A stretch of 64,000 bases of DNA from assembly GCA_963726335.1 (NCBI GenBank), contig CAVSCD010000011.1:787449-851448 (forward strand), in the 5' to 3' direction. This document shows positions 1 to 64,000 of the stretch, piece after piece. The translations under genes were made by a program, and so were the position numbers. The stretch's first letter is position 1, and the number at the start of each line of letters is the position of its first letter. Under the pieces are notes generated by a model. It was not told the DNA's origin. It saw nothing but the letters and a program-made list of their open reading frames with translations, and did not search any database. This DNA is from Candidatus Aminicenantes bacterium (GTDB taxonomy: Bacteria; Acidobacteriota; Aminicenantia; Aminicenantales; UBA8522).

Positions 1-1
1 C

Positions 2-634
2 TTCCTCGACCTTCACTTCCTCGTCGCCGACGCTTCCGGCAAAACGGCCGTCGTCGAGTTCGCCGGCGGCCGGATGGTCCCGTATACCGGAAGCCGGCTG
101 CCCGTCCGCGCCCTGGCGGAGGAGAGCTACGAAAAATCGTGCCGCCGCCTGGAAGCGCTCCGGGGACCCGGCGGCCGGGGGCCGGCCGCAAGCGGCTCGG
201 ACCCGGATGATAAGTTCATCCGGACCGCCGCCCTCCTCCAGGACTTCGTCTGGCCGGTCCAAGGTGCACTTTCGGACCACGCCTTCACGATATTAAGATC
301 CGTCGAGCGGCCGGACACCCGATGGAACATCGTCTACAACATCCCGCGCCGCATGGTCTTTTTCAAAACGACGGCTCACCGGCGGCTGAAGATGATCAGG
401 CTGGAGGCGTTCGATTTCTCCTGCGCCGCTCCTGTCATGATGCTGCCTGTCGATACCGAAGCGGACCGGGTTGTGAACGAGGCCTTCACGCCGTATGATC
501 CGCGGCAGAACCGGGCCCTGCTGGAGGCGGTCTTCAAGACCCTCGAGGACCCCGGTGCGGTCAAGGAAACGCTGCCGGCCGGGCTCATCCGGAAGATGGC
601 GGAATACCCCTCGACCTGTTCCTGCCTCGAATAG
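2..634 (+). CDS. Choloylglycine hydrolase / linear amide C-N hydrolase family protein (C-terminal part; 5' end outside window)
   Basis: Frame-2 translation from window start reads FLDLHFLVADASGKTAVVEFAGG..., the typical conserved core of the penicillin V acylase/choloylglycine hydrolase family; ORF continues to stop at 634. Confidence 0.55.
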   Translation, partial: FLDLHFLVADASGKTAVVEFAGGRMVPYTGSRLPVRALAEESYEKSCRRLEALRGPGGRGPAASGSDPDDKFIRTAALLQDFVWPVQGALSDHAFTILRSVERPDTRWNIVYNIPRRMVFFKTTAHRRLKMIRLEAFDFSCAAPVMMLPVDTEADRVVNEAFTPYDPRQNRALLEAVFKTLEDPGAVKETLPAGLIRKMAEYPSTCSCLE

Positions 635-695
635 GAAATCCCCCGGTTTGTATTCCGGCCGGATGAGGACGGACGTCCGCCGACAGCCGCCGGCG

Positions 696-2054
696 TCATG
701 AGTCGCGGTAGATAAGATACTTTTTCCGGCTCTCCCGGAATTTCCACTCGGCCGCCTCCACCCTCCGGACGAGCTCGTGGAAAGCGATCCCGCCGGCGAT
801 GAATCGCGATAGCGAGTCGTCGCCGAACATCCGGTCCAGGGCGGAGCTGGCGACGACGATCCTGTCGGGATAGAGGGTCTTGAGGACGTCGAAGAGCTCC
901 AGGGCGAACCGGAGGGACTGGAACCTGTCCGGTTCGGCGACGAAAAGGCGCAGGCCGCGGCAGTCCCGGTCCTTGTAGGGCGGGGTCAGGGTTTTCCCGG
1001 GCTGGGCGCGCGGCGTGTACGTGACGGGCTCCAGCCGGACCGGGAATTCGGTGAGTGTCGCCCAGGCGTTGAGGACCGCCTCGGGCTCCATCCACGGCGC
1101 GCCGAACTGGCGGAACGGCAGGTTCGTCCCCAGGCCCTGGTTGACTTTAACTCCGCCCAGAAGCCCCAGCCCCGGGTAGGCGAGGGCGGACTCGGGAGTG
1201 GGGATGTTCGGCGAGGGCGGGATCCACGGCAGTCCGGTGCCCGCCCAAGTCCGGCCTCTCGTCCAGTTGGCGGCCCGGATGACCCGGACGTCGGCGCCTC
1301 GCGCGACCCAGCCTTCCCCCTTCATCATCATGGCCAGCTCGCCCGCGGTCAGGCCGTAACGCGTCGGGATCGGCAGCGGGGAGATGAAGGACTCCAATTT
1401 CATATCCAGGATCGGGCCTTCGACGATCCGGCCGCCGAGCGGGTTCGGCCGGTCGAGGACGTAAACCGGCAGCCCGGCCCCGGCCGCCGCTTCGATCACG
1501 TATTTCAGCGTCGTGATGTAAGTGTAGAAGCGGGTGCCGATATCCTGGATGTCGTAAACGAGGGCATCGACGCCCTTGAGCTGCGCGGGCGTCGGCCTGG
1601 TCTGCCCTCCGTAAAGGCTGTAAACGGGGATGTTTTTCAGCTTGCCGTTGACAACCGACTCGCCGCCCTCGACGAGCCCGTCGAGCCCGTGCTCGGGCGC
1701 GAAGACGGCCGTGACTCTGCGGCCGTCGGCCAGCAACCTCTCCAGGAGCGACGGGCCGCCCGGCAGGACCGAGGTCTGGTTCATGACGAGCCCGAGCCTC
1801 TGGCCGCTGAGCTCCGCCGGGAAGGAAGCGCAGAAAACCTCGTTCCCGAGCTTAACGCGCTCCCCCTGGCCGGCCGCCCCGGGCCTTGCGACAGAACCGG
1901 ACAGGGACAGGCTCGCCAGGATCAGTAACAGCGTCGAAAGACCGGGCCGGCGGCCGCGCCGGAACCGGGCTGATCGTTCATCTCTCCCTCGACGAAAGAC
2001 GGTGGAGGGGAGGGTGATGGATAAATTCGGTGTACCGCGGGAGCGGCCGCTCAT
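696..2054 (-). CDS. DUF1343 family exo-beta-N-acetylmuramidase (NamZ-like), with N-terminal signal-like segment
   Basis: 452-aa ORF with DUF1343-type motifs (VYDIQDIGTRFYTYITTL, VLDRPNP); RR-containing N-terminus followed by hydrophobic LSTLLLILASLSLSG; ATG overlaps the stop of the upstream gene in an ATGA junction at 2051-2054. Confidence 0.65.
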   Translation of the reverse strand: MSGRSRGTPNLSITLPSTVFRRGRDERSARFRRGRRPGLSTLLLILASLSLSGSVARPGAAGQGERVKLGNEVFCASFPAELSGQRLGLVMNQTSVLPGGPSLLERLLADGRRVTAVFAPEHGLDGLVEGGESVVNGKLKNIPVYSLYGGQTRPTPAQLKGVDALVYDIQDIGTRFYTYITTLKYVIEAAAGAGLPVYVLDRPNPLGGRIVEGPILDMKLESFISPLPIPTRYGLTAGELAMMMKGEGWVARGADVRVIRAANWTRGRTWAGTGLPWIPPSPNIPTPESALAYPGLGLLGGVKVNQGLGTNLPFRQFGAPWMEPEAVLNAWATLTEFPVRLEPVTYTPRAQPGKTLTPPYKDRDCRGLRLFVAEPDRFQSLRFALELFDVLKTLYPDRIVVASSALDRMFGDDSLSRFIAGGIAFHELVRRVEAAEWKFRESRKKYLIYRDS

Positions 2055-4159
2055 GAGGCGCTTCGCGTGACGCCGCCGAGGTAACCGGCCAGTCCCTTGG
2101 ATTGGACGATGGCCAGGGCTTCCCCGTTCGTCAGACCGCGGCCCTCGCGGAGCGATTCGAGGATCCGGATGATGGACAGGGCCACCTCGGCGGTCTGCCC
2201 GGCGGTATCCTTCTTGCCCTTCAAGAAGGCGATGGCGTCGAAGAGAACGGCGTTAGCCTCTCCGTAGGAGATGGGCGTCCGGTGCCCCCGCTCCTTCACC
2301 CAGTCGGGCCGGGCCAGGACGTCGTTGACGTGGGACTGGATGAGGAAGGTGGCGCGGCCGATGAGCTTGAGGTTGCTCGGACTGACATTCGTCATCGTGT
2401 TCCCGATGACCTTGCCCAGGCGGGCCATCACGGCCGTCGAATGGGCGTTGAGGAGCATCTTGAGGCCCACCTGCTGCCGGATCCCGAAGGGGTCGCCTTC
2501 CGTCGACAGGCGCAACTGGATCAGAGGAGCGCCCTCGCCCGCGATCGCGGACACGCCCGGCGGCAGCGCGTCTTCGCCGGCCGCGATGACGGCGACCCGG
2601 GCGCCGTTCTTCCGGAAAAGTTCGGCGAACCGGCCTGCGGCCGAGTCCGGCTTCGCCGCTCCCGCGGCCTCCGGACCGGCAAGGACCACGACGCCCAAGT
2701 CAGCCTTTGAGGGGCCGCGGCTCTTGATGTTGCTTTGGGCAAATGAGAAATCATAAAGCGCTTGCTGATCGTCGCCGGCCTTCTTCAGGCTTTCGAGCGC
2801 CGCCGACCTCAGATAAGGATCTTCGATCTCGGTCTCGAACGGCGTTCGATAGATGTCCGCGGCGAGGCCGCGGAACGGCCGTCCCAGGAAGGCCCGCCAG
2901 GCCGACCGGGCGTCGGCCGCCGGCGTCCAGACTTGGATCCAGCACTTCCGCAGCGGCTCGGCCGTCGTGTCGAGAGGGAAGAGGCGGAAGGTCGGGCTGC
3001 GCTCGGTGCTGTCGATGAACACGGTGATGAGCGCTCGCTCGGCGAAGTAGGTCGAAAAATGCCCGGCGGCGTAAGTTTCGGCCTCGATCGCCGTCAGCCC
3101 GGCGAGCGCGGGCCCGCTCTTCTTGACCTCCTCGAGGATCGACGGAAAAGAGCCCAGCCGCGCCTCGACGGACGACGGCTCGCCGAACCCGGCCCGGCCC
3201 ATCTCTTTCTTCGATAAAGCCTTGGCGAGCACACGCTCGACGGCTGTTTCCATGGCGCTGGCGATGACGAAGGTCTCGATGGTCGTGGCCTGCATCCGGG
3301 TCGAGCCGGTGATCGCCTGCGGCCCCGTGGTCAGGTTGATCTTGGTGATGCCCGGCTCCTCGATAACGGCCCGGCTCCGGACGAACGGCAGGAGGCGGTC
3401 ATCGGGATTGTTGTAGATGAAGAACAGCCGGCGCCGCGTCTCGTCCGGGTCGTAGACGCCGCCGGACTTCCACTGGTCGAGGGCCGAAAGGACGGTCCCG
3501 ATGACCGACGAGGTCTCGCCGCCTTCGGTGACGCAGATGACGACGTCGCCGCGCTCGACTTTCCGGTCGGCGAGCTGGAGGCGGCCGATGAGCTGGAGGT
3601 CCTCGAACCCTTCGAGGGAGCTGATCAGGGCTCGGTCGCCCCCGGTCATTTCGCCGATCAGCTCTTCCTCGACGGCTGGGGAGACAATAGGCTGAAGCTT
3701 CTTCCAGAGCGAGGTGTCCGCCTTGATCCTCCGCCAGAACGGCCTCCAGAAAGCGCTTTCCATCTGCTTGGCCAGTCGCCCGGTGGCGCCGCAGCCGTAG
3801 ATGTAGATCGTCCTCCTGGCCAGGATGGCCTGCTCGATGGCCGAGACCAGCGTCTCGAGGGTCGCCGTGTCGGCGGCCAGCGTCTTCAGCCGGGCGGCGA
3901 TATCATCGTCCACCGTGAACAGCATCCGCAGGCCGTCCTCGGCGCTGTCCTGGACGCGCCCGCCCAGGTTCCAGGTCTTGGGGTGCCGCTGCTCGGTGAG
4001 GAGGGTGTGGAGCTGGAACTGGGTCTTGTCCGCGACGTAGTCGATGGATTCGGCGGAGGGCGTGAGTTCGAGGAGGCGGAGCAGGCCGGCCTGTCCCGCC
4101 GGCGCCTGTTCCTGCGGAACCTGCGCGCCGAACGCAAGTGCTCCCACAAGAACATACAT
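2051..4159 (-). CDS. Double SIS-domain protein of the MurQ (MurNAc-6-P etherase) / GCKR family
   Basis: 702-aa ORF; C-terminal LLNAHSTAVMARLGKVIGNTMTNVSPSNLKLIGRA matches the conserved MurQ/GCKR tail; SIS-like G-rich loop IYIYGCGATGRLA; translationally coupled to NamZ-like gene. Confidence 0.55.
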   Translation of the reverse strand: MYVLVGALAFGAQVPQEQAPAGQAGLLRLLELTPSAESIDYVADKTQFQLHTLLTEQRHPKTWNLGGRVQDSAEDGLRMLFTVDDDIAARLKTLAADTATLETLVSAIEQAILARRTIYIYGCGATGRLAKQMESAFWRPFWRRIKADTSLWKKLQPIVSPAVEEELIGEMTGGDRALISSLEGFEDLQLIGRLQLADRKVERGDVVICVTEGGETSSVIGTVLSALDQWKSGGVYDPDETRRRLFFIYNNPDDRLLPFVRSRAVIEEPGITKINLTTGPQAITGSTRMQATTIETFVIASAMETAVERVLAKALSKKEMGRAGFGEPSSVEARLGSFPSILEEVKKSGPALAGLTAIEAETYAAGHFSTYFAERALITVFIDSTERSPTFRLFPLDTTAEPLRKCWIQVWTPAADARSAWRAFLGRPFRGLAADIYRTPFETEIEDPYLRSAALESLKKAGDDQQALYDFSFAQSNIKSRGPSKADLGVVVLAGPEAAGAAKPDSAAGRFAELFRKNGARVAVIAAGEDALPPGVSAIAGEGAPLIQLRLSTEGDPFGIRQQVGLKMLLNAHSTAVMARLGKVIGNTMTNVSPSNLKLIGRATFLIQSHVNDVLARPDWVKERGHRTPISYGEANAVLFDAIAFLKGKKDTAGQTAEVALSIIRILESLREGRGLTNGEALAIVQSKGLAGYLGGVTRSAS

Positions 4160-4193
4160 ATAGAATAAGGAGACTGATCAAACGGCCGGTCGC

Positions 4194-4385
4194 GGCATCT
4201 CTTTTTAGGCGATGGCTTGAGTTCAGGGAGGGGGTGGCGCGGCGAGGGGGCCCCCCGCCGAACCGAACGTTTGATGATGCGTGAATTTCAGCGAGAGATG
4301 AGCCAGTTGGGCCGTTCGGGGCGCCGGGGGAGCGCCGTGACAGGACCCCATCCGCAAGTGTCTTGATCGCATAAAAAGAGATGCC
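4194..4385. repeat. Inverted repeat pair (GGCATCTCTTTTTA ... TAAAAAGAGATGCC, 17/18 with extension) bracketing the intergenic region
   Basis: Perfect 14-nt inverted repeat at 4194-4207 and 4372-4385 enclosing about 165 nt of GC-rich non-coding sequence. Confidence 0.5.
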
Positions 4386-4411
4386 TATCAATGCGGATTC
4401 CATGTTGCGTC

Positions 4412-4930
4412 TTATCCGTATTGATGTGTGTCGTCCAGGATGTCGCCCTTGGCCCAGTCCCTGGCCCACTTTTCGACGCTGAACCCCTTCTTCCCGCCGG
4501 TCCGGGTCGAGCAGACGACGCGGTCGAGGCCGGCGTTGATGATCATCTTCTTGCAGATGAAACAGGGAAAGGCGTCGATCGGGTTCTCTTCGCCGAAAAC
4601 GGTCCCATAGATATAGATGTTCCCGCCGAGCAGGCTGACCCCGGCGCGGGCGGCGTTGATGATCGCGTTCTGTTCGGCGTGGACGCTCCGGCAGAGCTCG
4701 TAGCGCTGGCCGTGGGGGATGTCCAGCCGGTCGCGCAGGCAGAACCCGTGCTCGAAGCTGTCCCGGGTCTTCCGCGGCGCCCCGACATAGCCGGTGGAGA
4801 TGATCTGATCGTCCCGGACGATGAGCGCGCCGATCGAGCGCCGCCAGCAGGTGCTCCGCCGGGCGACTTCCTTGGCGATGCCCAGGTAATATTGGTCCTT
4901 GGAGATCCGCTTGGTCTTCAGAGCAGGCAT
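4412..4930 (-). CDS. Deoxycytidylate (dCMP) deaminase, ComEB-like
   Basis: Zinc-binding cytidine/deoxycytidylate deaminase motifs HAEQNAI and PCFICKKMI; start taken at internal ATG (MPALKTK) of the longer ORF. Confidence 0.8.
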   Translation of the reverse strand: MPALKTKRISKDQYYLGIAKEVARRSTCWRRSIGALIVRDDQIISTGYVGAPRKTRDSFEHGFCLRDRLDIPHGQRYELCRSVHAEQNAIINAARAGVSLLGGNIYIYGTVFGEENPIDAFPCFICKKMIINAGLDRVVCSTRTGGKKGFSVEKWARDWAKGDILDDTHQYG

Positions 4931-5583
4931 TGGTCCACCCTCCTTCTGAGCTCGGCCAGCGTGCCGTCGTTGATGATCGTCACGTCCGCCGACTCGAGGC
5001 ACCGCAGGAGCTGCTGCCCGGCGCGGCCGCCGGCGAGTTCCAGCCGCTCCTTGGCGATGAACTCCTCGAGCGTCGAGGCCGACTCCTGCCGGCCCCGTCT
5101 CTCCGCCCGCTTGAACCTGATCTCGACCGGTGCGTCGACGGCGGCGAGGATAAAACCCGGCCGCGTCTTCAAGTAGGCGACTTCGCGGCCGTTCCGGATG
5201 CTGTCGATGACGGCCATCCCCCGGACCTTCTTCAGCACCCGCCTGGCCAGGATGTCGGCGCCGTACCGACGCCGCAGGGCGTTGCCCGCGGCGATCAGGT
5301 TGTCGCGGCTGGCGGCGAGCCCTCGCTTCCGGAGATGCTCCCGGATGACGTCGGACAGGGAGAAGACTTCGTACCCCTTGGTCTCGAGATACCGGGCGAC
5401 TTCACCCTTGCCGGCGGCGTTCGTGCCGGTCAGGCCGATCAGGCGGTAGCGAAGATGTTTGGCGGGCCGACCGCCGGGCAGGCGCCGGTCCGGTGCCGGC
5501 TGGTCGCGTCTTTCCGGGTGCTCCCATGCTCCTCGGCTTTCGGTTTCTTCGTCAACCGGCCGGGCCCTCTGAGGCCTCCGCAT
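4918..5583 (-). CDS. P-loop nucleotide kinase-like protein (dephospho-CoA kinase / nucleoside monophosphate kinase fold); start uncertain
   Basis: Walker A-like LIGLTGTNAAGKGEV followed by kinase-like core; N-terminal 40 aa low complexity and overlaps tatC, so real start probably downstream of 5583. Confidence 0.4.
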   Translation of the reverse strand: MRRPQRARPVDEETESRGAWEHPERRDQPAPDRRLPGGRPAKHLRYRLIGLTGTNAAGKGEVARYLETKGYEVFSLSDVIREHLRKRGLAASRDNLIAAGNALRRRYGADILARRVLKKVRGMAVIDSIRNGREVAYLKTRPGFILAAVDAPVEIRFKRAERRGRQESASTLEEFIAKERLELAGGRAGQQLLRCLESADVTIINDGTLAELRRRVDQCLL

Positions 5584-6349
5584 CCTTCGCCGCGGCCTTC
5601 TTTTCCTTGCGCGCCGTTTTCTCCTTGCCGAAGAAGAAGGCGATCAGGATGCCCAGCCCGTAGAGGGCCAGCATGGGCACGGCCAGGATGCTCTGGGTGA
5701 CCATGTCGGGAGTCGGCGTGATCACGGCCGCGATGACGAAAACGCCCAGCACGGCATACTTGAAGTTCTTGACCATCCACCGTGAGGTGATCAGGCCGAT
5801 CTTGGACAGGAAAAAGACGAGCGTCGGCATCTCGAAGACAAGCGCGATCCCCAGCAGGAGCTTGAGGGAAAAGCCGAAATACTGGTTGACGGTGATGACC
5901 GGGTCGAAATCCGAGCCCATCTGCAGGAAGAAGCGGCAGGCCCAGGGGAACATCACCAGGAACCCGAAGGCGGCGCCCATCAGGAAGAAAACTGTCGTGA
6001 AGAGCACGAACGGCACGACGTACTTCTTCTCCTTCTGGTAGAGCCCCGGGGCGATGAAGTACCAGAGCTGGAGGAAGATCCAGGGCGAGGTGATGAAGAT
6101 CGCCGCCAGGAACGAGACTTTCATGTAGAGCATGAACGGGTCGGTCAGGCCCGTGTAGGCCATCTTGACCCCCTCGGGGAGGAACTGGGTGACGGGCTTC
6201 GACAGCACCTCGAAGATCTGCTTGCTGAAGAACCAGGCGGGAATGAGAACGATAAAGATGGCGACGAACGAATAGAACAGACGCTTCCGGAGGTCTTCCA
6301 GATGCTCGAGGAAGGTCATCTCGTCGGGAGATTTACTGGCCTTCCCCAT
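5552..6349 (-). CDS. tatC: Twin-arginine translocase subunit TatC
   Basis: 265-aa polytopic membrane protein with TatC signature ([12 protein letters not shown], six TM segments). Confidence 0.9.
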
Positions 6350-6653
6350 TCTTCTTGACCTCGCTTTCCCCCGCCGCGTCCCGGGGAGTCTCCGGGGCGG
6401 AGCTCTCCAGATCGAGGCCGAAATCCTTTTTATCCAGGCTGAGGTCCTTTTTCAGGTCCTCTTTAATGTCCTTGAACTCGCTGACGCGGATCTCCTCCTC
6501 GATCCGGCCCTTGATCTCGTCCGAGGTCCGCCGGAACTCGCGCACCGCCTTGCCGATGGTCTTCCCGACCTCGGGCAGCTTCTTCGGGCCGAAGACGAGC
6601 AGGGCGATGACCAGGATGAACAGGAGCTCCGGAAACCCGATATTTCCAAACAT
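6333..6653 (-). CDS. tatA: Twin-arginine translocase TatA/TatB family protein
   Basis: N-terminal [40 protein letters not shown], the canonical TatA/E/B hinge and amphipathic helix; overlaps tatC. Confidence 0.85.
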
Positions 6654-6787
6654 TTTATTACTTTATGGACTATAGCCCCTCTCCGGGGTTTAGTCAAGAA
6701 AACGGCAGGCCCGGCGCCCCGCGGCCCGGACCCCTAACGGCTTTACAACATCGGGGGGGTCTGTTAAGATGAGGCCTCTGAAAACGC

Positions 6788-8362
6788 ATGAAAAAGAACG
6801 TCGCGCTGGCGGCCCTGGTTGTCCTTCTCCTGGCCAACCTCCTGGCGAGGGACAAGGACCTCTGGAGCCAGGAAGTGGACAAATTCTCCTCCATCCTCGG
6901 CCTGATCGATAAAACCTATTACCGGGACGTGGAGCCCGAGAAGCTCGTCTACGCCTCGATCCGGGGCATGCTCGACACCCTCGACCCACACTCCTATTTC
7001 CTCGACCCGGACAGCTTCTCCCGGATGCGCGAGGAATACACCGGAAAATATTACGGGTTGGGCATTCAGATCCAGAAGCAGGACGATAACCTGGTCGTCG
7101 TCTCCCCGATCGAGGGCACGCCCGCCCACCGGCTGGGGATCCAGCCCGGCGACATCATCTCGACGATCAACGGCGAGAGCACCAAGCCGCTGTCGAGCTT
7201 CGAGGCCATGCACAAGCTGCGCGGTCCCAAGGGGGCCAAGGTCACCATCACCATCGTGAGGGAGGGACTGGACGCGCCGTTCGAGCTGACCATCGAGCGC
7301 GAGGAGATTCCCCTCCGCAGCGTCCCCTACGCCTTCCTGCTCAACAACGACACCGGTTACATCTTCATCCGGAATTTCGCCGAAACCACCACCCAGGAGT
7401 TCGAGGAAAAGATGAAGGCCCTGACGGCCCAGGGGCTGAAGAGCCTGATCCTCGACCTTCGCGGGAACACCGGCGGGACCTTCTTCCAATCCATCGACCT
7501 GTCCGACGAATTCCTGCCGTCCGGCTCGGTCATCGTTTCGATCAAGGGCCGGAACAGGATCTACAACCGGGAATACCGCGCCGACGACAATGACGAATAC
7601 GAAGACATACCCCTGGTGATCCTGATCAACAGGGGAAGCGCCAGCGCCTCCGAGATCGTCGCCGGGGCGGTCATGGACAACGACCGCGGCTACATCGTCG
7701 GCGAGGATTCCTGGGGAAAGGGGCTTGTCCAGACAGTCTTCCCGCTGGGCGATAACCTGGCTGTCGCCTTGACCACGGCCAAGTACTTCACCCCGAGCGG
7801 CCGGTCGATCCAGCGGGATTACGAGCACATCGAGGATTACCTGCTTCACAAGCAGGCGCCGGAGGACCAGCGCGAGGTCAGGTACACCGTGAGCGGCCGC
7901 AAGGTGCTCGGCCAGGGGGGGATCTCGCCGGACTTCGAGGTTTCGCAGACGCTCTCCGCGGTCTGGACGGAGCTGATGATCAAGGGCGCCTTCTTCGGCT
8001 ACGCGCGGCGGTTCGCCGCCCACCAGACGCCGTTGTCCAAGACCCTCGTCTTTCCCAAAGAGGAAGTCGCGAACGGAACGGCGCCCGGGAAGTCCGCGGT
8101 GACCAAGGATTTCGTTGTCGACGACGCGGTCATCGCCGATTTCAAGGACTATCTTCAGGCGAACAAGATCACCATCGAAGAGGACAAGTTCACGGCTGCC
8201 CGGGACGAGATCCGCCGGGAGCTCCAGCGCAGCGTCATTTCCATTCTCTGGAGCTATGAAGAGGGCGTCAAGGTGTTCAGCAAAATGGACCCGGCCGTCC
8301 TCAAGGCCCTCGAGATCATGCCCGAGGCCGCCAAGTTCGTCACCAAAGCGCCGGCTCCCTGA
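6788..8362 (+). CDS. ctpA: Carboxyl-terminal processing protease (S41 family, Ctp)
   Basis: Signal peptide, PDZ domain (GIQPGDIISTINGEST) and S41 catalytic core (LILDLRGNTGG...LINRGSASASEI). Confidence 0.9.
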   Translation: MKKNVALAALVVLLLANLLARDKDLWSQEVDKFSSILGLIDKTYYRDVEPEKLVYASIRGMLDTLDPHSYFLDPDSFSRMREEYTGKYYGLGIQIQKQDDNLVVVSPIEGTPAHRLGIQPGDIISTINGESTKPLSSFEAMHKLRGPKGAKVTITIVREGLDAPFELTIEREEIPLRSVPYAFLLNNDTGYIFIRNFAETTTQEFEEKMKALTAQGLKSLILDLRGNTGGTFFQSIDLSDEFLPSGSVIVSIKGRNRIYNREYRADDNDEYEDIPLVILINRGSASASEIVAGAVMDNDRGYIVGEDSWGKGLVQTVFPLGDNLAVALTTAKYFTPSGRSIQRDYEHIEDYLLHKQAPEDQREVRYTVSGRKVLGQGGISPDFEVSQTLSAVWTELMIKGAFFGYARRFAAHQTPLSKTLVFPKEEVANGTAPGKSAVTKDFVVDDAVIADFKDYLQANKITIEEDKFTAARDEIRRELQRSVISILWSYEEGVKVFSKMDPAVLKALEIMPEAAKFVTKAPAP

Positions 8363-8580
8363 GACGGGGAGGCGCTGTTCGTTTTCCGGAAGGCCGTCGA
8401 CGGAGGGAACCGGAATGAAACTCGCCCTGGCATCCGATCACGCCGGATTCGAGCTCGGGTCGGCCATCGTCCGGGCTGGGCTCGAAGCGCCGTTCGAAGG
8501 CGGCCGCCCCGAGCGCCGGGTGGGCAAGATCGCCGCCCCGGAAAACGAGAATTTCAAAAACAATAAGAGGAGAACAGGCC

Positions 8581-10011
8581 ATGTCCCCACTGAGCGATAA
8601 GGTCCGGTCCCTGACGGAGCGCATCGAACGGAACAGCCGCTGGCGGCAGGCGGAATGCTTCAACCTCATCCCCTCCGAGACGACGCCCTCTCTCCTGGTC
8701 AAGATGTGCGAGCTGGCCGACCCGTCCGGACGCTACGCCGAACACCGCGCGATGAAAGGGGAGGAGGTCTATTTTTACCAGGGCACCGATTTCATCCGGG
8801 ACGTCGAGTCCGAGACCCGGAAGGAGCTGGGCGGCTATTTCGGCTGCACGGATGTCGAGCTCCGCCCGATCAGCGGCCAGATGGCCAACGAGGTCGTCTT
8901 CAAAGGCATGGTCAAATTCATCAACCGCGCCCGCGCCGAGGGACAGCCCGGCCGCAGGCTGCGGCTGGTCATGAACAACGATCTGAACATGGGCGGGCAC
9001 CTCAGCTCGCAGCCGATGGGCGCCCTGTTCAATTTCGTGGCCGAGGACCCCAAGACGGGCAAGGAAAGCGTCCTCCACCTCCCCGGCCTGGCCGATAATC
9101 CCTACAGGCCGGACCTCGGGAAGCTGGGCGAGCTCCTGGAAGACGCCCGGCCGGAGCTCGTCGTCTTCGGCAAGAGCATGTTCATCTATCCCGAGCCGGT
9201 GGAGTTCGTCGCCAGGATCGTCAAGGCGTGGCCCCAGCCGCCCGTGCTCATGTACGACATGGCCCACGTCCTCGGACTCTACGGCGCTTTCCAGAAGCCC
9301 CTGGCCGAAGGCGCCGACCTCGTCACCGGGAGCACCCACAAGACGTTCTTCGGACCCCAGCGAGGCATCATCGCCGGGAGCTTCCCCGCGGGCAGCCCGC
9401 TTCGGAACCTCTGGCTGGACATCAAGGGGCGCGCCTTCCCGGGCTCGACAAGCAACCATCATCTGGCGACGCTCGTCGGCCTGCTTCTCGCGACATACGA
9501 GATGAACGAGTTCCGCGACGCCTATCAGGCCCAGGTCCGGGCCAACGCCAAGGCCTTCGCCCGGAGCCTCAAGGCGCAGGGGATCCAGGTCGAAGGGGAC
9601 GAGCGGGACGGTTTCACGGAAACCCACCAGGTGCTCATCCGGGTGAAGATGCACGGTTCGGGACAGGCTATCGCCCGCCGCCTCGAGGAGAACAACATCA
9701 TCGTTAATTACCAGGCCCTGCCCGACGACGAAACCTTCCTGGAATCGAGCGGCGTCCGTCTGGGCGTCCAGGAGATGACCCGGTTCGGGATGACGGAGAA
9801 GGATTTCGAAGTCCTGGCCGGTTACCTGGCCGATGTCGTCATCCGGAACACGAGCGCCAAAGACCAGGTCGCCAAGTACCGCCGCGGGTTTATGGAGATG
9901 AAGTACTGCCTGCCGCCGTCGGAGGCGGTGCCGCTCGCGGCGAAGATCCTGAAGAGCGTCTTCCCCCGCCCGGGCCTGATCGACAGCCTGGCCGAGAACC
10001 TGTTGAAGTGA
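8581..10011 (+). CDS. Serine hydroxymethyltransferase-like PLP-dependent enzyme (divergent, 476 aa)
   Basis: SHMT-family motifs LIPSE and THKTFFGPQRGII (PLP-lysine region); longer and more divergent than canonical GlyA. Confidence 0.7.
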   Translation: MSPLSDKVRSLTERIERNSRWRQAECFNLIPSETTPSLLVKMCELADPSGRYAEHRAMKGEEVYFYQGTDFIRDVESETRKELGGYFGCTDVELRPISGQMANEVVFKGMVKFINRARAEGQPGRRLRLVMNNDLNMGGHLSSQPMGALFNFVAEDPKTGKESVLHLPGLADNPYRPDLGKLGELLEDARPELVVFGKSMFIYPEPVEFVARIVKAWPQPPVLMYDMAHVLGLYGAFQKPLAEGADLVTGSTHKTFFGPQRGIIAGSFPAGSPLRNLWLDIKGRAFPGSTSNHHLATLVGLLLATYEMNEFRDAYQAQVRANAKAFARSLKAQGIQVEGDERDGFTETHQVLIRVKMHGSGQAIARRLEENNIIVNYQALPDDETFLESSGVRLGVQEMTRFGMTEKDFEVLAGYLADVVIRNTSAKDQVAKYRRGFMEMKYCLPPSEAVPLAAKILKSVFPRPGLIDSLAENLLK

Positions 10012-10027
10012 ACCCGAGGAGACCCGG

Positions 10028-11296
10028 ATGAAGATCCTGCTTGTGGGCTCGGGCGGGCGAGAGAACGCCCTGGCCTGGAAAATCTCTCAGAGTCCTCTCC
10101 TCTCGAAGCTCTATTGCGCCCCCGGGAACCCGGGCACGCAGACCGTGGCCGAGAACGTTCCCCTCGCCGATTCGGACATCGCCGGCCTGGCGGCTTTCGC
10201 CGCCGAGCGCGGCATCGACCTCACCGTCGTCGGCCCGGAGCTGCCCCTGACCCTGGGTATCGTGGACGAATTCGAGCGCCGCAACCTGCGGATCTTCGGG
10301 CCCAACAAGAAGGCCGCCGAGCTCGAGGGCAGCAAGGTGTTCGCCAAGCAGTTCATGGACCGGCACCGCATCCCCACGGGGCGCTTCAAGGTCGCCGAGT
10401 CCCCGTCCCAGGCCTTCCGCATCCTGAAGTCCGGCGAGTTCTCCTATCCGCTGGTCATCAAGGCCGACGGCCTCGCCGCCGGCAAGGGGGTCATCGTCTG
10501 CCCGGGCCCGCGTCAGGCGGAAGAGGCCGTGAATGCGATCATGGTGAACATGCAGTTCGGGCCGGCCGGCCAGCGCATCCTGATCGAGGAGCACCTCAAG
10601 GGGAAGGAGTTGTCGTTTATCGTGATCTCCGACGGGTCCAAGATGCAGCCCCTGGTGACGACGATGGACCACAAGGCGGTCTACGAGGGCGACCGGGGCC
10701 CGAACACGGGCGGCATGGGCGTCATCTCTCCCTCCCCGTTCATCACCCAGGCGCTGTTCTCCGAGATCGTCGGCACGATCGTTTTCCCGACGATCACCCG
10801 GATGCGCGAGGAGGGGCGGACCTTCAAGGGTGTGCTTTATGTCGGGCTGATGTTGACCGACGGCGGCCCCAAAGTGCTCGAGTATAACTGCCGGTTCGGC
10901 GACCCCGAGACCCAGGTTCAGATGATGCGGCTCGAGTCCGACCTGGTCGACTTGCTCCTGAACGCCGTGAACGAAAACGTTTTGAAGTCCGAGGTCCAGT
11001 GGAGCCCCAAGGCCGGCGGCTGCGTCGTCCTGGCTTCGGGGGGCTATCCCCAGGCCTATGAGAAAGGCAAGCCGATCAGCGGGCTGGAGGAGATATCCTC
11101 GATCCCCGGCATCACCGTCTTTCACGCCGGGACGAAGCTCGAAAACGGCGAATACACCACCAACGGCGGCCGGGTCCTTAACGTCTGCGCCTGCGAGCCG
11201 ACGCTGGCTGAGACCATGGAGAATATTTACAGCGCGATTTCCGGGATCACTTTCGACGGCATGCACTTCAGGCGCGATATCGGCCTGGTGCGATAG
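10028..11296 (+). CDS. purD: Phosphoribosylamine--glycine ligase
   Basis: MKILLVGSGGRENALAWK start and ATP-grasp motifs (LVIKADGLAAGKGV; EYNCRFGDPETQ) typical of PurD. Confidence 0.95.
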   Translation: MKILLVGSGGRENALAWKISQSPLLSKLYCAPGNPGTQTVAENVPLADSDIAGLAAFAAERGIDLTVVGPELPLTLGIVDEFERRNLRIFGPNKKAAELEGSKVFAKQFMDRHRIPTGRFKVAESPSQAFRILKSGEFSYPLVIKADGLAAGKGVIVCPGPRQAEEAVNAIMVNMQFGPAGQRILIEEHLKGKELSFIVISDGSKMQPLVTTMDHKAVYEGDRGPNTGGMGVISPSPFITQALFSEIVGTIVFPTITRMREEGRTFKGVLYVGLMLTDGGPKVLEYNCRFGDPETQVQMMRLESDLVDLLLNAVNENVLKSEVQWSPKAGGCVVLASGGYPQAYEKGKPISGLEEISSIPGITVFHAGTKLENGEYTTNGGRVLNVCACEPTLAETMENIYSAISGITFDGMHFRRDIGLVR

Positions 11297-11305
11297 GAGG
11301 ATGCG

Positions 11306-11797
11306 ATGGACGTGGCCATTTTTATCGGCAGCGAATCCGATCTCGAAGTCGTCCGGGACGCGCTGGCGCTTCTCGACCAGTTCGGCGTTTCGCACCGGCT
11401 CGAAGTGACTTCCGCGCACCGTTCGCCGGAGCGGACGCGCCGGCTGATCGAGGCTTCGGAGGAGAAGGGCGCGCGCATCTTTATCGCCGTGGCCGGCAAG
11501 GCGGCCCACCTGGCCGGGTTTGTCGCCGCCCACACCGTGGCGCCGGTCATCGGCGTCCCGGTCGAAAGCCCCGGTCTCGGCGGGCTGGACGCCCTGCTCT
11601 CGACTGTCCAGATGCCGAAGGGAATCCCGGTCGCGACGATGGGCCTGGGCCGGGCCGGCGGTTCGAACGCGGCCCTGCTGGCTGTCGAGATCCTGAGCCT
11701 GAAGAACCCGCGGCTGAAAAAGAAGCTCGAGGACTACCGGAAGTCCCTGGCCGCCCAGGTGGAGGACGCCTCGCGCAAGATCCATCCCCCGAAATGA
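11306..11797 (+). CDS. purE: 5-(carboxyamino)imidazole ribonucleotide mutase
   Basis: 163-aa PurE fold with AGKAAHLAG and GVPV motifs. Confidence 0.9.
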   Translation: MDVAIFIGSESDLEVVRDALALLDQFGVSHRLEVTSAHRSPERTRRLIEASEEKGARIFIAVAGKAAHLAGFVAAHTVAPVIGVPVESPGLGGLDALLSTVQMPKGIPVATMGLGRAGGSNAALLAVEILSLKNPRLKKKLEDYRKSLAAQVEDASRKIHPPK

Positions 11798-13044
11798 CAT
11801 CCTTCTCTATCCAGAACTTCGGCTGCCGCGTCAACCAGGCCGAGTCTTTTGCCTGGGCCGAGGCGTTCGAGCGCCGGGGGCTCATCCTCGAGCCGGACGC
11901 GACCCGGGCCGACCTTATCGTCATCAACTCCTGCACTCTGACGAGCCGGGCCGACCGGGACGTGCGCAAGTTCATCAGGCATGCCGCCCGTCTGAACCCG
12001 TTGGCCAGGCTGGTGGTCGCGGGCTGCTCGGTCGAGCGCGACCGGGAGGCGCTCGCGGCCATGCCCCAAGCCTGGATGGTGCTGTCGAACGGCGAAAAGC
12101 AGGACTTGCCGGAGAGGGTCGCGGCCGGCCTGCCCGCCGGCCCCGCGGCCGAGCCGGCCCCGCTGCGCTCGCGCGCGCTCCTCAAGGTCCAGGACGGCTG
12201 CGACCACCGCTGCACGTTCTGCGTCATCCCCAGTGTCAGGGGAAGGAGCCGGAGCTTCGACCCCGGCGAAATCGTCGAGCGGGCGCGGGACCTGACGCAC
12301 CGCGGGTTCAGGGAGATCGTTCTCTGCGGCATCCATCTGTCTTCCTACGGACGGGACCTCGAGCCGGCCGGCTCGCTCGCCGGGCTCCTGCGCGAGCTGA
12401 CGGTCGTCCCCGGCATCGGCCGGGTTCGGCTGAGCTCGCTCGACCCGCGCACCCTGGACGAGGAATTGATCGGGTTCATCACCGGGGATCCCGGGATGTG
12501 CCCGCATTTCCATCTTTCGCTCCAGCACGCGTCGGAGGACGTCCTCAAGCGGATGGGAAGAAACTCGACGGCCGCGGAATATGCCGGCGTTCTCGGAAAG
12601 CTGAGGACCTTCCGGCCGGATGCGGCCTTGGGAGCCGACATCATCGTCGGGTTCCCGGGCGAATCCGAGGTTGACTTCGAATACCTCCGTGATTTTCTCG
12701 AGACCTCGCCCCTGACCTATTTTCACGTCTTCGCCTTCTCGCCCCGGCCGGGAACGCCGGCGGCGGCTTGGCCGCAGGTCCCGGAGGCGGACAAGCGCCG
12801 GCGCTCCGCGGTCCTCAGGGAGCTGTCGGCGCGGAAGAGGCGGGAGTTCGAGACGGTCTTCATCGGCCGCGAGCTCGATGGCGTCGTGATCAAAAAGTCG
12901 GGCGACGCGGCCGTCGTCCTGACCGGGAACTATATCGACGTCCGCGTTCCGACGAACGGCGCGCGGCCCGGTTCGGGCGTCAGGATCAGGATCAACGAAG
13001 TGGTCCGGGGCAAGTTCCTGGGCGCGGTCACGGAGCGGGTTTGA
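11794..13044 (+). CDS. mtaB: Radical SAM methylthiotransferase of MiaB/MtaB/RimO family
   Basis: N-terminal MTTase domain (QNFGCRVNQAES), radical SAM CxxxCxxC (DGCDHRCTFCVIP), C-terminal TRAM-like region; overlaps purE stop. Confidence 0.8.
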   Translation: MTSFSIQNFGCRVNQAESFAWAEAFERRGLILEPDATRADLIVINSCTLTSRADRDVRKFIRHAARLNPLARLVVAGCSVERDREALAAMPQAWMVLSNGEKQDLPERVAAGLPAGPAAEPAPLRSRALLKVQDGCDHRCTFCVIPSVRGRSRSFDPGEIVERARDLTHRGFREIVLCGIHLSSYGRDLEPAGSLAGLLRELTVVPGIGRVRLSSLDPRTLDEELIGFITGDPGMCPHFHLSLQHASEDVLKRMGRNSTAAEYAGVLGKLRTFRPDAALGADIIVGFPGESEVDFEYLRDFLETSPLTYFHVFAFSPRPGTPAAAWPQVPEADKRRRSAVLRELSARKRREFETVFIGRELDGVVIKKSGDAAVVLTGNYIDVRVPTNGARPGSGVRIRINEVVRGKFLGAVTERV

Positions 13045-13046
13045 CG

Positions 13047-14780
13047 ATGGGCAGGATCCATGTTCTCCCTCCCGATGTGGCCCAAAAGATCGCCGCGGGC
13101 GAGGTGATCGAACGGCCGGTTTCGGTCGTCAAGGAGCTCGTCGAGAATTCTCTCGACGCCGGAGCCACCGATATCCGGGTCGAGCTCCAGGCCGGCGGGA
13201 AAAAGCTGATCAAGGTCCTCGATAACGGGGACGGCATGAACCCGGAAGATGCCGCTCTGTGCTTCGGCCGCCACGCCACGAGCAAGATCGCCGGCGAGGC
13301 CGATCTCGAGACGATCGGGACGCTCGGGTTCAGGGGGGAGGCCCTGGCCAGCATCGCCGCCGTCTCCGAACTCATCCTCCGGACATCGGACGGCGGCCCG
13401 GATTCGGGGATCCGGATCGAGCGCCGGGGGGGCGAGCTGGTATCCGTCCGGGCGGCGGCCTTCCCCAAGGGGACCAGCCTCGAAGTCGCCAACCTGTTCT
13501 TCAACCTTCCCGGGCGCCGGAAGTTCCTGCGGTCCGACCAGTCGGAGCTCGGCGTCATCACCCGCTACCTGGGCGGCGCGGCCCTGGCCTATCCCGGGGT
13601 CCGCTTTTCCCTGAGTCATTTTCAACGGGAGATATTGAACTGCCCCCCGGCCGAAAGCCTCCGGGACAGGATCTTCCAGCTCTATGGGAAGGAAATCCTG
13701 GGCAGGATCATGGAGATCGACCTGACGGAAGGTGGGAACCGGGTTTACGGCTACGGGTCGCTGCCGCCGGCCGGGCGGCGCGAGAAGACGCACCAGTTCT
13801 TTTTCGTCAATCGGCGGCCGGTCAAGGACCGGACGCTCCAAGCCGCCATCAACCAGGCGTACCGGGCATTCCTGGAGAAGGACCACTTTCCCGAGGCGTT
13901 TATTTTCCTGACCGTTCCCTACGGCGATGTCGACGTCAACGTCCATCCCGCGAAGTCCGAGGTCCGGTTCCGCGATACGCAGTTCGTCTTCTACCTGCTG
14001 CTCAGGGCCGTCGAAAAAGCCGCCCTGGACGTCAGGGGAGTCAAGGAGATCTACCCGACGGCGGCCGGGGAAGCACCGCAGTCCGCGGTCCGGGAGCCTG
14101 CCGGCGGCGGGTTCGGCGGCCGGTCGGCCAGCGCAGGGGCTGCCGGTGAAGGGCCAGGATCGCCACAGGCCGGCCTGTTTCCGGGGGCTGTGCGGCTCGA
14201 GGCGGGGCCGGCGGCGCTGCGCGTCCTGGGGCAGTACCTCGACACCTACGTGATCGCGGCCGGAGACGAAGGCCTCCTCGTCATCGACCAGCACAACGCC
14301 CACGAGCGCATCCTGTTCGAGGAATACCGTGAGCTCAACGCCGCCCGGCGTTGGCCCCAAAAAAACGCCCTCCTGCCGATCCTCCTCGACCTTTCGCCCT
14401 CGCAGGCCGTGAACCTGGAGGGCTGCCGGGAGGTCCTCGAGGGGGCCGGTTTCCGCATCGAGCCGATGGGGGAGAGGACCTTCGCGCTGACGGCCTTCCC
14501 GGACATTTTCAGCGCCGGGGAGGCTGAAGGCGCCTTCCTGGAGATCCTCGGGGCGATGGAGGAAGAAACCGACCCGGCGAAAAGGACGGACCGGCTGCTG
14601 GCCTCCCTGGCCTGCCGCTCGGCGGTCAAGGCCCATCAACCGCTTCCCAAAGAGCAGATGGAGTTCCTGGTCGAGCGGCTGTTCCGGACGGCCAACCCGG
14701 CCGTCTGCCCGCACGGGCGTCCCATCCTCGTCAAGATCGAGAAGGGACAGATCGAGAAAGGGTTAAAGCGGATAACCTAA
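13047..14780 (+). CDS. mutL: DNA mismatch repair protein MutL
   Basis: GHKL ATPase motifs (AAGEVIERPVSVVKELVENSLDAGAT; DNGDGM), C-terminal dimerisation domain; start set to ATG at 13047 with MGRIHVLPPDVAQKIAAGEV rather than the overlapping upstream GTG. Confidence 0.9.
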   Translation: MGRIHVLPPDVAQKIAAGEVIERPVSVVKELVENSLDAGATDIRVELQAGGKKLIKVLDNGDGMNPEDAALCFGRHATSKIAGEADLETIGTLGFRGEALASIAAVSELILRTSDGGPDSGIRIERRGGELVSVRAAAFPKGTSLEVANLFFNLPGRRKFLRSDQSELGVITRYLGGAALAYPGVRFSLSHFQREILNCPPAESLRDRIFQLYGKEILGRIMEIDLTEGGNRVYGYGSLPPAGRREKTHQFFFVNRRPVKDRTLQAAINQAYRAFLEKDHFPEAFIFLTVPYGDVDVNVHPAKSEVRFRDTQFVFYLLLRAVEKAALDVRGVKEIYPTAAGEAPQSAVREPAGGGFGGRSASAGAAGEGPGSPQAGLFPGAVRLEAGPAALRVLGQYLDTYVIAAGDEGLLVIDQHNAHERILFEEYRELNAARRWPQKNALLPILLDLSPSQAVNLEGCREVLEGAGFRIEPMGERTFALTAFPDIFSAGEAEGAFLEILGAMEEETDPAKRTDRLLASLACRSAVKAHQPLPKEQMEFLVERLFRTANPAVCPHGRPILVKIEKGQIEKGLKRIT

Positions 14781-15284
14781 AGGCCTCGGCATTAAGGGGC
14801 GCGGGCCCTGTCATGGCGCGTTCCTGTCCGTCGCTGCAATCCAGCGGGGTCGGACGGCGATGCGCCCCTATCCCCCGGCCCCCAGGAACCAGTCCCGTCG
14901 GTTCCCCGTCGACTCAGTCGACGGGCCCCCCTCCGGCCTTTCCTGAGACACTGACCTGCTTCCCTCCCTGTTATAGGGAGGGTAGAGGGTGGGTAATGTC
15001 TATATTCAAAGTCTGGGGAAGGGTCTCAGGCAAAAGGTACCAGGGGGCTTCGGGGCGCCATCCCCATCCGACCCCGCTTAGGTGTTCCGAGCGCGCAGGG
15101 ACCGGCGCCATGACACCCGTACTTTCTCAAATCCGTCCCCTGGCCTTCAGATATCCGGGGAAACGGGCGCGAAAAAGGATTATGCCCTCAGGGAGGGAGT
15201 CAACGGGAGAGGAGAGTGCCCTGGCCTATCTCGAACAGGTATGGAGTAGGAATGATATGGTGGGGTGGTCTGTCTTTTCGGGTT

Positions 15285-17111
15285 TCAATGATCCGGAAAG
15301 CCGACCCGGCGCACGAGATCCTGAAACCTCGGGTCGGAGCGAAGAGTCTCCAGCAGGGGATGGACTCTAAGAAACGGCATATTGACGGATCGCTCTTCGA
15401 ACGCCCTTTCCAACCAAGCGAAGGCCTTGTCCCGGTTCCCTGCCTGTGCGTTCATCAATGCCATAAGGAAGCTCTCCACGTGTCCTTGTGCGGACATATG
15501 CTCCCATGTATCGATCCACTCCAGGACTTCGGATCGCTTGCCGATCCGACAAAAAGGATAGGCAAGATATGTTTCGATCATTTGCTGTTTCCCGACCTCC
15601 ACTAATTCCCTCGCTTTTGCCGAGCAGACGGCGGCATCGCGGTCCAGGCCCTTTCGCGCATAGGCTCCGGCCAGAAGGGCGAGCTCGAGAGGCCGGTCTT
15701 GTTCCATTTCCAGGGCGATCTTAAAATGGGTGATCGATTCATCATAGCGCCCGGCCAGAAAGAAAATCCAACCCAAGTGTCTTTCGGACTCAAAGGCGAC
15801 AGGATCAAGCTCGTGCGCTTTAAGCGCCTCAATGATCGCTTCGTCGAGTCGGCCCGTGATCGCCAGCTCATAAGAGTAAGCTTCATGGACACCGGAGCTA
15901 TTTGGGCTGAGCTCGATGGCTCTCCGCAACTCCGCCTCAGAGCCGGAGAAGTCCCAGTCGAATCTCCATTTCACCACGCCCAACGCCAAATGGGCTCCGG
16001 CCAGACTGTTGTCCAATTCAATGGCCTTCATCGCCTCGGCCTTGGCCTCGGGAAACATCGCGCGGGGAGTGCCCAAGCCCCAAGTTGCCGAGGAGCAATA
16101 TTTCTCGGCCAGAGCGGCGTGGCTCGGGGCGTATTCCGGGTCCAATTGAATGGATCTTCTGAGATAGGCGATACTGTTTTCTATCGATTCATTGATCCAT
16201 ACCCCCTCTTGCAGCGCCCTCAGATAGAGTTCATAGGCCTCGATACTTTCCGTCCGGCGCTTCGATAGCTTAGCCTTTTCACCGGCCAGAAGGGTAATTC
16301 TGAGCTTATCCGCCACAGCCAGGGAGATTTCGTCTTGGATAGCGAAGACATCCTTCATATCGCTGTCGAATACCGCCGACCAAAGATGGAAGCCGTCCGC
16401 GATGTTGATGAGCTGGACTCGGGCCCTGAGCCTGGATCCGACTTTCTGGATGCTTCCTTCGAGCACCGTCGCCACCCCCAGCTTCTTACCGATATCACGA
16501 ATGTCCTGTTCCTTGCCCTTGAAGAAAAAGACCGATGTCCTCGCGGGAACTTTAAGCCCGCCGATATTGCTGAGCTGTCCTATGATCTCGTCGGTTATGC
16601 CATCGCAGAACCATTCTTGGTCTTTTTGGGGGCTCATATCAACGAAAGGCAGAACGGCGATCGAATTTTTCCATTGGGAGACCGGGATGGTCTCTGATTC
16701 CGGGCCTTTCAGGTGAAGGAGAAGGTTGATATCCAAGAGGACCGCGGTCAAGACAACCAGGGGTATTAGGAGCAGCTCCAGCTTGAACTTCCTCGGCTTC
16801 TCCCGGCCAGAAAACCAGCGCCAGAGCAACGTGCAGATAAGAACACACAGGAGAGTGACAAACGTGATGTCGATGGTTTTATCTGGAAAATGATAGTGCG
16901 CCACCAGAATCCGGTCGACAAATTCTATGATCAGCCAGCCGCCGCCGATGAAGGCCGCCAGCGTCTCGATAATCCGCCGCTTTCGGAGCTTATGGACAAA
17001 GCCCCGGAGCAAAGACCCCTTCTTGTCCTCGGAAGGTGCCGCGCCTTCGCCTGAAGAGCCCATTGTCTCACCTGCTTTCTGGCCGCTGCCTGATTGGGCA
17101 AAGGTTAACAA
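15285..17111 (-). CDS. Membrane-anchored TPR-repeat protein with TolB-N-like periplasmic domain
   Basis: One TM segment, then KNSIAVLPFVDMSP...FCDGITDEIIGQLS (TolB amino-terminal-like motif), then multiple TPR repeats. Confidence 0.6.
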   Translation of the reverse strand: MLTFAQSGSGQKAGETMGSSGEGAAPSEDKKGSLLRGFVHKLRKRRIIETLAAFIGGGWLIIEFVDRILVAHYHFPDKTIDITFVTLLCVLICTLLWRWFSGREKPRKFKLELLLIPLVVLTAVLLDINLLLHLKGPESETIPVSQWKNSIAVLPFVDMSPQKDQEWFCDGITDEIIGQLSNIGGLKVPARTSVFFFKGKEQDIRDIGKKLGVATVLEGSIQKVGSRLRARVQLINIADGFHLWSAVFDSDMKDVFAIQDEISLAVADKLRITLLAGEKAKLSKRRTESIEAYELYLRALQEGVWINESIENSIAYLRRSIQLDPEYAPSHAALAEKYCSSATWGLGTPRAMFPEAKAEAMKAIELDNSLAGAHLALGVVKWRFDWDFSGSEAELRRAIELSPNSSGVHEAYSYELAITGRLDEAIIEALKAHELDPVAFESERHLGWIFFLAGRYDESITHFKIALEMEQDRPLELALLAGAYARKGLDRDAAVCSAKARELVEVGKQQMIETYLAYPFCRIGKRSEVLEWIDTWEHMSAQGHVESFLMALMNAQAGNRDKAFAWLERAFEERSVNMPFLRVHPLLETLRSDPRFQDLVRRVGFPDH

Positions 17112-17518
17112 TAAAGGGGGAGCCGGTCAATGGGAGGTCTTACCTTGCCGTGCGATACTAACGGAGATACGAGCGCGGCCAGCCAGCAGGGCAAAGACGG
17201 GGGAGTAACCAAAAAGATTCCCGGATATTTTTGGCATACAGGTTGACTGTCCTTCGCTCGCTCTTTATACGAAAACCGTTATCACAAAGAGGTCGATACC
17301 TCCTCCTGAACCCGTCCATTTCGCCATCGCCCTGCGCTCTGGACGGCGGGCAACCCCTCCCCGCCATCAGGAAGCAAGCCTTTCCAATGCCCAGCCATGA
17401 TTGTGCTCAAGTGTGTGCTCAACGGATGCCTAAAACAGGGTAAAGGTGTACGGAATTGAGACAATTTTCGAGTGTCGGGAATGATGCCAAAATGGCGGAT
17501 TCTCGGGGAATACGAGAG

Positions 17519-17592
17519 CGCGCCTGGAGGGACTCGAACCCCCGACCCGCTGCTTAGAAGGCAGCTGCTCTGTCCACCTGAGCTACAGGCGC
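17519..17592 (-). tRNA. tRNA-Arg (anticodon TCT)
   Basis: Minus-strand cloverleaf GCGCCTG...CAGGCGC-G; anticodon stem GCTGC/GCAGC with loop CTTCTAA; T-loop GGTTCGAGTCC. Confidence 0.85.
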
Positions 17593-17622
17593 GTGCATAG
17601 CCGGCCCGCCCGGGAGGAGTGA

Positions 17623-17697
17623 TCGGGGAGATCGGATTCGAACCGACGACCTCCTGCTCCCAAGGCAGGCGCGCTAACCAGGCTGCGCCACTCCCCG
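17623..17697 (-). tRNA. tRNA-Pro (anticodon TGG)
   Basis: Minus-strand cloverleaf CGGGGAG...CTCCCCG-A; anticodon stem CCTGC/GCAGG with loop CTTGGGA; T-loop GGTTCGAATCC. Confidence 0.85.
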
Positions 17698-17788
17698 CCG
17701 GCAAACCGAACGCAGAGAGATTAGCAGACCCCCCCCCGCGTTGTCAATTTGAGGGGGCCGGATGGCGATGCATCCCGGGAGAGGCGGG

Positions 17789-18907
17789 CTACTTCTTGAA
17801 GGCCTTCATGACCTCGTCGGCGATCCGGCTGATCAAGGCCTCGTCCCCGTTATCCGGACGCCTGTCCGGCGTCCCTTCCCCCAGCCTCGGACAGGGCTTT
17901 GTCCCCTGGAGGCGGCACGGCCCGGCCCCGCTGTCGCAGGCGCCCGGGCAGACCGTGATGCTGGTCAGGCTGTCCGGCATGTCCGACAGGGTGCATTCCC
18001 GGCCGCTGAGGCGAGGATCGGGCAGGTCGAGCTTCCTCTTGACGTCGAGCAGGGCCTCGAACTTGTCCCGGGGAATGGTCTTGATGGGGGCGCCCAGCTG
18101 CGAGGCGATGATGAGCGTCTGGCAGTAGGTGTCGATGACCTCGATGCACCATTCGGCATGGGTGACCGTATCGGCCCAGCAGACGACGCCGTGGTTCCCG
18201 AGGAGAATGGTGTTGTGATCGCCCACGAGCTCGACGACCTTCCGGGCGATCTCGATCGTGCCCGGCGTGCCGTACGGCGCGAACGCGGCGCAGCCTACAA
18301 AGACCTCGGCCTCGGGGATGACGCGCTCGGGGGGGACCATCCCGGTGATGGCGTAGGCCGTGGCGTGCGGCGGGTGGGCGTGAATGCAGGCGCGGGCCTT
18401 GGGCTGGGCCTTATAAATCTCGAGATGGAGGATGACCTCGCTCGTCCGCTTCCGGCGGCCCGCGACCTGGTTCCCCTCGAAGTCGACCAGGCAGAGGTCG
18501 TCGGGCGTCAGGTCCGCCTTGCTGAGGAGAGTCGGCGTGCACAGCACGTACTTCTCCCCGATCCGGCAGGAGATGTTGCCGCCGTTGCCGTCGACGTAGG
18601 AACGCATCCAGAGCTTATGCCCGGCGGCGACGATCTCGTCCTTGAGGGCCTTCGCCTCGGCGGAGGAAAAGACGGCCTCGGGAGATCCCGGTGAGGTGAA
18701 AGAGGAACCCGCCGGTCCCGCGCCGCCCGCCGGGCTCGGACGGCCCTCACGGACGATGGTCAGGCCGGCGATCGCCGCGGTGTCGCAGGCGATGGAGGTG
18801 ACGACCGCGTCGCCGTCGGCCACGATCTCCGTGTAGCCGTCGCGGGCCGCTTGGCCGACGATCTGGCCCGAGATGACGTTGGTGCCGCGCAAGTGGAGCT
18901 GTTTCAT
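17789..18907 (-). CDS. Class II (fuculose/rhamnulose-phosphate type) aldolase with N- and C-terminal extensions resembling BMC encapsulation peptides
   Basis: Aldolase core GNGGNISCRIG and zinc ligands ACIHAHPPHATAYA; about 80-aa N-terminal extension with G/P/S linker; C-terminal Cys-rich tail ending in amphipathic DEALISRIADEVMKAFKK. Confidence 0.8.
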   Translation of the reverse strand: MKQLHLRGTNVISGQIVGQAARDGYTEIVADGDAVVTSIACDTAAIAGLTIVREGRPSPAGGAGPAGSSFTSPGSPEAVFSSAEAKALKDEIVAAGHKLWMRSYVDGNGGNISCRIGEKYVLCTPTLLSKADLTPDDLCLVDFEGNQVAGRRKRTSEVILHLEIYKAQPKARACIHAHPPHATAYAITGMVPPERVIPEAEVFVGCAAFAPYGTPGTIEIARKVVELVGDHNTILLGNHGVVCWADTVTHAEWCIEVIDTYCQTLIIASQLGAPIKTIPRDKFEALLDVKRKLDLPDPRLSGRECTLSDMPDSLTSITVCPGACDSGAGPCRLQGTKPCPRLGEGTPDRRPDNGDEALISRIADEVMKAFKK

Positions 18908-18911
18908 GATT

Positions 18912-19205
18912 TTAATCCGTTGGTCGATATGTCACCGCGTCGATGATGCCGCTGACGTAGGCGTCGACCGGCGCGCCGGCCGGAAGCCAGGGGTTCGAGG
19001 CTTCCCGCCCCTCCTCGAAGCAGACCGTCTGCCCGGTTCCCGCCCCCAGGTGATCGGCGGCGACGACCTCCCGGCCGCCGCCCCGCGAGTTCCCGGCCTT
19101 CAGGTTGTCCGCCGTCACCGGCTCGACGATCAGGTAGCGGGTGCCTTCCATGACGGCGAGTCCCCGGCTCAAGACCACGGTGCCCTTGACGATGCCCAGC
19201 CTCAT
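18912..19205 (-). CDS. BMC vertex protein (BMC-P, EutN/PduN/CcmL family)
   Basis: 97 aa, MRLGIVKGTVVLSRG... typical EutN/CcmL fold sequence. Confidence 0.85.
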   Translation of the reverse strand: MRLGIVKGTVVLSRGLAVMEGTRYLIVEPVTADNLKAGNSRGGGREVVAADHLGAGTGQTVCFEEGREASNPWLPAGAPVDAYVSGIIDAVTYRPTD

Positions 19206-19489
19206 CCGCGTTCTCCGGAGCCCGGTGGCGTCCGGCCGTCGACGATTCCCACGGCCGTCAGGCGCGCCGGCGCCGTCTTGTAGCCCGTGAGCGTTCGGAC
19301 GAGGTCGCCGTCCGTCGAGACCAGGACGAGGTCCCCCAGGCCGGCGCCGACGGCGTCGAGGACCACGATCGGCTCGCCGGTCCGCGAGCCGTCGGGCTCC
19401 GAGCGCCGGGCGACGAGGAGTTTTCGGCCCCGGAGGCTCTCGTGGCTGACCGTCGCCACCGCCGTGCCCTCGATTTTCGCCAGGTACAT
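19202..19489 (-). CDS. BMC vertex protein (BMC-P), second paralog
   Basis: 95 aa, MYLAKIEGTAVATVSHESLRGRKLLVA... EutN/PduN-like; 4-nt overlap with next gene. Confidence 0.85.
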   Translation of the reverse strand: MYLAKIEGTAVATVSHESLRGRKLLVARRSEPDGSRTGEPIVVLDAVGAGLGDLVLVSTDGDLVRTLTGYKTAPARLTAVGIVDGRTPPGSGERG

Positions 19490-19502
19490 GGATCTCTATT
19501 CC

Positions 19503-20960
19503 TCAGAAAAAGTCGTACCGGCCGCCGATCACCATCTGTCTCTGACGGGTGAAGGTCAGAGGCGTCGTCACGCCCTCGCCGGTGGCCGTGGCGATGCTGT
19601 AGCTTAGGTACCCGGGGCCGTCCACACCGAGCGCCGCGGTGCAGGGCGCGTTCCGGATGAACAGCGTGGTCCCCATCAGCCGGGCCATCCGCCGGGCCGT
19701 TTCATCATTCCGGGTATGGATGAGGGCCGAATGCCGGTAACCGTGTTCCGCCCTCAGGGCGGCCGCGATCGCGGCGTCGACGTCTCTCACCCGGACGACC
19801 GGCAGGAACGGCATCATTTGTTCCTCCCGGACGAAGACATGATCCTCGCCGGTCTCCCCGAACAGGAGGTCGACGTTATCTCCAACCGTCAAGCCCGCCG
19901 CCCGGCCCAGAAAAGCGGGGCTCCGGCCGATGTATTCGCGGTTCACGTGGAGCTCGCCGGACTTCTTGTCGGGCAGGAACGCGGCCTCGGTCAGTCGCCC
20001 GATCTGGCGCTGGTCAAGCTCGACCGCGCCCGCCCGGCGCATGGCCGCCATGAACTCCTCCGCGACGGCCTCGACGACGAAGACTTCTTTGTCGCCGATG
20101 CACAGGAGGTTGTTGTCGAAGGCCGCGCCGAAAATGATATGCTTGACGGCCGAGGGGAGGTCGGCGGTCTCGTCGACGACGACGGGGGGATTGCCCGGCG
20201 CCGCCGCGATGACCCGCTTGCCCGCCCGCATCGCCACCCTGACCACCTCCGGTCCGCCCGTGATGGTCAGGAGGGCGACGCCGGGATGTCGGAAAAGCTC
20301 GCCGGCCGCCTCGATCGAAGGCTTGGCCATGACCGTGATCAAGTTCTCCAGGCCGGTCTTGGCCTTGATGCGCCGGTTGATCTGCTGCAGCGCGTAGGTC
20401 AGGCAGCGGGCGGCCGCGGGGTGCGGTGAAAAGACGGCCGTGTTGCCCGCGGCGATGATGTTGATGGCGTTTCCGGCCATGGTCGGGATGCTGTGCGTCG
20501 CCGGCGTGACCATCCCGATGACGCCGAAAGGCGCGGCGGCGATGAATTCCGTTCCGGCGTCCCCGACCCGGACGCTCGTCCGCAGGGCCTCGACCCCGAC
20601 CACCCTGGACAGGATGGTCAGCTTCTGGATCTTGTGGTCCTCCCGGCCGAGGCGGGTCTCCTGAAATTCCAGGCGGGCCAGCTCCGCGGCGTTCTCCACG
20701 CAATAACCCTTGATGATGTCGACGATGACGCCCCGCTGCTCGAGCGACAGGGCGGCGAGCTTCGGCTGGGCCCTGCCCGCGGCGGCCACGGCGTCGTCGA
20801 CCGCGGGGAACACTCCGTCCGCACCCGTCCGCAGGTCCCGGTCTAACCCCGGGATTTCCCTCGGGCCGCCCGCGTCCGCCTCGGCGGTCAACCGGCGCAC
20901 GACCTCGGCAACGACGGCCGTGATATCGAGGTCACGATAGGGAGGTGAAGAACTCGTCAT
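19503..20960 (-). CDS. CoA-acylating aldehyde dehydrogenase (PduP/EutE-like) with N-terminal encapsulation peptide
   Basis: 485 aa; EutE/PduP-type ALDH core with catalytic Cys in NNLLCIGDKE; N-terminal amphipathic DITAVVAEVVRRLTAEA followed by G/P/D-rich linker. Confidence 0.9.
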   Translation of the reverse strand: MTSSSPPYRDLDITAVVAEVVRRLTAEADAGGPREIPGLDRDLRTGADGVFPAVDDAVAAAGRAQPKLAALSLEQRGVIVDIIKGYCVENAAELARLEFQETRLGREDHKIQKLTILSRVVGVEALRTSVRVGDAGTEFIAAAPFGVIGMVTPATHSIPTMAGNAINIIAAGNTAVFSPHPAAARCLTYALQQINRRIKAKTGLENLITVMAKPSIEAAGELFRHPGVALLTITGGPEVVRVAMRAGKRVIAAAPGNPPVVVDETADLPSAVKHIIFGAAFDNNLLCIGDKEVFVVEAVAEEFMAAMRRAGAVELDQRQIGRLTEAAFLPDKKSGELHVNREYIGRSPAFLGRAAGLTVGDNVDLLFGETGEDHVFVREEQMMPFLPVVRVRDVDAAIAAALRAEHGYRHSALIHTRNDETARRMARLMGTTLFIRNAPCTAALGVDGPGYLSYSIATATGEGVTTPLTFTRQRQMVIGGRYDFF

Positions 20961-20984
20961 ATCAGAACGCGCTCCATTCCCCGG

Positions 20985-21281
20985 CTAGGGTTTTTTCAGG
21001 GCTTTGCCGTTGACCTCGACCGAATCGACGATCCCGATGATCACGGCGTCGACGGGGCTGTCCTTGGTGCACTCGGTCATCCGGGCGGAGCTCCCCTGGG
21101 TGAACATGACGAGATCGCCGATGCCGCAGTTCACGCAGTCGACCGCCACGATGCTGCTGCCCTGCGGGACAAGCGTTTTCTCCTGGCTGACCTGGGGCTG
21201 AATGAGGAGGAGCTTCATCCCCAGGAATTTCGGATGCTTCTGCGAGGCGACCACCGTCCCCAAGACTTTGGCTAAGAACAT
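20985..21281 (-). CDS. BMC vertex protein (BMC-P), third paralog
   Basis: 98 aa MFLAKVLGTVVASQKHPKFLGMKLLLIQP..., EutN/PduN family. Confidence 0.8.
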   Translation of the reverse strand: MFLAKVLGTVVASQKHPKFLGMKLLLIQPQVSQEKTLVPQGSSIVAVDCVNCGIGDLVMFTQGSSARMTECTKDSPVDAVIIGIVDSVEVNGKALKKP

Positions 21282-21303
21282 GGCACCCTTCCTGTCGGTC
21301 CGC

Positions 21304-21579
21304 TCACCGCTTCGGGAGCATGCTCTGGATCTCGTCGTGCGGCCGCGACAGGACCTGCGAGCTGACGACCTGGCCCATCTCCCGGGCGACGGCCACGCCC
21401 GCGTCCAGCGCGGACCTCACGGCGGCCACGTCGCCCTGGATGTAACAGGAGCACAGGCCGCTGCCGATCTTCTTCCAGCCGATAAATTCCACGGCCGCCG
21501 ACTTGAGCATCGCGTCGGCCGCCACGACGAGGGCGGTCAGGCCTTTCGTCTCGATCATTCCGATCGCCGGTTTTGCCAT
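21304..21579 (-). CDS. BMC shell hexamer protein (BMC-H, PduA/EutM-like)
   Basis: 91 aa; MAKPAIGMIETKGLTALVVAADAMLKSAAVEF... canonical PF00936 sequence. Confidence 0.9.
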   Translation of the reverse strand: MAKPAIGMIETKGLTALVVAADAMLKSAAVEFIGWKKIGSGLCSCYIQGDVAAVRSALDAGVAVAREMGQVVSSQVLSRPHDEIQSMLPKR

Positions 21580-21597
21580 GGTTGCGACTCCTTTATG

Positions 21598-22770
21598 TCA
21601 GGACGCCGGGCGTCCCGCCGGTTTCTGCGAATTGATTTCATTTAAGAGTTCCGCCGCGGCCCGGGCCACGACGATCTCCTCGTTGGTGGCGACGGTCCAG
21701 ACCTCGGTTGCCGAGCCGTCGGCGGATATCCTCGACTCACCGGCCGCCGAGAGATTGCGCCGGCCGTCGATGCGGATGCCCAGGGGCTCGAGCCCCCGCA
21801 GGACCTCGGCCCTGACCCAGGGCGAGTGCTCGCCGATGCCGCCCGAAAAAGTGATCACGTCGAGCGTGCCGAGCTCGAGAAGGAAGGCTCCCAGGTGGCG
21901 CCGCACGGCGTAGACATAGGCATCGAGGGCGAGGCGGGCCCGCGGATCTCCCCGGCCCGCCGCGGCCTCGAGGTCGCGCACGTCGCCGCTCGTTCCCGAA
22001 AGCCCCGCCAGTCCAGATTCCGTGGACAACAGGCGGGCCATCTCGTCGGGGCCGAGCGCGTGTTTCTTCATCATGAAGAGCACGGCGAAGACGTCGATAT
22101 CGCCGACGCGATTATTCTGGGGAATTCCGCTCTGGGGCGTCATGCCGAAGCTCGTGTCGACGGCCCGGCCGTTCCTGACGGCGGCGAGGCTCGAGCTGCC
22201 GCCCAGATGGCAGGAGATTTGGTTGATTTCCTCCCGGCCGAGCAGTCGCCGCGCCCGTTCGCTCGCGTAGCGATGGCTGGCGCCGTGAAAGCCGAAGCGG
22301 CGGATGCCCTCCGCCTCGCGCCAGGACCAGGGCACCGCGTAGACGCAGGCCGCCTCGGGCAGGCCGGTAAAGAACGCCGTCTCGAACAGGGCCACCGCGG
22401 GGACCAGGGGCGCAACGGCCGCGAAGGCCCTCATGGCCGCGACATAAGGCGGATTGTGAGCGGGCACCAGGAACGCATACTCTTCCATGGCCTCCAAGAC
22501 CTCCGGGGTGACGAGGACGGCGCCGGTCAGCCCGCGGGCGTGCACGGCCTTGAACCCGACCGCGGCGAGCTCGTCCAGCGAGGCCAGGGGTTTTCCCGCG
22601 CCGATGAGCGAAGCCAGGCAGCGGTTGATGGCCGCCGGGAAATCGGGGCAGTCGCCCCCCTCCCGGCCGATCCGCTCGAACCGGCCTTCGGCGAGCACGC
22701 GCTCGTCGCCCGTATCGATCAGCCGATACTTGAACGACGTGCTGCCGATATTCGGCACGAGAATCTTCAT
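21598..22770 (-). CDS. ackA: Acetate/propionate kinase
   Basis: MKILVPNIGSTSFKYRL start, HLGGSSS and GIGEHS motifs of acetokinase family. Confidence 0.9.
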   Translation of the reverse strand: MKILVPNIGSTSFKYRLIDTGDERVLAEGRFERIGREGGDCPDFPAAINRCLASLIGAGKPLASLDELAAVGFKAVHARGLTGAVLVTPEVLEAMEEYAFLVPAHNPPYVAAMRAFAAVAPLVPAVALFETAFFTGLPEAACVYAVPWSWREAEGIRRFGFHGASHRYASERARRLLGREEINQISCHLGGSSSLAAVRNGRAVDTSFGMTPQSGIPQNNRVGDIDVFAVLFMMKKHALGPDEMARLLSTESGLAGLSGTSGDVRDLEAAAGRGDPRARLALDAYVYAVRRHLGAFLLELGTLDVITFSGGIGEHSPWVRAEVLRGLEPLGIRIDGRRNLSAAGESRISADGSATEVWTVATNEEIVVARAAAELLNEINSQKPAGRPAS

Positions 22771-22783
22771 GACGGACGCCGCC

Positions 22784-23065
22784 TCAGGCCTTCCTCTCCA
22801 CGAGTCCCAAGATGGAGTCGTGGGGCTGCGGGATGACGTGCGCCGCGATCACCTCGGCGCCGGCCGCCTTGAGGGTCGCGAGCCCGGCCTCGATCGCCGC
22901 CTTGACATTGCCCACCTCGCCCTTGACGACGGTCGTGACATAACCGCCGCCGATCTCCACGGTCCTGATCAGGGTCACGTTGGCGGCCTTGCACATGGCG
23001 TCGCCGGCCGTGATCAATCCGACCATTCCCCGGATCTCCAACATGCCGATGGCTTGATTACTCAT
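22784..23065 (-). CDS. BMC shell hexamer protein (BMC-H)
   Basis: 93 aa; AIGMLEIRGMVGLITAGDAMCKAANV... PF00936. Confidence 0.9.
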   Translation of the reverse strand: MSNQAIGMLEIRGMVGLITAGDAMCKAANVTLIRTVEIGGGYVTTVVKGEVGNVKAAIEAGLATLKAAGAEVIAAHVIPQPHDSILGLVERKA

Positions 23066-23113
23066 TCCGGTCCTCTCTTTTTTCGTTCGCCGTTCCGTGA
23101 CCGCCGTCCGGCC

Positions 23114-23401
23114 TCAGGCCTTCTGGGGCTTGGGTTTCCCCGTGAAAGACTCGAGATCCTCGTACGGGTTCGGGATCACCTGAGCCGCGACGACCTTGCC
23201 GAGTTTTGTCGCGGCCTCGGCGCCGGCGTCGACCGCGGCCTTGACGGCGGCGACTTCGCCCTCGAAAAAGGCCGTTACCATGCCCGAGCCGGCCGGCTCC
23301 CAGCGGATGAAGTCCACGGCGGCCGTCTTGCAGGCCGTGTCGGCGGCCTCGAGCATCGGCACAAAGCCGATCGTCTCGATCATGCCCAGCGCTTTTTTCA
23401 T
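23114..23401 (-). CDS. BMC shell hexamer protein (BMC-H) with short C-terminal tail
   Basis: 95 aa; ALGMIETIGFVPMLEAADTACKTAAVDF... PF00936. Confidence 0.9.
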   Translation of the reverse strand: MKKALGMIETIGFVPMLEAADTACKTAAVDFIRWEPAGSGMVTAFFEGEVAAVKAAVDAGAEAATKLGKVVAAQVIPNPYEDLESFTGKPKPQKA

Positions 23402-24135
23402 GCACGCACTCCTTTGTTGAAGATATCGCTGACGACGTTGAGTTTCCCTTTGGCGGGCCTCAGCGAGACCCGGCTGGCCGAGGCGAGATGACAGGCGTTG
23501 GCCTCGTCCGTGTCCAGATGGACCTCCAGCTTATAGCTCGGGTCGACGCGGACATGCACCCGCCCGAAGATGACGGGCGCGTCGCCCTCGACCACGAGCT
23601 CCATGATGTCCTTGTCGGCGACCCCGAACCGGGCCGCGTCGCGGTCGCTCATGTGGGCGTGAATGGCCGCCCGGATCACCCCTTGCTTGAGCTCCAGCAT
23701 CCCGGCCGGTCCCATGAGCCAGGCCCCGGGCGTGCCCTCGATATCGCCCGACATCCGGACGGGCACCTTTTCGATGCCGAGAAGCACGACATCGGTGTAG
23801 GCCAGCTCCACTTGCGAATACTCCCTGAGAGGGCCCAGAATGCGCAGCCCTGTGATCAACCGGCTCTTCGGGCCGATGATCGTCAAGGACTCCGACGCCG
23901 CGAAATGGCCCTCCTGGTAGAGCGGCCGCAGGGACGTCAGCTTGGCGCCCGTCCCGAACAGTGTTTCGAAATCCCTTGGGCACAGGTGAGCGTGGCGCGC
24001 CGAGACGTGAACCTTGAGCGGCGAGGCCACCCCGTCGGGGCGGACGGCGTCCCTACCCTTCCCGAATTCGCCCAGGACCTCGCGGACGACCCTCTCGACG
24101 GCGGCCCGGTCCAATGTCATGGCCATCGTCATCAC
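23398..24135 (-). CDS. pduL: PduL-type phosphotransacylase with N-terminal encapsulation peptide
   Basis: Two PduL repeats with metal-binding His motifs (HVSARHAHL; RAAIHAHMS; HVRVD); N-terminal amphipathic DRAAVERVVREVLGEF. Confidence 0.9.
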   Translation of the reverse strand: MMTMAMTLDRAAVERVVREVLGEFGKGRDAVRPDGVASPLKVHVSARHAHLCPRDFETLFGTGAKLTSLRPLYQEGHFAASESLTIIGPKSRLITGLRILGPLREYSQVELAYTDVVLLGIEKVPVRMSGDIEGTPGAWLMGPAGMLELKQGVIRAAIHAHMSDRDAARFGVADKDIMELVVEGDAPVIFGRVHVRVDPSYKLEVHLDTDEANACHLASASRVSLRPAKGKLNVVSDIFNKGVRA

Positions 24136-24138
24136 TCC

Positions 24139-24699
24139 TTATACGTACTCCCGGAGCAGCTCGGCCGACGGAGCCGAGATCAGGGCGCTCGCCACGAGCA
24201 TTCCCGACTCGGCCATGGCCGCCGCCGCCGCGTCCAGGCCGGCCCGGACCTCTCCCAGCCCGCCGCAGAAAAGCACCAGGCCTTTCCCGCCCATGGCCAT
24301 GGCCAGGTGGATGCGGAGAAGCTTGACCTCGGCGTTCTTGACGGCCTCGTCGGCGGCCTCCACGGCGCTGGCCGCCGAGAAGGTCTCGACCGCGCCGAGC
24401 GCTCCCGGCAACTCGTTGCCGAGCTCAACCGACAGGCTCAGGGCGGGCAAGACGTCGGGATGGAGGTTGCTGATGATCCGGTTCTCGATGATCGTGCCCG
24501 CGCCCGCCCGGGTGGCGGCTTCGAGCGAAGCTTTGACCGCGGATACGGAGCCGGCGACGACGATCAGGAACTTGCCCGAGCAGACCGGCCGGGCGATCAA
24601 GATGCTCACGGGCGCCGTTTTCAGGAGCGCGTCCTCGACCTGGTAGCCGAGGGCGATCGAGCTGAGCTCGAGAATTCCGATGTTGTTGATCTCGTCCAT
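24139..24699 (-). CDS. Tandem-domain BMC shell protein (BMC-T, PduT-like)
   Basis: 186 aa with two consecutive BMC (PF00936-like) domains. Confidence 0.8.
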   Translation of the reverse strand: MDEINNIGILELSSIALGYQVEDALLKTAPVSILIARPVCSGKFLIVVAGSVSAVKASLEAATRAGAGTIIENRIISNLHPDVLPALSLSVELGNELPGALGAVETFSAASAVEAADEAVKNAEVKLLRIHLAMAMGGKGLVLFCGGLGEVRAGLDAAAAAMAESGMLVASALISAPSAELLREYV

Positions 24700-24709
24700 G
24701 TTCCTTAGC

Positions 24710-26002
24710 TCATTCGGCTTCGATCACGACCGCGTCCGCGACCGACAGGACCCTGCCGTCGATGCTGGCGTGGACGGGAGCGCCGAGTTTTCCTTTCGGG
24801 ATTTCACCCAGACAATCCCCCTCTTTGACGCGCTGTCCGACCCGGGCCGTCGGCTCGGCCGCCACGCCCGCGTGCTGGCGAAGCGGAATGCGGACGCACC
24901 GCGGGCTCACCCGGACGTCACGCAACGGAGCCTGATCCAGGAGGTTCGCCAGGCCGAGCTTGCGCACGAGCCGAGACATGGGCAGGAGGCGGCCGAACCG
25001 CAGGGGATGCGGCCTGGGGGGCGGCGTGACGGATCGAGGAGGCCCGCTTCCCGCCGATTTCTTTTTGACGATGGCGCAGATCTCGGCGGGATCGAGGTCC
25101 TCGGGGCAGGCGGCCAGGCTGCAGAGGCGGCAGCCGGAGCAATATTCGGCGTAGAGCGCCGCTCCGTCGTCGGGCAGTCCCAGCCCGAAGCTGCGCATGA
25201 CGCGGTGCGGCTCGACCGGATGATTCAACAGGTAGCGGGGGCACAGCTCGGTGCAGAAAGAGCATTGGTCGCAGGCGGCCCGGGCGATCCGCCGGACCGC
25301 CTCCGGGCGTCGGGCATACCGGCGGATGAGACCGTGATCCCCGGGGAGAACGACCAACCCGGCGGTCGTCTTGGTCACGGGCTCGGAAAGATCGCCGGCG
25401 AGCCGGCCCATCATGACGCCGCCGACGAGGACGCCGAAGTCGGGGAGGACGGCGCCGCCGGCGGCCGCGATGACATCGGCGAACGGCGTGCCGACAGGGA
25501 CCTCGAGCGTCCGCGGCCTGGCGACCAGCCCGGCCACGGTCAGGAACTTGCGGGTGACCGGCCGGTCGAGCCCGATATTGACCAGCGTCTCCACGTTGAG
25601 GACGACGGCGCCGACGTCTTTGGGCAGGCCGCCCGGGCCGATGATCCGTCCCGTGACCTCATAGACCAGGACAAACTCATCGCCCGCGGGATAGACATCG
25701 TCAAGGGGCTGAACCGAGACTGCGGCCGGGCAGCGTCCGGCGAGGCCGGCGATGAGATCGCCGTGCTTTTTCTTGATCCCGATGATCCCGCGGCGGGCCG
25801 AGACGCGCTTCATGGCCGCGGCCAGCCCGGCGAAGAATTCATCGGGGCGGTGGGCCAGCAACTCCTGGTCCTTATGGATGAGGGGCTCGCATTCGGCGGC
25901 ATTGACGATGAGCGTATCGACGGTCGCGGCGAGCTTGACCGAGGAGGGGAACCCGCCGCCCCCGCAGCCGACCACGCCGTGCTCGAAGATGACGTCGATC
26001 AT
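24710..26002 (-). CDS. PduS/RnfC-like Fe-S flavoprotein
   Basis: Start set at MIDVIFEH; GCGGGGFPSSVKL nucleotide-binding loop; two 4Fe-4S motifs CDQCSFCTELCP and CSGCRLCSLAACP; C-terminal barrel-sandwich-like domain. Confidence 0.75.
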   Translation of the reverse strand: MIDVIFEHGVVGCGGGGFPSSVKLAATVDTLIVNAAECEPLIHKDQELLAHRPDEFFAGLAAAMKRVSARRGIIGIKKKHGDLIAGLAGRCPAAVSVQPLDDVYPAGDEFVLVYEVTGRIIGPGGLPKDVGAVVLNVETLVNIGLDRPVTRKFLTVAGLVARPRTLEVPVGTPFADVIAAAGGAVLPDFGVLVGGVMMGRLAGDLSEPVTKTTAGLVVLPGDHGLIRRYARRPEAVRRIARAACDQCSFCTELCPRYLLNHPVEPHRVMRSFGLGLPDDGAALYAEYCSGCRLCSLAACPEDLDPAEICAIVKKKSAGSGPPRSVTPPPRPHPLRFGRLLPMSRLVRKLGLANLLDQAPLRDVRVSPRCVRIPLRQHAGVAAEPTARVGQRVKEGDCLGEIPKGKLGAPVHASIDGRVLSVADAVVIEAE

Positions 26003-26288
26003 GTGTAGATAAAATAGATGGTATGGACGATTTTTACAAGTCCCCCATGAAAGCCGGGGCCGGAGCTGACGGCGAGCCGCCGGCGGTCGCCCCCCATAAC
26101 CCCTTTGGGTGAGAGGGCAGGGGGCAATATCACCTTCAGAATCCTCGGGGGGGGTGATTGACCCTCCCATATGCCGAGGGCATCATGGGGCCGTCCTGAA
26201 AGAGAACCGTAGGCGTAGAGGAGATTTTCGGGTTCGATGCGAGAATTCGTGACACAATGCGGCGTCTATTTTACAGGAAGGGTCAATG

Positions 26289-26341
26289 TTGACGGAAATT
26301 GTCATTAATTTGTTGACAACTTTTGTCAGTTCATCTATTTT
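26289..26341 (+). promoter_or_regulatory. Putative sigma-70 promoter of pilB with two tandem TTGAC-N6-TGTCA operator-like motifs
   Basis: TTGACA (26313-26318) -17 nt- TATTTT (26336-26341), about 17 nt before pilB ATG; motif TTGACnnnnnnTGTCA occurs at 26289-26304 and 26313-26328 in AT-rich divergent intergenic region. Confidence 0.4.
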
Positions 26342-26358
26342 GATAGGGTTGTTTTAAG

Positions 26359-28086
26359 ATGGGTTCAAACCTCGGCGAACTTCTCCTTCGTGAAAAAGTC
26401 CTCACGCCCGACCAGCTGAAGTCTGCCCTCGAGACCCAGAAGGAAAAAAACGTTCCCCTCCAGACGGCCATCGTTTCGCTCGGCCTGATCTCCGAGGAAG
26501 ACATGGCCCAGGCCTTGAGCCGGCAGCTGGGCTATCCCTACATCGACCTCGACCAGTTCGAGGTCTACCCCGACGTCGTCGGCCTGATCCCGGTGGATAT
26601 CGTCAAGAAGTACATGATCATGCCCATCCACCGGATCCGCTCCTTCCTGACCCTGGCGATGGTCGATCCGACCGACCTCGAGGTGCTCGAGGACGTCCGC
26701 TTCCGGACGGGGCTGAGCATCCAGCCCGTGATCGCCTCCGAGTCGGGGATCATGAACGCCATCAACAAGTATTACGGGTCGTCGAGCGCCCTCCGGGTGA
26801 AGAGGATCATCGAGGACATCGAGCTTGCCGAGGACACGCGGGTGAACATCATCCAGGAGGAGAGGGACAGCGCCGGCGTCGAAGAGCTGGTGCAGGCCAC
26901 CGAAGAGGCCCCCATCATCAAGCTCGTCAACGAGATCTTCATCGACGCCATCAAGAAGGGCGCGAGCGACGTGCACTTCGAGCCCTACGAGGAAAGCTTC
27001 CGCGTCCGCTTCCGGCTGGACGGCGTGCTCCACGAGATGATGAGCCTGCCGATGAAATTCAGGAGCCCGGTCCTCTCCCGCATCAAGATCCTCTCGAACA
27101 TGGACATCGCCGAGAAGCGCCTGCCGCAGGACGGCCGCATCAAGATGAAGGTCAAGCTGGACAACGGCGGCCGGAAAGAAGTCGACATGCGCGTCTCGGC
27201 GCTGCCGACGATCTTCGGCGAGAAGATCGTCTCCCGGATCCTGGATAAGCAGATGCTGAAGCTCGACCTGACCGAGCTGGGGTTCGAGGCCGAGTCGCTC
27301 CAGATCTTCAAGGAGGCCATCAGCCGGCCCTGGGGGATCATCCTGGTGACCGGCCCGACCGGCAGCGGCAAGACCAACACCCTGTACTCGGCCGTCTCGA
27401 CGCTGAACTCCGTTGAGAAGAACATCATGACGGCCGAGGACCCGGTCGAGTTCAACATCCAGGGCATCAACCAGGTCCACATCAAAGAGGAGATCGGGCT
27501 GAATTTCCCGAACACGCTGAGGTCGTTCCTCCGCCAGGACCCGGACATCATGCTCATCGGGGAAATGCGCGACTTCGAGACGGCGGACATCGCCATCAAG
27601 GCCGCGCTCACCGGTCACCTCGTGTTCTCGACGCTCCACACGAACGACGCCCCGAGCAGCGTCATGCGGCTGATCAACATGAACGTCGAACCGTTCCTGA
27701 TCGCCGACTCGGTGATCCTGATCGCCGCCCAGCGGCTGGTCAGGAAGCTTTGCGACAGGTGCCGGGTGCCCCACAAGCTCCCCGAGAAGGCGCTCGTCGA
27801 TATCGGGTTCACGGCCGAGGAAGCCAAGGCCGTCCAGATCTATAAGCCCGGCGGCTGCGACCACTGCAACAATACCGGCTACAAGGGCCGGACCGGGCTC
27901 TACGAAGTCATGCGCGTCGACGACGAAATCCGCGAGATGATCCTGCTCCGGGCCCAGTCCCGGGAGATGAAGAAGAAGGCCGTCATCAAAGGCATGATCA
28001 CCTTGCGGAGGAGCGGTTTGAGCAAGATCAAAAACGGGGTCACCTCCGTGGAGGAAGTGCTCCGCGAGAGCGTCAAGGACCAATAA
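26359..28086 (+). CDS. pilB: Type IV pilus assembly ATPase PilB (GspE family)
   Basis: 575 aa; N-terminal T2SSE_N domain, Walker A GPTGSGKT, Asp/His boxes and tetracysteine zinc motif CDRC...CDHC. Confidence 0.9.
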   Translation: MGSNLGELLLREKVLTPDQLKSALETQKEKNVPLQTAIVSLGLISEEDMAQALSRQLGYPYIDLDQFEVYPDVVGLIPVDIVKKYMIMPIHRIRSFLTLAMVDPTDLEVLEDVRFRTGLSIQPVIASESGIMNAINKYYGSSSALRVKRIIEDIELAEDTRVNIIQEERDSAGVEELVQATEEAPIIKLVNEIFIDAIKKGASDVHFEPYEESFRVRFRLDGVLHEMMSLPMKFRSPVLSRIKILSNMDIAEKRLPQDGRIKMKVKLDNGGRKEVDMRVSALPTIFGEKIVSRILDKQMLKLDLTELGFEAESLQIFKEAISRPWGIILVTGPTGSGKTNTLYSAVSTLNSVEKNIMTAEDPVEFNIQGINQVHIKEEIGLNFPNTLRSFLRQDPDIMLIGEMRDFETADIAIKAALTGHLVFSTLHTNDAPSSVMRLINMNVEPFLIADSVILIAAQRLVRKLCDRCRVPHKLPEKALVDIGFTAEEAKAVQIYKPGGCDHCNNTGYKGRTGLYEVMRVDDEIREMILLRAQSREMKKKAVIKGMITLRRSGLSKIKNGVTSVEEVLRESVKDQ

Positions 28087-28099
28087 GGAGACACCCTTC

Positions 28100-29215
28100 A
28101 TGGCCAAGACCATTCAGGAGTTCCTGGAGATCGCCGTCAGGGAAGATGCCAGCGACCTCCACATCACGACCCATATCCCGCCGCGGCTCCGCGTCCACGG
28201 CGTCCTCAAGAACATCGAACATCCGGCGCTGACGCCGTCGGAGACCAAGCAGATCATCTACAGCGTCCTGACCGACCGGCAGAAGCGGCAGTTCGAGGAA
28301 AAGCTCGAGCTCGACTTTTCGTTCGGGCTCAAGGACCTGGGCCGGTTCCGGGCGAACGTCTTCCTGCAGAAGGGGGCCGTGGCGGGCGCCTTCCGCAGGT
28401 TCCTGCCCAACATGTGGAGCTTCGCCCAGCTCGGGATCCCGCAGCGGATCGCCCAGCTCTGCTACCTGCCCCGGGGCCTGGTGCTGGTGACGGGGCCGAC
28501 GGGCTGCGGGAAATCGACGTCGATCGCCTGCATGATCGACCACATCAACGTCGAGCGGGGCGTTCACATCGTGACCATCGAAGACCCGATCGAGTACTAT
28601 TTCGTTCCCAAGAAATCCATCATCAACCAGCGCGAGCTGTTCGTCGACACGCTGTCCTATGCCAACGCGCTCCGCTCGGTCCTCCGCGAGGACCCGGATG
28701 TCGTCTTCGTCGGCGAGATGCGGGACTACGAAACCGTCGAAGCCTGCCTCCGGGTGGCCGAGACGGGCCACCTCACCTTCTCCACCCTGCACACGAACTC
28801 GGCGGCCGAATCCATCTCCCGGATCATCGACATCTTTCCCGCCCAGTACCAGTCCCAGATCAGGATCATGCTCTCCATGTCTCTCGAGGCCGTCCTGACC
28901 CAGGCGCTGCTGCCCCGGGCGGACGGCAAGGGGCGGGTGCTGGCCATGGAGATTCTCATTCCCAATTCCGCCGTCCGGAACCTGATCCGGGAGAACAAGG
29001 TCCACCAGATCTACTCGACGATGCAGATGGGCCAGGAAAAGTACGGCATGCAGACGTTCAACCAGTCGCTGGCCGCCCTGTATTTCCGCAAGCTGATCAC
29101 GCTCGAGACGGCGATGAACATTTCGTCCTTCCCCGAGGAGCTGACCGACATCATCCAGAGGCGGGAGGGACTGAAACAGGCGTCGGTCACGGCTTCCCAG
29201 AAAGACCGGAAATAA
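28100..29215 (+). CDS. pilT: Type IV pilus retraction ATPase PilT
   Basis: 371 aa; Walker A GPTGCGKST, PilT-type AIRNLIRE motif. Confidence 0.9.
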   Translation: MAKTIQEFLEIAVREDASDLHITTHIPPRLRVHGVLKNIEHPALTPSETKQIIYSVLTDRQKRQFEEKLELDFSFGLKDLGRFRANVFLQKGAVAGAFRRFLPNMWSFAQLGIPQRIAQLCYLPRGLVLVTGPTGCGKSTSIACMIDHINVERGVHIVTIEDPIEYYFVPKKSIINQRELFVDTLSYANALRSVLREDPDVVFVGEMRDYETVEACLRVAETGHLTFSTLHTNSAAESISRIIDIFPAQYQSQIRIMLSMSLEAVLTQALLPRADGKGRVLAMEILIPNSAVRNLIRENKVHQIYSTMQMGQEKYGMQTFNQSLAALYFRKLITLETAMNISSFPEELTDIIQRREGLKQASVTASQKDRK

Positions 29216-29227
29216 GAGGAGAGCAGC

Positions 29228-30430
29228 ATGGCCACTTTTATTTGGAAGGGCAAGAACCGTTACGGCGACGCCGTGGGGGGAGAGCGCGTCGCCTCCTCGA
29301 TCGAAGAGGTGAAGGCGGCCCTGCAGAAGGAGCAGATCGCCGCCAGCTCCATCACCGCCAAGAGCGGCCGGTTCTCGATCCCGTTCCTGAAGCGGGAAAA
29401 GGTGAAGCTCAAGGAGCTGGCCGTCTACAGCCGGCAGCTGTCCGTCCTGATCGACGCCGAGCTGCCCCTGATGCAGAGCCTGGGCATTCTGGCCGAGCAG
29501 ACCAAGAACAAGTACTTCAAGCGCGTCATCACCACCATCCGCGAGGACGTCGAGGCCGGGTCGACGCTGAACCAGGCCAAGAGGAAATTTCCCAAGGTTT
29601 TCGACGACCTCTACTGCAACCTGATCGCCTCGGGCGAGCAGAGCGGCTCGCTGGACATCATGCTCCGCCGGCTGTCCGAGTACATCGAAAAAACGGTCAA
29701 GCTGCGGGCCAAGGTGAAGCAGGCGATGATCTATCCGAGCGCCATCCTCATCTTCTCGATCGTGGTGGCGATTTTCCTGCTCTGGAAGGTCATCCCCGTC
29801 TTCGCCTCCATCTTCATCGAGCTGGGCGCCGAGCTGCCCGCCCTGACCGCCTTCGTCATCGCGCTGAGCCGGTTTGTCGAGAAATACATTATCTTAATTG
29901 TCCTGGCCCTCATCGGCCTGGTGATCGGGTTCAGGTATTTCCGGAAAACCGAGCAGGGGCGCTGGGTCACCGACCGCTGGATCCTCAAGATACCGCTGTT
30001 CGGCGAGCTCCTGAGAAAGGTGGCCATCTCCCGGATCACCCGGACCATGGCCACCCTGGTGTCGGGCGGCGTGCCGATGCTCGAAGCCCTGCGGATCACC
30101 TCCACGACTGCCGGGAACATCATCCTCGAATCCGCCGTCATGAACGCCCGGCAGAGCGTCTCCGAGGGCAAGAGCCTGACCGACGCCTTCAAGGAGACAG
30201 GCCACTTCCCGTTCATGCTGACCCAGATGGTCAGCGTGGGCGAGGCGACGGGCACCCTGGACGAGATGCTCTCCAAGCTCGCGGATTTCTACGACGAAGA
30301 GGTCGACGCCCAGGTCTCCGCGCTCCTCTCGATCATGGAGCCGATACTGCTCATCTTCGTCGGCGGCATGGTCGGCTCGCTCGTCATCTCCATGTACCTG
30401 CCGATCTTCAGCCTGATGCAGCAGTTCTGA
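29228..30430 (+). CDS. pilC: Type IV pilus platform protein PilC (GspF family)
   Basis: 400 aa, two GspF repeats with three TM segments. Confidence 0.9.
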   Translation: MATFIWKGKNRYGDAVGGERVASSIEEVKAALQKEQIAASSITAKSGRFSIPFLKREKVKLKELAVYSRQLSVLIDAELPLMQSLGILAEQTKNKYFKRVITTIREDVEAGSTLNQAKRKFPKVFDDLYCNLIASGEQSGSLDIMLRRLSEYIEKTVKLRAKVKQAMIYPSAILIFSIVVAIFLLWKVIPVFASIFIELGAELPALTAFVIALSRFVEKYIILIVLALIGLVIGFRYFRKTEQGRWVTDRWILKIPLFGELLRKVAISRITRTMATLVSGGVPMLEALRITSTTAGNIILESAVMNARQSVSEGKSLTDAFKETGHFPFMLTQMVSVGEATGTLDEMLSKLADFYDEEVDAQVSALLSIMEPILLIFVGGMVGSLVISMYLPIFSLMQQF

Positions 30431-30436
30431 GGCCGG

Positions 30437-31730
30437 ATGAAGACCCGGAAGAGCCACGTCCTCTGGTTTATCCTGATCCGCCTGATCGCGGTCACCTCGA
30501 TCCTCGTCGCGGTCGTGATCATCCAGCACTCGACGACGGATTTCATCCCGCTCATCCCGTTCTATTTTCTCGTCGCTGCTGACGTACATCCTGTCGGTCG
30601 TCTATCTCGGGCTCTACCGTCTCGGGGAACGCTATGACCTCCAGGCCGTTCTCCAGACGGGGATCGACCTGCTGCTCATCACCGCCCTCGTCTATATCTC
30701 CGGCGGGCTGTCGGGCTCGCTCTACCTGCTGTACATCGTCTCGATCGTCGCCGCCAGCATCGTCCTGTCCAACCGCGCGGCCTACCTGACGGCCGGCGTT
30801 TCGGCCGTCCTGTTCGGGCTGCTCGTGGACGGCCTGCATTTCGGCGTCATTCCCTATTTCAGCGCCACGCAGTACAGCGAGCAATCCTTGGGCTTGATCA
30901 TCTTCACGATGTTCCTGGCCTGGGGCCTCTTTTTCCTGATGGCGGCCCTGGCCAACTATCTTACGGGCGGCCTCAGAAAAGCCCGGGAAGAGCTGCGCCT
31001 GGCCGAGAAAGAGCTCGAGATCAGCGACCGGCTGGCGAACGCCGGCCTGATCTCGGCCCAGCTGGCGCACGAGATCCGGAATCCCCTGGCCGCGATCTCG
31101 GGTTCGGTCCAGGTCCTGAAGGGCGATATCGCCCTCGACGACGACCAGCGGAAGCTCATGGACATCGTCGTCCGGGAATCCGCGCGCGTCTCCCAGTCGA
31201 TCGAGCAGTTCCTGGACCTGGCCTCGCCGGGCCGGCCGGACTTCAACTGGCTGAACCTGTCCGAGGTGGTGGACGAGACGCTCGAGGTGCTCAGGGCGGC
31301 CGGCGATCTCAACGGGCGGTACCGGGTCGACGGGAATTTCCGGGAGGTCCGGGTCGGGTACTACGGGAACGCCGGGCAGTTCAAGCAGCTCTTCTGGAAC
31401 CTGGCCAAGAACGGGCTCAAGGCCATGCCGGACGGCGGGACGCTCACCGTCGATCTATCGCTGGACAGGAAGAAGTCCGTCGGGATCCGGGTCGCCGACA
31501 CGGGCACGGGCATGACGGCGGAAGAGCGCGGGCACCTCTTCGAGCCGTTCTTCACCCGCTTCCAGAACGGCCGCGGCCTCGGCCTGGTCGTCGTCCGCCG
31601 CATCGTCGACGACTACGACGGGAGGATCGAGGTCCGGTCGGAGGCGGGGAGGGGCACGGAGTTCCTGTTGTCTTTCCCGCCCCGCGAGGCCAGGCCGAAG
31701 GCGGCGGCCAATCCTATCTCCGCCAACTAG
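30437..31730 (+). pseudogene. pilS: PilS-like membrane sensor histidine kinase, interrupted by a +1 frameshift
   Basis: ATG at 30437 opens a TM-rich N-terminus in frame 2; continues seamlessly in frame 3 from about 30565 (TTTT run) through HisKA (LAHEIRNPLAAISG) and HATPase_c (GTGMTAEERGHLFEPFF) to stop at 31730. Confidence 0.6.
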
Positions 31731-31739
31731 GGGCACACC

Positions 31740-33157
31740 ATGGACAGCATCCTGATCGTCGACGACGAAAAGAGTCTGCTCGAGCTCCTCACGGTGGTCC
31801 TGAAGAAGGAAGGCTACAGGGTCAAGACCTGCCTGGCGGCCTCCCGGGCGTTCGAGGTTCTGGAGAAGGAAGAATTCGACCTGCTGATCTGCGATATCAA
31901 GCTGCCCGAGGTGAGCGGGATGGAGGTCCTGCGGTACGTGCGGGAAAACCGTCCGGAGATGCCCGTCATCATGATCACGGCCTACGGCAGCCTCAAGCAG
32001 GCGGTGGAAGCCCTGAAGGCCGGCGCCATCGATTATATCCTCAAGCCCTTTGACGTCGAAGAGCTCAAGATCATCGTCGCCAAGGAGCTCGAGAAGCGGC
32101 GGCTCAAGGAGGAGAACATCCTGCTCAAGCGCAACCTGCGCGAGAAGTACTCCTTCGAGAACATGATCGGCAAGAGCCAGGCCATGCAGGAGGTCTATAC
32201 CCTGATCGAGAAGTCCTCGGGGACGGATTCGACGGTGCTGGTCACCGGTGAGAGCGGGACGGGCAAGGAGATGGCGGCCCGGGCCCTACATCTCCTGAGC
32301 CGCCGGTCGGACAGCCCGTTCGTCTCGATCAACTGCGCCGCGCTTCCCGAGAACCTGCTCGAGAGCGAGCTCTTCGGCCACGCCCGGGGGGCGTTCACGG
32401 GCGCGGTCGCCGAAAAGAAGGGCATGTTCGAGGTCGCCCAACGGGGGACGCTCTTCCTGGACGAGGTCGGCGAGACCTCGCCCTGGACCCAGGTCAAGCT
32501 GCTGCGGGCGATCCAGGAGAGGAAGATCCGGCGGGTCGGGGGGACGGACGAGATCCCCGTCGATGTGCGGATCATCGCCGCCACCAACCATGACCTCAAG
32601 AAGAGGATCGAAGAGGGCAAGTTCCGGGAGGATCTGTTTTACCGGCTGAACGTCATCGCCTTCGAGATGCCGCCGCTGCAGAAAGCGGACCGAGGATATC
32701 CCGCTGCTGGTCAATCACTTCATGCAGAAGTACTGCCAGGGCATGGGGAAGAGGATGAAGCGGGTGGCGCCCGAAGTGATCGGCTATTTCGAGCTCTACG
32801 GTTGGCCGGGAAATGTGCGGGAGCTTGAGAATGTCATCGAGCGCGTCGTGGCCATCGAGGACCGGGAGACCGTCACCGCGGCCAGCCTGCCCCACGAGAT
32901 CACGACGCCGCCCAGAAGGGAGGCGGCGCGGCCGTCGATCCCGCCGGGGTTCAACCTGATGTCCCACATCGACGATGTCTCCAAGAGCTATATCCATGAG
33001 GCGAGGCAGCTGGCGGGCGGGCAACCTCAGGAAAACGGCCGGCATCCTCGGCGTCAGCTATCGCTCCCTGAGGCATCTCATCGACAAGTTCGGGCTCAGG
33101 GAAGCCGAGAGAGTGGAAAGGGTCGACGCCAGGGCTGAGTCGAAACCCCTGACCTAA
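31740..33157 (+). pseudogene. pilR: PilR-like sigma-54-dependent response regulator (REC-AAA+-HTH), interrupted by two +1 frameshifts
   Basis: REC domain (LIVDDEKSLL...DLLICDIKLPEVSG), AAA+ sigma-54 interaction domain (GESGTGKE, GAFTGA, FREDLFYRLNV) in frame 0; continues in frame 1 from about 32683 (FMQKYCQ...GNVRELENVIER) and in frame 2 from about 33015 (Fis-type HTH). Confidence 0.6.
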
Positions 33158-33269
33158 GTTGCCAAATTATGTGACAATATGACATATTGTGTCACTTCTA
33201 ATCGGATCGCGTCCTCATTCGTCGGCATAAGTTATTATGTCATTAAATGAATTATGAAAATTCAGGAGC

Positions 33270-33285
33270 TGGCACGGAAATTGCT
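33270..33285 (+). promoter_or_regulatory. Sigma-54 (-24/-12) promoter upstream of pilin gene
   Basis: cTGGCACGgaaaTTGCTa matches the RpoN consensus TGGCAC-N5-TTGC exactly; about 75 nt upstream of pilin ATG, with SD AAGGAGGA at 33345-33352. Confidence 0.6.
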
Positions 33286-33359
33286 AAAGTATATAACGGA
33301 ATTCATCATGAAAGCATTACCTTGCGGACAGAAAGTCACCAAGGAAAAGGAGGAACTTA

Positions 33360-33896
33360 ATGCTTAAGAAGATGAGAGGTTTCACACTGATCGAGCTGCT
33401 CATCGTCGTCGCCATCATCGGCATTCTGGCAGCCCTGCTGATCCCGAACGCCCTGTCGGCCATCCAGAAGGCCAAGCAGAAAGGCACGATGAAGGACATC
33501 AACTCGATCGCCACGGCCATCACGGATTTCGTGACGGACAAGGGGACGGCTCCGGTTCAGTCCGGTGACCTCGTCGGCGGCAGCCAAATTTACACGGACC
33601 TGAGCGGGTTCTACCTCAAGGTTCTCCCGCAGAACGATCAGTGGGGCTCGCCCTTCAAGGTCTGGTGCGGTTCAGCAGCCGACGGCTCGTACTCCGGAAT
33701 CACGAACAACGCCGCTGATGACTTTGTCGTCGCCTCTATCGGAAGGGACAAAAGCCAGACCGCGATCGCCTTCAACCCCCTGGCTCCCACCACCGCTTAT
33801 TTCGACATCACCGGCATGACCAGCTTCAACCAGGACCTCGTGAATTGGGACGGCTCCTGGGTTCATGCCCCCAAGAGCGCTCAGCTCGGAACCTGA
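33360..33896 (+). CDS. Type IV pilin / GspG-like pseudopilin (prepilin with class III signal peptide)
   Basis: MLKKMRG|FTLIELLIVVAIIGILAA prepilin cleavage/N-methylation motif; GspG-like motif KVLPQNDQWGSPFKVW. Confidence 0.85.
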   Translation: MLKKMRGFTLIELLIVVAIIGILAALLIPNALSAIQKAKQKGTMKDINSIATAITDFVTDKGTAPVQSGDLVGGSQIYTDLSGFYLKVLPQNDQWGSPFKVWCGSAADGSYSGITNNAADDFVVASIGRDKSQTAIAFNPLAPTTAYFDITGMTSFNQDLVNWDGSWVHAPKSAQLGT

Positions 33897-33923
33897 TTAG
33901 AGCAAGAGAGCAAGCCTCGAACA

Positions 33924-33958
33924 GGGCGGCTGGTCGAAGGGCCGGCCGCCCTCTTTTT
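33924..33958 (+). terminator. Rho-independent terminator after first pilin gene
   Basis: GGGCGGC...GCCGCCC stem followed by TCTTTTT. Confidence 0.5.
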
Positions 33959-33997
33959 ACCCTGAGAGATCGAATCCTCGATGAATCGGGAGTTGCC

Positions 33998-34546
33998 ATG
34001 ACCAGCACGAGACGCGGTTTTACATTGATCGAAATCTTGGTTGTTATTGTGATCCTCGGCATCCTCGCCGCCCTCCTTATTCCTCTGGCCATGGGCTCTA
34101 TTCAGAAGGCCAAGCAAAAAGGCACGCTGAGGGACATCAATTCCATCGCCGTCGCGCTCACGGATTTCGTCACCGATCACGGATCCGCGCCCTTCGGCGT
34201 CAGCGGACCGATCGTGGCCGGCAGCCCCCTGTACACAGCCGTCAGCGGATTCTACCTCAAGGTCCTGCCTCCGAACGACCAGTGGGGAACGCCGTTCAAT
34301 GTGTGGTGCGGGACGGCTGCCGATTCCTCCGGCTATGCCAACGTTACGGGGAATGGCATCGACGATTTTGTGATCTCTTCGTGGGGCCGCAACAAGAGTG
34401 TCGATGCGGTCGCCTTCAACCCGATGCAACCGACAACGGCTTACTTTGAGATCACCGGATTGGCCAGTTTCGACGAAGACCTCATCAGTTGGAACGGCTC
34501 CTGGATCCATGTCCCGAAGAGCGCTCAGCTCGGAGATTCGACCTGA
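33998..34546 (+). CDS. Type IV pilin / GspG-like pseudopilin, paralog of the preceding gene
   Basis: MTSTRRG|FTLIEILVVIVILGILAA; the two pilins share long identical blocks (KAKQKGT, SGFYLKVLP, NDQWG, WNGSW, PKSAQLG) with the same architecture. Confidence 0.85.
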   Translation: MTSTRRGFTLIEILVVIVILGILAALLIPLAMGSIQKAKQKGTLRDINSIAVALTDFVTDHGSAPFGVSGPIVAGSPLYTAVSGFYLKVLPPNDQWGTPFNVWCGTAADSSGYANVTGNGIDDFVISSWGRNKSVDAVAFNPMQPTTAYFEITGLASFDEDLISWNGSWIHVPKSAQLGDST

Positions 34547-34619
34547 TCTTTCCGCTTTGCATCCCGGCACCAGCGACGCTATAATGGGCAGCCGGTGAAC
34601 CCAGGCGGCGGTATGATCC

Positions 34620-36398
34620 ATGATCACAACTCCATCGCCACCGCCTCTTGAGCTTGAGGCGGCCTCAAATCCACATACGACCCGGGAACGTCGGGCGATC
34701 TATCTGCTGCTTCTTGTCGCGGTCAACCTCGCGCTTTTTCTGCCGTCGATGAGCGGCGATTTCCTATGGGACGACAAGTACTTCATCAGCGAAAATCCAT
34801 ACATCCAGGGGGGCGGGTTCCTGCGGAGCTTTCTTTTCAGCCCGTTCGGCGGGTTCTCCGGTACGGACGAAAACAGCGTGCGGCAGGACAGGAACATGCT
34901 GTTTTACCGTCCTCTTGTCTCCCTCTCCTACTGGCTGGACTTCAGGGCTTGGGGGCTGAACCCGGCGGCGTTTCACCTCACGAACATCCTGATCCACGCC
35001 ATCAATGTGATGGCGTTCTTTTTTATCCTGATCGCCCTGTCCCTCAGCCCACGCTCGGCTTTCCTCGGGGCGTTTCTTTTTTCCGTTTATCCTCTTCACT
35101 TCGAGAACGTGTCCTGGATCTCGGGGCGAACCGACCTGCTGGCGTTTCTTTTCGCCGCATTATCGATCCTCTTTTTCATCAGGCACCTTAAGACGCCGTC
35201 CCGACTCAACCTTCCGGTTTCGGGCGCAGCCTATTTCCTGGGGCTCCTCTGCAAGGAGAACGTGGTCCTTTTGCCCCTGGTGTTCCTCTTCTTCCTTTAT
35301 AAAAAGGAAGGGAAAGGCGGCCCGCCCGCCCACCTCCTCTTCCGCCTCTGGCCTTATGCCCTGGCTTTGCTGAGCTGGTTCATGCTCAGGTGGAACGCCC
35401 TGGGCTCCGCTTCGATCGGATATTCCGGAAGAGGGGCCCACGATTTCCTGGCGGCTATTGGGTTCTACAGTTGGAGGATGATCTTCCCCTTCCGGCTGAG
35501 CCTGACCGTCGATTCCCCACCGGTCATGGAGAGCCCGGTTTTCGGGGTCTTGGGGGCAGTCCTCGTGGCGGGCTTCGCCCTGTCTCTCTGGCAAGCGAGG
35601 CGGAGGAGCCTGTCGCGAGGCTGGCCTTTCTGGTCGTTTTTAGGCTATGGCCTGTTTCTTCTGCCGTCCGTCTTGGTCATCTTCTCTGCGTCGGCCCTCT
35701 CACTTATGGCCTGGCGGTTTCTGTATCTTCCATCGGCGGTATTGATCGGTGCGCTCGTCTATCTTCTGGCGGACCGCTTCAAACTCAAAGCGTTGGGCGC
35801 AGGAGTGATCGTACTTCTGGCCGCCCTCTATGCGGCCGAGATCTATCCGAAAAACGCCCTCTTCGGCCAAGAAGAGACCCGCTTCTGGCTCAGCATCAAG
35901 AGTCCGGATCATGAGGATGTCATCGCCCGGTTCAATATCGCGGTCAAGGCGTTGCCTACGGACGAGAAAGAGGCGCTGCGGCTGTTTGATTCTATCCTGA
36001 GCCAGACAGGACGCCCCTCATATCGGTACTGGAAGACCTCGATTTTTGAAGAGCTTGGCGTATATTATGCTTTTCGAAAGGATTTCTCCAAGGCGGAGCG
36101 CTATTTCCATGAGCTTTTCGGCATGGAGCCCCGGCCATCGCTGCGGCTCCGCTTCAACTACGCATATTATTTCGCCTTTGCGGGAAAAAGGGACGAGGGC
36201 GAAAAAATCGTCCTGGAGACGCTGCGCGAGTTCCCGCAGAGCCATTTCGCTTTGACCCAGGCCGCGAAATTTTATGTGATCGTCCGGGATTACGGGAAAG
36301 CGGCAGACCTCTATGCCGTTGACTTCAGGCTTTTCCGAACCCGACAGTCCCGGCTGCTGGCTGAAGAAGCAGGCCGTTTCCGGCAGGGCATCCGCTAG
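34620..36398 (+). CDS. GT-C fold membrane glycosyltransferase of TMTC/PMT-like type with C-terminal TPR repeats
   Basis: 592 aa; about 11 TM segments; loop-1 acidic motif FLWDDKYF after TM1 as in PMT/ArnT/TMTC enzymes; C-terminal TPR-like region. Confidence 0.55.
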   Translation: MITTPSPPPLELEAASNPHTTRERRAIYLLLLVAVNLALFLPSMSGDFLWDDKYFISENPYIQGGGFLRSFLFSPFGGFSGTDENSVRQDRNMLFYRPLVSLSYWLDFRAWGLNPAAFHLTNILIHAINVMAFFFILIALSLSPRSAFLGAFLFSVYPLHFENVSWISGRTDLLAFLFAALSILFFIRHLKTPSRLNLPVSGAAYFLGLLCKENVVLLPLVFLFFLYKKEGKGGPPAHLLFRLWPYALALLSWFMLRWNALGSASIGYSGRGAHDFLAAIGFYSWRMIFPFRLSLTVDSPPVMESPVFGVLGAVLVAGFALSLWQARRRSLSRGWPFWSFLGYGLFLLPSVLVIFSASALSLMAWRFLYLPSAVLIGALVYLLADRFKLKALGAGVIVLLAALYAAEIYPKNALFGQEETRFWLSIKSPDHEDVIARFNIAVKALPTDEKEALRLFDSILSQTGRPSYRYWKTSIFEELGVYYAFRKDFSKAERYFHELFGMEPRPSLRLRFNYAYYFAFAGKRDEGEKIVLETLREFPQSHFALTQAAKFYVIVRDYGKAADLYAVDFRLFRTRQSRLLAEEAGRFRQGIR

Positions 36399-36406
36399 CC
36401 GCCCTT

Positions 36407-38461
36407 CTATTGCCAGACGGGCTTCAGCTGATCGAGGTATTGGGTCTTGACCCGGTTCGTGAGATATATGATCTCGGGTTGGGACGGCTTGAGGCCCAGC
36501 GAGCGGCCGAAATAGTCCAGGGCGGGCTTGGCCCTGAGCAGGTTGCTCAGGTAAAAGTAGCCGATTTTGTTCAGGACCTCCGGTTCACGGGCGTGAGCCT
36601 GGGCAACGCCGGCGATGATTTTCTCCCCCTCTTCGGGCAGGCCCCGGTAATAATCGAGCCTGGCCACGAGAAGCTGGTGATCGACGTCCAGGCTGGGGAG
36701 CGTTTGGATAAGGGCTAAGGCGGCGTCGAAGTTCCGGTACTGAATGTAGAAGCTCATCTTCTTCTCGAACGGCAGCTTCTCAAACTCCGCACGGGCTAAG
36801 GCCGTATCGGTCCTGGCAAAATACGCCGGATAGACCGCCTTCATCGTCATCTCCAGTGCGGCCGCCTTATCCCAGAGTTCACGACTCAGGTACAGGTCAT
36901 AGAGCCGGCTGTAGGATTCCTTGACCGTGCTAAAGCGGGCGAGGTTGTCCTGGAGCGAAACCTCAGCGGCCTGAATCTCTCCTCGGGATGTCTGGATTTC
37001 CGCCTTCTTCTCGTTGATCTGATAGCGGATGAAGGGCGCGATTTTGACCTTCGGATCGTTCTCGAATTCCTCGATGCTGTTGAGCCAGCGGAAGGCGCTC
37101 GGGTAATCCGCCCGGGCGATCTCGATATCGGTGTAGAGCGAGCTCACCAGGATGGCCGTCTCCCTTTTCATGTCCAGGGACAGGGTGCGGTTCAGGGAGA
37201 GCTCGGCCGAGAGATAATCCTTGTTTTCGAAGGCCGCCTTCCCCGATTGGAAGAGGACATACGCGTCCCGGGGCCAGGACTGGCGCGCCCTCTCCCAGAA
37301 AAGCGTTTTGTTTTTATAAGCGCCTCCGTTTAAGACAATGGCGGGGATGAACAGGACGAGGAGAAGGAAGGTGACCACGAACCGCGGCCTCTCCCGGATT
37401 CCCTTGAGCGCAGCCGCCAGGAGCCAGACGAGCGCGAGCCCGGAAACCAGCATGTAGCGGGCGTATATTTGGTAGGGGAAGATATTGGTGAAGACCAGCA
37501 GGACATGAGCTCCCGTAAAAACCGCCAAGAGAACGGTGGGAATCAGGTATCTTTTGGCCTTGGTTGAGCGAAGGAGCAGGAAAACCAGGAGCAGTCCCGC
37601 GGCGATCCCGAATCCTACATAGAAAGCCTTCATGGCCTCCTGGACCGATGCAAACTCGTCGTACCGCAGCGGGAAAACCATGGTCCTGAAGTAATAGCCC
37701 AGCGTCCCGATCGTGGCCTTGATATCCTCGCCGATGTCGGCGCGCAGGACGAACTTGATGCTCTTGAGGTCGAGGACAAAGATTTTCAGAAAGAAGAAGA
37801 CGCCCAGCAGGCCGAGGTTGGCCAGGTGGTAGAGCGGGGAGATCCTCCTTCGCTTGAGCGCCTCATAAAGGATGAGAACCGGGAAGAAAAAAAGGAACGT
37901 CTCCTTGGAGAGAATTCCCAGGAAAAAGCTCGCGGCTGAAAGCCAGAGATAGAATGTCCGGTGTTTCTTAAGGGAGAGGTCGAGAAAGAGAAAACAGAGC
38001 ATCGCCCAAAGAAACATCAGCAGGTCGCCCCGCCCGACCACCCAGACGATGTTGTCCATGTTCAGGGGGTAGAGCGCGAAGAGCAGCGTGACGATCTCGG
38101 GGAAATAGGGATACTCGGACTGCTTCTTCAGGAAACAAAAAAGGAAAATCAGCCCAAAGAGGTAGATCAACAGATTCGTCAGGCGCAGGGTGACATTCTG
38201 GATCCCCCAGAGTTTGTTTTCCAAAAGAAACGACGCCGTGAGCAGGGGACGATAATAGTGGTCCTGTCCCTGGACGCCGAGCTGCTCGCTGAAATAGCCG
38301 AATTTGAAGGCCGAGCTGATCGGATGATTCTCAATAAAGAGGACGTTGTGCTTGAAATACATCTCATCATCCCAGATCAGATCATAGTTGAACGTCTTCC
38401 AGTAGATTCCGAAGAGGATAACGACCAGAGCGAACAGGAAAACCAGGTCTTTCTTCAGCAT
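36407..38461 (-). CDS. GT-C fold membrane glycosyltransferase of TMTC/PMT-like type with C-terminal TPR repeats (paralog, convergent)
   Basis: 684 aa; N-terminal TM1 then LIWDDEMYF loop motif, about 11 TM segments, long C-terminal TPR region. Confidence 0.55.
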   Translation of the reverse strand: MLKKDLVFLFALVVILFGIYWKTFNYDLIWDDEMYFKHNVLFIENHPISSAFKFGYFSEQLGVQGQDHYYRPLLTASFLLENKLWGIQNVTLRLTNLLIYLFGLIFLFCFLKKQSEYPYFPEIVTLLFALYPLNMDNIVWVVGRGDLLMFLWAMLCFLFLDLSLKKHRTFYLWLSAASFFLGILSKETFLFFFPVLILYEALKRRRISPLYHLANLGLLGVFFFLKIFVLDLKSIKFVLRADIGEDIKATIGTLGYYFRTMVFPLRYDEFASVQEAMKAFYVGFGIAAGLLLVFLLLRSTKAKRYLIPTVLLAVFTGAHVLLVFTNIFPYQIYARYMLVSGLALVWLLAAALKGIRERPRFVVTFLLLVLFIPAIVLNGGAYKNKTLFWERARQSWPRDAYVLFQSGKAAFENKDYLSAELSLNRTLSLDMKRETAILVSSLYTDIEIARADYPSAFRWLNSIEEFENDPKVKIAPFIRYQINEKKAEIQTSRGEIQAAEVSLQDNLARFSTVKESYSRLYDLYLSRELWDKAAALEMTMKAVYPAYFARTDTALARAEFEKLPFEKKMSFYIQYRNFDAALALIQTLPSLDVDHQLLVARLDYYRGLPEEGEKIIAGVAQAHAREPEVLNKIGYFYLSNLLRAKPALDYFGRSLGLKPSQPEIIYLTNRVKTQYLDQLKPVWQ

Positions 38462-38587
38462 GCTGCGACTCCAATCAGTGTGCGTGATGGCGATGACGAA
38501 GAGATTTTATTCACGGATTCTATATCGATAGGCACAGCTCATTATAGGAAAACACAACCGGCGAGGCAATCCTGCCTTGCGGGAATA

Positions 38588-38596
38588 TGCTATAAT
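38588..38596 (+). promoter_or_regulatory. Possible extended -10 promoter element (TGcTATAAT) giving a near-leaderless plsC transcript
   Basis: TGCTATAAT at 38588-38596, 8 nt upstream of the GTG start at 38605; no convincing -35. Confidence 0.25.
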
Positions 38597-38604
38597 CCCC
38601 CGCC

Positions 38605-39345
38605 GTGAGGACCATCTTCCTCGGCCTCGTCTATCTCGTCCTCCTCCTCTTCCTTTCCGTCGCTCTCCTCATTTGCTGGCCGCTCGGCGTGCGCGACCCG
38701 CTCCTGGCGATCGCCAAGTGGGCCATGGACCTGGGACTGAAGATCCTGGGGATCCGGGTCGGGGTCTCGGGACGCGAGGCGATCGATAAGGGATCGCGGT
38801 ACGTTTTCATGGCCAACCATCTCAGCTTTATCGACGGACCGATGCTCTTCCGCTTCATTCCCCAGTCCGTGCGCGTCATTCTCAAGAAGTCGATCTTCCG
38901 GATCCCCGTCCTCGGCCAGGGAATGAGATTCGTGGGATTTGTCCCGGTGGACAGGAAGGGGGTCCGGGGCGGCCGGCAGAGCATCGATGTCGCCGCGCGC
39001 CTGATGCGGGAGCGCGGCTACTCTTACCTGATCTTTCCCGAGGGGACGAGGAGCCGCGACGGGCGGCCCCAGGCTTTTCGCCGGGGCGGGTTCTTCCTGG
39101 CCATCGAGGCCGGCGCCCCGATCGTTCCGGTCAGCATCGCCGGGACCTTCGAGCTCATGCCCAAGGGATCGATGTTCGCCCGGTCAGGCCCGGTTTGCGT
39201 GCGGTTCCACCCGCCCATTTCATCCCAGGGCTTTGGGCCGGCGAATATGGGCGAGCTCATGGACACGGTGAAGGCCGCGATCGAGTCGGGGCTGGCCGAG
39301 CCGGAGCGTCCGGCGGCTAATCTTCGCCCAACACGATCTTCTTGA
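38605..39345 (+). CDS. plsC: 1-acyl-sn-glycerol-3-phosphate acyltransferase
   Basis: 246 aa; acyltransferase motifs ANHLSFIDGPML (HX4D-like) and FPEGTRS. Confidence 0.85.
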   Translation: MRTIFLGLVYLVLLLFLSVALLICWPLGVRDPLLAIAKWAMDLGLKILGIRVGVSGREAIDKGSRYVFMANHLSFIDGPMLFRFIPQSVRVILKKSIFRIPVLGQGMRFVGFVPVDRKGVRGGRQSIDVAARLMRERGYSYLIFPEGTRSRDGRPQAFRRGGFFLAIEAGAPIVPVSIAGTFELMPKGSMFARSGPVCVRFHPPISSQGFGPANMGELMDTVKAAIESGLAEPERPAANLRPTRSS

Positions 39346-41659
39346 TCTCGGCCGCGCCCGCCGCCCCGCTGTTGAAGAGATAACAGGCCGTCGAGTCGAG
39401 CAGCCGGCCGAAGAAACCCTTCTGAAGCTCCAGCCGGTCTTCGCTCGCGAACAGCAAATGGGGATTGTAATACGGCTGGGGTTTGGCGGGGCTGAGGCTC
39501 TTCCTGGCGCCCGCCGCTTCGCCCGCCTCGAGGATCCGAAGGGCCTCGTCCTTCTTCAGCCGCACCGCGGCCGGAGAGATCGCATCGTTCCTCAGGATGA
39601 ATAGCCAGGCGAGCTCGGTCCGCTTGACGTGGCCCGCCTTGCCGCCGATCCACGCCGGGTCGAGCATGGCGTGAGCGCCCTTGGAAGCGCGGTAGCAGTA
39701 GGGAGAACCCCTGTCCAGGCGGCAGTCATCGAGCCTCAGGCAGCCGGCGTCCTGGCAGTCTTCTTTGTGGATGATAATATTTTCGCACCGGCTGGCGTCG
39801 AAGAGCGGAGCCAGCTGCGGGAACGACTCGACGGTGTTGGTCGGAAGATAAAGCTTCCGCTCGACGCATTCGGCCAGTGCCCGTCCCCCGCCGAACCGCA
39901 CCAGGACGATGTCGTTGCTCTGGAGCCGGAACCGGCGGTCGCCGAGGAGCTCGAAGAACAGTTCGGTCTTGTTTGTTCCGGCGGGCCCGACGAGCACCAG
40001 GCCTTTGCCGCCCGCGTCCGCCGACATGCCCCGGATGCCGTGAACGCCGAACAGGCGCTCTCCCGCGTCGAGGACCAGGCCGAGCGCCAGGCTCCGGAGC
40101 GGGCCGTAGTTATCGGCGTTGACGATGACGCCGGTCTTCGTCTCCGAGTTGTAGAAGGCGCGGGGCTCCCGCCCGGGGATCCCGTCCACGGCGAAGATGA
40201 TGCCGTGCGGCTCCAGGTCGGCTTCGAGCTGCGCCGGATACCAGTTCTCCACCCAGAAGTCGTAGAGATGGGGGACGTTCGTCCGGAGCTGGACGATGAC
40301 GCCGGAGATGTTGGCGTTCCACTCGTAATAGTTTTCGTGGCTGAGGTGGCTTTCCATCTCGGCGACGAGCGCGTCTCTCAGCTTGACGGTGGTCGAGGAA
40401 TCCACCGGCACCTGTTTTTTGACCCGGGTGACGGCGTTCTGCAGCGCGACCCGCTTCACGCTCTTGGGTGTCTTCAGCCGGGAGACGGCCTCGATGATCC
40501 GGTCCATCCCTTTTTCCAGGTTGGCCATCGAGGTCGCGGTCGACAGCCGGATGTGGGCGTCGGCCCCGAAGGAGTCACCCGGGACGATGGCCACCCGGGC
40601 CTCCTTCAGGAGGTAGTAGGCCATGCCGTAGGAGTTCCGGATCAGTGTGCCGTTGGCTTCCTTATCGTAGTATTGCGAGACGTTGGGGAAGAGGTAGAAC
40701 GCGCCCTGGGGTTTGAAACAGGAGATGTTGGGGATGGCGCTCAGGCGCATATGGCAGTAATTGCGGCGGCGCTGGAACTCGGAGATCATCCGGGAGATCT
40801 CGTGCTGCGGGCCGCTCAGGGCTTCCAGGCTCGCCTGCTGCGAGATCGAGCAGGCGTTCGAGGTTGAGTGGCTCTGGATCTTGCTCATCCCGTTGATCAC
40901 CTCCGCGGGCCCGAGGGCGTAGCCGATCCGCCAGCCTGTCATAGAGTAGGATTTGGAGACGCCGTTAATCAGAATGGTTTTCTTTTTGATCTCCTCGCCC
41001 AGGGAGGCGAAGCTGACGTACGGGAAATCGTCGTAGATGAGCTTGCCGTAGATCTCGTCGGCGATGACGTAGATGTCCTCGCCGCGGATCACCTCGGCCA
41101 GGGCCTCGAGCTGGGACTTGTTGTAGGCCGCGCCCGTCGGGTTGGACGGATTGTTGAGAATGAGGGCCTTGGTGGCGGGGTTGATCGCGGCTTTCAAGTC
41201 GTCGGGAGAGAGGAGAAAACCGTTCTCCTCCTTGGTGGGGATGAACACGGGTTTACCGCCGGAGATGGCCACCGCCTGTGGATAGGTGACCCAATACGGG
41301 GCGGGGATGATCACCTCCTCGCCTTCGTTGACCAGCGCCTGGATGAGGTTGAAGAGCGAGTTCTTGGCGCCGCTCGAGACGATGACCTGGTTGGGCTCGT
41401 AGCTGAGCCCGTAGTCCTCCTTCATCCGGGCGATGATGGCCTTCTTCAGGGCGGGGATCCCCTCGTTCTCCGTGTACTTCGTGAAGTTCTGCTGGATGGC
41501 GCGGATACCCGCCGCCTTGATGTTTTCCGGTGTGGGGAAGTCGGGCTCGCCCACGCTCAAGTCGACGATGTCGATCCCATCGGCCTTCATGGCCCTGGCC
41601 TTGGCCGAGATCTTGAGCGTCGGCGAGGCGCCGATCTGGTTGACTTTTTCTGAGATCAT
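39317..41659 (-). CDS. Fusion protein: class I/II aspartate-family aminotransferase (N-terminal about 395 aa) + HprK/PEP-carboxykinase-like P-loop domain (C-terminal about 380 aa)
   Basis: N-terminus is a complete fold-type I aminotransferase (SKSYSMTGWRIGY PLP-lysine region); C-terminus has the HprK/PEPCK-like pattern GVHGIRGMSADAGGKGLVLVGPAGTNKTELFFELLGDRRFRLQSNDIV; single uninterrupted 780-aa ORF. Confidence 0.6.
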   Translation of the reverse strand: MISEKVNQIGASPTLKISAKARAMKADGIDIVDLSVGEPDFPTPENIKAAGIRAIQQNFTKYTENEGIPALKKAIIARMKEDYGLSYEPNQVIVSSGAKNSLFNLIQALVNEGEEVIIPAPYWVTYPQAVAISGGKPVFIPTKEENGFLLSPDDLKAAINPATKALILNNPSNPTGAAYNKSQLEALAEVIRGEDIYVIADEIYGKLIYDDFPYVSFASLGEEIKKKTILINGVSKSYSMTGWRIGYALGPAEVINGMSKIQSHSTSNACSISQQASLEALSGPQHEISRMISEFQRRRNYCHMRLSAIPNISCFKPQGAFYLFPNVSQYYDKEANGTLIRNSYGMAYYLLKEARVAIVPGDSFGADAHIRLSTATSMANLEKGMDRIIEAVSRLKTPKSVKRVALQNAVTRVKKQVPVDSSTTVKLRDALVAEMESHLSHENYYEWNANISGVIVQLRTNVPHLYDFWVENWYPAQLEADLEPHGIIFAVDGIPGREPRAFYNSETKTGVIVNADNYGPLRSLALGLVLDAGERLFGVHGIRGMSADAGGKGLVLVGPAGTNKTELFFELLGDRRFRLQSNDIVLVRFGGGRALAECVERKLYLPTNTVESFPQLAPLFDASRCENIIIHKEDCQDAGCLRLDDCRLDRGSPYCYRASKGAHAMLDPAWIGGKAGHVKRTELAWLFILRNDAISPAAVRLKKDEALRILEAGEAAGARKSLSPAKPQPYYNPHLLFASEDRLELQKGFFGRLLDSTACYLFNSGAAGAAEIKKIVLGED

Positions 41660-41683
41660 GCTGGGCCTGTCTCCCGGGCGAGA

Positions 41684-43096
41684 TCAGCCTTCCTTTTTCT
41701 CTTCAGGCGAGAACTTGGCCTGGAGGTACTTCTTGATGTCGATCCCGGTCAGGGATTGGACGACGTCCGGCATCTGGGCCAGCACCTCGGCGACCTGGGC
41801 GGTGATCTTCGTCGTGCCCAGGCTCTTGTCGCCGCCGCCGATGACGACGATCTTATCGACCTTGGAGAGCGGCTCGGAAACGGCCTTGGCCAGTTCGGGG
41901 AGTGTTTTGAGGTACATCTCGAGGACTGCGGCCTGGTTGTATTTTTCCCAAGCCTGGGCTTTCTTCAGCATCGCTTCGGCCTCGGCGAACCCCTTTTTCT
42001 TCATGATCTCGGCTTCGACTTCGCCCTCGACCCTGAGAGCCTCGGCCTTGCCCTTGGCCTCGGCCTGGATGCGGAACTCCTCGGCCTCGGCTTCGGACTT
42101 GATCTGGTACTTGCGGGCGTCGGCCGGCTTGATGACGGACGACTCGAGCTCCTTCTCGCGCCGGGCGATCTCGAGCTCCTCGAGCTTGATGGCCTCGCTC
42201 TTCTCGATGGCCTTCATCGTCGCTTCTTCTTTCTTGATCTGCTGGCTCAGGCGGTAGCGCTCGAGCTCGTAGGAGAAATCGGCCTGGGCCTTTCTCTGAT
42301 TGACCATGACCTGGGATTCGGCCTTCTTGGCCTCGTTTTCCCACTGCGCCTTGGCGATCAAGGCGTCAGCGGCCAGACGGGCGACCTCTCCCTCCTTCCG
42401 CGCTTGGGAGGACTTGACGATGGATTCCTTCTCGGTCTCGGCCTCGGCGATCGAGGCGTCCCGCTTGGCGGCGGCGATCTGGGGCTTGCTCAACGAATCG
42501 AGGAATCCCTGGGCGTCGCTGATATCCTTGAGGGCGAACGAGAGCATGACCAGTCCCATGCGCGACAGGTCCGGCTTGACGGCCTCCGACACCCTGGCCG
42601 AGAATTCCTGGCGGCCGCGGTAGATCTGTTCGACCGTCATCGTTCCCATGACCTCTCTCGTGTGGCCTTCGAGGACGTTCAGGGCGACGTCCCGGATGCC
42701 GTCCTTGCCCACGCCGAGGAATTGCTCGGCGGCCAGGCGGATAGCGAGATCCGAGGAATCGACCTTGACCTGAGCGGTGGCCTCGGCCATGATCGGCACG
42801 CCGCTGTGGGTGAGGACTTCAGGGGTCTTGATGTTCAGGCTGATGACGTCCATCGGCAGGCGGTAGACTGTCTCGGCGAACGGCAGGACGAACGTGCCCC
42901 CGCCCAGCCGGTACCGGTACCCGACCTTGACCTTGGTGCCGTCGGGGCTGACGACCGTCCTCTTCCTGCCGCCGGCGATGATCAGGACCTCGTTGGGGCC
43001 GACCTTTCGGTACTGCTTGGCGAAGACGAATAGAATGAGAGCGATGACGGCGACGATGACGCCGACGAGGATCAGCGTGGAAGTAGGTATCATCAT
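41684..43096 (-). CDS. Flotillin-like SPFH/band-7 protein
   Basis: 470 aa; N-terminal TM anchor, SPFH domain, long E/A/K-rich coiled-coil flotillin region. Confidence 0.85.
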   Translation of the reverse strand: MMIPTSTLILVGVIVAVIALILFVFAKQYRKVGPNEVLIIAGGRKRTVVSPDGTKVKVGYRYRLGGGTFVLPFAETVYRLPMDVISLNIKTPEVLTHSGVPIMAEATAQVKVDSSDLAIRLAAEQFLGVGKDGIRDVALNVLEGHTREVMGTMTVEQIYRGRQEFSARVSEAVKPDLSRMGLVMLSFALKDISDAQGFLDSLSKPQIAAAKRDASIAEAETEKESIVKSSQARKEGEVARLAADALIAKAQWENEAKKAESQVMVNQRKAQADFSYELERYRLSQQIKKEEATMKAIEKSEAIKLEELEIARREKELESSVIKPADARKYQIKSEAEAEEFRIQAEAKGKAEALRVEGEVEAEIMKKKGFAEAEAMLKKAQAWEKYNQAAVLEMYLKTLPELAKAVSEPLSKVDKIVVIGGGDKSLGTTKITAQVAEVLAQMPDVVQSLTGIDIKKYLQAKFSPEEKKEG

Positions 43097-43473
43097 ATCC
43101 TCCTGTGCATCAGCCCCGGACAGAGCGGGGCGAGGCCCGCGGATGGGCGGCCGCGTTCAACCTGAATTTAGGAGAATATTAGCTTTAAGGACTGGTCAAG
43201 TCAAGGCTTCCGCCGTCGTCGGAAGCCGCCTTTCATGAACGGGCCGATTTCTCTCCGGTGAGAACCAGGGAGGCCTTTTGAGGGGGTCATGGTCAGCGCG
43301 GCTTCTCACCCCCGGCGATGAGAAGGTTTAGCAAAACTCACCCCGGCGTTCATCGAGCCCGACGATTGACCGGCGGCCGGGAATGAATGACAATACGGCT
43401 GAAATGGAGAGCCCGCGTTTCAGTGAACGCTGTAAAATGGCCGGCCCCGAGGGATCGACACAAGGAGTCAGGG

Positions 43474-44465
43474 ATGGGGAATAAGACCTTGCTGTCAGTC
43501 GTCGTGCCCATCTGCTCCGAAGAGGAGATCATCCCTGAATTCTATGCGCGGCTGAAGTCCGTGCTCTCGGGACTGAGCCAGGCTCTCGATCATGAGATCA
43601 TCTTCGTCGATGACGGGAGCCGTGACGGATCCATGGACCTCCTCAAGCGCCTAGCGCAAGACGACAAGGATATCCGGGTCATCAGCTTCTCAAGGAACTT
43701 CGGTCACCAGTTCGCCATCACCGCCGGCCTGGACCATGCCTCCGGCGACGCCGCTGTGATCATCGACGGCGACCTCCAGGACCCGCCCGAGGTCATCCCC
43801 CAAATGATCGGCAAATGGAGCGAAGGCTGCAAGGTCGTTTACGGGGTCAGGGAAAAAAGGCGGGGCGAAAACCCGGTCAAGCTCGTGACGGCCAAGCTGT
43901 TCTACAGGCTCATCAGGCTCCTGAGCGACACCGATCTGCCGCTCGACGCAGGGGATTTCAGGCTCCTGGATGCCAAGGTCATCGAGGCTCTTAAAAGATT
44001 CGGGAGGAAAACCGCTACATCAGGGGGCTCGTGAGCTGGGCGGGCTTCCGCCATTGCGGCCTGCCTTACCGGCGGGATCCCCGGTATGCCGGAAAGACGA
44101 AATATACCTTCAAAAAAATGGTCAAGTTCGCCGTCGACGGGATCCTGAGCTTTTCCGACCGCCCGCTCAAGATCACCGCTTATCTTGGGTTCCTGATCAC
44201 GATGGTCTCGTTCTTGGTCGGGCTGAGGATTGCCATCGGCAAGCTCCTCCATCCGGACATGCTCGTCTCCGGCTGGACCTCCATGATCCTGGCCGTGCTG
44301 TTTATCGGCGGCATCCAGCTCGTCTCGCTCGGCATCCTGGGCCTTTATGTCGGCCGCCAATACCGGGAAGTGAAGAGGCGGCCACTCTATATCATCGCCG
44401 AAAAGACGGGTTTTGACGTGGGCCGGCCGCCGGGCAGCCTGGGAGAAGGGCTTGACAGCCGATGA
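43474..44465 (+). pseudogene. GT2 polyprenyl-phosphate sugar synthase (GtrB/ArnC/DPM1-like), interrupted by a -1 frameshift
   Basis: ATG 43474 with SD AAGGAG; N-terminal GT2 domain (LSVVVPICSEEEI...FVDDGSRDGS...DGDLQDPPE) to stop at 44034; continues in another frame (EENRYIRGLVSWAGF..., two C-terminal TM helices) from about 44003 (GGG run). Confidence 0.6.
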
Positions 44466-45305
44466 CCGGATCCGAAGGCCCCCTGATTTCCGTCGGCATT
44501 CCCGCTTTTAATGGCGAGCGCTATATCGGCCGGGCCATCGAATCCGTCTTAGGCCAATCCCACGCCCATTTTGAGCTCGTCATCGTCGACGACCATTCCG
44601 AGCGACAATACGGCCGGCGTTATCAAGGGTTACCCCGACCCGAGGATCAGGGTCATGGAAAATCCGTCACGTTTGGGCCAGATGGGAAACTGGAACAAAA
44701 CCCTTCATGAAGCCAGGGGGACGTACATAAAGCTCCTCCCCCAGGACGACCTCCTCTATCCGACCTGCCTGGAAAGGCAGGTCGAAGCTTTCGCCAAGCC
44801 GGAGAACCAGGGCGTCGCTCTGGTCTGCTGTGCGCGCGACATCATCGACCACTCCGGGCGGGTCATCCTCAGGCGGTCTTTCCGGAGGAGGAAAGGCCGG
44901 CTGGCAGGAGTCAGGGCCGTAAAGGAGAGCATCCGGGCGGGGACTAACCTAATCGGTGAACCGGCCGGGGTCCTCTTCAGGTCCGCGGCCGTCGACAAGG
45001 TCGGCCTCTTTGACGACCGGAATTTCTATGTCATCGACCTGGATTATTGGTGCCGGGCGCTTCTGACCGGCGACCTCTACATCATACCCGAACCGCTGTG
45101 CGCCTTCCGGGTGTCCGGAGGCTCCGCGAGCCTCAGGGTCGCGTCCTCGCAGGACAAGGATTTTCGAAACTTCATCAGGTTCCTGGCCCGGGACGAGCGC
45201 TTTCACCTCACGGGCGTGGATGGCTTCCGGGGCAAGATCAAGGCCTTCGCCAATCGACGGCTCCGGCAGCTCTTCTACAAGATGATCGTGAAGGAAGCGC
45301 GATGA
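44462..45305 (+). pseudogene. GT2 family glycosyltransferase, interrupted by a +1 frameshift
   Basis: ISVGIPAFNGERYIGRAIESVLGQSHAHFELVIVDDHS in frame 2, continuing DNTAGVIKGYPDPRIRVMENPSRLGQMGNWNK... in frame 0 from about 44600. Confidence 0.55.
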
Positions 45306-46747
45306 GCGAGAGGTTCGAGCGGCCGGAGGATATCGCCTTTGTGATCAGCCCCTCGACCTGGTACAAGAGCATGTATCCGACCGGGATCTTATGCTTAGCC
45401 AATTATCTGGAGGCGAAAGGCTTCCGGAACGTCATCCTGGATGCGGGCCTGTCTCCGAAGAGGCTTTGCCAAGCCGAGAGGGAAGCGCTCATCTTGAGCG
45501 CCCTTCGGTCGATCAAGCCGAAGGTAGTCTGTCTGTCCAGCACGCATAAGGAATTCGAGGAGATCATCAGGCTCAGCATGGGGACGCGGGCCTTCGATGA
45601 GCAGGCCGCCGTCATCGTCGGCGGTTCCCAGGCGACGTATCGCCCGACGGACTTCCTGGATAACGGCGTGGACTTTGTTTGCGTGGGAGAGGGAGAAAGG
45701 ACCCTCCATGAATTCGTCGTCCAAACCGCGGCCGGAACCCGCCGCTGGCATGAGGTGGCCGGGCTGGCCTGGAAGAACGGCGGCCGGATCACGGTGAACT
45801 CGCCCAGGGAACTCATGACCGAGGAGGAGCTTCAGACCGACGATTTTTCCGCCTACGAGAAGATCGATAAGAGATATTTTGCCGTCAACGTAGAGACCAT
45901 CAGGGGACTGCCGCTGTCCGGAGCGCTGCTTCTGACCACCAGGGGGTGTCCGTTCGATTGCTCCTTCTGCGGCTGCGGTTCGATCTTCGGCCGCCGGCTG
46001 AGGTTTCGGCCGCTCGACAGTATCAGACGGGAGGTCTCCCATCTCCAGACCGAACACGGCGTCGAGGGGATCTGGATCGTCGACGATACTTTTACGGTCA
46101 ACAGGAAGCACGCGTTGGCCGTCGCCGGGATCCTTAAAGAGCACGGCATCCTGTGGGGCTGCCAATCCAGAGTCGACACGATCGATGAGTCCCTGGCGGC
46201 GGCGCTCAAAGACTGCGGCTGCATCCAGATGGATTTCGGGGTGGAGTCGGGAAGCCAGCGGATCCTCAACGAGATCATCAACAAACGGACGACGACCCAG
46301 CAGGTCAAGGACGCCTTTGCGCTGATGAAAAAATACAGGATCCGGTCCCTGGCCAATTTCATGATCGGGTTGCCCACGGAGACCGAGCAGGATCTCCTCG
46401 CTACGAAGGAGCTCGCCGAGGCCATCGATGCCGACGTCTACGTGTTCTCCATCGCGACCCCACTGCCCGGCACCCGGCTCTACGAGATGGTCGGAGAAGA
46501 GATCTCGCCCTTCGAGTATTCTCTCCTGGACTGGAACGGAAGCGCCCTGACCGAGAGGCTCAACAAGTCCGGGATCAAAGACGTCGTCGGAGAGCGGCGG
46601 GAACTCAAGAACAAGTACTTGGTGAAATCGATCTTCAAGTCGGCCTTCTCCACGAGGAGCCTCGGTTTCGTCCTGATGAGGAAGGGCCGCCTGAAGAGGT
46701 TGAAGGCGGTCTTGGATTTCTTCCGACGGACCCTGGGGAACGGGTGA
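45302..46747 (+). CDS. B12-binding domain radical SAM protein (class B radical SAM family)
   Basis: N-terminal cobalamin-binding-like domain, radical SAM CxxxCxxC (RGCPFDCSFCGCGS); start ATG overlaps upstream stop (ATGA). Confidence 0.8.
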   Translation: MSERFERPEDIAFVISPSTWYKSMYPTGILCLANYLEAKGFRNVILDAGLSPKRLCQAEREALILSALRSIKPKVVCLSSTHKEFEEIIRLSMGTRAFDEQAAVIVGGSQATYRPTDFLDNGVDFVCVGEGERTLHEFVVQTAAGTRRWHEVAGLAWKNGGRITVNSPRELMTEEELQTDDFSAYEKIDKRYFAVNVETIRGLPLSGALLLTTRGCPFDCSFCGCGSIFGRRLRFRPLDSIRREVSHLQTEHGVEGIWIVDDTFTVNRKHALAVAGILKEHGILWGCQSRVDTIDESLAAALKDCGCIQMDFGVESGSQRILNEIINKRTTTQQVKDAFALMKKYRIRSLANFMIGLPTETEQDLLATKELAEAIDADVYVFSIATPLPGTRLYEMVGEEISPFEYSLLDWNGSALTERLNKSGIKDVVGERRELKNKYLVKSIFKSAFSTRSLGFVLMRKGRLKRLKAVLDFFRRTLGNG

Positions 46748-46784
46748 CCGTCTTTGGCCCCGGGATCGGAAGGAGAAGAGAGTG

Positions 46785-47450
46785 ATGTCCCCTGTGCCCG
46801 CAGAGCCGCCAACGTATGACGAAAAATACTATCACGACCTTTACATCAAACCCGCCTTCACGCGCCTCGGCCTGAGCAAGCTGTACTATCTTTGGATCGC
46901 CTTTTTCTGTATCAAGCGGGCGGCTGGCCTGAAGCGGGGGGCGCGCGTCCTTGATTTCGGTTGCGGGATAGGCAACCTGGTCTGGGCCTTGAGGAAGATC
47001 GGATTGGAGGCTTATGGGATTGAACCCTCGGAGCCGGCCCGGCGGTACAGCCGCGCTCCGCGGCATTGCCGTTATGAAGACTCCCGCCGGCTGCCTTTTG
47101 AAAACAGGTCCTTTGATCTCGTTTACAGCCACGAGGTCTTGGAGCATTTATCACCCGGCGATTTGCGGCCCGCCCTCCACGAGATCTCGCGGGTCAGCCG
47201 AGGGAGGACCCTCCACATGATCTGCGTCAAGGAGCGGGGGGCATTCGTCAGCCAGGAACCGACGCATCTGATTATTGAGTCCGAGTCATGGTGGAAAGGG
47301 CTGTTTGAAAACCAGGGCTACAAGGTCAGGACGGGGAATCCTGTGTATTTTTTCCCTTTCATTCCCTACTTGTTCGCTCGGACGCTGAATGTCCTCGCCA
47401 TCGGGAAGGGCTATTTCCTGCTGGACGAGCGCCGTGGCGGGAAGCTCTAG
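46785..47450 (+). CDS. Class I SAM-dependent methyltransferase
   Basis: VLDFGCGIGNL glycine-rich SAM-binding motif, Methyltransf_11-like; SD GGAAGGAG upstream. Confidence 0.75.
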   Translation: MSPVPAEPPTYDEKYYHDLYIKPAFTRLGLSKLYYLWIAFFCIKRAAGLKRGARVLDFGCGIGNLVWALRKIGLEAYGIEPSEPARRYSRAPRHCRYEDSRRLPFENRSFDLVYSHEVLEHLSPGDLRPALHEISRVSRGRTLHMICVKERGAFVSQEPTHLIIESESWWKGLFENQGYKVRTGNPVYFFPFIPYLFARTLNVLAIGKGYFLLDERRGGKL

Positions 47451-49204
47451 AGCGGGGTCAGCTCGAAGTAGGGAGCCTGCGCGGAATTGCGCAGCCGGAA
47501 GAATTGACGGTCTGGAAATCGTTCCCGCAGTTTCTGTTCGACATCGGGAATGTCGTGCAGGATCAAGATCTTGTCGGTCAAGTCCGGCCTGGCCCGGCGC
47601 CACTCGAATACCCAGCTCCCGATCGACCTGAAATACCCGTTGGCCAGCCAGAGGGACCCGAACTGAGGGGCCAGAATCACGGCTTTGTCCACTTTTCTCT
47701 CGAGGATGCTGTTATCGATGAAGCCGTAAATGTAGCTTTGGATCGAAGCCTGACGGTTGAGGGCCCGGGATTGCCAGAGATTGAAGACCCCGAGACCGAG
47801 AGCCAGGGTGCAGACGAGAACGCTGGCCGGTACCAGGAAGGAGATGTTCCCTTTTTTTAGCCAGTTCTTTATCCGGAACAGGCCGAAGACGGAGATGATG
47901 ATCAGGGGGGCCAGGCACTCGGAATAGTGGATCGGGCCGACGGCGTGAAGTCCCTGGTTATCATGGAATAGCCCCATGCTGAGGACCGCTCCGACGCCCA
48001 AACCAAGGAGCTTGGTGAACTTGTCTGTCAGGAGCCCGGAGACGATCAATAGGATGCCTAAAGGCCCCAGGAACCAGATCGCGAGCATGAACAGGTTATA
48101 GCTTGAATTAGCGCCGAACCTGTTCCACAGCGATCCCGTCGCCAGCGTCTTGGCGGGGCCTTCAGCGGAGAAGCGGGGCGGGAACAATGGATCTCCGGTG
48201 ATAAGAAAATTGTAGAGGAAGAAAAGCGCGACGGGAATCAGGCATCCGGCGAGAAGTCCGAAAACGGGCTTGACCGACCGGCCTGTCTTCGAAAACGCTC
48301 GCCAGACGGCATGCGCCGCGAGCGGCAGCAAGAGGAAGCCGGTCTCAATAGGCCGGACGCAGAAGCTAACCCCGGCCGCCAGTCCGGTCAGGGCCCAGAG
48401 CCACCAGCTCTGTTTTTCCTCAGCGAGGAAATACAGAAGCAGTGTCATGCTGATCGTCGCCCTTGAGAGCAGGTGGGCGTGAGTTGTCGTCGAGAGCGTA
48501 AAGGCCATGGGGGAGAAGAGGGTGAGCGCGCCGGCGATCAGCCCATATCCGGGTGACAGCCGCCGGCCCAGGATGACCGCCAGGCAGAAAGCGGGAACGG
48601 CGGCGGCCAGGGCGAAAATCCACGGCCCCGTCCCGGTGAATTCGGCGATCGCCCAGGCCGCCAGCACGCCGGGCCAATCAAAGCTCGTAATCAAGCCGTC
48701 TTTGAAGTACAAAAAGAGCTTGGAAAAGGCCTCATAGGGTTGGGGGGCGGGCACGCCGAGCTTTCCCAGGGCCAGGACCTGGCCGCCGAATTGAGTCGCA
48801 TACTCGTCGTCGGTAAAGGGGAAGTCAAGCATGACCAGCGAATGGAGTATCCGGGCCAAGGCGGCGAGCAACACGAACCCGACAATCAGCGCCGCCGCCT
48901 TCTCGCCCCGGCTCAGGCTCTCGACCCGGCCCCATAGCTGCCTCAGACGGGGGCCCAGAACAGGGCTCAGCGCGTACCCGATCAGGCAGGCTCCCGGGAA
49001 CAGTAGAAGCGCGTGGGCCAGCCAGAAATAGGCTTCTCCCGGCGATGAATAGGTGAACGGTGGATGAAAGGTGACGCTGAGCCTGGTGGCCGTCTCGGCC
49101 AACCCAAAAAACGAAAGGAAAAGCAACGATCCGAACACCAAGGCGACGGACCGCTCCTTCCCGAGGCTGAAGAGAGAGAGCTCTCTTGCCTTGTTATTAT
49201 CCAT
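47447..49204 (-). CDS. GT-C fold membrane glycosyltransferase, ArnT/PMT-like (GT39/GT83-like)
   Basis: 585 aa, about 12 TM segments; loop-1 acidic motif FPFTDDEYATQF after TM1 as in ArnT/PMT. Confidence 0.7.
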   Translation of the reverse strand: MDNNKARELSLFSLGKERSVALVFGSLLFLSFFGLAETATRLSVTFHPPFTYSSPGEAYFWLAHALLLFPGACLIGYALSPVLGPRLRQLWGRVESLSRGEKAAALIVGFVLLAALARILHSLVMLDFPFTDDEYATQFGGQVLALGKLGVPAPQPYEAFSKLFLYFKDGLITSFDWPGVLAAWAIAEFTGTGPWIFALAAAVPAFCLAVILGRRLSPGYGLIAGALTLFSPMAFTLSTTTHAHLLSRATISMTLLLYFLAEEKQSWWLWALTGLAAGVSFCVRPIETGFLLLPLAAHAVWRAFSKTGRSVKPVFGLLAGCLIPVALFFLYNFLITGDPLFPPRFSAEGPAKTLATGSLWNRFGANSSYNLFMLAIWFLGPLGILLIVSGLLTDKFTKLLGLGVGAVLSMGLFHDNQGLHAVGPIHYSECLAPLIIISVFGLFRIKNWLKKGNISFLVPASVLVCTLALGLGVFNLWQSRALNRQASIQSYIYGFIDNSILERKVDKAVILAPQFGSLWLANGYFRSIGSWVFEWRRARPDLTDKILILHDIPDVEQKLRERFPDRQFFRLRNSAQAPYFELTPL

Positions 49205-49270
49205 GCCGCTTTATTTTAGGCTAAGCGCAATTCTTGTCAACAAAAATGGTCCTCGCACGAGACCGGCGGC

Positions 49271-49957
49271 CTAATCAAAAAACCTGAACCGCACGATGTG
49301 GAAAAGCGCGGCGACGCCGTCCTTCCAGCCGATCTTCTTGCCCTCCGAGTAATCGCGGCCCGCATAAGAAATCGGCACCTCATAGACCCGGGAGTTGAGC
49401 TTGGCGACCTTGAGCGTGATCTCGGGCTCGACCCCGAACCGCTTGGACTTAAGCCGGATCTTCTGGAGGACTTCCCGCCGGAAGACCTTGTAGCAGGTCT
49501 CCATGTCGGTCAGGTTCAGGTTGGACGCCATGTTGGAGAGCGTCGTCAGGAGGCGGTTGCCGACGGAATGCCAGAAATAGAGGACCCGGTGCGGGCCGCC
49601 CAGGAAGCGGCTTCCGTAGACGACGTCCGCCCGGCCCTCCAGGATGGGGGCCAGGAGCTTCGGGTACTCGCGCGGGTCATATTCCAGGTCGGCGTCCTGG
49701 ACGAGCACGATATCTCCGCCGGCCTCCGAAAACCCGGTCCGCAGGGCGCCGCCTTTTCCTGTATTCTTCTCATGGAGGACGACCCTGACATCTTCGGCGG
49801 ACAGCCGCCTGAGAATGTCGCGGGTGCCGTCGGTCGAACCGTCGTCGACCACCACGATCTCTTTCTCCAGGCCGACGTCCACCGCCTGGACGCGGCGGAT
49901 GATCTCCTCGACGGTGGACTTTTCGTTGTAAACCGGGATCACGACGGAGAGCTTCAT
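49271..49957 (-). CDS. GT2 polyprenyl-phosphate sugar synthase (DPM1/ArnC/RgtE-like, soluble-type)
   Basis: 228 aa; [19 protein letters not shown]...[11 protein letters not shown]...[14 protein letters not shown]2 motifs. Confidence 0.8.
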
Positions 49958-49981
49958 GAGCGCGGCGGCCCCTCTATCAGG

Positions 49982-50920
49982 CTATGCGGATTTCAGCTTA
50001 TCGCGAAAATAGGGGATGGTCTTCGTCAGCCCCTCCTCGAGCGCGACCCGGGGCTCCCAGCCCAGCTTCTCCCTGGCCAGGGAGATATCCGGGCAGCGTT
50101 TGACCGGGTCGTCGGAGGGCAGCGGCCGGTGCTCGATCCCGGAACGGCTGCCGGTGAGCCGCAGCACCTTCTCCGCCAGCTCGAGGACGGTGAACTCGCC
50201 CGGGTTCCCGATGTTGACGGGGCCGTGGAAATCCTCGACGTTCATCAGCCGGACCAGGCCGTCGATGAGGTCGGAGTAGAAACCGAAAGACCGCGTCTGG
50301 GTGCCGTCGCCGTAGACGGTCAGGCTTTCCCCGCGCAGCGCCTGGACGATGAAGTTGCTGACCACCCGGCCGTCGTCCACGGCCATCCGCGGCCCGTAGG
50401 TGTTGAAGATCCTGGCGATCCGGGTGTCGACACGGTTCTGCCGGTGGTAATCCCTCATCAGCGTCTCGGCGACGCGCTTCCCCTCGTCGTAGCAGCTCCG
50501 CACGCCGATGGGGTTCACGTTGCCCCAGTACGACTCGTTCTGGGGATGGACCTTGGCGTCGCCGTACACCTCGGATGACGACGTCAGGAGGATCCGGGCC
50601 TTGATGCGCTTGGCCAGCCCGAGCATGTTGATCGTGCCCATGACGCTGGTCTTGACGGTCTTGATGGGGTTCCGCTGGTAGTGGATCGGCGAGGCCGGGC
50701 AGGCCAGGTGGTAGATCTGGTCCACCTCGATGAACAGCGGGTGGATGACGTCGTGGCGGATCAGCTCGAAATAGGAGTGGTCGAGAAGGTGCCGGATGTT
50801 GTCCTTGCTTCCCGAGAAAAAATTGTCGATGCAGACGACGTCATTGCCTTGGCCCAGGAGGTACTCGGCGAGATGGCTGCCGAGAAACCCCGCCCCGCCC
50901 GTTATCAGGATCCTCTTCAC
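49982..50920 (-). CDS. UDP-glucuronate decarboxylase (UDP-xylose synthase, UXS) of the extended SDR family
   Basis: [44 protein letters not shown]; these motifs match UXS rather than GlcA 4-epimerase; GTG start overlaps rph stop (GTGA). Confidence 0.85.
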
Positions 50921-51672
50921 GGCTCGCTCCTCTCCCCGTAGGCCATGAACATCATGCTTTTTTTCTTGAGCACGGTCTTCTGCATCTGGATGAGCTCCTT
51001 GATCCCTTTGTCGGCGAGCTTCAGAAGGTCGCCCAGGTCCTTCCTGGAGAAGGGCTCCCGCTCCGCGGTCGCCTGGACCTCGACGAGCTGGCCGCCGTCG
51101 GTCTCGACCACGTTCATGTCGATCTCGGCCTGGGAATCCTCGGTGTATTCGAGGTCGAGGAGAAGCTCGCCGCGGACGACGCCGACGCTCGCGCCGGCGA
51201 CAAGATGCCGGAGCGGCATCTTGCGGATGATGCCGCGATCGAGAAGCTTCTTCAAGGCCAGCGCCAGGGCCACGCAGCCGACCGTCACCGAGGCCGTCCG
51301 CGTTCCGCCGTCGGCCTGGATCACGTCGCAGTCCACCATGATCGTGCGCTCCCCGAGCGCCTCCATATCGGTGACCGCCCTCAAGGAGCGGCCGATCAGC
51401 CGCTGGATCTCCTGGGTGCGCCCGGACATCCTTCCCTGGGTCCTTTCGCGCGCGCTCCTCTTTTCGGTGGCGCAGGGCAGCATGGCGTACTCGGCCGTGA
51501 TCCAGCCCGTGCCCCTGCCCTTGAGGAACGGCGGGGCCTTTTCGTCCACCGTGGCCGAGGCGGCGACCCGGGTCTTGCCGACCTCGATGAAGGCGGAGCC
51601 GTCGGCGTAATCAAAATAGTCCGTGTGGATCCGGACCGGCCTCAATTCGTCGATGGCGCGTTTTTCCCTCAT
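50917..51672 (-). CDS. rph: Ribonuclease PH
   Basis: 251 aa; RNase PH core ([16 protein letters not shown]...). Confidence 0.9.
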
Positions 51673-51683
51673 GAGCGTATACC

Positions 51684-52625
51684 TCAGGCTTTGTTTTGGC
51701 GTCCGGCCCCGGCTGAGCGCGGCGTGTCGGGCGGCCGGGTTTTCCAGCGGTTGTGGAACCAGAACCAGAGGCCCGGGTTTTGCCGGATTTCCGACTCGAT
51801 CATCTTAGTGCAATGCCGGGTGATTTTCAACACGTCCTCATCCAGGCTGCCGGAGAGCTCGACTTCGACGGGCGGGCCGATCCTGATTGTGTATGAGAAC
51901 GAGGGTGTCGGGTAGCAGAAGATCGGCAGCAGGGGCGAGCGGGCGCGCGCGTAAAACGACCCCACGGCGGGCGTCGTGGCCGCCGGCCGGCCGAAAAAGT
52001 CGACGAACACGGCCTGGCTGCGGAGGACGTTCTGGTCCATCAGGATGGCGACAGCTTCGTTATGGCGGAGGGCCTGGAGGACGGGCTTCGCGGCCTGGAA
52101 TTTCGAGATGACGCGTGCCCCCAGCGATTTCCTTAACCGGAGGAGCCACCGCTCGAGCACCCGGCTGTCCAGGGGCCTGGCGACGACGCTCAGCCGGGCG
52201 AAGCGCGAAACGGCGAGCGACGCGACCTCCCAATTGCCGAAATGAGCGGAGAAGAGGATGGCCCCCCGGCCTTTCTCGAGGGCCAAGCGAAGATGGTCAC
52301 CGCCCTCAAGGGACAAGAGCCGCAGCCTTTTGCGGTGGCCGAGATGTGTCCATTTAACGGTGTCGGCCATGACCCGGCCGAATGTTATAAATGATTCCCG
52401 GGCGATCCGTTGCCGTTCTCCGGGCGTGAGGTCCTTGCCGAGTGCTGTCTGGAGGTTGGCGAGGACGAGATCCCGGTGCCGCCTGTCGGCCCGGAAAAGG
52501 AACGCGCCCAACAGCCGGCCCAATCCCAGGCAGGCTTTCCTCGGCAGGACGAAGAACAGCGCTTGGATGGCGCCGAAAACGCAGAAGATCAGCAGGTCGA
52601 CGGTTTTCGACGTTCTTTTGGGCAT
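51684..52625 (-). CDS. lpxL: Lipid A biosynthesis late acyltransferase (LpxL/HtrB family)
   Basis: 313 aa; N-terminal TM, lysophospholipid acyltransferase core with FSAHFGNWE motif. Confidence 0.75.
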   Translation of the reverse strand: MPKRTSKTVDLLIFCVFGAIQALFFVLPRKACLGLGRLLGAFLFRADRRHRDLVLANLQTALGKDLTPGERQRIARESFITFGRVMADTVKWTHLGHRKRLRLLSLEGGDHLRLALEKGRGAILFSAHFGNWEVASLAVSRFARLSVVARPLDSRVLERWLLRLRKSLGARVISKFQAAKPVLQALRHNEAVAILMDQNVLRSQAVFVDFFGRPAATTPAVGSFYARARSPLLPIFCYPTPSFSYTIRIGPPVEVELSGSLDEDVLKITRHCTKMIESEIRQNPGLWFWFHNRWKTRPPDTPRSAGAGRQNKA

Positions 52626-53647
52626 CAGGACCGCGGAAATCTCCGGAGGGCCGCCTCCAGCAGTTCGAAAAACCCGGGGTCGATCGACAGCCCGATCTCG
52701 AGGACATAGACCGGAAGGCCGGTGAAGCGCGTGGACCGATCAGCGAGCTTCACGGCGTCCTTCGCCGTCGTTATCGCCGAGGCGGCGCCGGCCGTGCGCG
52801 CGGTCCGCAGGATCTTTTCGATGGACGCCCGGGGATAGGCATGATGGTCGGGGAATGTCAGGAAAGCCGCGGGCTTGATGCCCTGGCTTTCGAGCGATCG
52901 GAGAAACCGTTCGGGCCGGGCGATCCCGCAAAAGGCGAGAACGGGAAGGTCATTAAGGTTCTCCGTCGATAACGGGGCATCGCTTCCCACAAGGTGAAAC
53001 CCGCGGGCCACAACTTCATAGGGGAGGGGCCGGCCGGGGAAAACGGAGGGGATCCCGATCTCGCGGACTTCTGCGAGATCTTCTTTTTCGACCAGGATGA
53101 CGCCGGCGCGCCTCAAGCCTGAGGCGGACTCGCGGAGCACGGCTTTCCGGGACGGCGAATAGACCACGATATCGAGGTCGCGGCCAAGCCGCCTGTGCTG
53201 AAAGCCGTCATCCAGGACGGCCACGTCGAACCCCATCTCCAGCGCTCTCTGGCACGACGCCAGGCGGTTCTTTCCGACAAATACGCCCGCTCCAGGGAGG
53301 GCCTTGGCCGCCATGAACGGCTCGTCACCGCTGTCCCTCCAGGTGCCGGCGGTCCGGGTCCCGTCCGAGATCATGCCGCCCGTCTTTTCCCAGCGGCCCC
53401 GATACCCCCTGGACACGAGCGCGGGCTTCCGTCCATGAGCCGCAAGCCAGGAGATGACCTCGATGGCCAGGGGCGTCTTGCCCGTCCCGCCCAGGCTGAT
53501 ATTGCCCACGCTGACGACCGACAGGGGCGCGATCCCGGGTTTGAAGATGCCCTTGTCATAGAGGATGTTCTTGATGCCGGATACGAAACGGGAGATCAGG
53601 GAATACAGCCGCAAGATAAGGTCCATGCGATCCGGACTATACAACAT
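52625..53647 (-). CDS. lpxK: Tetraacyldisaccharide 4'-kinase
   Basis: Start at MLYSPDRMDL; P-loop SVGNISLGGTGKTP; stop overlaps lpxL start by 1 nt (TGATG). Confidence 0.85.
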   Translation of the reverse strand: MLYSPDRMDLILRLYSLISRFVSGIKNILYDKGIFKPGIAPLSVVSVGNISLGGTGKTPLAIEVISWLAAHGRKPALVSRGYRGRWEKTGGMISDGTRTAGTWRDSGDEPFMAAKALPGAGVFVGKNRLASCQRALEMGFDVAVLDDGFQHRRLGRDLDIVVYSPSRKAVLRESASGLRRAGVILVEKEDLAEVREIGIPSVFPGRPLPYEVVARGFHLVGSDAPLSTENLNDLPVLAFCGIARPERFLRSLESQGIKPAAFLTFPDHHAYPRASIEKILRTARTAGAASAITTAKDAVKLADRSTRFTGLPVYVLEIGLSIDPGFFELLEAALRRFPRS

Positions 53648-53906
53648 CCCCCCTCCATTTTTCAATTTCGGGACAGGCCCCGGCCTGTGCCTAACGCGTG
53701 GAAACAAAGGGGGGGGGCATGGCGCCAGTCCCTGCGCGCCCGGAGCGACGGGGCCCCCTTTCCGCTGGGAGGGCGCTAACCATCGTTGATGGGTGAGGCG
53801 AGAGGACGCACGGCGACGCGCCATGACTGGACCCTCCTGACCTTGGCTTTACTTGACCCGGCCGTTTCCATATAATGACCCTGACTTTTCAACGAGGAGA
53901 AGGGCG

Positions 53907-54776
53907 ATGTTCAAGAGAATGACGATATCTGTACTTCTGTCGGCCTTGGCGATCATCGGCCTGGCGTCTTGCCAGAAGCAGGCCAAGGTCGAGGGCGTCG
54001 ACCTTTCGGTCGGGTTTTCCGACAGGACGCTCACCGACAACCTGATCACGGAAATGAAATATACCTGGAAGACCGCGGGCGAGTTCGCCAAGCTCCCCAA
54101 GGATTACACGGTCTATGTTCATTTCTGGCACGGCAGCAACCTGCTTTTCCAGGACGACCATACGCCCCAGGTCCCCACGACCAAGTGGGAGCCGGGCCAG
54201 GAGTACACCTACCAGCGGCGGATCTATGTCCCGTCCTTCATCGACGAGTTCGACCCCTCGTTCAAGGGAGAAGAAGAGCTGAAGCTCGTCGTCGGCTTCT
54301 ATAACCCCTACGACCGGACCGGCGAGACCAAGCGGGAGATCCTCAACCGGAAGCTCAGGGTTCTGCCGCCGCCCCCCGACGTGCCCGAGATCTTCTACGA
54401 AAAGGGATGGTATGACCTCGAGGTCGATCCCCAGTCACCCCTCAAGCAGTGGCACTGGCTGGGGCCCGAGGCGCGGTGCCTGATCGACAACCCGGGGCGC
54501 GACGCCCTGCTCGTCATCCGGGGCGGCGTCAACAAGGACGTTCTTCCCAACCAGAAGGTCATCTTCAAAATCAACGACCTCGTCCTCGATGAGTTCGTTC
54601 CGGCGGAAGCCGTTTTCGAGAAAAGCTACAACATCAAGAAGGAAATGCTCGGGGACCAGGACGAGTTCAGCCTGATCATCACGACCGACCAGACCTTTGT
54701 CCCGGCGAAGCTCAATCCGCAGTCCAAGGACGAACGAGAGCTTGCTTTCCAGGTCTCCTTCATCTATTTCCGCTGA
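53907..54776 (+). CDS. Lipoprotein of unknown function
   Basis: SD AGGAGAAG; signal peptide with lipobox LASC; no recognisable catalytic motif. Confidence 0.5.
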   Translation: MFKRMTISVLLSALAIIGLASCQKQAKVEGVDLSVGFSDRTLTDNLITEMKYTWKTAGEFAKLPKDYTVYVHFWHGSNLLFQDDHTPQVPTTKWEPGQEYTYQRRIYVPSFIDEFDPSFKGEEELKLVVGFYNPYDRTGETKREILNRKLRVLPPPPDVPEIFYEKGWYDLEVDPQSPLKQWHWLGPEARCLIDNPGRDALLVIRGGVNKDVLPNQKVIFKINDLVLDEFVPAEAVFEKSYNIKKEMLGDQDEFSLIITTDQTFVPAKLNPQSKDERELAFQVSFIYFR

Positions 54777-54792
54777 GCCGCGGACCGGGCGC

Positions 54793-55392
54793 TTATTTGA
54801 TCCAGAGCTGCGGGGTGGACTCTTTTTTCGCCTCGCCGAGTGATCTCTCGAACTCCAGGCGGGCCTTGGTTTCCTCTTCCTGTGCCGTATGCAGCTTGGC
54901 GTAAGTCTCGCTGATGGACTGGCGCACCGCGTCTTGGGCATGCGGATCGCGCAACCCGTTGAACTCCTGCCAAAGGGCGCTCATCTTCAGGGTCAAAAGC
55001 TCGACGTATTCCTTGGACTTGTCCCAGCGTTCCTGAAGCACCTGGAGGGTCGCCGGGACAGCAGCGGGCCCCGGCGGTGAGCCGGCCGTCGCGGGCGTCT
55101 CAGGCGGGTTCGCCGCCGCCGCGGCCGAAGTCTCGTTTAAAGCGGCTCGTTCGGACTCCGCCGTGGAAGGCAGGGCGGCCGGTGCGGCGGGAGGCGCTTC
55201 ACCGACATCGACCGCGGGCTTCCTTTTGACCTTGCCCAGCTCCGCGTTCGTGACCACGACAACCTTCTGCCCTTTCAGCGCGGCCCGGCGCTCCCGCTCT
55301 TTTTGGGCGATCTCCGCCAGGCTCTGCGAGAGAAGCATGGAACTCAGGAGCAGGGGGGCGACGGTCAGTGCGACCCATCTTTTTGCCGGCAT
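54793..55392 (-). CDS. Secreted hypothetical protein (signal peptide, Ala/Pro-rich linker, C-terminal helical domain)
   Basis: 199-aa ORF; N-terminal signal-like LTVAPLLLSSMLLSQSLA; no family assignment possible. Confidence 0.4.
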   Translation of the reverse strand: MPAKRWVALTVAPLLLSSMLLSQSLAEIAQKERERRAALKGQKVVVVTNAELGKVKRKPAVDVGEAPPAAPAALPSTAESERAALNETSAAAAANPPETPATAGSPPGPAAVPATLQVLQERWDKSKEYVELLTLKMSALWQEFNGLRDPHAQDAVRQSISETYAKLHTAQEEETKARLEFERSLGEAKKESTPQLWIK

Positions 55393-55528
55393 GACGAATT
55401 CATGTTATCGCACTCCTCTCGAGGAATCAAACGCCGAGGCGGTCTAATGGTGCACTCCAGAAAATTTGCCGGTCAGCCAGGGTCGCTTGCCAAAGGGACC
55501 GCAAACCTGATTAAATGAGGGCCGGACG

Positions 55529-56423
55529 GTGCGCTCCGCGATGAAACAGGAAGATTCCATAGACTACGTCCTCAAATATCAACAGCCTGACGGCGGATTT
55601 CCCTACCTGCCGTCCGGCCGGTCGGTCCTTGAATCGACGGCCTTCAGCCTGCTGGCCGTCCGGGGGCGCGACCCGGAAAGCGGCGCTCCTGGAGAAGGCC
55701 GCCGCCTTCCTGACGTCACTTCAAAACAAGGACGGCGGGTTTTTTCTTTTTCCCGGCGATAACCTGAGCTCGGCCTACGGAACGGCCCTGGCCGCTATCG
55801 CGCTCAAGACCGCTGGACGCGGCGGTTTACGCGCCCCGCCTCGACGAGGCCGCTTTTTATCTGCGAAATAACCACAAGTTACGCCAGACATCCCGACCTG
55901 GATAGGACGTCTGGGGCTGGAACGATTACACGTTTGTCGGCACTCGAGCCCTCCGCCATGGCCGTCCTCGCGCTCAAGCACCTCGGTTCGCTGCCGGAAG
56001 GCCGCGGGGCTCAGGCCGAACAGTTCTTCGCCCATACGAAATGCGACCACGGAGGCTGGTCATACGGCGCTCCCACGGATAAAAACGATCCCGAGAGCTC
56101 CGTCGCCGGTCTGCACGGTGCTTCCGCCCCATCTCCACGTCACGGCGCTGGTCATGCTCGCCATGCAGGATAAAAAGGACGCTTTCCGGGACGGCCTTAA
56201 GATCATCGATGATGCCTTTCCCGGGTCCCGCTGCCCGCTCTCCCTGTCCCTGAGCGCCCTCGCCGTCCACTGCTACGGACGGGACAACCGCCGCCTCCTC
56301 GACCGCCTGAACGCGCTTATGATGGAAGACTCCCAGGTTCGGGACATCGTGTTTTATCGCGCCCTGGCGGCGCTGGCGAACCTGACCCAGGAGGACAAGA
56401 ACCCGCTGCGCCTCGGCGGGTGA
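55529..56423 (+). pseudogene. Prenyltransferase/squalene-oxidase-repeat (terpene-cyclase-like) protein, fragmented by at least three or four frameshifts
   Basis: Four overlapping ORFs in alternating frames (55529, 55629, 55934, 56118) each carrying QxxDGGF/W-type repeats (QQPDGGFPY, NKDGGFFLF, DHGGWSYG) and reading on from each other. Confidence 0.5.
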
Positions 56424-57415
56424 ACGACGCCATGTCCAGACCGATCTCGCGCCGGAAGTTCCTGGGGATGTCGGCCGGACTGGCCGGGACGGCGCTTGTC
56501 GGCTGCGGCCGGGGATCCGCCCCCGCCGGCCGGGCTCGCGTGGCGGTCGTCAAGGCTCCCCGGTACTCCCTCGAGATCAAGACCCTGTTGGCGCCGCATT
56601 TCCGCCAGTTCGGGCTGTCGTTGAACGGCAAGTCCGTCCTCCTGAAGCCCAACCTCGTGGACTGCCACGGCGGCGAACATCACATCTTCACCCATCCGAC
56701 CGTCCTGGCCGCGGCCATCGAGCTTTTCGGGGACTTGGGCGCCAAGGTCAGGGTGGGCGAAGCCTCGGGCCTTCGCCGCGACACCAACACGATCCTTGCC
56801 GATTCAGGGTACAAGGAGATCCTGGCGAAGTACGGCGTGCCGTTCGTCGACCTCAACCTCGACGATGTCGAGAGGACGCCCATCCCCTCCAACCTCACCG
56901 GGCTCAAGGACCTCTTCATCCCCCGGACAGTGCTGACGTCCGACTTCATCGTCTCCATGCCGAAGCTCAAGACCCACCACTGGGCCGGGGTGACCCTCTC
57001 CCTCAAGAATATGCTGGGCGTACTGCCCGGGATCAAGTACGGCTGGCCGAAGAACCGCCTGCACACGATCGGCCTCAACGAAGCCATCGTCGACGTGGGC
57101 TATACGGTCCGTCCGGACTTCGCGATCATCGACGGGGTCTACGGGATCGAGGGCAACGGGCCGCTCTTCGGCGACAACAAGTTCGCCGGAGCGCTGATCA
57201 TGAGCGACGATTTTCTGGCGGCCGACACGGTCGCCTGCCGCATCATGGGCGTCAACCCCGGCAAAGTCGAGTATCTGAAGCTCGCGGCCCGCACCCTCGC
57301 CGGGAGCGTCCCGAAGCTCGGCAACTCGGAGGACATCGAAGTGGCGGGCGCGGCGGTCGCCTCCGTGCGGCAGGATTTCAAGCTCCTGGACGAGTTCCGG
57401 CGGCTTCGCCTGTAG
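56420..57415 (+). CDS. DUF362 domain protein with twin-arginine (Tat) signal peptide
   Basis: SRRKFLGMSAGLAGTALVGC Tat motif; DUF362-like core (FIVSMPKLKTHHWAGVTLSLKNMLG). Confidence 0.6.
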   Translation: MNDAMSRPISRRKFLGMSAGLAGTALVGCGRGSAPAGRARVAVVKAPRYSLEIKTLLAPHFRQFGLSLNGKSVLLKPNLVDCHGGEHHIFTHPTVLAAAIELFGDLGAKVRVGEASGLRRDTNTILADSGYKEILAKYGVPFVDLNLDDVERTPIPSNLTGLKDLFIPRTVLTSDFIVSMPKLKTHHWAGVTLSLKNMLGVLPGIKYGWPKNRLHTIGLNEAIVDVGYTVRPDFAIIDGVYGIEGNGPLFGDNKFAGALIMSDDFLAADTVACRIMGVNPGKVEYLKLAARTLAGSVPKLGNSEDIEVAGAAVASVRQDFKLLDEFRRLRL

Positions 57416-57428
57416 CCGCGGCCGTTCT

Positions 57429-59840
57429 CTATTCGTTCTTGGGAACGCGCCGGCCGCCTGCCGAAGTCGATACCTTGAGGGTTGACCCATCTGTCGCGAT
57501 ACGGACGGCCCCCTCTTCATCCGTCCTCAAGACCCGGGCGCCGCGCTCCAGGTATCGTGCGATGATGTCGGGGTGGGGGAGCCCGTAGAGATTACCCCGG
57601 CCGGCGGTGACGACGACGATTTCGGGCCGGACCGCGTCGAGGAAGGCCGGGGAGCTCGACGTCCGGCTGCCGTGGTGGGGGGCCTTGAGGACGCGGGCTC
57701 GCATATCCGCCTCTCCCTCGATGAGCTCGGCCTCGGCGCCGGACCCGATATCGCCGGGAAGCAGGAAGGACTGCGTGCCCATGGCGATCTTGAGGACCAG
57801 CGATTGATCGTTGGCGACATCCTTGAGGCTTGGCGCTCCCGGCTCCGGATGGAGCGCCTCGACCAAGACCTTTCCTTCCCGGCGGCTGAACCCGCGGCCC
57901 ACGGTGCGCCGTTCCGCGGACGGCTCGAGATTCCGCGCCAATTCCTCGTAGGCCGGGTTTCCGGCGGGCGGCCGGACCGCCTCCCAGAATTCGCCGATAC
58001 GGAAATTGCGCGCGACCGATTTCAATCCATTGAGGTGGTCGGGATGGCCGTGGGTGAGGACGAGGTAATCGAGCTTTTTCACGCCCAGGTCCCAAAGATA
58101 ACGGGAGACGACGAGCTCGCCGATGTCCAGGCTGTCGTCCGCCACCCCGCCCCCGTCGATGAGCATCTTTTTCCGTCCGGGGAACTCGACCAGGATCGAA
58201 TCCCCCTGTCCGACGTCGAGGAAGGTGATCTCGAGGCCCCGTGACGAGCGCGGCGGAAAGGGATAAGTGACCAGGACCGCGGCGAAGACGATAAAAACGC
58301 CCAGGCTGACGAGCCTCTGACCCTTGAACCGGGGCCGGAGCAGGATGAGCAGCAGAAAGACGAAATAGCCGGCGACCGTGAGGAGATGGGGCGTCGGGAT
58401 CCTATAGGAAAGAAAGGGCAGCGGATCGGCGAGGCCCGTCGTCCAGAGAAAGGCGCGGACGAAAAAGGCCAGCGCGGGGACCATCAGGCGCGCGGCGAAC
58501 GAACTGACGAGCGCCGCCCCCAGGAAGACGAACCCGAGCGCCATGAGCAGGCCGGTCAGCGGGATGGCCAGGAAGTTCAGCAGCAGGCCCGAGAACGTCA
58601 CCCGGTGGAACGAGCGCGCCAGAAAGGGCATGACGCCGAGCTGGGCCGTTACGGACAGGGCGAACAGCTCGCCGATCTTCAAGGGAAGACGCGGCAGGAG
58701 GCGTATCACCTTGGGATAGAAAAGTATTATGGACAGGGTGGCCGCGAAGGTCAGCTGGAAGCCCATGTCGAAAAGATAGAAGGGGTTGACGACGAGGAGC
58801 AGGCCGGCGCTGAAGGAGATCGTGTTGAGGACGCGGCTGTTCTTCCACAGCAGCTTCCCGGCGAGGAAAACGATCGTCATGATCACGGCGCGGAACACCG
58901 AGGCGCGGCCCTCCACGAGGATCGCGTAGAGAGCGAGGACGAGGATGAGCGCCGCGTAGGCCAGGCGCTTGGGGAGGCGGAGCAGGCTGAGCGCCGAAAA
59001 GAGGAGGAAGGCGATCACGGCGATGTGCGCTCCCGAGATGGCGATGATGTGATACAGGCCGGAGCGCTGCAGCGCGGCCGTCGTGGCGGGGGAGAGACGG
59101 CCCCGTTCGCCGAGGAGCAGCGCCTCGAAGACGGCGCCCTCCTGAGTCAGGGCGGTGCCGTCCGCGGTGGAGAAGAACTTTTCGATCTTTTCCTGCCAGG
59201 CGAGCCGGACGGAAGAGATGGCGCCGAGGAACGGAGGCCCGCCCTTCCCCGGGAGCTTCTCGACGAGCAGGGCGCTCTTGGTGACGGCGTGATTGTGGAT
59301 CCCCTGGTTCTTCCGGAGGTCGGCGAGCCCCGATTCGTTGAAGTTCCGGAAGTCGCGCCGGGGCAGGACGCGGGCGGAGACCTTGACCCGGTCGCCGGCC
59401 CTCAGCCGGAGCGGAGACGGGAACTTGTCCGGATGCAGGACCGTGACGCGGAGATTTCCCCGGGCTTCGGTGTCCCGGTTCGAAAAAGAGATCCTTTCGA
59501 CGTTCAGGTAGAGATAGGTCTTGCCGACCGCGAACCCCGGCGACCTGAAGAGGCGCCCGGTGAAGTCCGCATAGTCGGCGATGGCGAACTGCTTGACCGG
59601 GTTTTTCTCGTAATCGTCGTTCGCCCGCGAATACAGTCCGGACCCGAGACACAACGCGGTGAACAGGACGGCCGCGAAGGCGGTCCGCTCCCTTCGCGTC
59701 AGGTAAGCCGTCCAGCCCGCCGCCAGGCCGGCGGCGATCCCGCCGGCGATGAGCGCCGGGGAGACGGGCAGAAGCGAAGCCAGCAGGATGCCCGCGGCGA
59801 GAGACACTGACAAAAAGAGGAAAGGGAACGGCGTGGCCAT
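57429..59840 (-). CDS. comEC: DNA internalisation competence protein ComEC/Rec2 (with C-terminal metallo-beta-lactamase domain)
   Basis: 803 aa; DUF4131 N-terminus, competence membrane domain, C-terminal MBL fold (HGHPDH...HHGS). Confidence 0.85.
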   Translation of the reverse strand: MATPFPFLFLSVSLAAGILLASLLPVSPALIAGGIAAGLAAGWTAYLTRRERTAFAAVLFTALCLGSGLYSRANDDYEKNPVKQFAIADYADFTGRLFRSPGFAVGKTYLYLNVERISFSNRDTEARGNLRVTVLHPDKFPSPLRLRAGDRVKVSARVLPRRDFRNFNESGLADLRKNQGIHNHAVTKSALLVEKLPGKGGPPFLGAISSVRLAWQEKIEKFFSTADGTALTQEGAVFEALLLGERGRLSPATTAALQRSGLYHIIAISGAHIAVIAFLLFSALSLLRLPKRLAYAALILVLALYAILVEGRASVFRAVIMTIVFLAGKLLWKNSRVLNTISFSAGLLLVVNPFYLFDMGFQLTFAATLSIILFYPKVIRLLPRLPLKIGELFALSVTAQLGVMPFLARSFHRVTFSGLLLNFLAIPLTGLLMALGFVFLGAALVSSFAARLMVPALAFFVRAFLWTTGLADPLPFLSYRIPTPHLLTVAGYFVFLLLILLRPRFKGQRLVSLGVFIVFAAVLVTYPFPPRSSRGLEITFLDVGQGDSILVEFPGRKKMLIDGGGVADDSLDIGELVVSRYLWDLGVKKLDYLVLTHGHPDHLNGLKSVARNFRIGEFWEAVRPPAGNPAYEELARNLEPSAERRTVGRGFSRREGKVLVEALHPEPGAPSLKDVANDQSLVLKIAMGTQSFLLPGDIGSGAEAELIEGEADMRARVLKAPHHGSRTSSSPAFLDAVRPEIVVVTAGRGNLYGLPHPDIIARYLERGARVLRTDEEGAVRIATDGSTLKVSTSAGGRRVPKNE

Positions 59841-59965
59841 TCAGATGACGATCGTTTCCCGGTGCGTTCCAGGAACCGTTCTCGGGGCGTCGGAAATCTT
59901 ACCCAGCGGCGCTTCGTTCGAGGCGGCGGAGATCACGAACGCTGGGAGATCATCGGGTCAGTCGC

Positions 59966-60292
59966 TTATTCCTTGCTGTCCTCTTCGCTGTAGCCTTCGG
60001 GCGGCTTGGCGGCGATCTCTTCTTTTTTCTTTTCGATGAAGTCCTTGATGGCGTCGATGCCTTCCTGCGCCTTTTCCTTCACGACCTGGATGCCCTTTTC
60101 GGCTTCCCGGCTGATCTTCTCGTAGCCTTCCTTGGCCTTTTCGCCCGTCTTGACGGCTTGCACCTTGATCTTCTGCCGCGTCTCCTTGCCGCTGGCCGGG
60201 GCGAAGAGAACCCCCAGGACGAAACCGGCGGCCGCTCCGATCAGGAAAGACAAAGCCGTTTCCAGCCCGCTCGAGCCCTTGTTATCTCCCAT
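59966..60292 (-). CDS. YtxH-like small membrane-associated protein
   Basis: 108 aa; N-terminal hydrophobic segment, K/E-rich helical region. Confidence 0.45.
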   Translation of the reverse strand: MGDNKGSSGLETALSFLIGAAAGFVLGVLFAPASGKETRQKIKVQAVKTGEKAKEGYEKISREAEKGIQVVKEKAQEGIDAIKDFIEKKKEEIAAKPPEGYSEEDSKE

Positions 60293-60653
60293 CTTTCTTC
60301 TCCTTTCTTTTCCTCATCCTTTTCCAGAAAAACATCATCGCGGGATAGACCAGCGGCCAGTAGTTGGCGGCCGGCTTGAGAACCCTCGTCGCGAGGAACA
60401 TGGAGGCCTGGGACAAGTTGACAGCGGTGTCTTTGGACGCATTCACGAGCTCGCCCAGGTCTTCGACCTTGGCCTTGACGACCAGGTCCAGTTCATTCAG
60501 GTTCTCGGCGAGCCGCTTCATTTCGACGAGCGCCTTTTCGCCTTCGCCCGCGGTCCTTCTCAGCTGGATGAGTAACCGCACGAGAAAGACCGCGACGATG
60601 ACGGCGGCGACCGTCAGAATGAGGAACAGGACCTGATTGAGGGTTAAATTCAT
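60282..60653 (-). CDS. DUF948-like membrane protein
   Basis: 123 aa; N-terminal TM helix then coiled-coil; overlaps downstream gene. Confidence 0.45.
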   Translation of the reverse strand: MNLTLNQVLFLILTVAAVIVAVFLVRLLIQLRRTAGEGEKALVEMKRLAENLNELDLVVKAKVEDLGELVNASKDTAVNLSQASMFLATRVLKPAANYWPLVYPAMMFFWKRMRKRKEKKDGR

Positions 60654-60723
60654 CTTGACTCATTAATAAACCAATTCAGGAGGGTTTGTCAATTGAAGAA
60701 ACGCGCTCGTCTTCGCCCCGGCA

Positions 60724-61716
60724 CTATTGGCGCTTATGGAGGAGGTAAATGAATATCGGAGCGCCCAGCGCGGCGGTGATGATGCCGATGGGGAGCTCGG
60801 TCGGGGAGAGGAGAGTGCGGGCCAGAAGGTCGCAGGCGACGAGGAAAACCCCGCCCGCCAGGGAAGAGAGCCCGAAGAGATACCGGTGGTCGGGGCCGAC
60901 CAGGATCCGGACGCCGTGGGGCACGACGAGCCCGACGAACCCGATGACTCCGGCGACGGAGACGGAAACGGCGGCCAGCAGGGTCGCCACCGCGAGGTAG
61001 GCCTGGCGCACCCGCTCGACCGGGCTGCCCATCGACCGGGCCGCTTCGTCTCCGAGAACGAGGAGGTTCATGTCCTTGGCCAGCCACTGGGCGACGAGCA
61101 GGCTGACCAAAAGCTGGGGCGCGATGGAAAAGACCTGGCGCCAGTCCGCAAGCTGCACGCTGCCCAGAAGCCAGAAGACCGCCTGTTCAAAGGAATCCGA
61201 CCGGAGGAACAGGAGAAAAGAGGTCAGCGACGAGGCCAGCGCTCCCGCCGAGATCCCGGTCAGGAGCAGTGTCTCGACCTTGAAAACCGACTTCCTCTGG
61301 GACAGCAAGTAAACGGCGATGACCAGCGCGAACCCGGTGGCGAAAGCGAACAGGCTCTGGACGGGCACTCCGAAAGCGACAGTCTGGAGCCCGAGCGCCA
61401 GGCAGAGAACGGCGCCGAACGAGGCGCCGGAAGACACGCCGACGACGAACGGGTCGGCCAGCGGATTCTGGAAGTAGCCCTGGAGGATGGCGCCAGAGAG
61501 GGACAAGCAGGCGCCGACCAGGAAAGCCAGGATGGCGCGGCAGAGGCGGAGGTCGAGAAAGATCGTCGCGTAGCTCTTGTCGCCGTGGACGAGGAAATTC
61601 CAAAGGTCGCGGGGGCTCGTCGGGGCGGGCCCGGTGAGCAGGGACAGTCCGAGGACCGCGGCCAGGAGGACGAGAAGAGCCAGCAGCAGGACCGGTCTCT
61701 TTATCCGGGTCTTCAT
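60724..61716 (-). CDS. Iron-siderophore/cobalamin ABC transporter permease (FecCD/BtuC family)
   Basis: 330 aa, 9-10 TM segments, FecCD signature near C-terminus. Confidence 0.85.
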   Translation of the reverse strand: MKTRIKRPVLLLALLVLLAAVLGLSLLTGPAPTSPRDLWNFLVHGDKSYATIFLDLRLCRAILAFLVGACLSLSGAILQGYFQNPLADPFVVGVSSGASFGAVLCLALGLQTVAFGVPVQSLFAFATGFALVIAVYLLSQRKSVFKVETLLLTGISAGALASSLTSFLLFLRSDSFEQAVFWLLGSVQLADWRQVFSIAPQLLVSLLVAQWLAKDMNLLVLGDEAARSMGSPVERVRQAYLAVATLLAAVSVSVAGVIGFVGLVVPHGVRILVGPDHRYLFGLSSLAGGVFLVACDLLARTLLSPTELPIGIITAALGAPIFIYLLHKRQ

Positions 61717-62618
61717 GGCTCTGCGGGAAAACTTTCCGGATGGAGGATGCGGGCGACATCGGCCAGCGCCTGGAAGAGACGCGGCCCGAACCGGGTGGCG
61801 ATGTTCTCATCCAGGAATTGAATGTTCCGGGTCCGGACGGCTTCGACCGTCTCCAGGCGAGAGTCCGCCATGATCCGGTCCCTCGCTGAATTGAATTCCG
61901 CGCGGTCCTTGGCCATGATAATGATGACCTCGGGGTTGTCGTGCACCAGCTGCTCCCGGGTGAGGTTCAGCCAGCGGCGGTGGATCGCGCCGGCGATATT
62001 GACCCCTTTGGCCTGAACGATGAGGTCGTTGAGGTAGCTATCGGACCCGCAGGTCCATAGCCCCTGCCATGGGAGAGAGAGGAAGACCCGGGGGGTGTTC
62101 GTGACATCTCCCAGAGCGGCCTCCACCCGGCGGCGCTCTTCGTCGAGGTTTTGGCAAAGGCTGTCGGCGGCCTCGCTCCTGAAGGTGAGCCGGCCCATTT
62201 TCCTGACCATTTCAGGGACGCCGGCGAGGGTGTTGCCGGAATCGAAAACGAATACGGGAAAATCCAGGCTCCTGAGCTTGTTCACAACCCCGATCGGGTT
62301 TCCCCGGAAGGCGATGACCAGGTCGGGGTGCAGGATCTCGATCTTTTCGAGGCTCGGGTCCACCAGGCCGCCCACCTTTTCCCTTTTCCCGGCCTCCGGC
62401 GGATGATCGCAGAAGCGGGTGACGCCCACGATCTGCGGTCCCAAGCCAAGGGCGAAAAGGCACTCGGTGATATTGGGCGCGAGCGAGACGATCCGCCGCG
62501 GCGGGCCCACCAGGCTGAAGGGATGACCCAGATCATCTTTGAGGACCGCGTTCTGTCCCCGGGCGGCCGGGCACGGACCCGCGAAAATCAGGGCGAGCCA
62601 GAGGAGAAGGGCCGGCAT
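61713..62618 (-). CDS. Periplasmic substrate-binding protein of iron/B12 ABC transporter (BtuF/FecB-like)
   Basis: Start at MPALLLWLALIFAG signal peptide; class III PBP fold motifs (IVSLAPNITECLFALG); 301 aa. Confidence 0.75.
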   Translation of the reverse strand: MPALLLWLALIFAGPCPAARGQNAVLKDDLGHPFSLVGPPRRIVSLAPNITECLFALGLGPQIVGVTRFCDHPPEAGKREKVGGLVDPSLEKIEILHPDLVIAFRGNPIGVVNKLRSLDFPVFVFDSGNTLAGVPEMVRKMGRLTFRSEAADSLCQNLDEERRRVEAALGDVTNTPRVFLSLPWQGLWTCGSDSYLNDLIVQAKGVNIAGAIHRRWLNLTREQLVHDNPEVIIIMAKDRAEFNSARDRIMADSRLETVEAVRTRNIQFLDENIATRFGPRLFQALADVARILHPESFPAEP

Positions 62619-62626
62619 CCTGCAGC

Positions 62627-63422
62627 CTACGGCGCCGGCCTCTGTCTCGGCACGAGGGAGATCTCGGGGAGTCTGGAGTGGAGATTCTCCCGGATGTCCA
62701 CATCCGCCAGGAAAACATCCTTGATCCGGGAGCGTGTGACCATCTCGGCCGGCGCGCCTTGGGACCTGATCCGCCCGTCCTTGAGGAAAACGATCTTCTG
62801 GGAGAACGGCACGACGAGGTTGATGTTGTGCTCGGCGCAGAGGATGGTCTTTCCCCGCTCCTTTTGGAGCCTCTCCAGGACCTGGAAGATCTCCAAGCCG
62901 TAATTGATATCCAGGTGGGAGCTGGGCTCGTCGAGCAACAGAAGAGGTGTGTCCTGGGCCAGGGCCCGGCCGATGTACACGCGCTGGCGCTCGCCCCCGC
63001 TCAGATGGGCGATTCTCTTTCCGGCCAGATGGCGGATCTCGAGCATGTCCAGGACATCGTCCAATGATCGTCCGGTCTTCGGCTGACAGCCCGGCGAAGC
63101 GCTGCTGGCGGGCGTATCGCCCCATGGTCAGGACCTCGAGGACGCTGAACTCGAACGTCAGGTCGAAAAACTGGGGGACGAAGGCCACCAGCCGCGCGAT
63201 CTCCCGGCGGCCCATGCCGGAGAGGTTCCGGCCGGCGAGGAAGACTTCGCCCCCGGTGTCATTCAGGAGGCCCTGGATCGCCCGGATCAGCGTGCTCTTG
63301 CCGGAGCCGTTCGGACCCAGGATGGAGACGAATTCGCCCTCCTCGAGGGCGAGATCGACTTCCCGGATAACTGGAGCGCCGCCGTATCCGGCGGACAGGC
63401 CCCTGGTTTCCAATATCGGCAT
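62627..63422 (-). pseudogene. ABC transporter ATP-binding protein (FecE-like), interrupted by a +1 frameshift
   Basis: Walker A GPNGSGKST from ATG at 63422; Q-loop/signature LSGGERQRV and Walker B LLLLDEP continue in another frame from about 63060. Confidence 0.6.
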
Positions 63423-63560
63423 GGCATAGTGTATGTAACCCGTTTGTCCCTGAAAAATCAAGAACAGCCCCGGGGTTGACATCGCGCAGGGTTGAATCTA
63501 ATATTGAGCATCAGCTCGCAAATTTAAGATAAATCAAGAAATTATCGGCAGGTCCAAGCG

Positions 63561-64000
63561 ATGAAAGACTCCTATCCATTCCGCGAGATCGAGGCCAAGT
63601 GGCAGGGCGCCTGGGAGGAGAAGGCGGTGTTCGAGGCCGCCGAAGACCCCGGCCGCCCGAAGTATTACTGCCTCGAGATGTACCCCTATCCTTCGGGCAG
63701 GATCCACATGGGTCATGTCCGGAACTATTCCATCGGCGACGTCCTCTCCCGTTTCTGGCTGATGAGGGGCTTTAATGTCCTCCATCCGATCGGCTGGGAT
63801 GCCCTCGGGATGCCCGCCGAAAACGCGGCCATCAAGCACGGGATCCACCCGCAGAAGTGGACCCTCGACAACATCGCGAATATGAAGAGCCAGCTCAAGC
63901 GGCTCGGGTTCAGCTACGACTGGTCGAGGGAGGTCAACACCTGCCTGCCCGAATACTACAAGTGGAACCAGTGGATTTTTCTGAAGATGCTCGAGAGGGG
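63561..64000 (+). CDS. leuS: Leucyl-tRNA synthetase (N-terminal part; 3' end outside window)
   Basis: [15 protein letters not shown]...[23 protein letters not shown]-motif region typical of LeuS. Confidence 0.9.

What the first reader, a model, noticed from the sequence alone, without database searches (positions are those of the whole stretch)
43474..47450. Glycosylation-type gene block: GtrB-like Und-P-sugar synthase, GT2, B12-binding radical SAM enzyme and SAM methyltransferase; the first two are frameshifted
Translationally coupled by ATGA overlaps at 44462 and 45302. Contents: a GtrB/ArnC-like GT2 with C-terminal TM pair, a WcaA-like GT2, a class B (cobalamin) radical SAM enzyme and a small class I methyltransferase. 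Class B rSAM enzymes typically catalyse C-methylation of unactivated carbons, for example on sugars or lipids. Together with the flanking GT-C genes this looks like a pathway making a methylated polyprenyl-linked sugar. Both GT2 genes carry single-base indels (GGG run near 44003; near 44600). The rSAM and methyltransferase genes are intact.
Basis: partly seen in the sequence, partly recalled or inferred. Interest (0 to 1): 0.5.

Follow-up and report, generated by a model that had tools for sequence, protein, structure and literature searches.

The report
Envelope-sugar gene cassette; frameshifts probably artefacts
This is a five-gene cassette for decorating a cell-envelope molecule with a modified sugar, conserved and intact in relatives; the two "broken" genes most likely carry single-base errors of a long-read metagenome assembly rather than being real pseudogenes.

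Summary
On the + strand lie a GtrB-type polyprenyl-phosphate glycosyltransferase (43474-44465), a soluble GT2 (44462-45305), an intact B12-binding radical SAM enzyme (45302-46747) and an intact class I methyltransferase (46785-47450). ATGA overlaps sit at 44462 and 45302. Each GT2 gene carries one single-base indel: a deletion at 43995/6 (not in the GGG run) and an insertion at 44598-44600.

Close Aminicenantes relatives carry the same block with both GT2 genes intact (330 and 279/280 aa). The block includes the convergent GT-C gene (47447-49204) and moves as one five-gene unit. GtrB-like GT2, second GT2, rSAM, methyltransferase and a large polytopic membrane protein also co-occur in Riflebacteria, Oligoflexia and Bdellovibrio.

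The pseudogene reading is probably wrong. The window holds at least three more single-base frameshifts in unrelated genes. Related Nanopore MAG assemblies break the same genes at other positions. dN/dS downstream of both indels (0.05-0.11) is no higher than for the intact rSAM (0.10-0.16).

Best reading: a GtrB/GT-C "three-component"-type envelope glycosylation cassette with an uncharacterised B12-rSAM and methyltransferase tailoring step. Sugar, acceptor and rSAM chemistry remain inferred.

The parts
43366..43394 (+). Weak sigma-70-like promoter match (TTGACC-17-GACAAT, 9/12) in the 377-nt gap between the flotillin gene and the first cassette gene. An AAGGAG ribosome-binding site lies at 43461-43466.
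   Evidence: sequence. This is a consensus match only.
43474..44465 (+). GtrB-type polyprenyl-phosphate glycosyltransferase: a GT-A domain, a juxtamembrane region and two C-terminal TM helices. It is read in two frames because one base is missing at 43995/43996 (frame 1 for 43474-43995, frame 0 for 43998-44465). The repaired product is 330 aa.
   Evidence: Pfam/NCBIfam. 295 bits over the full length to Synechocystis GtrB 5EKP. The equivalents of GtrB D94/D96/R122/D157/R200 are conserved as D98/D100/R126/D161/R204. TM helices. Indel placed. Intact 330-aa orthologues.
44462..45305 (+). Soluble family-2 glycosyltransferase ('GT2b', WcaA/TuaG-like N-terminal GT-A domain, no TM helix). One extra base lies at 44598-44600 (frame 2 for 44462-44599, frame 0 for 44601-45305). 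The repaired product is 280 aa. The start overlaps the GtrB stop (ATGA).
   Evidence: Intact orthologues of 279-280 aa at 93%, 78% and 71% identity. PDB hits cover only the GT-A N-terminal domain.
45302..46747 (+). Intact B12-binding (class B) radical SAM enzyme of 481 aa, with CxxxCxxC at C216/C220/C223. It belongs to an uncharacterised family. The start overlaps the GT2b stop (ATGA).
   Evidence: (every NCBIfam hit is far below its cut-off). AlphaFold model with pLDDT 90.6. Closest solved folds are MgmA, TsrM, AprD4, CysS, TokK and OxsB at 15-21% identity.
46785..47450 (+). Intact class I SAM-dependent methyltransferase (221 aa from ATG 46785; GTG 46782 is an alternative start). Its stop overlaps the stop of the convergent GT-C gene by 4 nt.
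47447..49204 (-). Polytopic membrane protein of 585 aa with about 9 hydrophobic segments, PMT_2/GT-C-type. It is the presumed periplasmic transferase of the cassette and travels with the four + strand genes.
   Evidence: PMT_2 31.8 bits against a cut-off of 26.1. LA_3751/2 family putative glycosyltransferase, 54 bits. TM segments. Synteny and relocation as a unit. No sequence match to any solved structure.
49213..49264 (-). Terminator-like hairpin (49264-49248) after the upstream GT2 gene, followed by a near-consensus promoter-like site (TTGACA-16-TAAAAT, 11/12; 49240-49213) in front of the GT-C gene. This marks the right-hand boundary of the cassette.
   Evidence: consensus matches. The boundary agrees with L006, where the flotillin gene directly abuts this GT2 gene and the cassette lies elsewhere.
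49271..50920 (-). Neighbours that are probably NOT part of the cassette: a DPM1/AglJ-like polyprenyl-phosphate GT2 without a TM helix (49271-49957, 228 aa) and a UDP-glucuronate decarboxylase/UDP-xylose synthase (49982-50920, 312 aa). RNase PH, LpxL-like and LpxK genes follow on the same strand.
   Evidence: UXS scores 431 bits to human UXS1. In L006 this pair stays with the flotillin gene while the cassette is about 6 kb away.

Best explanation
The region is a five-gene accessory cassette of an Aminicenantes-type bacterium, for extracytoplasmic glycosylation of an envelope molecule. It follows the GtrB/GT-C 'three-component' logic with an extra cytoplasmic tailoring stage.

Proposed steps:
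1. The GtrB-type enzyme loads a hexose, probably glucose from UDP-Glc, onto polyprenyl phosphate at the inner face of the membrane. Family membership and catalytic residues are shown; donor and product are inferred.
2. The soluble GT2, the B12-binding radical SAM enzyme and the class I methyltransferase modify this lipid-linked sugar or its nucleotide precursor. The modification is most likely a second sugar plus C- and/or O-methylation. This step is inferred from conserved co-occurrence only.
3. After flipping, the 585-aa GT-C protein transfers the product to a periplasmic acceptor such as LPS/lipid A, a protein or a pilin. The acceptor is unknown.

The two single-base frameshifts are most likely consensus errors of a long-read (Nanopore) metagenome assembly. 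In the organism both GT2 genes are probably intact.
For: Family assignments:
- GtrB scores 295 bits over its full length to the solved Synechocystis GtrB. The DXD motif, the catalytic Asp and both Arg residues are conserved, and two C-terminal TM helices are present.
- The rSAM has a B12-binding domain, a Radical_SAM domain and CxxxCxxC. A confident model is closest to class B rSAM structures.

One functional unit:
- ATGA overlaps couple the first three genes.
- A syntenic JGI contig carries flotillin, GtrB (330 aa), GT2 (280), rSAM (481), MT (221), GT-C (585, minus strand), GT2 (228, minus strand), UXS and RNase PH, all intact.
- In L006 the five genes GtrB to GT-C sit on the other side of the acyltransferase-aminotransferase-flotillin block, so they move together.
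- The cassette has GC3 of 0.74-0.82, against 0.87-0.92 in the flanking genes.
- The GT-C gene has its own promoter-like and terminator-like boundary.

Cross-phylum recurrence:
- Oligoflexia carries an operon of GtrB-like GT2, a 773-aa polytopic membrane protein, MT, rSAM and GT2b.
- Riflebacteria and Bdellovibrio have GtrB, GT2b and rSAM with methyltransferases.
- Among 72 neighbours of rSAM orthologues in 11 loci of other phyla, 12 are GT2 and 12 are class I methyltransferases. GT-C families Glyco_transf_22 and YfhO also appear.
- A paralogous rSAM is fused to a class I methyltransferase (P0117).

Frameshifts as artefacts:
- Five confirmed 1-nt frameshifts lie in 64 kb, in unrelated genes: PilS-like 30575, PilR-like 32679, GtrB 43995/6, GT2b about 44599, and an ABC ATPase about 63061.
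- A probable further run of frame switches lies at 55.5-56.4 kb.
- Sister assemblies with Flye-style contig names break the same genes at other sites. L048 has four extra bases in GT2b. L006 has the GT-C gene in three pieces and has split PilS and PilR genes; the PilR break lies at a different residue from the window's.
- L006/L007 is a Microflora Danica MAG. That project used Nanopore-only Flye assembly with one round of Medaka polishing.
- The JGI contig of the closest relative has every gene intact.
- dN/dS downstream of the indels is 0.05-0.11, against 0.10-0.16 for the intact rSAM.
Against: - No reads were available, so the indels could be real.
- Two of the five confirmed indels fall within 600 nt, in adjacent genes of an accessory cassette. 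Under a uniform error rate this clustering is somewhat unexpected (roughly P about 0.01, post hoc).
- None of the indels lies in a long homopolymer, which is the classic Nanopore error context.
- That the window's own 1.24-Mb contig is a Nanopore assembly is inferred, not shown.
- No GtrA-type flippase is present in the window, although one is adjacent in L002.
- The GT-C assignment rests on a Pfam hit just above threshold and on topology, with no match to solved structures.
- Nothing identifies the sugar, the acceptor or the rSAM reaction. The nearest solved folds include non-methylating enzymes (AprD4, OxsB).
- Many GtrB+GT2b pairs in the databases appear to lack the rSAM. This rests only on matching contig lengths across. 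If true, rSAM and MT are an optional add-on.
Confidence: 0.6

Rival explanations
1. The frameshifts are real. This strain has recently inactivated the first two genes of the cassette, so it no longer makes the glycan, while the rSAM, methyltransferase and GT-C genes are still intact.
For: Two disabling indels lie 600 nt apart in adjacent genes of an accessory, lower-GC3 cassette. Neither the fragments nor an intact version of these proteins is on record for this genome, whereas the intact neighbours are; this is consistent with pseudogene annotation in the deposited record. Surface-glycan genes are common targets of phase variation or loss.
Against: At least three further 1-nt frameshifts hit unrelated genes in the same 64 kb. 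Sister long-read assemblies carry frameshifts at different sites of the same genes. There are no secondary lesions, and dN/dS downstream is 0.05-0.11. Neither indel sits in a repeat tract of the kind used for phase variation.
Confidence: 0.2
2. The rSAM and methyltransferase do not modify a sugar. They act on a lipid instead, for example the polyprenyl carrier or a membrane lipid, and the glycosyltransferases then build a glycolipid.
For: Among the NCBIfam partial hits are lipid-directed B12-rSAM families: HpnJ 132 bits, the ladderane-lipid rSAM 104 bits and HpnR 92 bits, all far below their cut-offs. Acyltransferase genes lie near the cassette in the window, L002 and L006.
Against: Orthologues with more than 50% identity occur in Patescibacteria, Omnitrophota and Methanobacteriaceae, in loci dominated by GT2, methyltransferase and nucleotide-sugar enzymes (DegT, dehydratases) rather than lipid genes. 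The acyltransferase does not move with the cassette.
Confidence: 0.12
3. The rSAM catalyses a non-methylating radical reaction on the sugar, such as diol dehydration/deoxygenation (as in AprD4) or a ring rearrangement (as in OxsB or HpnJ). The class I methyltransferase supplies the only methyl group.
For: The best PDB sequence hit is AprD4, a 1,2-diol dehydratase acting on an aminoglycoside sugar (87.5 bits). AprD4 and OxsB are among the top structural matches.
Against: Most solved relatives, including the top structural hit MgmA (TM 0.75 normalised to the target), are methyltransferases. The B12-binding domain scores well above the Pfam threshold (61 bits against 32). AprD4 works with a dedicated reductase, and no reductase gene is conserved in the cassette.
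Confidence: 0.15
4. The two frame changes are programmed (ribosomal frameshifting or transcriptional slippage), or the split products function as separate subunits.
For: None beyond the presence of the frame changes.
Against: There is no slippery heptamer or long homopolymer at either site. One site needs a -1 shift and the other a +1 shift. All orthologues read straight through in one frame. The N-terminal GtrB fragment would lack the Arg equivalent to R200, the second juxtamembrane helix and both TM helices.
Confidence: 0.01

Closest known systems
GtrA/GtrB/GtrX three-component glucosylation systems (O-antigen and teichoic-acid side-chain glucosylation). The solved representative is GtrB of Synechocystis, sll0501, PDB 5EKP (PMC4728340).
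   Same: The first gene is a full-length GtrB homologue (295 bits) with conserved catalytic residues and a two-helix membrane anchor. It is paired with a polytopic GT-C-type membrane protein. A GtrA gene sits next to the cassette in the orthologous contig L002.
   Different: The cassette adds a soluble GT2, a B12-binding radical SAM enzyme and a class I methyltransferase, none of which belongs to described Gtr systems. No GtrA gene is present in this window. The host is an uncultured Aminicenantes-type bacterium, and the acceptor is unknown.
ArnC/ArnT (with ArnA/ArnD): lipid A modification with L-Ara4N through an undecaprenyl-phosphate-linked sugar that is tailored on the carrier (PMC12690121).
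   Same: It pairs a polyprenyl-phosphate GT2 (ArnC scores 154 bits to the GtrB-like protein) with a GT-C transferase. It sets a precedent for enzymatic tailoring of the sugar while it is lipid-linked. LpxK, an LpxL-like gene and a UDP-GlcA decarboxylase lie within 5 kb.
   Different: The protein is much closer to GtrB than to ArnC. There is no ArnB aminotransferase, formyltransferase or ArnD deformylase. The decarboxylase and DPM1-like GT2 pair does not travel with the cassette.
Streptococcus mutans Pgf protein O-glycosylation machinery (PgfS, PgfM1, PgfE, PgfM2).
   Same: PgfS is the best NCBIfam model for both halves of the GtrB-like protein (150 + 124 bits). Pgf also combines a GtrB-like synthase with GT-C membrane proteins.
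   Different: The scores are far below the equivalog cut-off of 500. There is no PgfE-type epimerase in the cassette, the cell envelope is diderm, and rSAM and methyltransferase are absent from Pgf.
Class B (cobalamin-dependent) radical SAM enzymes with solved structures: MgmA/QCMT (9CCB), TsrM, TokK, CysS, OxsB, and the related sugar diol-dehydratase AprD4 (review PMC12931638).
   Same: It has the same architecture of an N-terminal Rossmann-type B12 domain plus a radical SAM barrel with CxxxCxxC. Foldseek E-values are 1e-24 to 1e-16 with TM scores of 0.6-0.75.
   Different: Identity is only 15-21%. No curated NCBIfam model reaches even a third of its cut-off. The known substrates are peptides, antibiotics, nucleosides and cofactors. 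The 2026 review contains none of the words polysaccharide, glycan, sugar, lipid or polyprenyl.

Membership tests
GtrB-type polyisoprenyl-phosphate glycosyltransferase (PI-GT, GT2) | N-terminal GT-A fold GT2 domain with a DXD metal/nucleotide motif | tested here: met
   Glycos_transf_2 at 2e-30. D98-G-D100 aligns with D94/D96 of GtrB Synechocystis.
GtrB-type polyisoprenyl-phosphate glycosyltransferase (PI-GT, GT2) | Catalytic Asp (D157) and the Arg residues R122 and R200 of GtrB Synechocystis | tested here: met
   D161, R126 and R204 align with them in the repaired protein. R204 lies downstream of the frameshift.
GtrB-type polyisoprenyl-phosphate glycosyltransferase (PI-GT, GT2) | Juxtamembrane region followed by two C-terminal transmembrane helices | tested here: met
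   Hydrophobic helices at residues 238-256 and 271-289. The alignment to 5EKP runs through residue 315.
GtrB-type polyisoprenyl-phosphate glycosyltransferase (PI-GT, GT2) | Transfers glucose from UDP-Glc to undecaprenyl phosphate | not testable with these tools
   Needs an enzyme assay. Donor specificity cannot be read from the sequence.
Three-component extracytoplasmic glycosylation system (synthase + flippase + GT-C) | Polyprenyl-phosphate sugar synthase encoded together with a GT-C fold transferase | tested here: met
   The GtrB-like gene and the PMT_2-type 585-aa membrane protein are syntenic and relocate together. The GT-C call itself is weak (31.8 bits against a cut-off of 26.1) and has no PDB sequence match.
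Three-component extracytoplasmic glycosylation system (synthase + flippase + GT-C) | GtrA-family small flippase | tested here: not met
   tblastn of the L002 GtrA protein against the window gives no hit better than E = 0.55. GtrA is present next to the cassette in L002, so a flippase may be encoded elsewhere in this genome.
Class B (cobalamin-dependent) radical SAM enzyme | Radical SAM core with a CxxxCxxC cluster motif | tested here: met
   Radical_SAM at 3e-29. C216, C220 and C223 are invariant in 21 homologues.
Class B (cobalamin-dependent) radical SAM enzyme | N-terminal B12-binding Rossmann-type domain | tested here: met
   PF02310 at 61 bits against a cut-off of 32. The model (pLDDT 90.6) superposes on MgmA, TsrM and TokK.
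Class B (cobalamin-dependent) radical SAM enzyme | Cobalamin actually bound, and methyl transfer to an unactivated carbon | not testable with these tools
   AprD4 has the same fold but is not a methylase. Biochemistry is required.
Class I SAM-dependent methyltransferase | Rossmann-fold SAM-binding domain with a glycine-rich motif | tested here: met
   Methyltransf_11, _23 and _25 at 1e-13 to 1e-14. The motif LDFGCGIGN is in the translation.
Pseudogene (genuine gene decay) | Disabling mutation present in the organism's DNA, supported by reads | not testable with these tools
   No reads are available. An independent Logan contig of run ERR10755939 covers only 45039-49345 and misses both sites.
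Pseudogene (genuine gene decay) | Relaxed selection or secondary lesions downstream of the first disabling mutation | tested here: not met
   There is one indel per gene and no further stops. dN/dS downstream is 0.05-0.11, equal to or below the upstream parts and the intact rSAM. This test cannot exclude very recent inactivation.

The most novel reading that the evidence does not exclude
A cobalamin-dependent radical SAM enzyme, working with a class I methyltransferase and a second GT2, tailors a polyprenyl-phosphate-linked sugar before a GT-C enzyme attaches it to the envelope. The modification could be C-methylation or another radical rearrangement. This would be the first B12-rSAM step in a Gtr/Arn-type three-component glycosylation pathway. 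The cassette would be horizontally mobile and shared by Aminicenantes, Riflebacteria and Bdellovibrionota, with the rSAM family also found in glycan loci of Omnitrophota, Fibrobacterota, Patescibacteria and methanogens.
Probability: 0.3. Interest if true: 0.6.

Novelty: new variant of a known kind. Interest (0 to 1): 0.33.

Why it matters
The practical lesson is a caution. The "pseudogenes" here are most likely residual indels of a long-read MAG, and they should not be counted as gene loss.

Biologically, the cassette points to an uncharacterised B12-radical-SAM family. More than 100 database clusters match it at E < 1e-140, in several phyla. The family is repeatedly embedded in envelope-glycan loci next to GT2 and class I methyltransferase genes. 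If it modifies a lipid-linked sugar, it would extend B12-radical-SAM chemistry to cell-surface glycans. It would also predict unusual (for example C-methylated) sugars on the envelopes of uncultured anaerobes. That would be of moderate interest to glycobiologists and radical-SAM enzymologists, but nothing here goes beyond genomic context.

Tried and rejected
- **Read-independent check of the indels.** I looked for an intact or identically broken copy in other assemblies. The repaired GtrB and GT2b proteins have no 100% match; the best hits are 85% and 93%. Exact look-ups of the fragments 43474-44034 and 44031-44465 and of the flotillin ORF found nothing. The only independent contig of the same population (Logan ERR10755939, 99.93% identical, no gaps) starts at 45039 and misses both sites.
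- **Programmed frameshifting.** Considered and rejected: no slippery sites, opposite shift directions, and orthologues read in one frame.
- **In-frame stops in the microcompartment (BMC) region** (21598 and 24139). Checked as possible further lesions. They are ordinary adjacent genes.
- **Other overlapping ORF pairs.** TatA/TatC, deaminase/kinase and YtxH/DUF948 were checked. They are separate genes, not frameshifts.
- **Literature.** Four searches combined radical SAM or B12 with GtrB, GT-C, polyprenyl, undecaprenyl, polysaccharide or LPS. I also made a term search inside the 2026 review of B12-rSAM enzymes. None turned up a described B12-rSAM in a polyprenyl-phosphate glycosylation system. 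The library is incomplete, so this is absence of evidence.
- **Other negative checks.** PDB sequence searches for the GT-C protein found nothing. A search for GtrA in the window found nothing. The Rfam scan found only two tRNAs and no cobalamin riboswitch.

Full report
**1. What is in the sequence**

Between the flotillin gene (41684-43096, minus strand) and a convergent membrane-protein gene, the + strand carries four tightly packed genes.

- **GtrB-like gene.** It starts at ATG 43474, behind an AAGGAG ribosome-binding site. It matches Glycos_transf_2 (2e-30) and the N-terminal half of the PgfS and ArnC models. The 144-aa ORF 44031-44465, in another frame, matches the C-terminal third of the same two models. 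It contains two hydrophobic helices.
- **Second GT2 ('GT2b').** It is split between 44462-44710 (Glycos_transf_2 profile positions 1-38) and 44571-45305 (positions 38-144).
- **rSAM.** 45302-46747 is an intact 481-aa protein with B12-binding and Radical_SAM domains.
- **Methyltransferase.** 46785-47450 is an intact class I methyltransferase.

**2. Exact position of the two frameshifts**

I ran tblastn with the intact orthologues of contig L002, and made a DNA alignment with L048, L002 and L006.

- The GtrB-like gene lacks one base between AAA (43993-95) and AGATT. The orthologues have a whole codon there (GAG or GCC). The following ATT-CGG-GAG-GAA-AAC aligns without a gap. The lesion is therefore at 43995/6, not in the GGG run at 44001-03.
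- The second GT2 has one extra base in CAT-TCC-G-AGC, at 44598-44600.
- Repairing one base in each gene gives products of 330 and 280 aa, matching the orthologues' 330 and 279/280 aa.

**3. Family identities**

- The repaired first protein aligns over residues 6-315 with the solved Synechocystis GtrB (295 bits). ArnC scores 154 bits. The residues that the GtrB structure paper singles out (D94, D96, R122, D157, R200; PMC4728340) are conserved as D98, D100, R126, D161 and R204. The frameshift at residue 175 would cut off R204, the second juxtamembrane helix and both TM helices. The gene as written would therefore be non-functional.
- The second GT2 resembles solved structures only in its N-terminal GT-A domain.
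- The rSAM has C216-x3-C220-x2-C223 invariant in 21 homologues.
  - No curated NCBIfam model comes near its cut-off; the best is BchE at 142 bits against 481.
  - Its best PDB sequence hits are AprD4 and MgmA.
  - A confident AlphaFold model (pLDDT 90.6) is closest to MgmA, TsrM, AprD4, CysS, TokK and OxsB at 15-21% identity.
  - It is therefore a class B rSAM of an uncharacterised family. Methylation is the commonest chemistry among its relatives but not the only one.
- The convergent 585-aa protein passes the PMT_2 threshold narrowly and has about nine hydrophobic segments. It has no sequence match to any solved structure.

**4. The genes form one unit that is intact elsewhere**

- A 12.7-kb JGI contig carries the same order as the window, with every gene intact. 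Its GT2b is 93% identical to the window's, its GtrB is 85% identical, and its rSAM falls in the same 90% cluster. The order is flotillin, GtrB (330 aa), GT2 (280), rSAM (481), MT (221), GT-C (585, minus strand), GT2 (228, minus strand), epimerase/decarboxylase (312, minus strand) and RNase PH.
- Contigs L002 and L006/L007 (Candidatus Aminicenantes MAG MFD04408.bin.2.57) also have intact 330- and 279-aa genes.
- In L006 the five genes GtrB to GT-C lie on the other side of the acyltransferase-aminotransferase-flotillin block. There the flotillin gene directly abuts the 228-aa GT2 and the decarboxylase. The five genes therefore move as a cassette, and the DPM1-like GT2/UXS pair is not part of it.
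- The cassette boundaries agree with two other observations.
  - A terminator-like hairpin and an 11/12 promoter-like site lie between the 228-aa GT2 gene and the GT-C gene.
  - GC3 is lower in the cassette (0.74-0.82) than in the flanks (0.87-0.92).

**5. Recurrence outside Aminicenantes**

- rSAM orthologues with 50-62% identity occur in Riflebacteria, Omnitrophota, Oligoflexia, Bdellovibrio, Fibrobacterota, Kiritimatiellia, Paceibacterota and Methanobacteriaceae.
- Oligoflexia has an operon of GtrB-like GT2, a 773-aa polytopic membrane protein, MT, rSAM and GT2b.
- Riflebacteria and Bdellovibrio have GtrB, GT2b and rSAM with methyltransferases.
- Of 72 proteins encoded within 6 kb of the rSAM in 11 such loci, 12 are GT2 and 12 are class I methyltransferases. 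GT-C families (Glyco_transf_22, YfhO) and nucleotide-sugar enzymes also appear.
- A paralogue with 37% identity is fused to a class I methyltransferase domain.
- The association of rSAM, methyltransferase, GT2 and a large membrane transferase is thus robust.
- GtrB+GT2b pairs seem more widespread than the rSAM. This rests on matching contig lengths and was not verified further.

**6. Are the frameshifts biological?**

A codon-usage frame scan of the whole window, followed by domain searches, found three more single-base frameshifts in unrelated genes.

- A FepC/BtuD-like ABC ATPase near 63061/2. The ABC_tran profile is split 2-80 and 83-136 between two frames.
- A PilR-like sigma-54 response regulator at 32679, with an extra C in CTG-C-AGA that splits PPLRKRTEDI.
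- A PilS-like kinase at 30575.
- In addition, a stretch at 55.5-56.4 kb alternates frames three times. It encodes prenyltransferase-like repeats, with only weak Pfam support.

This gives at least five indels in 64 kb.

Sister assemblies with Flye-type contig names show lesions at other positions of the same genes.

- L048 has four extra bases in GT2b and truncated MT and GT-C genes.
- L006 has the GT-C gene in three pieces and has split PilS and PilR genes. The PilR break lies at a different residue from the window's.
- A 175-kb ENA contig has a 333-aa GT-C.
- L006/L007 belongs to the Microflora Danica MAG set. [quoted passage not shown]

Two further observations point the same way. The JGI contig of the closest relative is intact throughout. 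dN/dS downstream of the lesions (GtrB 0.05-0.11; GT2b 0.09-0.10) is no higher than upstream or in the intact rSAM (0.10-0.16).

Together this makes assembly error the most likely explanation. I could not prove it. No independent contig covers the sites, and the provenance of the window's own 1.24-Mb contig is inferred. The closeness of the two indels, and the absence of long homopolymers at any of the five sites, leave perhaps a one-in-five chance that they are real.

**7. Mechanism**

- *Shown:* a bona fide GtrB-type polyprenyl-phosphate glycosyltransferase, a class B rSAM, a class I methyltransferase, a soluble GT2 and a GT-C-type membrane protein form one mobile, conserved cassette.
- *Inferred:* GtrB makes polyprenyl-P-hexose. 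The three soluble enzymes extend and tailor it on the cytoplasmic face. A flippase moves it across; none is encoded in the window, but a GtrA gene is adjacent in L002. The GT-C then transfers it to a periplasmic acceptor.
- *Candidate acceptors by context only:*
  - LPS/lipid A: LpxK, an LpxL-like gene, UDP-xylose synthase and a DPM1-like GT2 lie within 5 kb.
  - Type IV pilins: in L006 the cassette lies about 4.6 kb downstream of the pilin genes.
  - In the window, a different GT-C pair directly follows the pilin genes.

**8. Comparison with known systems, and novelty**

The cassette works like the Gtr, Arn and Pgf three-component systems, and its first enzyme is a member of the GtrB family. 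It differs from all of them in its conserved rSAM, methyltransferase and second GT2 stage. Four literature searches and the 2026 review of B12-rSAM enzymes gave no example of such an enzyme in a polyprenyl-phosphate glycosylation pathway. I therefore file it as a new variant of a known kind, supported by genomic context only. The pseudogene aspect I regard as a probable artefact. Overall interest is modest.

Noticed in passing
window 30437-33138 (+): The PilS-like sensor kinase and the PilR-like sigma-54 response regulator each carry a single-base insertion. The PilS one is at 30575. The PilR one is at 32679, an extra C in CTG-C-AGA that splits the PPLRKRTEDI motif. The orthologous genes in L006 are also split; the PilR break is at a different residue from the window's.
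   Followed up: yes
window 62627-63482 (-): The FepC/BtuD-like ABC ATPase of a FecCD/Peripla_BP_2 uptake system (60724-63482) is frameshifted near 63061/2 by an extra G in ATTG-G-ACG. The long ORF 61713-63482 is a false fusion of the ATPase N-terminus and the binding-protein gene. No cobalamin riboswitch was found by Rfam.
   Followed up: partly
window 55529-56423 (+): Coding signal alternates between two frames three times. The fragments contain QxxDGG(F/W)-type repeats, with a weak hit to SQHop_cyclase_N (E = 9e-4). This is probably a prenyltransferase or terpene-cyclase-repeat gene with several more indels.
   Followed up: partly
window 17789-26170 (-): A bacterial microcompartment locus: class II aldolase, four BMC shell genes, aldehyde dehydrogenase, acetate kinase, phosphate propanoyltransferase (PTAC) and an RnfC/Nuo51-like iron-sulfur flavoprotein. 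This looks like the sugar-phosphate/aldehyde-type BMC of Planctomycetes and Verrucomicrobia.
   Followed up: no
window 33360-38461: Two type IV pilin genes are followed directly by a PMT_2/GT-C gene with a TPR-like C-terminus (34620-36398, +) and its paralogue (36407-38461, -; no Pfam hit, 86 bits to the former).
   Followed up: partly
window 39317-41659 (-): A class I/II aminotransferase (residues 30-388) is fused to a 381-aa C-terminal region with no Pfam, NCBIfam or PDB match. The 780/781-aa fusion is conserved in L006 and, cut at the contig end, in the JGI contig, so it is not an indel artefact.
   Followed up: partly
window 49271-53824 (-): Co-directional genes: LpxK, an LpxL-like acyltransferase, RNase PH, UDP-glucuronate decarboxylase (431 bits to human UXS1) and a TM-less DPM1/AglJ-like polyprenyl-phosphate GT2. 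This suggests a separate polyprenyl-P-pentose (xylose?) route, possibly for lipid A or LPS modification.
   Followed up: partly
L002 347-1000 and 7991-8330: The orthologous contig L002 carries two paralogous copies of the cassette methyltransferase (about 86% nucleotide identity over 254 nt). One lies next to the GT-C gene and one after the rSAM. It also has a GtrA gene next to GtrB.
   Followed up: partly
window 17518-17697 (-): tRNA-Arg(TCT) and tRNA-Pro(TGG) lie at the edge of a lower-GC stretch (15.3-17.1 kb, a TPR protein with GC3 0.66) next to the BMC locus.
   Followed up: no

Follow-up and report, generated by a model that had tools for sequence, protein, structure and literature searches.

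Results

Organization of the locus

Within the window (the whole stretch of 64,000 nucleotides that was analysed), six closely spaced minus-strand ORFs had been proposed to constitute one operon for a lipid A pentose pathway. All of them lie where the original prediction had placed them and the proposed spacings also hold: lpxK and lpxL overlap by 1 nt, lpxL and rph are separated by 11 nt, rph and UXS overlap by 4 nt, and gaps of 24 nt and 66 nt separate UXS from GT2 and GT2 from the GT-C gene, respectively. In the direction of transcription, the following features were identified:

53636-53665, minus strand: putative promoter of the lpxK array (TTGAAA-N18-TATAGT; extended -10, TGTATAGT), found by consensus scan
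52625-53626, minus strand: lpxK, tetraacyldisaccharide 4'-kinase (Pfam LpxK 245 bits; TIGR00682 162 bits, cutoff 92)
51684-52625, minus strand: LpxL/HtrB-family lipid A late acyltransferase, 313 aa (Pfam Lip_A_acyltrans 190 bits)
50917-51672, minus strand: rph, RNase PH, 251 aa (TIGR01966 336 bits, cutoff 141.5)
49982-50920, minus strand: UXS, UDP-glucuronate decarboxylase (UDP-xylose synthase), 312 aa (human UXS1 match)
49271-49957, minus strand: small soluble DPM1/PpgS/AglJ-like GT2 (GT2s), 228 aa (Pfam Glycos_transf_2 140 bits)
49213-49240, minus strand: putative GT-C promoter, TTGACA-N16-TAAAAT, with 8 nt between its end and the ATG
47447-49204, minus strand: GT-C glycosyltransferase of an uncharacterised family, 585 aa (PMT_2 31.8 bits, cutoff 26.1)

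The LpxK profiles leave the identity of lpxK as predicted, but its start has to be revised. The ORF first assigned (52625-53647) begins with an ATG that is covered by the promoter-like element (53665-53636). On the basis of the lengths of homologues (332-336 aa) and the conserved promoter, the ATG at position 53626 (MDLILRL..., 333 aa) is most likely the start codon. The LpxL-family protein reached 182 bits against NF006270, which is under the equivalog cutoff of 248.

The SDR enzyme is clearly of the UXS type, as had been predicted, and not an epimerase or ArnA. It matches structures of human UXS1 over its full length (residues 2-310) with 64% identity (E=2e-128, 431 bits), while epimerases scored at most 136 bits and ArnA approximately 82 bits. 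SSEVYG and YDEGK are conserved. Of the motifs named beforehand, YDEGKR in UXS and FTDDEY in the GT-C protein are present, whereas the supposed VDNFFSGSK of UXS reads IDNFFSGSK. Judged from its sequence, this enzyme converts UDP-glucuronate to UDP-xylose.

The small GT2 and its possible donor

The assignment of the small GT2 to the DPM1/ArnC/PpgS group of polyprenyl-phosphate glycosyltransferases was borne out. Its best solved relatives are the DPMS of P. furiosus (4e-27) and ArnC (1e-21), and its matches to DPMS, ArnC, PpgS and AglJ are full-length; those to the NCBIfam models for AglJ, ArnC and PpgS all remained under cutoff. Close homologues are fused to GtrA_TM (five) or to PMT/PMT_2 GT-C domains (three), and fusions to a methyltransferase domain occur as well. 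The protein is therefore most likely a polyprenyl-phosphate sugar synthase of the DPM1/PpgS type.

UDP-xylose is a possible donor of GT2s since genes for UDP-GlcA-derived sugars adjoin or lie near homologues in 3 of 46 unrelated metagenome loci whose flanks span 4 kb or more. In L145, the homologue adjoins UGD and UXS in one tight co-directional set (GT2-UGD-UXS); in L149, UGD and UXS lie approximately 1.9 kb away in divergent orientation; in L082, the homologue directly follows UGD and a UDP-GlcA-4-epimerase-like SDR. No such gene was detected near the homologue in the other 43 loci, and elsewhere no gene recurs beside GT2 homologues, the commonest neighbour being present in 6 of 80 loci. A polyprenyl-phosphate-xylose derived from UDP-xylose was not found described in the literature searched.

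A conserved five-gene array

The order lpxK-lpxL-rph-UXS-GT2 recurs in the Aminicenantes relatives L074, L075 and L076, with identities of 53-76% for LpxK, 78-86% for GT2 and 83-92% for UXS. All Aminicenantes relatives examined keep UXS next to GT2s, in some with overlapping stop and start codons, and GT2s is 78-95% identical across Aminicenantes. In L074, L075 and L076, too, a TGTATAGTCCG motif precedes the lpxK ATG by approximately 8-10 nt. The five genes are thus a conserved housekeeping array of Aminicenantes (Acidobacteriota) with its own conserved promoter.

Whether this array reflects a common function is another matter. It is conceivable that there is no functional link at all, UXS feeding cytoplasmic glycosyltransferases for exopolysaccharide or O-antigen, GT2s being a housekeeping polyprenyl-phosphate-hexose synthase and their adjacency an inherited order. 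Genes of quite different function are indeed combined in the array, rph separating lpxL from UXS, the order was seen within one class only, where synteny by descent is expected, and GT2 homologues elsewhere lack a recurrent neighbour. However, the three independent loci with genes for UDP-GlcA-derived sugars exceed a rough chance expectation of less than one locus, and the gene order survives even at 53% LpxK identity. We regard this explanation as doubtful, though it is the most serious rival to the reading given below.

The GT-C gene probably belongs to another unit

A GT-C fold is assigned with confidence to the 585-aa protein, and its predicted GT-C nature was substantiated by the PMT_2 score above cutoff. 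A resemblance to ArnT was undetectable by sequence or family profile. The promoter-like element of its gene matches 11 of 12 consensus positions and is the best match of the region. The same TTGACA-N16-TAAAAT arrangement precedes the GT-C ATG by 8-11 nt in the window, L072, L015, L004 and L031, where the upstream genes differ. Like the element of the lpxK array, it is a consensus match supported by conservation, and the consensus may not be that of Aminicenantes. The 66-nt spacer between GT2 and GT-C holds a weak hairpin (-6.1 kcal/mol, z = 0.67), and transcripts of the small GT2 may therefore read through into the GT-C gene.

In relatives, the GT-C gene and the array are found apart. This GT-C gene does not follow the array in L074, L075 or L076; in L075 and L076 the array is followed by a flotillin gene and a 780-aa aminotransferase gene, in L074 by other genes. 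In L015, whose GT-C is 75% identical, genes for flotillin, an aminotransferase, a SIS protein and an acyltransferase separate the small GT2 from GT-C. The 76% identical GT-C of L072 has neither UXS nor the small GT2 beside it, its upstream neighbours being GtrA and an ArnC-like cluster. Among 64 genome loci of the GT-C family, none contained a true UXS within 10 kb or lpxK, lpxL or rph (lpx checked within 10 kb), and only one contained an orthologue of the small GT2. Frequent partners were an ArnC-like GT2 (36 of 64) and a DegT aminotransferase (25 of 64), the latter represented in Corallococcus by a dTDP-4-amino-4,6-dideoxygalactose transaminase equivalog (563 bits). In L038, RmlB adjoins the GT-C gene.

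Downstream of the GT-C gene, the window contains the following plus-strand genes:

46782-47450, plus strand: class I SAM methyltransferase (Methyltransf_11/23/25), convergent with GT-C, stop codons overlapping by 4 nt
45302-46747, plus strand: B12-binding radical SAM enzyme (Pfam B12-binding and Radical_SAM)
44462-45305, plus strand: second GT2 (GT2b) whose coding sequence spans two frames, apparently shifted near 44600, found by tblastn with the intact L072 orthologue
43471-44465, plus strand: PgfS/GtrB/ArnC-like membrane GT2 in two frames, found by tblastn with the intact L072 orthologue (76-79% identity)

A methyltransferase gene adjoins GT-C in L001, L002, L004, L006, L015 and L072, and Aminicenantes relatives retain the B12 radical-SAM enzyme in their GT-C module. 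The module as a whole (methyltransferase, B12 radical-SAM enzyme, GT2b and ArnC-like GT2) occurs in L004, L006-L012, L015, L048 and L072, sometimes together with a GT4 and LPG_synthase_TM. The frame of the membrane GT2 is interrupted by an apparent loss of 1 nt in a G run near 43996; its L072 orthologue scored 314 bits for PgfS and 170 bits for ArnC, both under cutoffs. A GtrA-like gene, a flippase candidate, is present in L072 and L015 and was not found within the window. From these comparisons, the GT-C gene is best read as a separately transcribed unit that stems from another module.

Pilus genes in the window

The window also holds pilus-related genes, of which the pilins and a TfpW-like GT-C gene lie 11-13 kb from the GT-C gene:

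26359-32828, plus strand: pilB, pilT, pilC, a pilS-like kinase gene and pilR (Pfam T2SSE+MshEN, T2SSE, T2SSF, HisKA/HATPase, Response_reg+Sigma54_activat)
33360-33896 and 33995-34546, plus strand: two tandem type IV pilin/GspG-like genes (N_methyl motif GFTLIE; TIGR02532 over cutoff)
34620-36398, plus strand: TfpW-like GT-C with C-terminal TPR (GT-C2; PMT_2 and TPR), beginning 74 nt after the pilin genes

This arrangement, including the order of pilin genes and GT-C2, is kept in L157 and L158, and GT-C2 is homologous (E 2e-21) to a 592-aa TPR protein encoded beside the Corallococcus GT-C. In Corallococcus and Myxococcus (L001/L026, L021, L028, L030), the GT-C gene itself is located between pilR and pilA. 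GT-C has pilin or pil genes at a distance of up to 10 kb in L009, L010 and L015 of Aminicenantes and in L070 and L071, whereas several loci of the family have no pil genes within this range. Gene proximity thus suggests an association of the GT-C family with pilins. Both in the window and in L015, the pil cluster is found in the neighbourhood of the lpx-UXS-GT2 array.

Discussion

The enzyme families of the proposed lipid A pentose pathway were correctly recognized, while the single six-gene operon and the lipid A target were not supported. In the one-operon model, UDP-xylose would be converted to polyprenyl-phosphate-xylose, from which GT-C would add xylose to lipid A or the LPS core at the periplasmic face. 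The tight spacing on one strand, the genuine UXS, a GT2 of the polyprenyl-phosphate type and the UXS-GT2 adjacency with lpxK-lpxL kept in Aminicenantes are consistent with this. However, GT-C is preceded by a promoter of its own that orthologues share despite other upstream genes, it is missing at this position in L074-L076 and L072, neither UXS nor lpx genes were found near the 64 loci of its family, and an ArnT/Rgt-type partner set is not present. The link to lipid A amounts to adjacency in an array which also holds RNase PH, and because of this enzyme, adjacency in the array does not imply a shared function. Since a conserved five-gene array adjoins a separately transcribed GT-C of another module, the locus argues only weakly for a lipid A xylose pathway, and the one-operon model as a whole appears highly improbable.

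As in the Arn system for lipid A L-Ara4N (ArnA/B/C/D/E/F/T), there is a UDP-GlcA-derived pentose nucleotide, a GT2 loading polyprenyl phosphate and a GT-C of the periplasmic face, and for both GT2 enzymes ArnC is one of the closest relatives of known structure. On the other hand, the array contains neither an aminotransferase nor a formyltransferase, as predicted, nor a deformylase, the SDR is far closer to UXS1 than to ArnA, the small GT2 lacks the two C-terminal TM helices of ArnC, and GT-C is unlinked to UXS or lpx in relatives. In Rhizobium, RgtE provides undecaprenyl-phosphate-GalA and the GT-Cs RgtA-D transfer it to lipid A and core. Compared by description, the likeness consists in a UDP-uronate-derived donor that is loaded on polyprenyl phosphate by a GT2 and used by GT-Cs; the series of UGD, epimerase-like SDR and GT2 homologue in L082 follows this logic, but the window has a decarboxylase instead of a 4-epimerase.

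The alternative target already mentioned in the original prediction, pilin or another protein, gained more comparative support than lipid A. TfpW of P. aeruginosa, a GT-C with TPR encoded downstream of pilA, glycosylates pilin with polyprenyl-phosphate-D-Araf, a donor made from PRPP via DprE1/E2 homologues and not from an NDP-sugar through a GT2. By description, GT-C2 matches its position and architecture (directly 3' of pilins, N-terminal multi-TM region, first-loop DD motif, C-terminal TPR), whereas the 585-aa GT-C has no TPR domain. It could be imagined that GT2s makes polyprenyl-phosphate-xylose from UDP-xylose and that at least one of three GT-C enzymes encoded nearby (the 585-aa GT-C, GT-C2 and a 684-aa TPR protein) transfers the pentose to the type IV pilins. 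The conserved and sometimes overlapping UXS-GT2 pair, the gene sets of L145, L149 and L082, the pentose nature of the TfpW donor and the vicinity of pil cluster and array would fit. Yet 43 of the 46 metagenome loci do not pair the GT2 homologue with a UDP-GlcA-derived sugar gene, the 58-69% identity of the GT2s family across lineages suggests one common donor sugar, which is not necessarily xylose, and a precedent for polyprenyl-phosphate-xylose made from UDP-xylose was not found in the literature searched. We regard pentose glycosylation of pilins as improbable, albeit less so than the one-operon model. In the Citrobacter undP-Ribf/Xylf system, the known undP-Xylf route has PRPP as its starting point and involves an epimerase (PMC11127046).

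We consider it fairly probable that the six genes represent two juxtaposed units and not one pathway, a pilin or surface glycoconjugate being a better candidate for the GT-C target than lipid A. The first unit, lpxK-lpxL-rph-UXS-GT2, would be driven by the conserved, nearly leaderless promoter in front of lpxK. Lipid A synthesis is the task of LpxK and the LpxL-type acyltransferase, RNase PH is an unrelated housekeeping enzyme, and the small GT2 most likely loads polyprenyl phosphate with a single sugar taken from a nucleotide sugar, on the cytoplasmic side of the inner membrane. The second, GT-C with its own conserved promoter, would belong to a movable module together with the SAM methyltransferase, the B12 radical-SAM enzyme, GT2b and the PgfS/ArnC-like membrane GT2. 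The latter is expected to supply the polyprenyl-phosphate-sugar which GT-C would transfer at the periplasmic face. With a polyprenyl-phosphate-monosaccharide synthase, a flippase candidate and a GT-C, this module resembles three-component systems (GtrA/GtrB/Gtr-type GT-C, undP-Ribf/Xylf, PpgS/Rv3779, PgfS/PgfM), PgfS being the closest relative of its membrane GT2; the B12 radical-SAM enzyme and the SAM methyltransferase are additional. A pilin or other periplasmic or surface glycoconjugate is favoured as acceptor over lipid A because the GT-C family recurs near pilins and GT-C2 lies directly 3' of pilins. A block swap in this genome would have brought the GT-C module to its place right behind the small GT2. 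As GT-C directly follows UXS-GT2 here, a lineage-specific functional coupling is possible, and should the apparent frameshifts in the membrane GT2 and GT2b prove genuine, GT-C might depend on the small GT2 as its sole functional donor synthase.

The lpxK-lpxL-rph-UXS-GT2 array

According to the original prediction, six tightly coupled genes on the minus strand would form a single operon for the modification of lipid A or LPS core with a pentose. The open reading frames, the enzymology of the UXS protein and a polyprenyl-phosphate role of the small GT2 were supported by our analysis; neither the idea of one operon nor lipid A as the target found support. All six ORFs are present with the spacing described, and database searches confirmed their families. 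LpxK matches its Pfam family with 245 bits and exceeds the TIGR00682 cutoff, the lipid A acyltransferase of the LpxL/HtrB family reaches 190 bits, and RNase PH scores 336 bits (TIGR01966). The remaining three are an extended SDR (UXS), a GT2 of 228 amino acids (small GT2) and a membrane protein of 585 amino acids (GT-C), whose PMT_2 match lies only slightly above the cutoff. Two details have to be corrected. The UXS motif reads IDNFFSGSK, and the start of lpxK is probably located at 53626 instead of 53647; a promoter-like element (TTGAAA-N18-TATAGT, 53665-53636) overlaps the earlier ATG. The core of this element, TGTATAGTCCG, is positioned 8-10 nt 5' of the LpxK starts on three independent Aminicenantes contigs (L074, L075 and L076), whose LpxK homologues comprise 332-336 amino acids. 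On the same contigs the genes lpxK-lpxL-rph-UXS-GT2 occur in identical order and orientation, with identities to the products of the window of 53-76% (LpxK), 83-92% (UXS) and 78-86% (GT2). Those close homologues to which a name is attached all come from Candidatus Aminicenantes, which places the window in an uncultured member of this class of Acidobacteriota.

In L075 and L076, the small GT2 gene is followed by a flotillin gene and a gene for a 780-aa class I aminotransferase, beyond which a divergent pair of SIS and acyltransferase genes and the gene of a different, 650-aa PMT_2 protein are located. The 585-aa GT-C is likewise absent after the array in L074. The window contains the same flotillin (41684-43096) and aminotransferase (39317-41659) genes, but here the GT-C module lies between them and the array. 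The class I/II aminotransferase match of the 780-aa protein (minus strand) is confined to residues 30-388; the C-terminal stretch of approximately 390 amino acids has no Pfam match and contains a Walker-A-like sequence (GPAGTNKT). This fusion is also found beside the flotillin gene in L075 and L076.

Probable separate organization of the GT-C gene

The following features border on the GT-C gene:

49213-49240, minus strand: promoter-like element TTGACA-N16-TAAAAT with 11 of 12 consensus positions, ending 8 nt before the ATG of GT-C
43471-47450, plus strand: partner genes of the GT-C module, convergent with GT-C

A single six-gene operon is not supported, as GT-C possesses its own promoter-like element, which is conserved in five orthologous contexts. 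The best sigma-70-type match of the region falls into the 66-nt spacer preceding GT-C, and the sequence TTGACA-N16-(G)ATAAAAT was detected 8-11 nt before the start codons of the GT-C orthologues in the related loci L072, L015, L004 and L031. The element is partly visible in L010 and L035. The genes located 5' of GT-C differ among all contexts holding it. Retention of the element despite differing upstream genes is good sequence evidence that transcription of GT-C is started independently, probably yielding a near-leaderless mRNA. Read-through from the small GT2 gene is possible because the terminator-like hairpin after this gene is weak: the structure at 49264-49248 reaches only -6.1 kcal/mol (z = 0.67), is not kept in relatives and was rejected as a terminator. 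At the opposite end of GT-C, the gene overlaps the convergent methyltransferase gene tail to tail by 4 nt (47447-47450), which leaves no space for a terminator; in L072, the two genes are separated by 9 nt. The elements of GT-C (49213-49240) and lpxK (53636-53665) both end 8-11 nt before a start codon, counting the loci L004, L015, L031, L072 and L074-L076, which suggests that GT-C and lpxK of Aminicenantes may be expressed from leaderless or near-leaderless mRNAs.

Besides the putative independent start of GT-C, gene order gives no fixed connection between this gene and the array, as two close relatives demonstrate. In L072 (GT-C 76% identical), the 5' neighbours are a GtrA-like gene and an ArnC-like cluster, not UXS-GT2. 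L015, whose GT-C is 75% identical, has the gene order GT2, flotillin, aminotransferase, SIS, acyltransferase, GT-C, methyltransferase, radical-SAM enzyme (rSAM), GT2b, ArnC-like GT2, GtrA, TPR GT-Cs and pilins. Compared to L015, the flotillin-aminotransferase-acyltransferase block and the GT-C module of the window have swapped places, and it is this exchange that made GT-C a neighbour of the small GT2. GT-C is part of another module, one associated with pilus genes.

Partners of the GT-C module

In relatives, GT-C homologues cluster, co-directionally or convergently, with a class I methyltransferase and a B12-binding radical-SAM enzyme. Further members are a 280-aa GT2 and a membrane GT2 of 330-344 amino acids, the latter having PgfS (314 bits) and ArnC (170 bits) as its nearest relatives. 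Some loci additionally contain a GT4, an LPG_synthase_TM protein or a GtrA-like protein; within the window, no GtrA-like gene was found. The plus-strand genes for the PgfS/ArnC-like GT2 (near 43996) and GT2b (near 44600) each show one frame switch relative to their intact orthologues in L072. The first switch sits at a G run, and GT-C is broken in L015, which stems from a related long-read MAG; both observations make it likely that the two frame switches are long-read assembly errors. It is conceivable that the genes are true pseudogenes, in which case the small GT2 would be the sole donor synthase left beside GT-C.

The GT-C family and lipid A

The AF2 model of GT-C is of high confidence (pLDDT 91.7) and predicts a GT-C fold; the specific subfamily is not identified by the fold, as Foldseek TM-scores did not exceed 0.53. 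No solved GT-C structure was matched by the sequence or by a 62-member profile. Residues P129, D132, D133 and E134 of loop 1 are invariant. With ArnT (GT83), to which the original prediction had likened it, GT-C shares the fold and acidic residues in the first periplasmic loop, but it differs by lacking sequence membership and a family-wide linkage to ArnA/B/C/D-type or lipid A genes. No ArnT was retrieved at E values up to 10, either by phmmer or with the 62-sequence profile. NCBIfam gave no ArnT model, and its LA_3751/LA_3752 model scored 54 bits, below the cutoff of 200.

To survey the family, one genome per species was taken, giving 64 loci from Aminicenantes, Methylomirabilota/Rokubacteria, Blastocatellia, Thermoanaerobaculia, Myxococcota, Bradymonadales and other lineages, in which neighbours within 10 kb were determined by tblastn. 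An ArnC-like GT2 was detected near GT-C in 36 of the 64 loci, a DegT-type aminotransferase in 25 and WbqC in several. True UXS, lpxK, lpxL or rph genes did not occur within 10 kb of GT-C in any of them, and a small GT2 orthologue was found at this distance in L015 only. The DegT protein of Corallococcus was assigned with 563 bits to a dTDP-4-amino-4,6-dideoxygalactose transaminase equivalog, and in locus L038, RmlB adjoins GT-C. The SDRs encoded in the vicinity of GT-C homologues share 23-31% identity with UXS and were considered as ArnA-like decarboxylases, an idea that was rejected; NCBIfam assigned them to the GalE, RmlB and LegB types, that of L038 being a true RmlB, and none resembles ArnA or UXS. 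The DegT and SDR partners indicate that the GT-C family usually uses lipid-linked 4-amino-6-deoxyhexoses, or other sugars provided by its own membrane GT2. Due to the absence of lpxK, lpxL and true UXS from the neighbourhood in all 64 loci, lipid A could not be upheld as the target, and there is little support for a lipid A modification system.

Pilus genes in the vicinity of GT-C

A complete type IV pilus gene set followed by a second GT-C gene (GT-C2) is located at 26359-36398 of the window:

26359-32828: pilB, pilT, pilC, a pilS-like kinase gene and pilR
33360-33896 and 33995-34546: two tandem pilin genes
34620-36398: GT-C2 (592 aa, PMT_2 and TPR_14), 74 nt after the second pilin gene
36407-38461, minus strand: second TPR protein (684 aa, membrane), convergent with GT-C2

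GT-C2 has the sequence FLWDDKYF near its N-terminus and is homologous to a Corallococcus TPR protein (E 2e-21). The arrangement pilBTCSR-pilin-GT-C2-684-aa protein is kept in the Aminicenantes loci L157 and L158, with GT-C2 identities of 50-64%. The 684-aa protein carries the motif IWDD in its N-terminal part and ends in a TPR-like region, but has no Pfam match. It is kept in L157 (weak PMT_2 and TPR matches), L158 and L015, and its features suggest another TPR-type GT-C. An orthology to the 650-aa PMT_2 protein of L075 and L076 was discarded, as BLASTP revealed no similarity. TfpW of P. aeruginosa, which is encoded directly downstream of pilA, contains a DDx motif in its first periplasmic loop and a C-terminal TPR, and glycosylates pilin with a polyprenyl-phosphate-pentose as donor. 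Judged by its published description, TfpW shares with GT-C2 this position, a multi-TM N-terminus with DDx and the C-terminal TPR.

GT-C itself is also found close to pilus genes. In Corallococcus exercitus, C. carmarthensis, C. terminator and a Myxococcus species (L001/L026, L021, L028, L030), it lies between pilR and pilA, and in the Aminicenantes loci L009, L010 and L015 as well as in L070 and L071, pilins or pil genes occur at a distance of at most 10 kb. The myxobacterial island from pilR to pilGHI-pilA comprises GT-C, an ArnC-like GT2, the transaminase for dTDP-4-amino-4,6-dideoxygalactose, WbqC, two methyltransferases, a 592-aa TPR GT-C-like protein and YfhO, which makes it a candidate island for the glycosylation of pilin in cultivable myxobacteria. 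Among possible acceptors of the GT-C enzymes encoded in this region, a pilin or some other molecule of the periplasm or surface is thus better supported than lipid A, on the basis of proximity only.

The three intact Aminicenantes pilins seen (33360-34546 in the window; L009 553) all end with Ser or Thr (...SAQLGT, ...SAQLGDST, ...KTNVGS). These ends resemble group I pilins of P. aeruginosa, in which a serine at the C-terminus is glycosylated; the likeness is anecdotal. A sugar-nucleotide cluster (SDR, NTP-transferase, GHMP kinase, SIS, HAD phosphatase, TAL_FSA aldolase and methyltransferase) recurs near pilin or GT-C genes (L158, 12156-17424; L074, 17072-20684; L002, 15348-21767) and possibly serves the synthesis of a donor with an unusual heptose or deoxysugar.

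UXS, the small GT2 and their sugar

The SDR of the array is, beyond reasonable doubt as far as sequence can tell, a UXS-type UDP-glucuronate decarboxylase/UDP-xylose synthase. It aligned with human UXS1 over residues 2-310 (431 bits, 64% identity, E 2e-128), while epimerases scored at most 136 bits and ArnA approximately 82 bits. The extended-SDR motifs GxxGxxG, S/T-x-E and YxxxK are present, and their residues, SSEVYG and YDEGK among them, are identical to those aligned in 4gll. Clustering with epimerases or dehydratases, which the original prediction had named as a refutation, was not observed, UXS1 being far ahead, and the predicted enzymology appears sound.

The small GT2 revealed a Pfam GT2 match of 140 bits and a match to 5mlz over residues 1-223 (4e-27), and spans positions 4-218 of the 226-position PpgS model. 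The alignments with DPMS, ArnC, PpgS and AglJ span the entire protein, and the DAD motif (D88-D90) is invariant. All scores remained below the curated equivalog cutoffs (AglJ, 135 versus 325 bits; ArnC, 84 versus 529; PpgS, 79 versus 370), and by these comparisons the protein belongs to an uncharacterised subfamily. With its 228 amino acids it stops right after the catalytic domain and is similar to the soluble PpgS/human DPM1 type, whereas ArnC and GtrB have C-terminal TM helices, none of which is present here. Its conservation is high, with identities of 78-95% within Aminicenantes and 58-69% in other lineages. Among the 150 best cluster representatives of the family (P0241-P0390), approximately half are fusions. 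A class I SAM methyltransferase is fused in 36 of the 150, about a quarter, and constitutes a widespread architecture; GtrA_DPMS_TM is fused in five (among the 78 long representatives) and a PMT or PMT_2 GT-C domain in three (P0294, P0296 and P0375). The homologues with PMT/PMT_2 or GtrA_DPMS_TM fusions are 52-62% identical to the small GT2. Together with the full-length alignments, these fusions make a predicted role as polyprenyl-phosphate-sugar synthase well supported. A Rosetta-stone link between the small GT2 and GT-C through the methyltransferase was rejected, as the methyltransferase of the window matches the fused domains only generically (at best 36% over 95 aa) and GT-C-adjacent methyltransferases across lineages are not clearly orthologous, although GT-C always has a methyltransferase neighbour.

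Clustering of the ORFs of 80 metagenome loci outside Aminicenantes revealed no neighbour of the small GT2 recurring in more than six loci. Genes for UDP-GlcA-derived sugars were paired with a GT2 homologue in three of 46 loci having at least 4 kb of flank; by a rough estimate, fewer than one such locus is expected by chance. In L145, GT2, UGD and UXS are tightly packed and co-directional; L149 contains UXS and UGD divergent from the GT2 homologue; in L082, UGD, a TviC-like 4-epimerase and the GT2 homologue lie in series. Xylose is therefore a possible sugar of the small GT2, and UDP-xylose a plausible, unproven donor. In the literature on polyprenyl-, undecaprenyl- and dolichyl-phosphate-xylose, we found lipid-linked xylofuranose (undP-Xylf) made from PRPP (PMC11127046) and no UDP-xylose-derived form. 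A scheme in which UXS and the DPM1-like GT2 of Aminicenantes make polyprenyl-phosphate-xylose straight from UDP-xylose, and GT-C enzymes of the adjacent pilus-linked island then transfer the xylose to type IV pilin or some other glycoconjugate of the surface, is in our opinion improbable. If true, it would represent an NDP-pentose route to a lipid-linked pentose, unlike the known routes to Araf, Ribf and Xylf, which are based on PRPP.

Implications

Should the small GT2 use UDP-xylose, its product would be a lipid-linked pentose donor of a new kind, and the three-component systems of periplasmic glycosylation would gain a new branch. The 585-aa GT-C represents a widespread, uncharacterised family of Aminicenantes, Methylomirabilota, Myxococcota and other lineages, whose conserved partners are ArnC/PgfS-like GT2 proteins, 4-aminosugar enzymes and methylases, and near which type IV pilin genes are repeatedly found. 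Hence, pilus glycosylation is a hypothesis that is directly testable in cultivable Corallococcus and Myxococcus.
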